A stretch of DNA of 24,195 nt from a virus (Duplodnaviria; Caudoviricetes). This document shows, piece after piece, positions 1 to 24,195 of the stretch (its first letter is position 1; every line of letters begins with the position of its first letter). The DNA lies in the IMG/VR virus record IMGVR_UViG_3300030372_003457, positions 1 through 24,195 of that record, one strand, 5' to 3'. The notes under the pieces are model-generated. The model searched no databases, was not told the origin of the DNA, and saw only the letters and a list, made by a program, of their open reading frames with translations. The position numbers and the translations under genes were made by a program.

Positions 1-459
1 CTTATGGACATACTAGAAGAAGTAGAAGGCAAAGCTGTAATATGGGCTCATTACAGACATGACATAGAAAAAATTGTAGAAGCTATATCAAAAAAATATG
101 GAGAGAAAACTATTGTTACATACTATGGTGATACAAGTACAGATGATAGACAAAAAGCAATTGATAAAATACAAGATAAAAACTCACCAGTTAGATTTAT
201 AATTGGCACAACACAAACAGGTGGTTATGGTATTACACTTACAGGTGCATCAACAATGATATATTATTCAAACGGTTATGACCTTGAAAAACGACAGCAG
301 TCAGAAGCTAGAATAGATAGAATAGGCCAAGAAAAACCTATGACATATATTGATATTATTGCAGAAGATACGATTGATACTAAGATTGTAAAATCGTTAC
401 GTAATAAAGTTAATATAGCTACAGAGATAATGGGTGAAGAGTTAAAAGCTTGGATCTAA
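1..459 (+). CDS. SNF2-like (superfamily 2) DNA helicase, C-terminal HELICc domain; 5'-partial
   Basis: The frame is open from base 1, so the Met at 4 is probably internal. Motifs KAVIWAHY, GGYGITLTGASTMIYYS and QSEARIDRIGQ match SF2 motifs IV-VI typical of phage SNF2 helicases. Confidence 0.9.
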   Translation, partial: LMDILEEVEGKAVIWAHYRHDIEKIVEAISKKYGEKTIVTYYGDTSTDDRQKAIDKIQDKNSPVRFIIGTTQTGGYGITLTGASTMIYYSNGYDLEKRQQSEARIDRIGQEKPMTYIDIIAEDTIDTKIVKSLRNKVNIATEIMGEELKAWI

Positions 460-665
460 TTTATAAATAAATTAAATAAACCTACAAGCGTTAGTATAGT
501 TGTAAACGCACCACCAACAATCCAATAAATTACAGTGTCTGTTTTTCTTTCTAGTTTACCTATGTCTGCGTGTAGATGATCTATTTGTTTTTTAAATCCT
601 GTTACATATCCGTAAAGAGATACTAAATGTTCGCCAGTTGTTTTTGGTGGTTTTCCGTTAGGCAT
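456..665 (-). CDS. Small membrane protein (coiled coil plus C-terminal TM helix), holin/XhlA-like candidate
   Basis: 69 aa with a heptad-like segment KKQIDHLHADIGKLERK followed by hydrophobic VIYWIVGGAFTTILTLVGLFNLF. It is the last gene of the late operon and has an AGGAG SD upstream. Confidence 0.55.
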   Translation of the reverse strand: MPNGKPPKTTGEHLVSLYGYVTGFKKQIDHLHADIGKLERKTDTVIYWIVGGAFTTILTLVGLFNLFIN

Positions 666-667
666 AA

Positions 668-1228
668 TTAACTCCTATCTGTGGGATCATAACTTCCTAT
701 ATCACCAGGGTCGCTATCATCCTCTGCCGCTTGTATACCTGCTGCTACCGCAGCGTCAAAAGAAGATATTCCTTCTTGACTGTCATCATCAATATTAGAT
801 CGTATACCTGCTTCTAATCCTTTTATATTAACACCAGAACCTGTGTACTCGTCTCCAAAAGCCTCATTTAATCCAAAAGGTAATTTACCTTTACTAGCTA
901 GATTTCTTAATTGCATTGCAACACCCACGGGTGGAGCAACTAATCCAACTAAAAAAGATTGAAGTGTACTTGGTGGCTTGCCAAAAGATCCTCTAGGTCC
1001 TGTGAATACATTACTAATTCCACCATCATCTTGATCCATTTTAAAATTTTGTTGTTGCCGTTGAAACATTTGTTGTCTTAAATCTGTTATTCCACCTGTG
1101 CCTGTAGAACCTTGATTAGTAAAATCTCCCATACCACCAAAGCCTTGAGATGCCAAGAAGGCAAGTATATCTTCTTCTGTGGCGTTGGGATTTAAATTTG
1201 TATAATAATTTCTTAAAAATTGTTCCAT
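668..1228 (-). CDS. Hypothetical virion internal/ejection-associated protein
   Basis: 186 aa, low complexity, with a central hydrophobic segment (FLVGLVAPPVGVAM) and an acidic tail. Coupled by TAATG to the upstream gene. Its N-terminus matches a segment of the 494 aa protein. Confidence 0.6.
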   Translation of the reverse strand: MEQFLRNYYTNLNPNATEEDILAFLASQGFGGMGDFTNQGSTGTGGITDLRQQMFQRQQQNFKMDQDDGGISNVFTGPRGSFGKPPSTLQSFLVGLVAPPVGVAMQLRNLASKGKLPFGLNEAFGDEYTGSGVNIKGLEAGIRSNIDDDSQEGISSFDAAVAAGIQAAEDDSDPGDIGSYDPTDRS

Positions 1229-4200
1229 TAAGCTAATCCTCTGTTTTTAAGTGTCATCATCTTCTCTTCGTCAGATAATAAAGCTTTTTCTACCATAGTC
1301 AATCCAGTTTCAGTTACTGGTGCAGGTGTTTGCACCACTGCAGCATTTGGCATAGGTTGTTCTGGTAACGGTGGTACCATGCTAGTATTAGTTTCTGGTA
1401 ATAAATAATCTTTTTCGTTAATTACGAGAGGTTGATTTAATTTTTGTTTTTCAAATAATTCCTCTTGTATTTGAAACAATTTTTCAAGAACTCTATCATT
1501 TAATGGATTTGGTATTCCTTTTTCTTCTGATAATTTAGCAAAACCAGCGATAACATCGTCACTAATATTAAATGGTTTAAAAGCATTATTTTCTATAAAC
1601 TCATATACAGGTATTGATTTTTGATCATCAAACTCCTCTGCTATCTTTGGATCTCTCATGCCTAATACTTTTACAGCATCATAGATTCTACGTAGTTTAC
1701 TGTATGATTCTAAATGCTGTTTGTTAGCTTTTATGTATTGTCTTATAATTTGATTTTCATCTTTTACAGGGTCGCCACTTCTTGTACCTTCAAATATTAA
1801 TTTACGTTCTTCGAATGTATTTCTTTTAAACTCAGCTATTTTAAAGTTTAAGTTTTTTTCTAAATTTATTGGAACTTTTCTAAATCCTGTAAAGCCTAAA
1901 AGTTCATCAGGTATTTGATATTTTTCACCTTTTAATGTGTCTCCCGTTAAGGCTTTTGATAATCTTAATATCTGTGCATAAGAGAAAGGAGATAATTCGT
2001 ACGCTGCATGTTGAAATGATTTAGATATTTTATCACCTAATGGATCTCTCGGATTAAATATTGTTCGACCGTCTTTTGTTTTACCATTTCTAGCAAAAAT
2101 ATCTAATACAGTTGATGTCCAAATAGCTTCTTGAATAAAAGGTTCTAAAACTTTTCCTCCAGCTTTTACCATAGCGTCTAGAATTGTAGGCACTAACGGA
2201 GCGTTTGGATTTTTTTGCACAGTAGATAGTGTTGTTTGTGCAGGTTGAATCATTGTGTCATAAAAGAAGCCGTGACTAAAATCTATATATTTATATTTAC
2301 CGTCTTCATAAATTGGTAAAATAGTATTATCCTCTGACCATGTTGGTAGAACTTCTCTTATAGCGCTTAATTGTTCTCTAGTTATTCCATACATACCCCT
2401 AAATAATTCTACGGCCGCTACAGGTAAAAACGTATATGTAAAACCTTGTCCAACTAAACTATTATATCCTATTTGTTTTCTTATGGGGTCTTTAACTTCT
2501 TTTAAACCTCTCATAAGAGTATTTGCCCCTGTTCTATATATTTCCGCAGGAAAGGCCGCAAAACTTCCAAGTGGTGAACGTCTAACACTTTTTACAAAAT
2601 CAGATACGTAAGCATAGTTTGGTACAGTTTCTCTTACAATTTGTGCTGCTTCTTTCATAATTGCTAAATCCGATGGTTTGTTAGCTCTTGTTACAACTTT
2701 ACCAGAAGCATCTTTAATACCTTTTTTAATTGCAATCTCAAAAGCATTATCTAATTTATGTGCTTCAGCTAAAAAATTATATACTCTAAATACATCATCT
2801 TCTGCTGTGTATAAATCTTGAGCGACGTCATATATTTTTTTAAATTTTTTTGTACCCGTATTTAAAACCTTATTAAAAAATCTATCTGTTGTACCATATC
2901 TTGTTCTTATTTGTGCTACGTCTTGAAAAATACCTTCTACGTCTCTCGCTACTACGTTCTGATTTGTAACACCCTCTTCTAATAAAAATCTATACATTGC
3001 TTGGTCTTCAGGTGCGTTTCTATATTTAGGATTACCTGTCATTCTATACAGAATTTGAGGTTGCACAGCTTTTCTAGCTCTGTTTGCAAACTCACCTATT
3101 TTAGCTGGTGGTATTAAAATATTACCTCTGTGCACAGTTGTAATAGCAGCGGAGAAAAAGTTTCTTGCGTGTGTAAAAAATCCAAGAACAGTTTTAGCTG
3201 CTTGTGCTGCACCCTTTGGAATTAACATAAGTATTCTGTAAGGTAAACTTCTTGTAATAGAGCTGCCCACGACAGCATCACCAACTCTTATAGCTTCAGC
3301 ATATGGCTGTGTTGTAAAATATCCATCTAAAGGGCTCTTATAAATTGTTTCTGGTAATTTAGTTTTTAAATTTAATGGTTGTCTTGTTATAACTTGAAAA
3401 GGTAATTCAGTAACAGCCTTGTTATATCTTTTAAAAAATATAGGTCTTCCTATTTGTCCAGGATCTGCACCAGCTCTTAATTGTTTTGCAATATTTTGTG
3501 AGTCTTTTAATAGGTTTGTGTAAAATTTATCTCTAGCTATAATTTCAGATAATTCTGTCATAACGTTATAGATGCCTTTTTGAGCATTTTTATATTCACC
3601 AAACAATTTTTTAAAAGCTGTAAGATCTGATTCTTTTTGTATTAGACCTCCTCTACCATCAGGTTTAAATTTACCTGACGTTATATACTTACCTATATTT
3701 ACTGTTTGCACTGGTTTAGCAGCAAAAGCACTTTCTTCTCCAATATCAAATACTAATGCGTTTGTAGATTTATCTTTAAATGCATTTTTAGTTATATTGT
3801 TTACTAATTTAACTGCAGTTTCACTATCTAATGATCTACCATTATCTCTTGCGTATCTTTGTAAAATTTTTGCTACTTGATTTATACTCTCATTAGTAGG
3901 AGTGTACCCGTTAAATAATCCTGCGTTATCATCAATTATCTTATAATCAACAGCTAATACATTTTTTATTCTTTCATTTAATATATTATTTAATTTTTCA
4001 GTTCCTACTTTTACATTTTTACTAGCAGCAATTAAATTTTTTAATCCTGTTGCTGTTTCTCTAAAGGCTTTAGTATCGGTTATTATTTTTTCAGCTGATT
4101 TTTTAGGCACGCCTAATTTATTTAATGACGCTATAAATTTACTTCTAACCTTTTGATTAAACCCAGGAAAAACAATTTTATTTTTTTTAACAACATCGTC

Positions 4201-5418
4201 TGCAGAATATGTAAATTCTGCAATAAGTTTTGATAAGTTAGCTGGATCTTTAAGTGCTTGTGCAGCACCTTTAGTTTCTCTTGATATTTCTCTTATTGAG
4301 TCATCAATATTTCTAGAAGCATCTTTAGCTAAAATTTTTACTGCAGATTTTTTACCCTCTAGCTTTTGTATACCATCAAACAATTCTTGTGTTTTATTAC
4401 TTCTAGATCTAAAAGGTTTTGCAATAAATCTATCAACCCATCTTTCTAACATACTGTCGCTGTATGCAATATCTTTACCTTTTTGAACTATAAGTTTACC
4501 TATTTTTCCGCCACCTACTATAAAAGGCACAATAGGAAAAGCTAACTCTCCACCAAACTTTAATCTGTTTAGCAGTTGTCTTTTTGATTCTTCACCACCC
4601 TCTTCTCTTGCCGTCCTGTCTAATCCTGTAGGTAAAAAATCTAAGTAATCCCAATCACCAAAAGTTCCTATATCTTCTACATCAGAAACAATAAAACCCG
4701 CTCCTATACCACCACCTATGGCTATGGCTGCAAATTTATCTGTGCCTGTTATTGTATTTAGTTTGTTTGCTTCTTTAATAGCTCTTGCCGCGTTTACATT
4801 ATTTGTGGTTTTAACATACCTACCACTTTTTATTGCACTTACAAGCTGTCTAACTTTTTGAGATCCTTTTTCTACAACTGGTATAATAGTTTTTTTTGCT
4901 ATTTTACCTGCACCATACAATTGTCCAATCGCTTCTGTAAGCTTACCTGCTGCTGTTTCTGCAGCTACTTCTTCAGATGCTCTTTCTATTTTACCTAAAG
5001 TTGATTGATCAAAAGCTTCATTAAATTTAGCTGTTAATGTTTCGTCAACAGGTATGCCGTCCTCTCTAAATATATCATAAAGCAAAGTTCCAAACGTCAC
5101 TAATCCTTTTGGTATTTTAATACCAGCACTCATGGTAGCGCCAACTAAAGATTCAAAAAGAGATACGTCTTCTTCTACCTCTTTACCTTGAACCTTGTCT
5201 GCAATTTTACTAATACCTCTAATATATTCTTCAGTTATAGTTCCAGTTTTAGTATCTTTAGATATAACATCACCAAAGAAAGGAGTTTTTTCTTCTTCTG
5301 GGATTGGTTTTGCTTCTTCTATTAGGGTGCCGTCCTCTATTTCTTTAGGGACTTCTTCAGTAATATCTTCTCTATCGTCGAAAGTTAGACCTTCTGGTAA
5401 TTTAAATTTATCAGACAT
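1228..5418 (-). CDS. Large internal core/ejection (DNA transfer) protein
   Basis: 1396 aa, helical, with an acidic N-terminus and hydrophobic Gly/Ala segments. The motifs YTAEDDVFRVYNF and AAQIVRETVPNY..V..FVK..RRSPLGSFAAFPAEIYR are typical of large podovirus internal proteins. It sits last in the ejection-gene block, the position of P22 gp16 or T7 gp16. Confidence 0.7.
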   Translation of the reverse strand: MSDKFKLPEGLTFDDREDITEEVPKEIEDGTLIEEAKPIPEEEKTPFFGDVISKDTKTGTITEEYIRGISKIADKVQGKEVEEDVSLFESLVGATMSAGIKIPKGLVTFGTLLYDIFREDGIPVDETLTAKFNEAFDQSTLGKIERASEEVAAETAAGKLTEAIGQLYGAGKIAKKTIIPVVEKGSQKVRQLVSAIKSGRYVKTTNNVNAARAIKEANKLNTITGTDKFAAIAIGGGIGAGFIVSDVEDIGTFGDWDYLDFLPTGLDRTAREEGGEESKRQLLNRLKFGGELAFPIVPFIVGGGKIGKLIVQKGKDIAYSDSMLERWVDRFIAKPFRSRSNKTQELFDGIQKLEGKKSAVKILAKDASRNIDDSIREISRETKGAAQALKDPANLSKLIAEFTYSADDVVKKNKIVFPGFNQKVRSKFIASLNKLGVPKKSAEKIITDTKAFRETATGLKNLIAASKNVKVGTEKLNNILNERIKNVLAVDYKIIDDNAGLFNGYTPTNESINQVAKILQRYARDNGRSLDSETAVKLVNNITKNAFKDKSTNALVFDIGEESAFAAKPVQTVNIGKYITSGKFKPDGRGGLIQKESDLTAFKKLFGEYKNAQKGIYNVMTELSEIIARDKFYTNLLKDSQNIAKQLRAGADPGQIGRPIFFKRYNKAVTELPFQVITRQPLNLKTKLPETIYKSPLDGYFTTQPYAEAIRVGDAVVGSSITRSLPYRILMLIPKGAAQAAKTVLGFFTHARNFFSAAITTVHRGNILIPPAKIGEFANRARKAVQPQILYRMTGNPKYRNAPEDQAMYRFLLEEGVTNQNVVARDVEGIFQDVAQIRTRYGTTDRFFNKVLNTGTKKFKKIYDVAQDLYTAEDDVFRVYNFLAEAHKLDNAFEIAIKKGIKDASGKVVTRANKPSDLAIMKEAAQIVRETVPNYAYVSDFVKSVRRSPLGSFAAFPAEIYRTGANTLMRGLKEVKDPIRKQIGYNSLVGQGFTYTFLPVAAVELFRGMYGITREQLSAIREVLPTWSEDNTILPIYEDGKYKYIDFSHGFFYDTMIQPAQTTLSTVQKNPNAPLVPTILDAMVKAGGKVLEPFIQEAIWTSTVLDIFARNGKTKDGRTIFNPRDPLGDKISKSFQHAAYELSPFSYAQILRLSKALTGDTLKGEKYQIPDELLGFTGFRKVPINLEKNLNFKIAEFKRNTFEERKLIFEGTRSGDPVKDENQIIRQYIKANKQHLESYSKLRRIYDAVKVLGMRDPKIAEEFDDQKSIPVYEFIENNAFKPFNISDDVIAGFAKLSEEKGIPNPLNDRVLEKLFQIQEELFEKQKLNQPLVINEKDYLLPETNTSMVPPLPEQPMPNAAVVQTPAPVTETGLTMVEKALLSDEEKMMTLKNRGLA

Positions 5419-5430
5419 CTAGTCCCCTTT

Positions 5431-6300
5431 CTATTTTCCTAAAGGAATAAGTATGTTTTGAGTTTCATCAAAGTATAAATATTTACCCTCACCTCTAAGA
5501 TCATAGTATGTAAACTTATCTTCAAAATCTAAATCAGCAGGAGGTTCGAACACTGTCTTTTTTCCTTGTGCTGTTTCAATAATTTTTGGTTTAAGTTCTT
5601 TTAATTTTTTTGGAGGTATAGCGAACATATTGTTATCTATTTTAAAATTTTTATTTTCTTTTGATTTTTGTACAGCTTTAAAATATGCATCTGTAATAGC
5701 ATCTGCTTGTTGTGGCTTAAATATTTTTTGACCAAACTTTTCATCAGCCAATAAAGCTTTTTTAAACGCGCCTTTTTCTTTCTGTAATATTGTGCCAGGT
5801 GATTGTTCATCTTGATACATAAATTTATTTAATAAACTATTAAATACTTGATTTTCATCTCGGCCTGTTACATCAGCTATTTTTTTAGCGTTTCTTCTTA
5901 TTTTTGCAATATCGTCAGCTCCCATTTTAGATAGTAAAGATGCTGCTATTTTTCTTCTACTTAAATCTTTTACCTGTTGTGCTTTAATTGCTTTGTCTAA
6001 AGGTTTTCTTGTTGCACCTGAAATTTCTTGTAATTTAGTGCCACCTGCAGATTCACCACTTATTAAATTTTGACCTGTCTGTAATAAAAATTGTGTTAAC
6101 GGATCTCCCAGTGGACTAGCTCCTGCTCCAGAAAAAGCATCTATTAAATTAACTCTGTTTTGAATATTTTTAAGGTCGTCACGCATAGAATCAGACATAC
6201 CTTTTTCTGAAAACTTTTCTCTAGGCTTGATACCAGTCATGATACCTTCCATAACTTCTCCGCCTTTTCTAAACATTGGTCTTTTTAATATTCTACTCAT
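5431..6300 (-). CDS. Putative ejection/internal virion protein
   Basis: 289 aa with the leader MSRILKRPMFRKGG and an amphipathic PLTQFLLQTGQNLIS segment. It lies inside the ejection block and is TAATG-coupled. Confidence 0.6.
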   Translation of the reverse strand: MSRILKRPMFRKGGEVMEGIMTGIKPREKFSEKGMSDSMRDDLKNIQNRVNLIDAFSGAGASPLGDPLTQFLLQTGQNLISGESAGGTKLQEISGATRKPLDKAIKAQQVKDLSRRKIAASLLSKMGADDIAKIRRNAKKIADVTGRDENQVFNSLLNKFMYQDEQSPGTILQKEKGAFKKALLADEKFGQKIFKPQQADAITDAYFKAVQKSKENKNFKIDNNMFAIPPKKLKELKPKIIETAQGKKTVFEPPADLDFEDKFTYYDLRGEGKYLYFDETQNILIPLGK

Positions 6301-7169
6301 TATACTATTTTAATCTGTTGTTGTGCCGGGTTAATTAATCTGTAAATACCAGCTAATGTTGATGCTGTTCCTAAACCTGTAGCTAACGGCGATGGTGTAG
6401 GTGCAGGTGGAGCTGTTTGAGTTCTACCTGGATATCCTGCAATTAATTGTGTAACACCAGAACCAAATTGTTGTGCTGCTTCTAATGGTTGTAAAGCTTG
6501 TCTTGATAATAATTGTTGTTGCGCTGTTAAACCTTGTTGTGTTCTCGCTGCTTGCTGCGCGCCTAAACCTGTTAAGCTTGCAATCTGTTGACCCAACAAT
6601 GCGGGTGATTGTTGTGCTAAACCTAACTGACCAGCTGATAGTGCTCTTTGTTGATTAAATGCTTGTGCCGCTAAATTTTGTGCTTGGCCAAAACCTTGTT
6701 GTAATAATTGTGCTTGTAAAGCTGCTCTGTTTCTAGCTTGATTAGATAAAAATTCTGCTCTTTGTACACCCTCTCTACCACCACCAAATGCACCAGCTTG
6801 TATGGCTTGATTTGCTAATGATGGTAAACCTGCTTGTGTTTGTCTGTCAAATTCTGCGAGTGTTGTATCAATAACATCTTGTTGAAAAGGTGACATGTAA
6901 GTCTGATAAGCAGTTGGACTTACTAAATCTTTTGCTGCCGTTTCTCTTGCAGCGGCTTCTGTTAAAAAAGGTTGAAAACCACCAAGACCAGGAGCTAACG
7001 CTTCTGCTTGTGTAGTTAATGCACTAGGTCCAGCAACAAACTGTGGACCCATAATAGTAGATAAATCTGTTGTTTTAAATGTGCCAATACCTTTTGTTAA
7101 ATCATCAAGGTATGTTTTCGCTGCCGCTTCTATAAATTCTGCTGGGGCTGTTCTTACTACTTCTGCCAT
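6300..7169 (-). CDS. Gln/Ala-rich DNA transfer (ejection/pilot) protein
   Basis: 289 aa, very rich in Q and A. The motif YMSPFQQDVID...AIQAGAFGGGREGV is typical of podovirus ejection proteins. It ends in a hydrophobic helix (LATGLGTASTLAGIY). Confidence 0.7.
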   Translation of the reverse strand: MAEVVRTAPAEFIEAAAKTYLDDLTKGIGTFKTTDLSTIMGPQFVAGPSALTTQAEALAPGLGGFQPFLTEAAARETAAKDLVSPTAYQTYMSPFQQDVIDTTLAEFDRQTQAGLPSLANQAIQAGAFGGGREGVQRAEFLSNQARNRAALQAQLLQQGFGQAQNLAAQAFNQQRALSAGQLGLAQQSPALLGQQIASLTGLGAQQAARTQQGLTAQQQLLSRQALQPLEAAQQFGSGVTQLIAGYPGRTQTAPPAPTPSPLATGLGTASTLAGIYRLINPAQQQIKIV

Positions 7170-8653
7170 TATGCTAATCTGCCGCCTTCCTCTAACATTT
7201 TCATTTGATCGTACATTTTTTGAGCGCCTACTTCAACGTCTCCATCGCCAGCGTTTTTTACAGCCTTAGCTGTAAATACAAATTCATTGTTTGATAACAT
7301 CGCTGGGATATCATCTGCTTTTTCTTTTATACCAACAGGGGGTATAAATCCACCTCTATCTCGTAGGTCTAATTCTTTTATACCTGCTTTATTTTCTCTG
7401 ATAGGTAGCCCCTCGATACCCGCCGCTTGCATAGCGTTCATGCTTGCAGAATCTCCTAGGGCTTTTTTAATTCTACCACCTGAGGCCTCATTCATTCTAA
7501 GACTTAAAGCTTCTCTAGCTTTTTCAGCTGCTTCATTTGGTGAAAGACCCATTTCTAAAAGTTTATTAAAAAGAGCCTTAATTTTATCTAACATTGTATT
7601 AGACGATTTTGCACCATACATAAATCTTTCTTTTTGCATTGTTTGAAAGTCGTCTGTTTCTCTAGGATTCATAAAGAAATTAGATGGATTAATATAATCT
7701 TCAAGTTTTGCAAAAGAAGCCATGTCTCTTGCTTCTGGATTATTAGGAATATTTTCGTCAGTGCCCTTTGCAAATTTAATTCTACCACCTAAAGCTGCTA
7801 GACCTCTATCCTCTAACCTCATCATACTCATTTCTTGAAACTCTTTTCTTGCTGCATCTGCTGCATCTTTTGGAGATAAACCCAGATCTAAATACTTTTC
7901 AAAAAGAGCTTCTAACACTCTCTCATTTGTATCATCAGATGCCATTCTTCTATCTGGTAATACTGGTGCATCTGCAGGTGGTTTTGGTCCAAAAGGATTT
8001 ACAGGTTGTGTTGGGTCTGGTGGTAATACTGGACCATCAGCAAAACCTATTCTGCCGCCTTTTGCATATCCACCCATACCAGCTGTATATTCAGTTGTAT
8101 TAGCAGAAACAAACTCTTCTATTTCTTCAGATCCTGCGTTTGGATTTAAATTTGTATAATATGATCTTAAATAAGATTTTAATTTTTCTGGATCTCTTAA
8201 TTCTTCTTCTGCTTGTTCTTCTGTTAAACCGTATTGAGATGTTAAAAAAGTAGATAGTCCTGCTAATGCACCGCCTTTTAATAACGCTGATTTAATACCA
8301 CCTTCTGTTGCAACTTTTCCAATTGCTTTTTGCATCGCTGGATTTCCAACGGCCATTTCAGGGCCAAAAAGACCGCCTACTACAGGTAAATTAGAAAATT
8401 CAAATCCTGTAGGGCCACCAGAAAATAATTTTCCAAACTGGCCACCACCTAATTTATATGTAGCTGCAGCTAATAGTGCAGCTTTACCAAGATCAGATGA
8501 TGCAATTTTTTTAACTGCTTTGGTTGCACCTTTTACAGCTTTCTTAGCACCTTTAAAAATACTTCCCAGACCATATTGTTCTCTAGGCACAGCGTTCATG
8601 ATTCCACCGCCCATGTATAATTGTCTTTTCATCTGTCCTCTTGTTATTGGCAT
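7169..8653 (-). CDS. Modular internal virion/ejection protein with repeated GGRI motifs
   Basis: 494 aa with an N-terminal amphipathic region (GLGSIFKGAKKAVKGATKAVKKIA), three AxGGRIx(F/K)AxG-type repeats and a C-terminal GGFIP...DDIPAMLSNNEFVFTAKAVKNAG domain. Confidence 0.7.
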   Translation of the reverse strand: MPITRGQMKRQLYMGGGIMNAVPREQYGLGSIFKGAKKAVKGATKAVKKIASSDLGKAALLAAATYKLGGGQFGKLFSGGPTGFEFSNLPVVGGLFGPEMAVGNPAMQKAIGKVATEGGIKSALLKGGALAGLSTFLTSQYGLTEEQAEEELRDPEKLKSYLRSYYTNLNPNAGSEEIEEFVSANTTEYTAGMGGYAKGGRIGFADGPVLPPDPTQPVNPFGPKPPADAPVLPDRRMASDDTNERVLEALFEKYLDLGLSPKDAADAARKEFQEMSMMRLEDRGLAALGGRIKFAKGTDENIPNNPEARDMASFAKLEDYINPSNFFMNPRETDDFQTMQKERFMYGAKSSNTMLDKIKALFNKLLEMGLSPNEAAEKAREALSLRMNEASGGRIKKALGDSASMNAMQAAGIEGLPIRENKAGIKELDLRDRGGFIPPVGIKEKADDIPAMLSNNEFVFTAKAVKNAGDGDVEVGAQKMYDQMKMLEEGGRLA

Positions 8654-8700
8654 AATTTAATTAAATTGTTATAGGCAGGCGTATAAATCCTGAATTTATT

Positions 8701-8729
8701 AATCTACTTGGTTTTTGGAAATAAATCAA
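8701..8729 (-). promoter_or_regulatory. Putative sigma70-type promoter for the ejection-protein block (TTGATT-N17-TAGATT)
   Basis: On the - strand, TTGATT (8729-8724), a 17 nt spacer and TAGATT (8706-8701) lie just upstream of the only sizeable intergenic gap before the 494 aa gene. Confidence 0.5.
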
Positions 8730-8874
8730 GACTTGGCATTATCACCGTAACGTCTCTCCTAATGTCCTCTGGGGACACTCCTTTTGTTTTCCATTCCTGG
8801 TCATTTTCGTACTTTTCTCCAGTCTTTTTGTTAGATATTGTTTCTATGATTTTCTCTGGTTTTAGTTCTTTCAT
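8704..8874 (-). CDS. Small hypothetical protein (56 aa), not in the supplied ORF track
   Basis: MKELKPEKIIETISNKKTGEKYENDQEWKTKGVSPEDIRRDVTVIMPSLDLFPKTK*. Its ATG overlaps the stop of the 113 aa gene (TAATG) and it fills the gap in the operon. Confidence 0.8.
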   Translation of the reverse strand: MKELKPEKIIETISNKKTGEKYENDQEWKTKGVSPEDIRRDVTVIMPSLDLFPKTK

Positions 8875-9215
8875 TATGTTGTTACCTCTCTTGGCTGTAT
8901 TTGTAATATTGAAGCTATAACGTGCAGCTCATTCGCGTCACTAGCTTGTACCTTTAATATCTCACTTTCCTCTACTACAAGGGGTTGAGTTAAAAGTTCT
9001 ACTGTTGTGTTGGTGTCTACTGCTTTTGTTTTAAACAAACTAAACACGTTGCCAGAAGCATCGGTTAACGTAATAGTTATATTACATGAGGACCCAGCAT
9101 CATTAGATACTAACAAAGATTTAACCAAAGAAACGTTTGCTGTTGGTGTCGTATACAACGTTGTGTTGTCTGTTGATGTTAAATCTACTTTTGCATTTAC
9201 AAAACTATTTGACAT
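8874..9215 (-). CDS. Small beta-rich tail-associated virion protein
   Basis: 113 aa, T/S/V-rich with a beta-sandwich-like pattern (TTLYTTP...VKSLLVSND...PLVVEESEILKVQAS). It lies downstream of the nozzle gene and is TAATG-coupled on both sides. Confidence 0.65.
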   Translation of the reverse strand: MSNSFVNAKVDLTSTDNTTLYTTPTANVSLVKSLLVSNDAGSSCNITITLTDASGNVFSLFKTKAVDTNTTVELLTQPLVVEESEILKVQASDANELHVIASILQIQPREVTT

Positions 9216-9379
9216 TAATTTAAAAAGAAGTTTTCAGCTTCTACCTCATCTTTTAATTCTTGTTGGTACGTTGTATTTAATTTTTGTATAATTGCATCTA
9301 GGTCTCTAACCTGTGCATCAGCCACGTCTTGTCTATATTCTTTACTAGGTCTTGTTAATACTTGTACTATCTTTGCCAT
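9215..9379 (-). CDS. Small coiled-coil tail protein (54 aa; tail needle/plug-like position), not in the supplied ORF track
   Basis: MAKIVQVLTRPSKEYRQDVADAQVRDLDAIIQKLNTTYQQELKDEVEAENFFLN*. It has TAATG overlaps with both neighbours and occupies the position of P22 gp26, right after gp10. Confidence 0.8.
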   Translation of the reverse strand: MAKIVQVLTRPSKEYRQDVADAQVRDLDAIIQKLNTTYQQELKDEVEAENFFLN

Positions 9380-11514
9380 TATCTTCTTCCGTCTGGTTGT
9401 ATGTCTAACCTAAATCCACCAAGTTTCCAACTCTGTGCTGCAGCTGTATTTGCAACCTTTAAAGACACTGCTCTTGCTCTAGCCCTTGTATCAACCTTTT
9501 CCGTTGACGATGTAATTGTAAAAGGACCAAGAGGTGAGCTTGCCTCAGTGTTATTTGGAAAGTTTCTTAGGTTTAATGTAATTTGTGTATTACCTGTTTG
9601 TGATAAAAAGTCAGGTATGAATCTTCTAATTTTTGCAAAGAACTCACCTTCACCACCTTGTGAAACATCAAAGTCCCCTGATTGTATGTTAGAAGTTATA
9701 GCTGTTGTTGCCGTAGATGTAACTTGATCTGTGCCAGTTTCATGTTCGTAATAAATAGTGCAACCATCTGTATTGCCAACTACATCATAAGAATTGTCTG
9801 AGCTAGCATCATAGTCTGTAGCGTGTGGTTTTCCAAAAACAGCAGAGTCTTGCCATGTTGTTCTATCTAAAGTTCCTGTTGTCCATATTGGTCTCTGTGG
9901 TGTTGATTCAAAATAATTATAAGTTACAACTCTATCTATAACGGTTGACCCTGAAGAAGAGTAAAACCAATTAATTTCACCGAATAGATTATTTAATCCA
10001 GCGTTTATAAGTTGGTTAGCTGTAGTATTTAAATCATCAAAAACAAAATCTTCTACTAAACATGGTAGTGATTGAAGTGCACCAGCATATTTGAAAAAAC
10101 CATTTTCTGAGAACCAGTAAGCAGCACCATCTACTTCAATCGCTGCATTCTGTCCTATTAATCCACAGTTTGTTCCTACTTGTGCAAAACCAAATGTAAA
10201 TGGTGGTCCAATAAATCTTTGTGTAAATAAGGCAGTGTCAGTCCAAACATAGATTGCATCTCTACCTCTAACAGCTCCCATAATTCTAGACCCGTCTGCA
10301 AGTCTCTGTGTACCAGCTGTATTAGTTGCTGTAGGCGTATATGAATTAATATTCTCTTGATCAGAGAATCTAATAAACATTTGATCTTGTGTAGTCTTTG
10401 TGCCAATCGTAGTTTCTGTGCCGAAGAACACTAAGTGTCTATCAGGTGTAGATACAAGCATATCTCTAGACGCAGTTGGTGCACCCGATATAATTGTAGC
10501 TCTAGTTGCGGTAGCATTTGATGCATCTGAATTCCATTCAAAAACTTCTGCGTTATGTATTAAAGCAATAATTTTATTACCAAAGTTATCAATAGACCAA
10601 AGGCCTGGATCAATTGTTAAATCTCCAGATGCAGCCTCGCCCCACGCTACATAGTCAGAAGTATTAGTTATTGTTGCTCCGTCCGAGTGACTAGCTGCTG
10701 TAGTATTTCTAACCCCTCTGGTTACTCCTGTTAAAGTGTTTCCAGATATACCCGTATAAGATATTTCTTCTGTCCCTATTAAAACATGGTTTGTTCCTGT
10801 CGATGGGAAGTTTGTTGAACTGGTTAAAACAATAGTCGTTGTAGAATCATTGATGGCTCCGTTTAAAGTTGTTGTTTGTGGATTGGCCACAGTACCACTC
10901 CATTGTCCTAATCCCCAACCAAAGCCAGGTAATTGTTCTGCTGGCCCTACTGGGTAATAAATTTGAACTCTAATACCTCCAGATGTTGTGGCTCCAGATC
11001 CAGACTCATTTGATGGCATTGTTATAGTTATTGTAAGATTGGTCGGTGTGCTAGTTACCATAAATTTTTTATCATCAAAATCAGATGCTGAATAATTAGA
11101 GTTTGTGATTGTGGTAAAATTATCTAATAAAATTATATCACCAGGACTTAAGCCATGACCTGAAGAAAAAGTTATAGTAACAGTTGGTGATCCGTTGGTT
11201 GTGCTAAACGCACTAGTAAGTGTTGTTGTAGATTTAATTGGGTGTATGTCATAAAACACACCACCTGAATAAGCGTATAAAATTCTGTTTGTTCCTATGA
11301 TAGAGTACTTAACTCCACCGCTACTTACAATGTGATGCATAGCTCTAGCCGCACCGGTAAGCTTGTTTTCGCCTAATTGAGACCAACCACCTATTTTCTC
11401 TGGTGAGCCATATCTAAATCTAACATTATCACCATCTACCCATTGTCCCTCAGCTTGAGTTTCTGTCAATTGTTTATTAAATCCAGGTAAAAAGTTTACT
11501 TTTTGTAATGCCAT
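9379..11514 (-). CDS. Tail nozzle / packaged-DNA stabilisation protein (P22 gp10 / tail tubular protein B-like beta-propeller)
   Basis: 711 aa. The N-terminus PGFNKQ...WVDGDNVRFRYGSPEKIGGW, internal IRFSDQEN, IYVWTD, NCGLIG and EINWFY, and C-terminal RARARAVSLKV...WKLG are characteristic of podovirus nozzles. It carries a T/S-rich inserted domain. Confidence 0.8.
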   Translation of the reverse strand: MALQKVNFLPGFNKQLTETQAEGQWVDGDNVRFRYGSPEKIGGWSQLGENKLTGAARAMHHIVSSGGVKYSIIGTNRILYAYSGGVFYDIHPIKSTTTLTSAFSTTNGSPTVTITFSSGHGLSPGDIILLDNFTTITNSNYSASDFDDKKFMVTSTPTNLTITITMPSNESGSGATTSGGIRVQIYYPVGPAEQLPGFGWGLGQWSGTVANPQTTTLNGAINDSTTTIVLTSSTNFPSTGTNHVLIGTEEISYTGISGNTLTGVTRGVRNTTAASHSDGATITNTSDYVAWGEAASGDLTIDPGLWSIDNFGNKIIALIHNAEVFEWNSDASNATATRATIISGAPTASRDMLVSTPDRHLVFFGTETTIGTKTTQDQMFIRFSDQENINSYTPTATNTAGTQRLADGSRIMGAVRGRDAIYVWTDTALFTQRFIGPPFTFGFAQVGTNCGLIGQNAAIEVDGAAYWFSENGFFKYAGALQSLPCLVEDFVFDDLNTTANQLINAGLNNLFGEINWFYSSSGSTVIDRVVTYNYFESTPQRPIWTTGTLDRTTWQDSAVFGKPHATDYDASSDNSYDVVGNTDGCTIYYEHETGTDQVTSTATTAITSNIQSGDFDVSQGGEGEFFAKIRRFIPDFLSQTGNTQITLNLRNFPNNTEASSPLGPFTITSSTEKVDTRARARAVSLKVANTAAAQSWKLGGFRLDIQPDGRR

Positions 11515-11550
11515 AGAATTTAAAATATATTAGAAATGTACGTGTTTCAA
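11515..11550 (-). promoter_or_regulatory. Putative sigma70-type promoter, likely leaderless (TTGAAA-N17-TATTTT-N7-ATG)
   Basis: -35 at 11550-11545, an exact 17 nt spacer, -10 TAnnnT at 11527-11522, then 7 nt to the nozzle ATG. No SD is present. Confidence 0.55.
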
Positions 11551-12149
11551 CCTTTTTTAAAATGGGCTGGTAAACCAGGATGAGGCCTGCCATCCCAAAG
11601 ATTGGGATTTTTAGAGCTTTCTTGGTTGTAATGCAAAAACACTTGCACACAGAAATCACCTAAAAAAGGCTCTCTCCAATGTTCTAATTCACAACCATGA
11701 TACAACAAAATATCTCCTGGTTCCAAATTAATTTTAATTTCTTTTTTATCTTTTTTAATAAATATAGGCCAAGGATCTCCACCTAAATTTAAAGTGCCTG
11801 ATATTTCACAAGAAACTCTATCTTTATGTCTTTTTAAAATATCTCCTTTTTTATAAATTCTTTGATAAGAATATGTTGGCACTAATTTTATCTTAATTTT
11901 TCTCTCTATCTCGGATCTTAAAACTTGCAACAAAGTATCCATCGCAATGTCTCCATAATGACAATAGGTGCCATCAACCTGACTATCACCGAAAGAACCT
12001 AAGATAGTTTCGTTAGGAGATATGTACCTTGTTTCTTGCATGGTTGATACAACCTTTCTTTTTAATAAAGAGTATCCCATTAGAAATGTAGCAGATTGTT
12101 TTGTTATAATATTTTTAAATAGTAGATACTTGTTTTTTTTAAAAGACAT
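11547..12149 (-). CDS. 2OG-Fe(II) oxygenase superfamily protein
   Basis: RIYKKGDILKRHKDR contains HxD, LEPGDILLYHGCELEHWR contains the distal His, and the spacing fits a double-stranded beta-helix (DSBH) fold. Confidence 0.85.
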   Translation of the reverse strand: MSFKKNKYLLFKNIITKQSATFLMGYSLLKRKVVSTMQETRYISPNETILGSFGDSQVDGTYCHYGDIAMDTLLQVLRSEIERKIKIKLVPTYSYQRIYKKGDILKRHKDRVSCEISGTLNLGGDPWPIFIKKDKKEIKINLEPGDILLYHGCELEHWREPFLGDFCVQVFLHYNQESSKNPNLWDGRPHPGLPAHFKKG

Positions 12150-12605
12150 TTAATAAACTCCGTATGAAAGAATTATTCTTGGTGTTAGTCCTATTCCTGT
12201 GTGAATAGTATTAGCAGGTATTTTTAATAAATCTCCTTTTTCAACCATATATTCTTTATTGTTAACTTTATACCACGTTTTTCCTTTTACTCCAACTATA
12301 TACACGTCTTCTTTGTCTTTGTGAGTTATACTAGACCCGCCACTTTTCAAAGAAAAAAACATAATTAAATTTGATTTCTTTTTATTCTTGTTAAAGTTTT
12401 CCTCACAATAATCGTAGAAAGGTTTGAAGTCATTGTTGTTTTGTATGTTGTTTATTTTAAAAACAGACTTTAAAACAAACGAGCTATGCCAATCACTAGA
12501 GAACTGTGATTCATAGTTATTGTTATCCAACAACTCAGATATATAATTAAAATCAATATCTCGTTTAAAATCAATTATATTTTTTTCAAAATCTATATTA
12601 GACAT
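12150..12605 (-). CDS. JmjC/cupin_4 (ribosomal oxygenase YcfD-like) hydroxylase
   Basis: HKDKEDVYIVGVKGKTWY and VEKGDLLKIPANTIH mirror the HxDxxDVF..Q..GxxxW and LxPGDxLYIPxxxxH motifs of cupin_4/JmjC protein hydroxylases. Confidence 0.75.
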   Translation of the reverse strand: MSNIDFEKNIIDFKRDIDFNYISELLDNNNYESQFSSDWHSSFVLKSVFKINNIQNNNDFKPFYDYCEENFNKNKKKSNLIMFFSLKSGGSSITHKDKEDVYIVGVKGKTWYKVNNKEYMVEKGDLLKIPANTIHTGIGLTPRIILSYGVY

Positions 12606-13134
12606 AATTAAAATTAATTACCATTCTGTATTTAGTGTCAGTGCTAGACATACCACAATGTTGAAGTTTACTATCAAACACAACTATTTTATTTTCTTCC
12701 GATTTAATTATTTTTTTATTCTTAAATAACGTATAGCCATTGTTAGTGTTAACATAAAAAATAGCGGTTTTAGCACTAGGTACTTCATTATCTATATGCC
12801 ATCCTGTTTGATGAGGTTTTTCTGTGTAGGGCCTGAGATTAGCTTTAATTCTTATTAAAGCGTGAGGATTTAATTTTTTAAGAATTGGATTAAGTATATT
12901 AAAATAAGTGCTGCTACTAATATTATAGTTAATGTAAAAAGTATGGGTAAATTGAAAGTTTCTTAAGTATGATTTTTTATTCTCTTCCTTTCCAAATTTG
13001 AATCTGTATGAAGGCAGTTTGTAAGTATTGGGAGTAATATCATGATTACAATACCAAGGAAAAGCAGGGCTCTCTAAGGTTTGTTTGATTGTGTTTAATT
13101 CTTCTTTTGTTATATAATTTTTAATTACTTTCAT
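12598..13134 (-). CDS. 2OG-Fe(II) oxygenase superfamily protein (marine phage type)
   Basis: RIKANL...GWHID (HxD)...TAIFYVNTNNGYT...VVFDSKLQH (His)...RMVINFNY (2OG-binding Arg). Confidence 0.85.
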   Translation of the reverse strand: MKVIKNYITKEELNTIKQTLESPAFPWYCNHDITPNTYKLPSYRFKFGKEENKKSYLRNFQFTHTFYINYNISSSTYFNILNPILKKLNPHALIRIKANLRPYTEKPHQTGWHIDNEVPSAKTAIFYVNTNNGYTLFKNKKIIKSEENKIVVFDSKLQHCGMSSTDTKYRMVINFNYV

Positions 13135-14557
13135 TTGTTAAGCTCTCTAAAAAACTCTTGTGACTTATCCACATACCTCTATCGTTAAGTCTTTGCTTTT
13201 GAAATTTCATCTTAGACTCACACCATTTTTTAAGTTCTTTTGGCAACATTTCGTATTCTTCTTTTATTTTTTGTTTATCAAAAAACCCTATTTCTTTTAA
13301 TATTAAAGAATAGTTATTAGGATAAAATAAACAGTATTTACTTTTAAAATCTATTTGCATAGGAAGTCGGTTCTTCCAAATAGCTAAATTTTTCTTTAAA
13401 GAATCTGGTAGGTTTAATTTTAATTCTTTCCAAAAAGGTGAATCTTTTTTATCTACCATGTAATGAATAATTACGTAGTCTCTAACGTTCTCTATCAAAT
13501 ATTGAAAGTCTTCGTTGTAATCATCTATGATATGTTGATCGTAGTTTAGCAACATATGTATAAATAAAAAACATTGATTAATACCAAAGCCAATTGATGT
13601 TGCCTCTAATGGTTCTACGAAACTAGAGCTTAAACCTAAAGCAATACAATTACCTTGCCAAGGTTTATCTAAACTGCCAGCATCAAATTTTATGTTAGAA
13701 GCAATTTTAATTTTATGTCCTAAATATTCTTCGCATTCTTTTTGTGCTTCTTCAGCATTAATATATCTATTGTCAAATACATAACCGTTTCCCCATCTAC
13801 CTCTAACAGGAGTTCTCCACATCCAACCAGCTTTCATGGCTCTTGCTGTGACGTAAGGAGGATACTCATCTGTGTCTTTGGTCGGAAAAGCAATGGCCTC
13901 ATTCATAGGCAGATACTCTTTATAAGATTGCCACTTAGCACCTAATTTAGAAATCAATAGTCTTTTAAAACCTGTGCAATCAACAAAAAAATCAGCAACA
14001 TGTTCTTGCTTACCTTTTAACTTTATAATTTTATTGTCTTTAACAACTATATCTTCAATATCATCGTCAACAATTTCTATACCTCTTTCAACACATTTTT
14101 TTAATAACCATTCGTTTAGTTTAAAAGTATTAAAATTAAATTGGTTTGTGGGCACACTTTGAAAATAAACTTTGTTTTGTAGAGCTAGACTGTCGGTATA
14201 TTCTTCTGGTTTTAAATCATAAGCTATTGTGTAAGCCATGGCTATGGAATACTGACCTGCTTGTGTATCTGTTATAAGACTGTTTAAATTATTAAAGTAA
14301 TCATGTTTCATCCAATCTTTAAACAACACACCATACTTAAAGGTTGCTCCCGTTTCTCTTAAACACTCAAGGTAGTCTAAGCTACAGAACTGCAAAAAAT
14401 AACTCCAATGTTCTGTGGATGCTTCGCCAACTCCTATGATACCTATCTTATCAGATTTAATTATTTTAACTTTCATGGTTGGAAATCTTGATTTAAGTAT
14501 CATAGCTGAAGTTAATCCAGCACTACCCCCTCCAACTACACAAATAGATTTCATCAT
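13121..14557 (-). CDS. Flavin-dependent halogenase, tryptophan halogenase (PrnA/RebH) family
   Basis: GxGxxG FAD loop (VVGGGSAG), GVGEAST, ATFKYGVLFKDW (Lys equivalent to PrnA K79), FVDCTGF, GWMWRTP (WxWxIP-like) and FVEPLEATSI (Glu equivalent to PrnA E346). Confidence 0.9.
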   Translation of the reverse strand: MMKSICVVGGGSAGLTSAMILKSRFPTMKVKIIKSDKIGIIGVGEASTEHWSYFLQFCSLDYLECLRETGATFKYGVLFKDWMKHDYFNNLNSLITDTQAGQYSIAMAYTIAYDLKPEEYTDSLALQNKVYFQSVPTNQFNFNTFKLNEWLLKKCVERGIEIVDDDIEDIVVKDNKIIKLKGKQEHVADFFVDCTGFKRLLISKLGAKWQSYKEYLPMNEAIAFPTKDTDEYPPYVTARAMKAGWMWRTPVRGRWGNGYVFDNRYINAEEAQKECEEYLGHKIKIASNIKFDAGSLDKPWQGNCIALGLSSSFVEPLEATSIGFGINQCFLFIHMLLNYDQHIIDDYNEDFQYLIENVRDYVIIHYMVDKKDSPFWKELKLNLPDSLKKNLAIWKNRLPMQIDFKSKYCLFYPNNYSLILKEIGFFDKQKIKEEYEMLPKELKKWCESKMKFQKQRLNDRGMWISHKSFLESLTNESN

Positions 14558-15180
14558 TTAAATGGCACTCCTAAATTCCAAACTACTAGACTATATCTGG
14601 TGCCTTTAGTTATTGGTGTAATCCTATGGTAAACAAACGAGGGAAAAACAGTTATCGAGCCCTTTTGTTTTTCGGCCTTGTAAATTTTTAAAGTCATGTC
14701 TTCGCTTAACTCACCTAATTCTAAGTTACCACCTTCATAGTCGTTAGGGTCGGACAACTGACATGTAACTGATAACTTTCTAACTTTACCTTTTCTATAC
14801 TTTCCCTCAGGATATGGGTCTGTAAAGCTATCTCTATGCCAACCATAATACTGGCCCTTTCTATATTTTGTAAACTGTATTTCTTCTGAATGATCCCAAC
14901 TAAAATTCCACTCAGCTTGTTCGTTTGCAGTGTTTATAAACGGAAGTATCTCTCTATGAATCCATGGTTCGTTTAACCAAACAATATCTGACTTTCTTTT
15001 CTTTTTAACTTTTTTAAACTCCTCTTTTGATAAAGGGTTTTTCATTTGATCTCTATGATTACCAACTATCCCTGTTATGCCCTTTACAGGCTTTTTCTTG
15101 GTAGAAAAGTCTATAACATCTTTACAAAACCTATCGCTTAAAGCTTTAGGAAAATGCCAAAAGGTATGTTTTAAATTCAT
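14554..15180 (-). CDS. 2OG-Fe(II) oxygenase, prolyl 4-hydroxylase/PKHD-type
   Basis: QFTKYRKGQYYGWHRD (HxD), RKLSVTCQLSDPNDYEGGNL and GSITVFPSFVYHRITPITKGTRYSLVVW (His...RxS). Confidence 0.9.
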   Translation of the reverse strand: MNLKHTFWHFPKALSDRFCKDVIDFSTKKKPVKGITGIVGNHRDQMKNPLSKEEFKKVKKKRKSDIVWLNEPWIHREILPFINTANEQAEWNFSWDHSEEIQFTKYRKGQYYGWHRDSFTDPYPEGKYRKGKVRKLSVTCQLSDPNDYEGGNLELGELSEDMTLKIYKAEKQKGSITVFPSFVYHRITPITKGTRYSLVVWNLGVPFK

Positions 15181-15734
15181 TATCTTGCTCTATAATTAAT
15201 GTTAATAAAAATGTTTGGATCTTCTGATAAATTTTCAGATATAAAATATCTTAATGTTGAGGGCATTATTAAGAACATATTATTTTTTACAGGGACTTGA
15301 TGTAATTTATTAATTCTTAAATGATCATCATATTCTATAACTATAGAAGAAGACTTTTCTGTAACATCTACACAATAGATCATAGTGTAGCTTGGTGAAT
15401 CTAATAAGTGATTAAGATTTAAATTATTACGAGAATAAGATTGTTCTAAATGTTCTAAGATATTAACGTAATAATTTTTTGACTCTAAAACAACTCCTGC
15501 TTTAATTTTAAAAAAATCTTTTATATAATCCTCTACAAATCTTAACTCAGATATATGTCTCATTAATTTGTAGTCTTTGTGCTCCCAAGTATTTTCAATA
15601 AAGTGTTTTCTATTATTTAAAACATATCCTTGGACAGCCTCTTTTTTAATTTTTTCTCTGTCTATTTCGTATCCTTTAGGACTGTCTATGGTCCCTGTAT
15701 AAATAGCTGTTTCAGATAATATTGTCTTTTTCAT
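15180..15734 (-). CDS. Oxygenase-fold (TIGR02466-like) protein lacking metal ligands
   Basis: The DSBH-like pattern YTMIYCV...IVIEY...PVKNNMFLIMPSTLRYFISEN...IFININY is present, but the expected HxD/H and distal His positions read SRNN and PSTLRY. Confidence 0.6.
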   Translation of the reverse strand: MKKTILSETAIYTGTIDSPKGYEIDREKIKKEAVQGYVLNNRKHFIENTWEHKDYKLMRHISELRFVEDYIKDFFKIKAGVVLESKNYYVNILEHLEQSYSRNNLNLNHLLDSPSYTMIYCVDVTEKSSSIVIEYDDHLRINKLHQVPVKNNMFLIMPSTLRYFISENLSEDPNIFININYRAR

Positions 15735-15776
15735 TTCTATAGTATATATACACGATATAAAGTTATAAGCAAATAC
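15735..15776. promoter_or_regulatory. 42 bp divergent promoter region
   Basis: This AT-rich gap separates divergent ATGs at 15734 (-) and 15777 (+). On the - strand TATACT (15746-15741) ends 6 nt before the ATG, and neither side has an SD. The -35 elements are weak. Confidence 0.45.
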
Positions 15777-16220
15777 ATGAAATATAAAGTTTATTACGAC
15801 ATATTATCTACCTCTGAAAAAAGCACTTTGCTTAATGTAGTTAAAACTAAAGTATATGATAGAGGTAAAGATTTCCCTGGTTTACAAAGTAACGCAGACC
15901 TGCATTTTAACGTGGCAACACATCCACTATTAATAAAGCTAGAAAAATATATGCCTAAAAATTCAACTATATTAAAATGTTGGGCAAACTATACAACAGG
16001 AGATTTTAAGTCTTGGCACACTCATCCAGGCACGTTTTCAATTGTTTATATGTTACAAAACAAATCAAAATTAGGGACTGTTTTAAAAGATGAAAAAGAA
16101 GAAATACAGACTATCTGCCCAGAAAACTCTTGTGTTATATTTGACAATTCTATTACTCATAGCTCTCCTTCGGCAGATTACAATTTAGACAGATATACAT
16201 TAGCAATGGACTTTGAATGA
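15777..16220 (+). CDS. 2OG-Fe(II) oxygenase (HxH variant, TIGR02466-like)
   Basis: KCWANY...SWHTHP (HxH)...FSIVYML...CVIFDNSITHSSP (His)...DRYTLAMDF (Arg). Confidence 0.8.
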   Translation: MKYKVYYDILSTSEKSTLLNVVKTKVYDRGKDFPGLQSNADLHFNVATHPLLIKLEKYMPKNSTILKCWANYTTGDFKSWHTHPGTFSIVYMLQNKSKLGTVLKDEKEEIQTICPENSCVIFDNSITHSSPSADYNLDRYTLAMDFE

Positions 16221-16567
16221 TTTTATTAGCCTCTTTTATTTTATGGTTAGTTTTAGTTTTAATTATCTACAATCATGTTGGTTGGAGAGAAATAAAAGAC
16301 TCTTACTCCATGTGGTGGCACAAAGATTATTGGAGAAAAAGATATAACGTTGTAGAGGCAATGGCTTGGTCAGGTAAACTGTTTGTTATTTTACCTGCTA
16401 TATTTTTTCAAATAGAAGTTTGGTGGGCACATATTATAACATTAATGACTTCTTCTCTATTAATATGGGTTAGCGAACAAAAACTTTTACCCACATTAGT
16501 TGCTTTTAACACCATATGGATATTTATAAGTTCGTTCATACTGATAAGGTATTTTTTTAATTTATGA
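16217..16567 (+). CDS. Small integral membrane protein (about 4 TM segments), function unknown
   Basis: 116 aa, hydrophobic and Trp-rich, with ATGA overlaps to both neighbours. Confidence 0.75.
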   Translation: MILLASFILWLVLVLIIYNHVGWREIKDSYSMWWHKDYWRKRYNVVEAMAWSGKLFVILPAIFFQIEVWWAHIITLMTSSLLIWVSEQKLLPTLVAFNTIWIFISSFILIRYFFNL

Positions 16568-17289
16568 TAGAATATAAACAAATTATAGCTGACTACACAC
16601 ATCACAATAAACTGCTTAATAAAATAAAGTTTTATGATTTTATGAATCATGGTTATGACCCTGTCTCCAATTTATTGGACAAAGATTTTATTATGAAAAG
16701 AGAAGCTTCTTTGTATTTAAAACTTTTAGAAAACATAGATACCAACAATAAAAATATTTTAGATGTTGGATGTGGTAGAGGAGGCGGTGTTGCTCTTTAT
16801 AAAAAATATTTTAATTTCAAAAATGTATATGGCTGTGATATTACAGATGTTAATATTGATTATGCAAAATCAAAACATAAAGACATAAATTTTAAAGTCG
16901 CTAACGCAGAAAACTTAACATATGATAAAAACACTTTTGATATTATTACTAACGTAGAGTCTATGTCATTATATATAGATCAAAGTAAATTTTTAAAAAA
17001 TGTAATTAAATTATTAAAACCAGATGGTCTATTTATATGCACTGATTGTAGCTATAGAACATTAGAAACTTTTTATAAAAACAAACATTTATTTAAATCT
17101 ATAGAGGTAAAAGATATAACCGATAATGTAGCCACGGCTTGTTTAAAAAATATACAAGAATATTCTAAATGGAAAGATTCAGAAGCAAAAACTTTTACTT
17201 TAGGTATGTTGGAAGAAAAGTATGAAAACTATTTTAATAGAAAAGATGTTTTTAATATTTTTTATTGTGCACCTGGTGCAACTGCTTGA
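16564..17289 (+). CDS. Class I SAM-dependent methyltransferase (Methyltransf_11/25; O-methyltransferase-like)
   Basis: Motif I ILDVGCGRGGG, YGCDIT, ANAENLTYDKNTFDIITNVES and LLKPDGLF, with an N-terminal FMNHGY. Confidence 0.9.
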   Translation: MIEYKQIIADYTHHNKLLNKIKFYDFMNHGYDPVSNLLDKDFIMKREASLYLKLLENIDTNNKNILDVGCGRGGGVALYKKYFNFKNVYGCDITDVNIDYAKSKHKDINFKVANAENLTYDKNTFDIITNVESMSLYIDQSKFLKNVIKLLKPDGLFICTDCSYRTLETFYKNKHLFKSIEVKDITDNVATACLKNIQEYSKWKDSEAKTFTLGMLEEKYENYFNRKDVFNIFYCAPGATA

Positions 17290-17642
17290 ACCCAAGCTTG
17301 AGTATCTTCATCCCAATCATAAGGACCACCTGTAGTAGGTTTAGCAACTGGGGGATCCCAGTTTAAACTTGAAGTATTAAAATTCCATGAAGGGTATGGT
17401 TTAGGTGGAATAAAAGCATCGTGTTCTGTATTGTAAGTGCCACCTATATCAGCAGCTCTTGTTCTTAATGATCCATCTATTTTGTATTCTTTCCAGTAAG
17501 GCCACTTGTGAACTTTAGTTAAAAATGAAACACCCGTTTCTTCTGATCTAACATTTGTTGCATCATTTGTACAATTAGCTTCACTAACAGTGTGAATTCC
17601 TAAAACATTGTTTTCAGAATCTAATTTTGCGAAGTATGCCAT
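17262..17642 (-). CDS. Partner of the Gly-rich tail-tip protein (tail fibre assembly/chaperone-like)
   Basis: MAYFAKLDSENNV...IGGTY...DAFIPPKPYPSW...WDPPVAKP...YDWDEDTQAW belongs to a family I recall sitting directly downstream of Gly-rich proteins in marine phages. Confidence 0.6.
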   Translation of the reverse strand: MAYFAKLDSENNVLGIHTVSEANCTNDATNVRSEETGVSFLTKVHKWPYWKEYKIDGSLRTRAADIGGTYNTEHDAFIPPKPYPSWNFNTSSLNWDPPVAKPTTGGPYDWDEDTQAWVQAVAPGAQ

Positions 17643-17644
17643 AA

Positions 17645-18520
17645 TTATCCTGCGTATACTCCATCTGATGTAAAGCTGTGAATAGTGTCACTACCTGAAG
17701 TAGTAACAGATCCGCTAGTAGTTGCTGAACTTGCTGTTAATCTTCTAATAATAACTATTCCGCTACCACCAACTATTCCTGGGTTTCCTGCTCCTTGTCC
17801 GTTACCTCCGTCGCCTTCTCCGTTTGTTCCAGCTGCCCCTGGGCCTGGTTGTCCAGCGCCGCCTGAGGCGTAAGTTACAGATGAGCCAGTAATTGAATTT
17901 GATGAGCCTGATCCGCCACCGCCGCCTGAAGAAGAACTTCCGCCGCTACCAGTTCCGCCAGCGCCGCCGCCTCCACCGCCGCCTGTATTTCCTACAGGAG
18001 AGTGACTAGGGTGTCCTGCTCCTCCGTCATTTCCTTGTGGTGGTGATGTAGGGGGTGTATCTCCGCTTCCGCCGCCATGGCCTCCGCCACCGCCGCCTCC
18101 GCCAGATCCTCCGGATCCTCCAGATCGTACTCCTCCGTTACCGCCGCCAGCTGAAGTTATAGAACTAAAAACAGAGTCTCCTCCAGATCCTCCACTAGAG
18201 TCAGGTGTTCCAGGACCAGCTGGTCCACCAGCTCCGACAGTTATAGGGTAATCAGTTAAAGTAAAAACGGGAAATGATTTATCATCAATTTTTCTAAAAC
18301 CACCAGCTCCGCCACCGCCAGATTGATAGTTTCCAGATGCTCCAAAACCAGCTCCGCCACCGCCAGCAACAACTAAATATTGAACGTTGTATTCGACAGG
18401 AACAAGACCACCAGAACCAAATCCTAAAACTTGATAACCAAAGGATTTTCTTCTTGGTCTAAGCCTTTTTTTATTTTGTCTTGGACTTTCCGCAAAAAGT
18501 TTATTTTTTATATCTCTCAT
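17645..18520 (-). CDS. Glycine/proline-rich putative receptor-binding (adhesin-like) tail-tip protein
   Basis: The Gly-rich domain is framed by VQYLVVAGGGG, YPITVGAGG, GGDSVFSSITSAGGG, SITGSSVTYASGG and GGSGIVIIR. It follows the tail fibre gene and has a basic N-terminal leader plus FGYQVLGFGSGG. Confidence 0.75.
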   Translation of the reverse strand: MRDIKNKLFAESPRQNKKRLRPRRKSFGYQVLGFGSGGLVPVEYNVQYLVVAGGGGAGFGASGNYQSGGGGAGGFRKIDDKSFPVFTLTDYPITVGAGGPAGPGTPDSSGGSGGDSVFSSITSAGGGNGGVRSGGSGGSGGGGGGGGHGGGSGDTPPTSPPQGNDGGAGHPSHSPVGNTGGGGGGGAGGTGSGGSSSSGGGGGSGSSNSITGSSVTYASGGAGQPGPGAAGTNGEGDGGNGQGAGNPGIVGGSGIVIIRRLTASSATTSGSVTTSGSDTIHSFTSDGVYAG

Positions 18521-18532
18521 TCGCTACTCCTA

Positions 18533-19765
18533 TTATACGTCGTTAGCAGCGTCTGTAGTGAAGAATAATTTAATTCCTAATAATTTTGCATCAGCTGTTA
18601 GATCATCTGCTGAAACATCTCTTGATATTTGGAAGAACACATACTCATCTGTACTAGGTGAGCCTGCTATCGTAACTGCTCCACTTTCCGCTGTAACTGC
18701 TAAATCATTCGCTGTTCCACTCATTGCTTTCGCTGTTGGGCCTACTGCTGTTCCAAAAGCAGTATTAAGATCGCCGTTGTCTGCTAATGCAACACCTTGT
18801 AAAACAAATGCTGTTGTGCCTGTATTTGTTGAGTTTGCTGTGAAGAATGCTTGAAAAGTTACTGTGCCTTCATTCCATGATTTTGGAAATGCAACAGCAA
18901 ATTGTGCAAATTCATCTGAATCTTTATCAAAATCTAAAGATTTTAATTCTGGTCCATTACTTAATTCTGTTTGAGCTAAATCTGCGCATCCGTTTGTTGA
19001 ATTTGGATACATAGCTACTGCAGGAACCCACATAGTTTCTTTCCCTGCAATCTTAACTGCAGAAACAGATCCACCGCCATCTTCAGCTTTAATAACTCCA
19101 GTTCCTTTTGTTGCGAAAGAAATACCTATGTTTGAATCATCTCCTGTTGCACTAATAGTAGGGTTATTACCAGTAGCTGCATTAGCTAATGTAATTTCAT
19201 TAACTGCAGAACTTGTAGCTGTTAAAAGAGCTAATTGAAGTCCATTAGTATCTAAAATAGAAGTTCCAATTTTTGGAGATGTTAATGTTTTGTTAGTTAA
19301 AGTTTGTGTTCCAGCAGTAGTAACATTACCATTCGGTAACGTAAGAATGTCTGGATTAGTTCCATCGTTCGCAGTTGCGAATACAACAGCATCACCTTTG
19401 TCAGTTGTTGCAAAGGTAAATGAATCACCAGATCCTGAAGCATATTTAAATTGTACTGTGTATGCACCTGATGTTGAATTTCTTAAAAAATAAAAAGTTT
19501 GTACGTCTATTGGAATAGTTACAATTTGATTTCCTGTAATAGTTCCTGTGAACTCAATCATTCTGTGAGATAAAACTGCTCCAGTTGATCCATCAGAAAC
19601 AGGTAAAGCTGTAGTATCTGCACTACCAGCTATTGATTGCTGTGTAAATCCACCAGAAATTTGTTCAAAGATTTGTAAATTTGTATTTGTTTTTGTACCC
19701 CATGTTCCAGCATTTTCGCCAGTTGCCTGAAGCTCTATACCGAGTGGTGTATATGTTGATGCCAT
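18533..19765 (-). CDS. Tail fibre protein
   Basis: N-terminal MASTY...LQATGENAGTWGTKTNTNL attachment motif, TQTLTNKTLTSP fibre motif, T/S/A/G-rich composition and an AGGAGA SD. Confidence 0.8.
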   Translation of the reverse strand: MASTYTPLGIELQATGENAGTWGTKTNTNLQIFEQISGGFTQQSIAGSADTTALPVSDGSTGAVLSHRMIEFTGTITGNQIVTIPIDVQTFYFLRNSTSGAYTVQFKYASGSGDSFTFATTDKGDAVVFATANDGTNPDILTLPNGNVTTAGTQTLTNKTLTSPKIGTSILDTNGLQLALLTATSSAVNEITLANAATGNNPTISATGDDSNIGISFATKGTGVIKAEDGGGSVSAVKIAGKETMWVPAVAMYPNSTNGCADLAQTELSNGPELKSLDFDKDSDEFAQFAVAFPKSWNEGTVTFQAFFTANSTNTGTTAFVLQGVALADNGDLNTAFGTAVGPTAKAMSGTANDLAVTAESGAVTIAGSPSTDEYVFFQISRDVSADDLTADAKLLGIKLFFTTDAANDV

Positions 19766-19792
19766 ATTTTATCTCCTAATTTGCTTTGGTTT

Positions 19793-20671
19793 TTAAGCTA
19801 CATCTGTATAGCTCGTATTTGAACCTGTGTCAACATCAGAATAAGCTTGAATTCCAAAACCAGTAGCAGTGCCAAATACGGCTACAGAACCCGTAGCTTG
19901 TTGGCCAGTTAGTCCCATAACATCCGCTGGAACTAAAGTTCCAACTGCAGATGTAGTTGAAAGTCCTGTTAATCCCATGACATCCGCTGGAGATATTGAA
20001 CCTACACTAGATGTTGATGCTAAACCTGTAAGATCAATAATAGGACTAGAATTAATACTAACCGATCCAACAGAAGAAGTTGCAGAAACTCCAGTTATTC
20101 CAATGACATCAGCGGGCACTAAAGTTCCCACAGCAGAAGTTGCTGCTTGACCAGTTAATCCCATCACATCTGCTGGAGTTAATGATCCAACAGAAGAAGT
20201 TGAAGAAACTCCAGTTAATGAAAATTCAACACTACCAATTATTGTAGGTGCTCCAACAGAAGAAGTTGAAGAAACTCCAGTTAGTCCCATTACATCTGCG
20301 GGAGATAAAACAAAAGTTCCCCAACCTTGACCTTGACCCCAAGAACCTTTGTTCCAAGTGTTTCCAACTCCAACAAAAGATGACATTGCATCAGGAGCAG
20401 TTAGTTCAACTAACATTCCTGATTCTCCCCAGGTTTCATTACCCCAAGGATCTTGACCCCAACCTTGATTTATTTCTGCAGAAATTGATACTGAACCAAC
20501 AGATAAAGTTGCCTCTACCCCTGTTAAATTTACTTGTTGTTCACCTAAATCATTCCAAGTTGTTCCAGGTTCATTCCAAGATTTTGCACCCCACCCAGTT
20601 ACAATGGGATCAGTGGTTCCCCAACGGCCAGTATTCCAGGTTGTTCCTGATTGGTTCCATGTATTAGCCAT
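19793..20671 (-). CDS. Virion protein with Trp-rich blocks and 20/22-aa tandem repeats
   Basis: 292 aa with 12 Trp in three WGxxxW blocks and seven LTGxxxTSxVG repeats, five of them carrying PADV(M/I)G. Confidence 0.75.
   Translation of the reverse strand: MANTWNQSGTTWNTGRWGTTDPIVTGWGAKSWNEPGTTWNDLGEQQVNLTGVEATLSVGSVSISAEINQGWGQDPWGNETWGESGMLVELTAPDAMSSFVGVGNTWNKGSWGQGQGWGTFVLSPADVMGLTGVSSTSSVGAPTIIGSVEFSLTGVSSTSSVGSLTPADVMGLTGQAATSAVGTLVPADVIGITGVSATSSVGSVSINSSPIIDLTGLASTSSVGSISPADVMGLTGLSTTSAVGTLVPADVMGLTGQQATGSVAVFGTATGFGIQAYSDVDTGSNTSYTDVA
20066..20283. repeat. Three copies of a 32 bp direct repeat inside the repeat-protein gene
   Basis: tccaacagaagaagttgaagaaactccagtta is identical at 20186-20217 and 20252-20283, with one mismatch at 20066-20097. 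Confidence 0.9.
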
Positions 20672-20687
20672 AAGGAGGACCTCCTTA
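20671..20687 (-). promoter_or_regulatory. Perfect inverted repeat sequestering the Shine-Dalgarno (translational coupling hairpin)
   Basis: TAAGGAGG-T-CCTCCTTA on the - strand runs exactly from the upstream stop TAA to the A of the downstream ATG. Confidence 0.75.
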
Positions 20688-21125
20688 CGCTATTCTTATG
20701 ATTGCGTTCGTAGCGTCTGCTGTCGGGAATTGAATTGTAAAAGTTCCGCTAGTCACAGTTTTATCTGCGCCAAATGCAACTGCAACACAAGCAGGATCGC
20801 CTGTTGCTGTATCGTTGTAGATTAAACAGCCGTTTGCTGTAAATGTTGCGTCAGTGTAAGATACATCAGAAAAATCACAAACTGCAGTTGTGCTTGATGC
20901 AACAGGAGTTACGCTTGTAAGTGATGCGCCTCCAGCTGTGTAAGCTGTTCCAGAAGTATTTGTAATTTCGTTTGAAGTTGAATAAGCAGTCGTGCTAGCT
21001 CCTAAAGTTGCTGAGCTAGTGTATAAGGCAATCTTAAAAGTATTACCAGTTGTTGCTGTAAAATTGTGAACTCCTTTTAAAAGTTCTACTTTAAAACTTG
21101 TGCATACTGCTGATGTTATTGCCAT
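20685..21125 (-). CDS. Tail structural protein (fibre base/anchor-associated)
   Basis: 146 aa with SFKVELLKGVHNF...FKIALYTS...NEI...YTAGGASL...TANGCLIYN...GTFTIQFP, a family I recall from tail modules. It has an AAGGAG SD. Confidence 0.65.
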   Translation of the reverse strand: MAITSAVCTSFKVELLKGVHNFTATTGNTFKIALYTSSATLGASTTAYSTSNEITNTSGTAYTAGGASLTSVTPVASSTTAVCDFSDVSYTDATFTANGCLIYNDTATGDPACVAVAFGADKTVTSGTFTIQFPTADATNAIIRIA

Positions 21126-21135
21126 AATAAACTCC

Positions 21136-21843
21136 TTAAGGGTTCGTTGACGGTATTGTTATTCTAACAGCACCATCTGTGTAGTCATCTCGTCTTCTTC
21201 TTCCGATTTGCTCTACACCAAATTTATCTACTTCTTGTTTATACTTATTTTCATATAATGTCAACATATCTGCTGGGCCTTTTAGGAAGCCATAAGTTTC
21301 TGCTAAACAGCAGTATAATAGGCCATTAGGGAAGTTCAGACTGATATAATTACTTTGATTATCCGACGCTAAAGTAGTTGGCATTTTGTTGTAGTGAACT
21401 CTAAATTTGTATGTCGTATCGGGAACTGGAGCAAACATCATTCTTCCAGAGTTAGTGTCACCATCTCCTGTAGCACCACCAAACATAGCATAATATTTAG
21501 GTTGGCCTCTTTTTGCTGATTCTGTAGATGAAACATATTCTTGTAAATAAGTAATATCCTTTTTTTCTAAAAAAACATTAGCACCAGTTGTATCAGATGT
21601 AGAGTCATAAACTTGTATGGCTCTAATAAATAAAGCTCCTCCTGGAGCGTTAATTGTTTCTTGTCCTGTAACTAAATTACCTATCTGTTGTTTTTTATCT
21701 GCATCAATAGGAACATCTCTCATGATTCTATATTGTGCATTTAAAATAATATTTTCTAATTGATCTGTAGTTAAGACGTTAGAATCTACTTCTGTGTAAT
21801 TTCTAATTTGTGTAACTAAAGTGCTATAACTAATTCCTGCCAT
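21136..21843 (-). CDS. Head-tail adaptor / tail tubular protein A-like
   Basis: Helical N-terminus (YSTLVTQIRNY...IILNAQYRI), GQPKYY, FAPVPDTTY and LLYCCLAETYGFLK fit the podovirus adaptor pattern. Confidence 0.75.
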   Translation of the reverse strand: MAGISYSTLVTQIRNYTEVDSNVLTTDQLENIILNAQYRIMRDVPIDADKKQQIGNLVTGQETINAPGGALFIRAIQVYDSTSDTTGANVFLEKKDITYLQEYVSSTESAKRGQPKYYAMFGGATGDGDTNSGRMMFAPVPDTTYKFRVHYNKMPTTLASDNQSNYISLNFPNGLLYCCLAETYGFLKGPADMLTLYENKYKQEVDKFGVEQIGRRRRDDYTDGAVRITIPSTNP

Positions 21844-21845
21844 AA

Positions 21846-22643
21846 TTAAGCTCTATCATTTATTGGTCCAATTGTACACTGGAAACCACCCCCTGTTGCT
21901 GTGCTAGTTGCAGCGTTGGTTAATGTAACATTCACACCGTCAAACTGAGTAATGGTAGCTGGTTGTCCTGAATTTGTTACAGAGGTAGTATTTAAAGATG
22001 CAACTTTAAAAGATCCAAAAACTTTAGCATCATCAGCGTGTGAAGTTGCCGTTGTTTTTGATGGAGACACACCTCTAAAAGGTGCACTAGTTCCTCTAGT
22101 ACATCCAGTTAATTGATTTGTAGATTTACCCGTATATTGAATGACTTCATTTACAAATAAGCCAGAAGAAGAATCTACTTTTTCAATCATAATAAAACCA
22201 CTTGACGGAAACTCTGTAGCATCAGTTAAATCAATCGAAGTAGCTGAGTCAGTTATTGCTCCGTTTAAAGTTGTAGAAAGTTCTAAAGTAGCGATAGCTA
22301 AACCACCTACAGAAGCTTTTACATTTTGAAGTCTAATATGATCGTTTACAACTAAATCTCCATCAGGAAATAAAATTTTTAATGTTGTGTTTGAAGCGGT
22401 TACAAACGGATTATCTGGTAAAAATTCTTGTGTTGGAAACTCTGTTCTAGCTGGTTTTGCATTTTGTAAACCTTCAGGATCAGCCCCATGTGCTCTAGGT
22501 TCTAATTGTGGTTGTTTAGGTTCAAACTCTGATATGTGAACTCTTGAACCATTCCACTCTCTAACCATTTCTTTGTATGGAAATGCTTGCCCTGATCTAT
22601 CTGATATAAATTGAGCGTATTTACCTTTTGAAAAATTAGACAT
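21846..22643 (-). CDS. Neck/tail-associated virion protein with appended beta domains
   Basis: N-terminal KGKYAQFISDRSG...EWNG..VH..EFEPKQPQ domain, and an internal TTLNGAITDS...LTGCTRG...SH domain also present in the nozzle. It sits between the two adaptors. Confidence 0.65.
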   Translation of the reverse strand: MSNFSKGKYAQFISDRSGQAFPYKEMVREWNGSRVHISEFEPKQPQLEPRAHGADPEGLQNAKPARTEFPTQEFLPDNPFVTASNTTLKILFPDGDLVVNDHIRLQNVKASVGGLAIATLELSTTLNGAITDSATSIDLTDATEFPSSGFIMIEKVDSSSGLFVNEVIQYTGKSTNQLTGCTRGTSAPFRGVSPSKTTATSHADDAKVFGSFKVASLNTTSVTNSGQPATITQFDGVNVTLTNAATSTATGGGFQCTIGPINDRA

Positions 22644-23364
22644 TTGGATAATAAGTTTTTGGGGTTATGTAAGAACTTGATGAAGAGCCATCCTCCGCTA
22701 AAGCTCTTTGTAATTCATCTTCGTATAATAATTTCATTTGTTGAGTTAATTCTGGTTTAAATTTTTGTGATAAATAATAAGCTAAACCTGATGCCATACA
22801 AGGAACAAATCTATATGGAACATCTGTTGCGTTTGTATAATCACCTACATCTTGTATTCTTTTTACATAATAATAATTAATAAAATTACCTGCCTCTGTA
22901 GAACCTGGTGTTAAATACAAAGTTATCGTAACTTTATCTATAAATCTTTGTACAAAATATTGTGAAGGTGTTCCTTCAGAAGTTTTATTTGATAAACCTT
23001 GATATGTAGATCTGTTGATTTTTGTAAGAGGAGTGTCAACACTTGAAGAGTTTCTGTATACAGCTTCTAATACGTCATCAACACCATAAACAGCTGTGGT
23101 GCTAGAAGTGCCATCACCTGTTGATCTAAACATTGTGTATTCTGCTTGACCATCAACTAATGTAATTGAATTATTAGCTACTTCCCAATAGTGAAGTCCT
23201 CTATTACCCCACTCTTGAAACATAATATTAAGAGATCTTCTTGCTTGTCGTAACTGATTACCAGATACGCTTTGCAATCCAATTCTTTCATATGCTTCTT
23301 CGATTATCTCGTCGATAGCAAATGTTTTATCAAATGTTGTTGTCCCGGAAGTAGTGTTTGCCAC
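22636..23364 (-). CDS. Head-tail adaptor / connector (P22 gp4-like), GTG start
   Basis: EIIEEAYERIG...ARRSLNIMFQEWGNRG...LVDGQAEY...GTPSQYFV...DVPYRFVPCMASGLAYYL, with a GGGGG SD upstream. Confidence 0.75.
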   Translation of the reverse strand: MANTTSGTTTFDKTFAIDEIIEEAYERIGLQSVSGNQLRQARRSLNIMFQEWGNRGLHYWEVANNSITLVDGQAEYTMFRSTGDGTSSTTAVYGVDDVLEAVYRNSSSVDTPLTKINRSTYQGLSNKTSEGTPSQYFVQRFIDKVTITLYLTPGSTEAGNFINYYYVKRIQDVGDYTNATDVPYRFVPCMASGLAYYLSQKFKPELTQQMKLLYEDELQRALAEDGSSSSSYITPKTYYPNV

Positions 23365-23373
23365 TTATCCCCC

Positions 23374-23976
23374 TTATCCGTCAAAGTAGACAGTTGCTGA
23401 GTTACATTGAGTTTCATCAAAAGTTACAAATGCACCGTCTTTGTACAATATTCCGTCTTGTGGAATGTTAACTGTGTTAATGTCTCCTGCAGTCCCACCT
23501 GTTCTAACTGTTAATAAAGTTGTCCCTGTTATACTTCCATCCTTAAATAAAACACTTCCAATTGATCCACCTGACTCGGCATTCACCTGTCTGAGTCTAG
23601 TTCTACCTTGAAAGATAGTTCCAAAAACATCAGCAGTCATTCCTAAAGATACGTTAGCAGCAGGTTGTGCGCTAACTGTAGCAGAAGTTATTGTTAAAAA
23701 TGCCGTAGTTGTAGCTGTGCCTGTTTCTGCACTTCCAGTTAAAGTTATTACCTCAGTTGCAGCAGCGCCTGTGTGATCAGTTCCAACGATTGTAACTGTT
23801 TTACCGTTGTCGCCTGTTCCTGCAGTCGTAGCATTTATTTTTCTTGCGGTGTTTGTTCCGAAAGAAGTATTAGCTAGGGTAAACGTCGATGTTGGTTGAG
23901 CAGCAGCGGCTACAAAAGTAGCTGAAGCAGCGTTCGCGTCTATAAAAGTTTTGGACTTTACATCACCTATATACAT
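23374..23976 (-). CDS. Virion structural protein (head decoration/neck-associated candidate)
   Basis: 200 aa, T/A-rich, with C-terminal GRTRLRQV...NIPQDGILYKDG...TVYFDG and an AAGGAG SD. Confidence 0.55.
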   Translation of the reverse strand: MYIGDVKSKTFIDANAASATFVAAAAQPTSTFTLANTSFGTNTARKINATTAGTGDNGKTVTIVGTDHTGAAATEVITLTGSAETGTATTTAFLTITSATVSAQPAANVSLGMTADVFGTIFQGRTRLRQVNAESGGSIGSVLFKDGSITGTTLLTVRTGGTAGDINTVNIPQDGILYKDGAFVTFDETQCNSATVYFDG

Positions 23977-23995
23977 ATTTTTTTCTCCTTATTGG

Positions 23996-24042
23996 TGTGG
24001 GTGAGTATTAGAATCCCGTAGGTTCCATATTTCTCACCCACA
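23996..24042 (-). promoter_or_regulatory. Intergenic RNA stem-loop (RNase III-site-like or mRNA stabiliser)
   Basis: UGUGGGUGAG/CUCACCCACA forms a perfect 10 bp stem, followed by an internal loop and an upper stem GAACC-UACG-GGAUUC closed by a C(UACG)G tetraloop. There is no U-tract. Confidence 0.7.
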
Positions 24043-24049
24043 TAATTTA

Positions 24050-24195
24050 TTAAGATGCAAAAACAAATGCACCTTTAACTTGAGTTGTTTCTCTAGCTAA
24101 TGATGATGCAATATGCCATGTGCCATCTTCGTAACAAATAAAAGCAATCTGTCCACCAATCGTCAACAAATTAGTTGTTGCGTTAGCAGGTGTGA
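24050..24195 (-). CDS. 3' end of a virion (capsid-associated) protein, 5'-partial; not in the supplied ORF track
   Basis: Open frame ...TPANATTNLLTIGGQIAFICYEDGTWHIASSLARETTQVKGAFVFAS ending in a double stop (TAA TAA). Confidence 0.7.
   Translation of the reverse strand, partial: TPANATTNLLTIGGQIAFICYEDGTWHIASSLARETTQVKGAFVFAS

Follow-up and report, generated by a model that had tools for sequence, protein, structure and literature searches.

Individual enzymes of a variable pelagiphage cassette track individual residues of a Gly-rich, predicted tail-tip protein

Introduction

Arrays of oxygenase genes have been described in several marine phages. Those of Syn9 (Iyer et al., 2010; PMC2938197) and S-SSM6a (PMC7824862) share tandem unrelated oxygenases, JmjC-type and halogenase genes, and in the portions of these papers considered here, secondary metabolites or capsule decoration were proposed as their products, without a residue-level test. 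The same portion of PMC2938197 proposes tail-collar and glycine-rich collagen-like substrates, but for bacterial operons with sulfotransferases. The halogenase VirX1 of Syn10 (PDB 6qgm) is reported to have an open active site and to prefer iodide and was characterised on small aromatics, and the table of a review (PMC8407142) gives no native cluster or substrate for it. In HTVC023P-type pelagiphages a gene labelled 'ferrochelatase' has been noted always to neighbour an oxygenase gene; the main text of Wittmers et al. (2022; PMC9599517), in which the words 'glycine', 'halogenase' and 'hypervariable' are absent, reads these genes as iron/haem-related AMGs and, in the parts concerned, names no substrate. 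The array itself is already known (Syn9; Wittmers et al., 2022), and what is added here is a residue-level test of its substrate.

Results

The window analysed comprises the 24,195 nucleotides of virus record IMGVR_UViG_3300030372_003457. Its structural genes and their order resemble those of HTVC023P and HTVC027P, including a terminal helicase on the opposite strand, and its conserved 711-aa virion structural protein (phrog_3287; 9379..11514, - strand) is 47, 49 and 41% identical to the proteins of 023Pt_psg01, HTVC027P and HTVC023P, respectively, with gene order shared. Judged from gene similarity and order, the phage is an HTVC023P-type pelagiphage, and its host is predicted in the same way. 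The 711-aa gene is the downstream anchor of a variable island whose upstream anchor encodes a conserved 410-aa tail-fibre-like protein (18533..19765, - strand; N-terminal part phrog_31104). Among 194 related regions delimited by these two flanking structural genes, at least one oxygenase-family gene is found in 192 and a separate Gly-rich gene in 160, an arrangement that is more than chance, and the gene content of the cassette varies in nearly each phage compared. Assembly of the cassette is supported by a single contig of run X1 (possibly the source sample) spanning 11827-18140 and by contigs of run X2, from another study, spanning 11797-15326 and 15678-18442.

All nine cassette genes listed in the first-pass annotation were found (11547-17289), and family matches confirmed the halogenase and the SAM methyltransferase. 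Iron ligands of the type HxD/E..H or HxH..H are kept in all five intact oxygenase genes, and the reading frame at 15180-15734 lacks such a set. With tandem oxygenases that are mutually unrelated (all pairwise comparisons non-significant, E above 0.03) and a halogenase, the cassette corresponds to a Syn9-type array. Families c6, c7 and c11 are common to the window and Syn10, and no unassigned gene in the window cassette has a size matching the Syn9-type dUTPase-fold protein with a conserved Cys.

The cassette had also been placed inside the tail module. It does lie behind the tail-fibre, Gly_rich_2 and 126-aa genes, but three of its genes run on the + strand, against the direction of the tail module, and the cassette is therefore not a single operon. 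This inverted block begins with a 147-aa oxygenase of the three-His type (15777..16220; H81-x-H83..H128; phrog_81, 6e-10; family in 4/110 cassettes), followed by a hydrophobic 116-aa protein (16217..16567; 21 metagenome relatives, no family match in family searches), whose membrane gene occurs in 1/110 cassettes, and a class I SAM methyltransferase (16564..17289; PF08241, E 8e-18; family in 2/110), for which the best NCBIfam matches are small-molecule O-methyltransferases, all below cut-off. On the - strand, a cupin/JmjC-like 151-aa oxygenase (12150..12605; Cupin_2 4e-6, JmjC_2 7e-6; H95-D97..H135) represents a family present in 5/110 cassettes, its place being taken by another oxygenase in the close relatives L002 and L005, and the 2OG-Fe(II) oxygenase c6 (12598..13134; phrog_274, labelled 'DNA endonuclease V'; H113-D115..H159) occurs in 66/110.

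The Gly_rich_2 gene (17645..18520, - strand) encodes a 291-aa protein, the putative substrate and predicted tail tip, which matches PF21722 over residues 41-259 (E 1.5e-16; 61.6 bits, cut-off 24.3) and whose Atlas clusters are 95-99% PF21722. It contains 93 Gly, 17 Pro and 4 His, no Cys and no Trp, and has 15 Gly runs with variable loops between them; the 17 Pro and four Pro motifs quoted previously are all present. Pro-Pro occurs at 156-157 and 160-161, loop His at 148, 170 and 173, and H-x-F at 281-283. Hydroxyproline is known to stabilise PPII helices, but such a role is not indicated here, because the prolines sit between Gly runs. Immediately downstream, the 126-aa partner (phrog_7759; 17262..17642, - strand) is found in all 110 cassettes analysed and, from position alone, is likely a fibre-assembly or adaptor protein. 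GGGGxGG-like Gly motifs, variable loops and a small partner gene following are shared with Pam3 gp24 and its chaperone gp25 (in the portion of PMC9608196 consulted) and S16 gp38, but the 291-aa protein has a short basic N-terminal extension, optional among alleles, and no helical stalk. The same portion of PMC9608196 does not mention modifying enzymes for the Pam3 and S16 tips. PDB searches linked neither the 291-aa nor the 126-aa protein to these tip proteins by sequence; the 291-aa protein had no PDB match at all with either a profile or a single sequence, in a search restricted by low complexity. We infer the names 'adhesin' and 'tail fibre' from family and position. In a sister clade (25 related loci) a Gly-rich region forms the C-terminal domain of a fusion with the same phrog_31104 N-terminal part.

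Co-variation was studied for the Gly-rich protein in 110 distinct alleles, made up of a first set of 62 and 48 new ones for validation. A tree built with P, C and H masked served for counting independent pairs, and a joint phylogenetic regression covered 11 enzyme families and 21 residue features (231 cells). With phylogeny controlled, each of five enzyme families goes with a particular kind of residue in the Gly-rich protein. Six cells pass Bonferroni, all on the enzyme-residue diagonal, namely c8-Cys (t = 12.3), c9-HxF (10.3), c7-Pro (6.1), c7-PP (5.3), halogenase-loop His (5.0) and c10-Asn (4.2); none of the 231 cells beyond these survives correction, and c6, c0, c13 and others are linked to no residue. 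This is the co-variation test proposed in the first-pass annotation, and its outcome, enzyme type tracking residue type, is sharper than was foreseen there and points to the Gly-rich protein as the enzymes' substrate. The number of oxygenases, also expected there to follow Pro content, barely does so (Spearman 0.19, p = 0.048). The evidence is entirely correlative. Split-half support for the His, H-x-F and Asn links is not blind, since it was the pooled set that revealed them. The motif guessed beforehand, H-x-P, did not hold up (p = 0.56), and P-x-H gave a marginal value (p = 0.049).

The links recurred in another 46 loci, incomplete in part (Cys 3e-9, His 8e-5, Pro 1e-5, HxF 5e-6); in the 12 of these that carry none of six enzyme families, Cys ranges over 0-1.3 and His over 0-0.9 per 300 aa. 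In the three neighbouring proteins, Pro and Cys content does not track the enzymes. The 126-aa partner varies in His content with c9 as well (p = 4e-8), and a weak link joins the halogenase to His in both anchor proteins (p = 0.02). The window agrees with the residue rule, having two Pro-Pro, three loop His and one H-x-F, with Cys and the Cys enzyme both absent. Cultured HTVC023P and HTVC033P and the assembled 023Pt_psg01 agree with the Cys and Pro-Pro rule.

Family c7 is represented by a 200-aa 2OG-Fe(II) oxygenase (11547..12149, - strand; phrog_2954) with ligands H108-D110..H157, which are invariant in the family alignment (56/56). Its structural model (pLDDT 95.7) is a double-stranded beta-helix and its best matches all have the 2OG-oxygenase fold. 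Protein prolyl hydroxylases rank at the top, with Pseudomonas PPHD (4iw3; Z 15.9, rmsd 3.0, 164 aligned), PHD2 and Chlorella-virus vCPH (5c5t) as the nearest folds, the facial triad being kept, and small-molecule and nucleic-acid oxygenases trail them by only 1-2 Z units. Identity to prolyl 4-hydroxylases is 13-16%, and no PDB entry matches by sequence. From fold rank and Pro co-variation, we predict that c7 is a prolyl hydroxylase. vCPH, a collagen prolyl hydroxylase, offers a viral precedent for Pro hydroxylation in a structural-type substrate, but the 291-aa protein is not Gly-X-Y collagen. The PHROG label 'ferrochelatase' was discarded for the 200-aa protein, the modelled beta-helix with its HxD..H triad not being a chelatase fold. 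In comparison with the AMGs of Wittmers et al. (2022), lineage, gene families and clustering are alike, but here the 'ferrochelatase' is modelled with a 2OG-oxygenase fold and tracks Pro.

In the first 62 alleles, the pairing of Pro-Pro with c7 ranked first of 35,217 motif tests (48/1/1/12, p = 7.7e-11; best p of 200 permutations, 3e-6), and it was kept at matched Pro content (29/1/1/9). Predicted in advance, it was replicated in the 48 new alleles (27/4/6/11, p = 3.8e-4) with 10/48 exceptions. On the Gly-rich protein tree the Pro link depends on 5 changes of c7 (sign test p = 0.06). In its Pro-Pro form the rule fails in the fused-fibre sister clade, where 13/25 c7-bearing tips lack PP, and in HTVC008M c7 is present and PP is absent from the one Gly protein in view. 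The PKHD-type 2OG-Fe(II) oxygenase of 208 aa (14554..15180, - strand; PF13640 5e-15; H115-D117..H185), matched by PKHD/YbiX models below cut-off, belongs to a subfamily that accompanies c7 and tracks Pro (3.7 up, 2.1 down on the Gly tree) and is inseparable from c7.

The flavin-dependent halogenase c11 (478 aa; 13121..14557, - strand; PF04820, E 1e-87) carries the motifs GGGSAG (9-14) and FVEPLE (313-318) and the catalytic Lys, K74, which is invariant in 23/23; its WxWxIP site reads WMWRTP, so that two Trp and Pro are retained and Ile is replaced by Thr. Residues 89-138 fail to align with PyrH. Presence of the halogenase is linked to His in 17 independent pairs (12.8 up, 2.0 down; PGLS p = 9e-8), and W, Y, F, C and P of the Gly-rich protein show no link with it. 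Within the residues of this protein, co-variation points to His over Trp as the putative target. Exceptions exist on both sides, as 17/89 halogenase-free alleles have at least 3 His and the halogenase loci L124, L478 and L034 have 0-1.

Families c8 and c10, which track Cys and Asn, are absent from the window cassette. The link of c8 with Cys, noted in advance, was replicated in the 48 new alleles (at least 4 Cys, 10/4/0/34, p = 1.5e-7), and on the masked Gly tree 26.5 of 27 independent pairs go up and 0 down. L281 is the sole Cys-free allele among 39 c8-bearing ones, and its c8 copy lacks the His ligands. A close pair of alleles differs in both traits (L361, c8 and 3 Cys; L519, no c8 and 0 Cys), and in the c8-bearing L438, which has tail-collar fibres, Cys is found in variable fibre tips. 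A 35% c8 relative in MW202545 is located away from Gly-rich genes. The oxygenase-fold protein c9 (184 aa; 15180..15734, - strand; phrog_81, 3e-6) lacks iron ligands, and its family alignment shows no conserved His pair. It occurs only with an H-x-F strand in the Gly-rich protein (37/37), c9 and H-x-F following subfamilies (11 and 9 changes).

Discussion

As each enzyme family accompanies one particular residue, chemical decoration of the virus's own tail tip by the enzymes is likely. We consider it quite probable that the cassette consists of residue-specific enzymes that tailor the Gly-rich, predicted tip protein post-translationally. Hydroxylation of prolines in loops of the T-P-P-x-S-P-P-Q-G type would probably be the work of the 200-aa and 208-aa oxygenases late in infection. 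With somewhat less assurance, the halogenase would halogenate loop His 148, 170 and 173, using host reduced flavin and seawater halide. Tentatively, the ligand-less 184-aa protein might recognise or process His in the H-x-F strand, and, a little more doubtfully still, the other oxygenases and the methyltransferase could add further marks. In each phage, tip allele and enzyme kit would form a matched pair. If true, this would create a chemically diverse surface serving host binding, metal binding or stability, in a phage group that is abundant in the sea. In PMC12753301 (Table S3), the cassette oxygenases of HTVC027P are put in the class 'Late' together with capsid and tail genes; their late signal is 17-40 times lower than that of the tail-collar gene and may reflect read-through.

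In RiPP pathways, several enzymes tailor one gene-encoded chain, each acting on its own residue; here the proposed substrate is a 291-aa structural protein. The RiPP-like pathway envisaged in the first-pass annotation was not recovered, as leader, protease and export features are missing and no protease or transporter family is found in the nine genes or their neighbours, and the interpretation given there is, overall, partly supported.

The coupling could be indirect if the enzymes made a small ligand or changed a host-surface molecule and His, Cys and Pro of an unmodified tip bound the product or a metal. Both His and Cys can coordinate metals, the methyltransferase is similar to small-molecule O-methyltransferases, a membrane gene is in the cassette, and iron in tail proteins was proposed earlier (Ferrojan-horse idea, cited in PMC12753301). 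However, c8-bearing alleles contain 197 Cys that are scattered across 112 alignment columns with at most 10 per column, lie in strands and loops, and have equal even and odd counts (19/19), which is unlike a binding site, and family searches of the window revealed neither a precursor-building enzyme nor a transporter family; we regard this explanation as unlikely. Markedly less probable again is that the array produces a secondary metabolite, halogenated and hydroxylated, or else decorates the host capsule or envelope, its proximity to tail genes being incidental. Such a role was put forward in the sections on Syn9 (PMC2938197) and S-SSM6a (PMC7824862), VirX1 halogenates many small aromatics in vitro according to the part of PMC8407142 concerned, and certain phage halogenases are located far from fibre genes, those of P-SSM2 and S-RIM44 lying away from Gly-rich genes. 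But it leaves unexplained both the residue tracking, seen in 27 independent pairs for Cys and 17 for His, and the dead c8 copy beside a Cys-free allele, and the cassette gene content is unlike in nearly every phage.

Equally improbable is hitchhiking, with tip allele and enzyme set inherited or swapped as a block and correlations reflecting shared history. All genes lie inside 7 kb, c7 has only 5 changes on the Gly tree, and c9 and H-x-F follow subfamilies, as the His content of the partner follows c9; against this, c8 has 27 and the halogenase 17 changes on the residue-masked tree, the link extends across fibre folds and phage groups, and shared history predicts no single-residue-per-enzyme pattern such as that seen among the 231 cells. 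Modification of phage DNA bases is the most improbable of these readings, although 2OG oxygenases, methyltransferases and carbamoyltransferases are known to act on phage DNA and the fold matches of the 200-aa protein include AlkB and TET (Z 12-14.5). TET/JBP, AlkB and DNA-methylase families are unmatched among the nine proteins, and residue links would be left unexplained. A six-frame PF12851 search of the record, which is 38% complete, gave no match, as did the controls. Known DNA-hypermodification genes of the lineage adjoin the polymerase in the portion of PMC9599517 concerned.

The His link behind the preferred reading, tailoring of the tip itself, has parallels in cyanophages. In Syn10, P-TIM40 and S-H38 the halogenases sit after Gly-rich genes with 6-13 His each; in Syn10, VirX1 comes after Gly-rich genes with 6, 11 and 11 His. 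S-SM1 has 2 His in its Gly-rich genes and no halogenase within the stretch read. Cyanophage fibres additionally carry 2-16 Trp, plus Cys without a c8 match. VirX1 is of one family with the window halogenase (26% identity, E 8e-42), which is nearer to the halogenases of P-SSM2 and S-H38 (41-43%).

Results

Downstream of the 410-aa fibre-like gene (18533-19765) on the minus strand lie, in this order, the gene for the 291-aa Gly-rich protein (Gly_rich_2; 17645-18520), that for its partner of 126 aa (17262-17642), a set of nine variable genes and the gene for a 711-aa structural protein. As gene order and the identity of the latter protein (47% to 023Pt_psg01, 49% to HTVC027P and 41% to HTVC023P) match those phages, the host is presumably Pelagibacter or a relative. 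The nine-gene cassette of the first-pass annotation was recovered in full, with five oxygenases carrying iron ligands, one lacking them, a flavin halogenase that retains the catalytic Lys, a SAM methyltransferase and a hydrophobic orphan. Its placement inside the tail module also held, but three of the genes, encoding an oxygenase, the membrane protein and the methyltransferase (15777-17289, plus strand), are inverted, which had gone unstated. Among 110 cassettes compared, enzyme genes are inverted in 13, and loci L009 and L342 keep the inverted block without the membrane gene. The G+C content amounts to 25-34% in the nine cassette genes versus 37-42% in the flanking tail genes. Most of the cassette is spanned by contigs from two runs. 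Between 12170 and 18500, the summed contig depth of three DNA runs lies far below that of both anchor genes (the fibre-like and the 711-aa gene), which is the pattern of a variable island.

The Gly-rich protein contains 93 Gly, 17 Pro, 4 His, and neither Cys nor Trp. Its residues 1-37 (18410-18520, minus strand) form a basic N-terminal extension that is missing from many alleles and precedes an almost invariant F-G-Y-x-x-L-G-F-G motif; fibre anchor and enzyme-recognition site are candidate roles for these elements. Tblastn searches of annotated phages with the Gly-rich and membrane proteins as queries gave no match, promoter and terminator scans stayed at chance level, and one RNA run, in which 7% of words were present, counts as no evidence for expression. 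Elsewhere in the window, a 292-aa protein (19793-20671, minus strand) without family match carries N-terminal W-x-x-x-x-W repeats and about six repeats of about 21 aa of the L-T-G-x-x-x-T-S-S-V-G type, a 494-aa protein (7169-8653, minus strand), also without family match, has three G-G-R-I repeats, and two SU10_adaptor (PF24175) genes (21136-21843 and 22636-23364) occur in one tail module.

The PHROG labels 'DNA endonuclease V' (phrog_274, 12598-13134) and 'ferrochelatase' (phrog_2954, 11547-12149) seem to misname 2OG-Fe(II) oxygenases. For the latter, a 200-aa protein of family c7, a model from a 56-row alignment (pLDDT 95.7) had the Pseudomonas EF-Tu prolyl hydroxylase as first match by two programs (E 1e-8; Z 15.9). 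Other prolyl hydroxylases tied with this match and small-molecule or nucleic-acid enzymes scored 1-2 Z units lower; therefore, c7 is not a ferrochelatase. In PDB sequence searches, neither the c7 nor the Gly-rich family had a match, nor did the partner; family c8 (see below) matched two uncharacterised proteins only. In HTVC027P, the three island oxygenases are late genes expressed at a low level (PMC12753301 Table S3).

Related loci were retrieved with six window or relative queries and a partner query in IMG/VR and by one search in JGI metagenomes. ORFs were called, and only regions bounded by both anchor genes were kept, giving 93 unique regions in a first and 101 in a second round; family names c0-c88 denote clusters made in this analysis. 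An oxygenase-family gene was present in 192 of the 194 regions and a separate Gly-rich gene in 160. The 29 second-round regions (of 101) without a separate Gly-rich gene were analysed apart, and in 25 of their 26 distinct fibres the end itself is a Gly-rich domain. Oxygenase-family genes number 1-11 per cassette (median 5), and gene content varies in nearly every phage. Some window families are rare among the 110 cassettes (cupin, 5; 147-aa oxygenase, 4; methyltransferase, 2; membrane gene, 1); these four and the oxygenase family c6 are without an assigned residue.

In order to relate enzymes to residues of the Gly-rich protein, loci L015, L070 and L150 (other lineage or other architecture) were dropped from 90 Gly-rich regions, and the remaining 87 were reduced to 62 groups with one allele per group at >60% non-Gly identity. 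When 43 families were scanned against 819 short motifs, c7 with Pro-Pro was the top of 35,217 tests (2 x 2 counts 48/1/1/12, p 7.7e-11), and none of 200 permutations of the scan went beyond 3e-6. The link persists at matched Pro counts and was not found in partner or anchor proteins; in this discovery set, the full Gly-rich protein of L281 contains Pro-Pro. The prediction was recorded before new loci were analysed, and in 48 new groups it was weaker than in discovery (27/4/6/11, p 3.8e-4). A strict rule of c7 if and only if Pro-Pro had 10 exceptions among these 48 groups and is invalid in the fused clade. In the same validation, the secondary lead of c8, a three-His 2OG oxygenase family (PF13759; L276:3958-4599 and 38 relatives; HTVC023P gp66), with Cys was confirmed (10/4/0/34, p 1.5e-7). 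Halogenase with P-x-H was marginal, and H-x-P as halogenase motif failed.

Among 880 composition tests on the pooled 110 groups, c8-Cys came first (1e-17), with c7-Pro (4e-14) and PKHD-Pro (8e-13; PKHD is the 208-aa oxygenase at 14554-15180) among the top links and halogenase-His at 4e-9 (median 4 versus 1 His). The 184-aa ligand-less protein c9 occurred only with an H-x-F motif (37/37, versus 8/73). The halogenase-His and c9-HxF links emerged from the pooled set and are supported by both of its halves, not blindly. No link was found between the halogenase and Trp, Tyr, Phe, Cys or Pro of the Gly-rich protein. The window fits throughout, with c7, PKHD and two Pro-Pro, the halogenase (13121-14557) and three loop His, c9 (15180-15734) and H281-x-F283, and neither c8 nor Cys. 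Short halogenases of about 385 aa (L113:4645-5808, L183:7173-8327, L339:12790-13947) retain the catalytic Lys and lack an internal stretch of about 70 residues and the C-terminal part.

When P, C and H were masked in the tree of the Gly-rich protein, counts of independent pairs over all branches were 27 for c8-Cys (26.5 up, 0 down), 22 for c10-Asn (15.3 up, 3.9 down), 17 for halogenase-His (12.8 up, 2.0 down), 11 for c9-HxF (7.7 up, 0 down) and 5 for c7-Pro (4.8 up). On strongly supported branches alone, only c8-Cys was significant (8 pairs, p 0.008). For c7/PP, 8 and 12 independent pairs were counted on backbone trees; we prefer the Gly tree because whole-cassette swaps can inflate backbone pair counts. 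A link of c7 with Phe was gone under phylogenetic control. The first-pass annotation had proposed testing whether number and type of oxygenases co-vary with Pro content and allele of the adhesin; enzyme type tracks residue type, and oxygenase number followed Pro content with a rho of only 0.19.

The link of c8 with Cys is the strongest of all, c8 tracking the Cys of the fibre protein almost perfectly. The sole c8 copy next to a Cys-free Gly-rich protein (L281:8371-9003) has lost three of its conserved His, L361 and L519 differ in c8 and in Cys alike, and tail-collar fibres accompanied by c8 have Cys in their tips. Simple disulfides were discarded, even and odd Cys counts being equally frequent. 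Cys occupies positions where other alleles have S, T, D or E (1.5-2.4-fold), which favours a polar or acidic c8 product. In the c8 copy of L048:4755-5456, 13 residues are duplicated in tandem, which may be an artefact of assembly.

Discussion

The genes, their motifs, their position and the pairing of five enzyme families with residue features (c7-Pro/PP, halogenase-His, c9-HxF, c8-Cys, c10-Asn) are direct observations, and we consider covalent tailoring of the predicted-tip Gly-rich protein their probable explanation. Judging from family, position and fusion to the fibre, this protein would be a fibre tip like Pam3 gp24 or gp38 (PMC9608196). The enzymes would modify it in late infection, either before it folds or while it does so; Pro may be hydroxylated, loop His halogenated and, where c8 is present, Cys oxidised or otherwise converted. 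The modelled c7 fold agrees with the Pro link, short of proof. Because the prolines sit between Gly runs, decorating the surface is a likelier role for the marks than stabilising a helix; receptor choice, metal binding and stability are candidate purposes.

That enzymes and residues are connected indirectly, through a ligand or metal, is the least improbable of the other explanations, although we still regard it as unlikely. Against the His links stand the His of the partner, which tracks c9, and that of the anchor proteins, which weakly tracks the halogenase, as well as 17 of 89 halogenase-free alleles with at least 3 His and three halogenase loci with at most one. Hitchhiking of the enzyme genes with tip alleles is very improbable in our judgement: in a joint regression with tree covariance (11 families by 21 residue features), all six cells above the Bonferroni bound sat on the diagonal of the five pairs. 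In its favour, a Gly tree masked for Pro shows just five changes of c7, so that independent events are few. The same enzyme-residue links recur in 46 further loci, a set that leaves out loci with <3.5 kb downstream, and Gly-rich proteins accompanied by none of the enzymes were nearly free of Cys and His there.

Metabolite or envelope chemistry we rate just as low. Some halogenases and one c8 relative sit away from fibre genes, and cyanophage fibres contain Trp, and Cys without c8; the halogenases of Syn10, P-TIM40 and S-H38 come after Gly-rich genes with 6-13 His each. DNA modification, the remaining explanation, we hold to be the least credible. Further points against the Pro link are that 13 of 25 fused tips bearing a shorter c7 have no Pro-Pro and that the HTVC008M Gly protein in view lacks it. 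With tailoring of the tip protein still preferred, a broader reading has slightly better than even prospects: marine tailed phages would use a modular, residue-coded fibre modification in which each residue has its own enzyme family (hydroxylases for Pro, a halogenase for peptidyl-histidine, a 2OG-dependent enzyme that modifies cysteine, an enzyme for Asn and an H-x-F reader without iron), combined in varying sets with the receptor-binding fibre allele; viral 'tryptophan' halogenases including VirX1 would be protein-histidine halogenases, and some virions that rank among the most abundant in the sea would have halogenated and oxidised tips.

Gene clusters of this lineage have been published (Wittmers 2022, PMC9599517), and cyanophage clusters were interpreted as secondary metabolism (Iyer 2010, PMC2938197; 2021, PMC7824862). 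Iyer 2010 suggested that glycine-rich proteins and tail-collar proteins are substrates, but in different operons, of bacteria; the available text of PMC7029224, PMC12906663 and PMC13243795 adds no substrate claim, and the accessible parts of the cited literature on these arrays name no tested substrate. No residue-level link between enzymes and tip was found in the open-access literature (PMC and bioRxiv). The genes are known; their substrate assignment is new and well supported, with the chemistry predicted. The cassette would work similarly to viral collagen maturation and to RiPP tailoring, but falls outside the RiPPs. Few 'auxiliary metabolic genes' of marine phages are commoner than such oxygenase and halogenase arrays. 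The diagonal offers a named residue in a named protein for each of five families, which cultured HTVC023P, HTVC033P and Syn10 allow to be tested; the stretches examined of HTVC023P and HTVC033P contain no halogenase. If the assignment is true, host range of these phages depends on chemistry invisible in the fibre sequence, many genes annotated as auxiliary metabolic ('ferrochelatase', 'endonuclease V', 'tryptophan halogenase') serve virion maturation, a natural substrate is identified for VirX1, and two enzyme activities are new, halogenation of peptidyl-His and 2OG-dependent modification of Cys.

VirX1 itself (Syn10 CPUG_00131), to which the window halogenase is 26% identical, and a second halogenase lie directly after three Gly-rich genes, whose products contain 6, 11 and 11 His, and a small partner (L561:12339-19100, CPUG_00137 to 00131); P-TIM40 and S-H38 are alike. 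Sulfotransferase, APS-kinase-like and carbamoyltransferase genes occur in 10, 5 and 5 of 110 cassettes, respectively (e.g. L056, L085, L109, L252), and would suit a second-step decoration of new hydroxyls; no link of these three to residues of the Gly-rich protein was found. In the L421-L483 clade (e.g. L421:1902-5632), the Gly-rich C-terminal domain is fused to the tail fibre, with no separate gene, and the fused fibre is followed by PKHD, the shorter c7 and often an unassigned protein of about 250 aa; the latter has a conserved C-x-P-F-L-D motif and may be the Syn9 array's Cys/dUTPase-fold protein. In L137:3263-5300 and L150:1-6000, genes for Kelch-like propeller proteins stand in place of the Gly-rich one while c7 and PKHD are retained, and such substitutes beside c7 have Pro-Pro in their loops.
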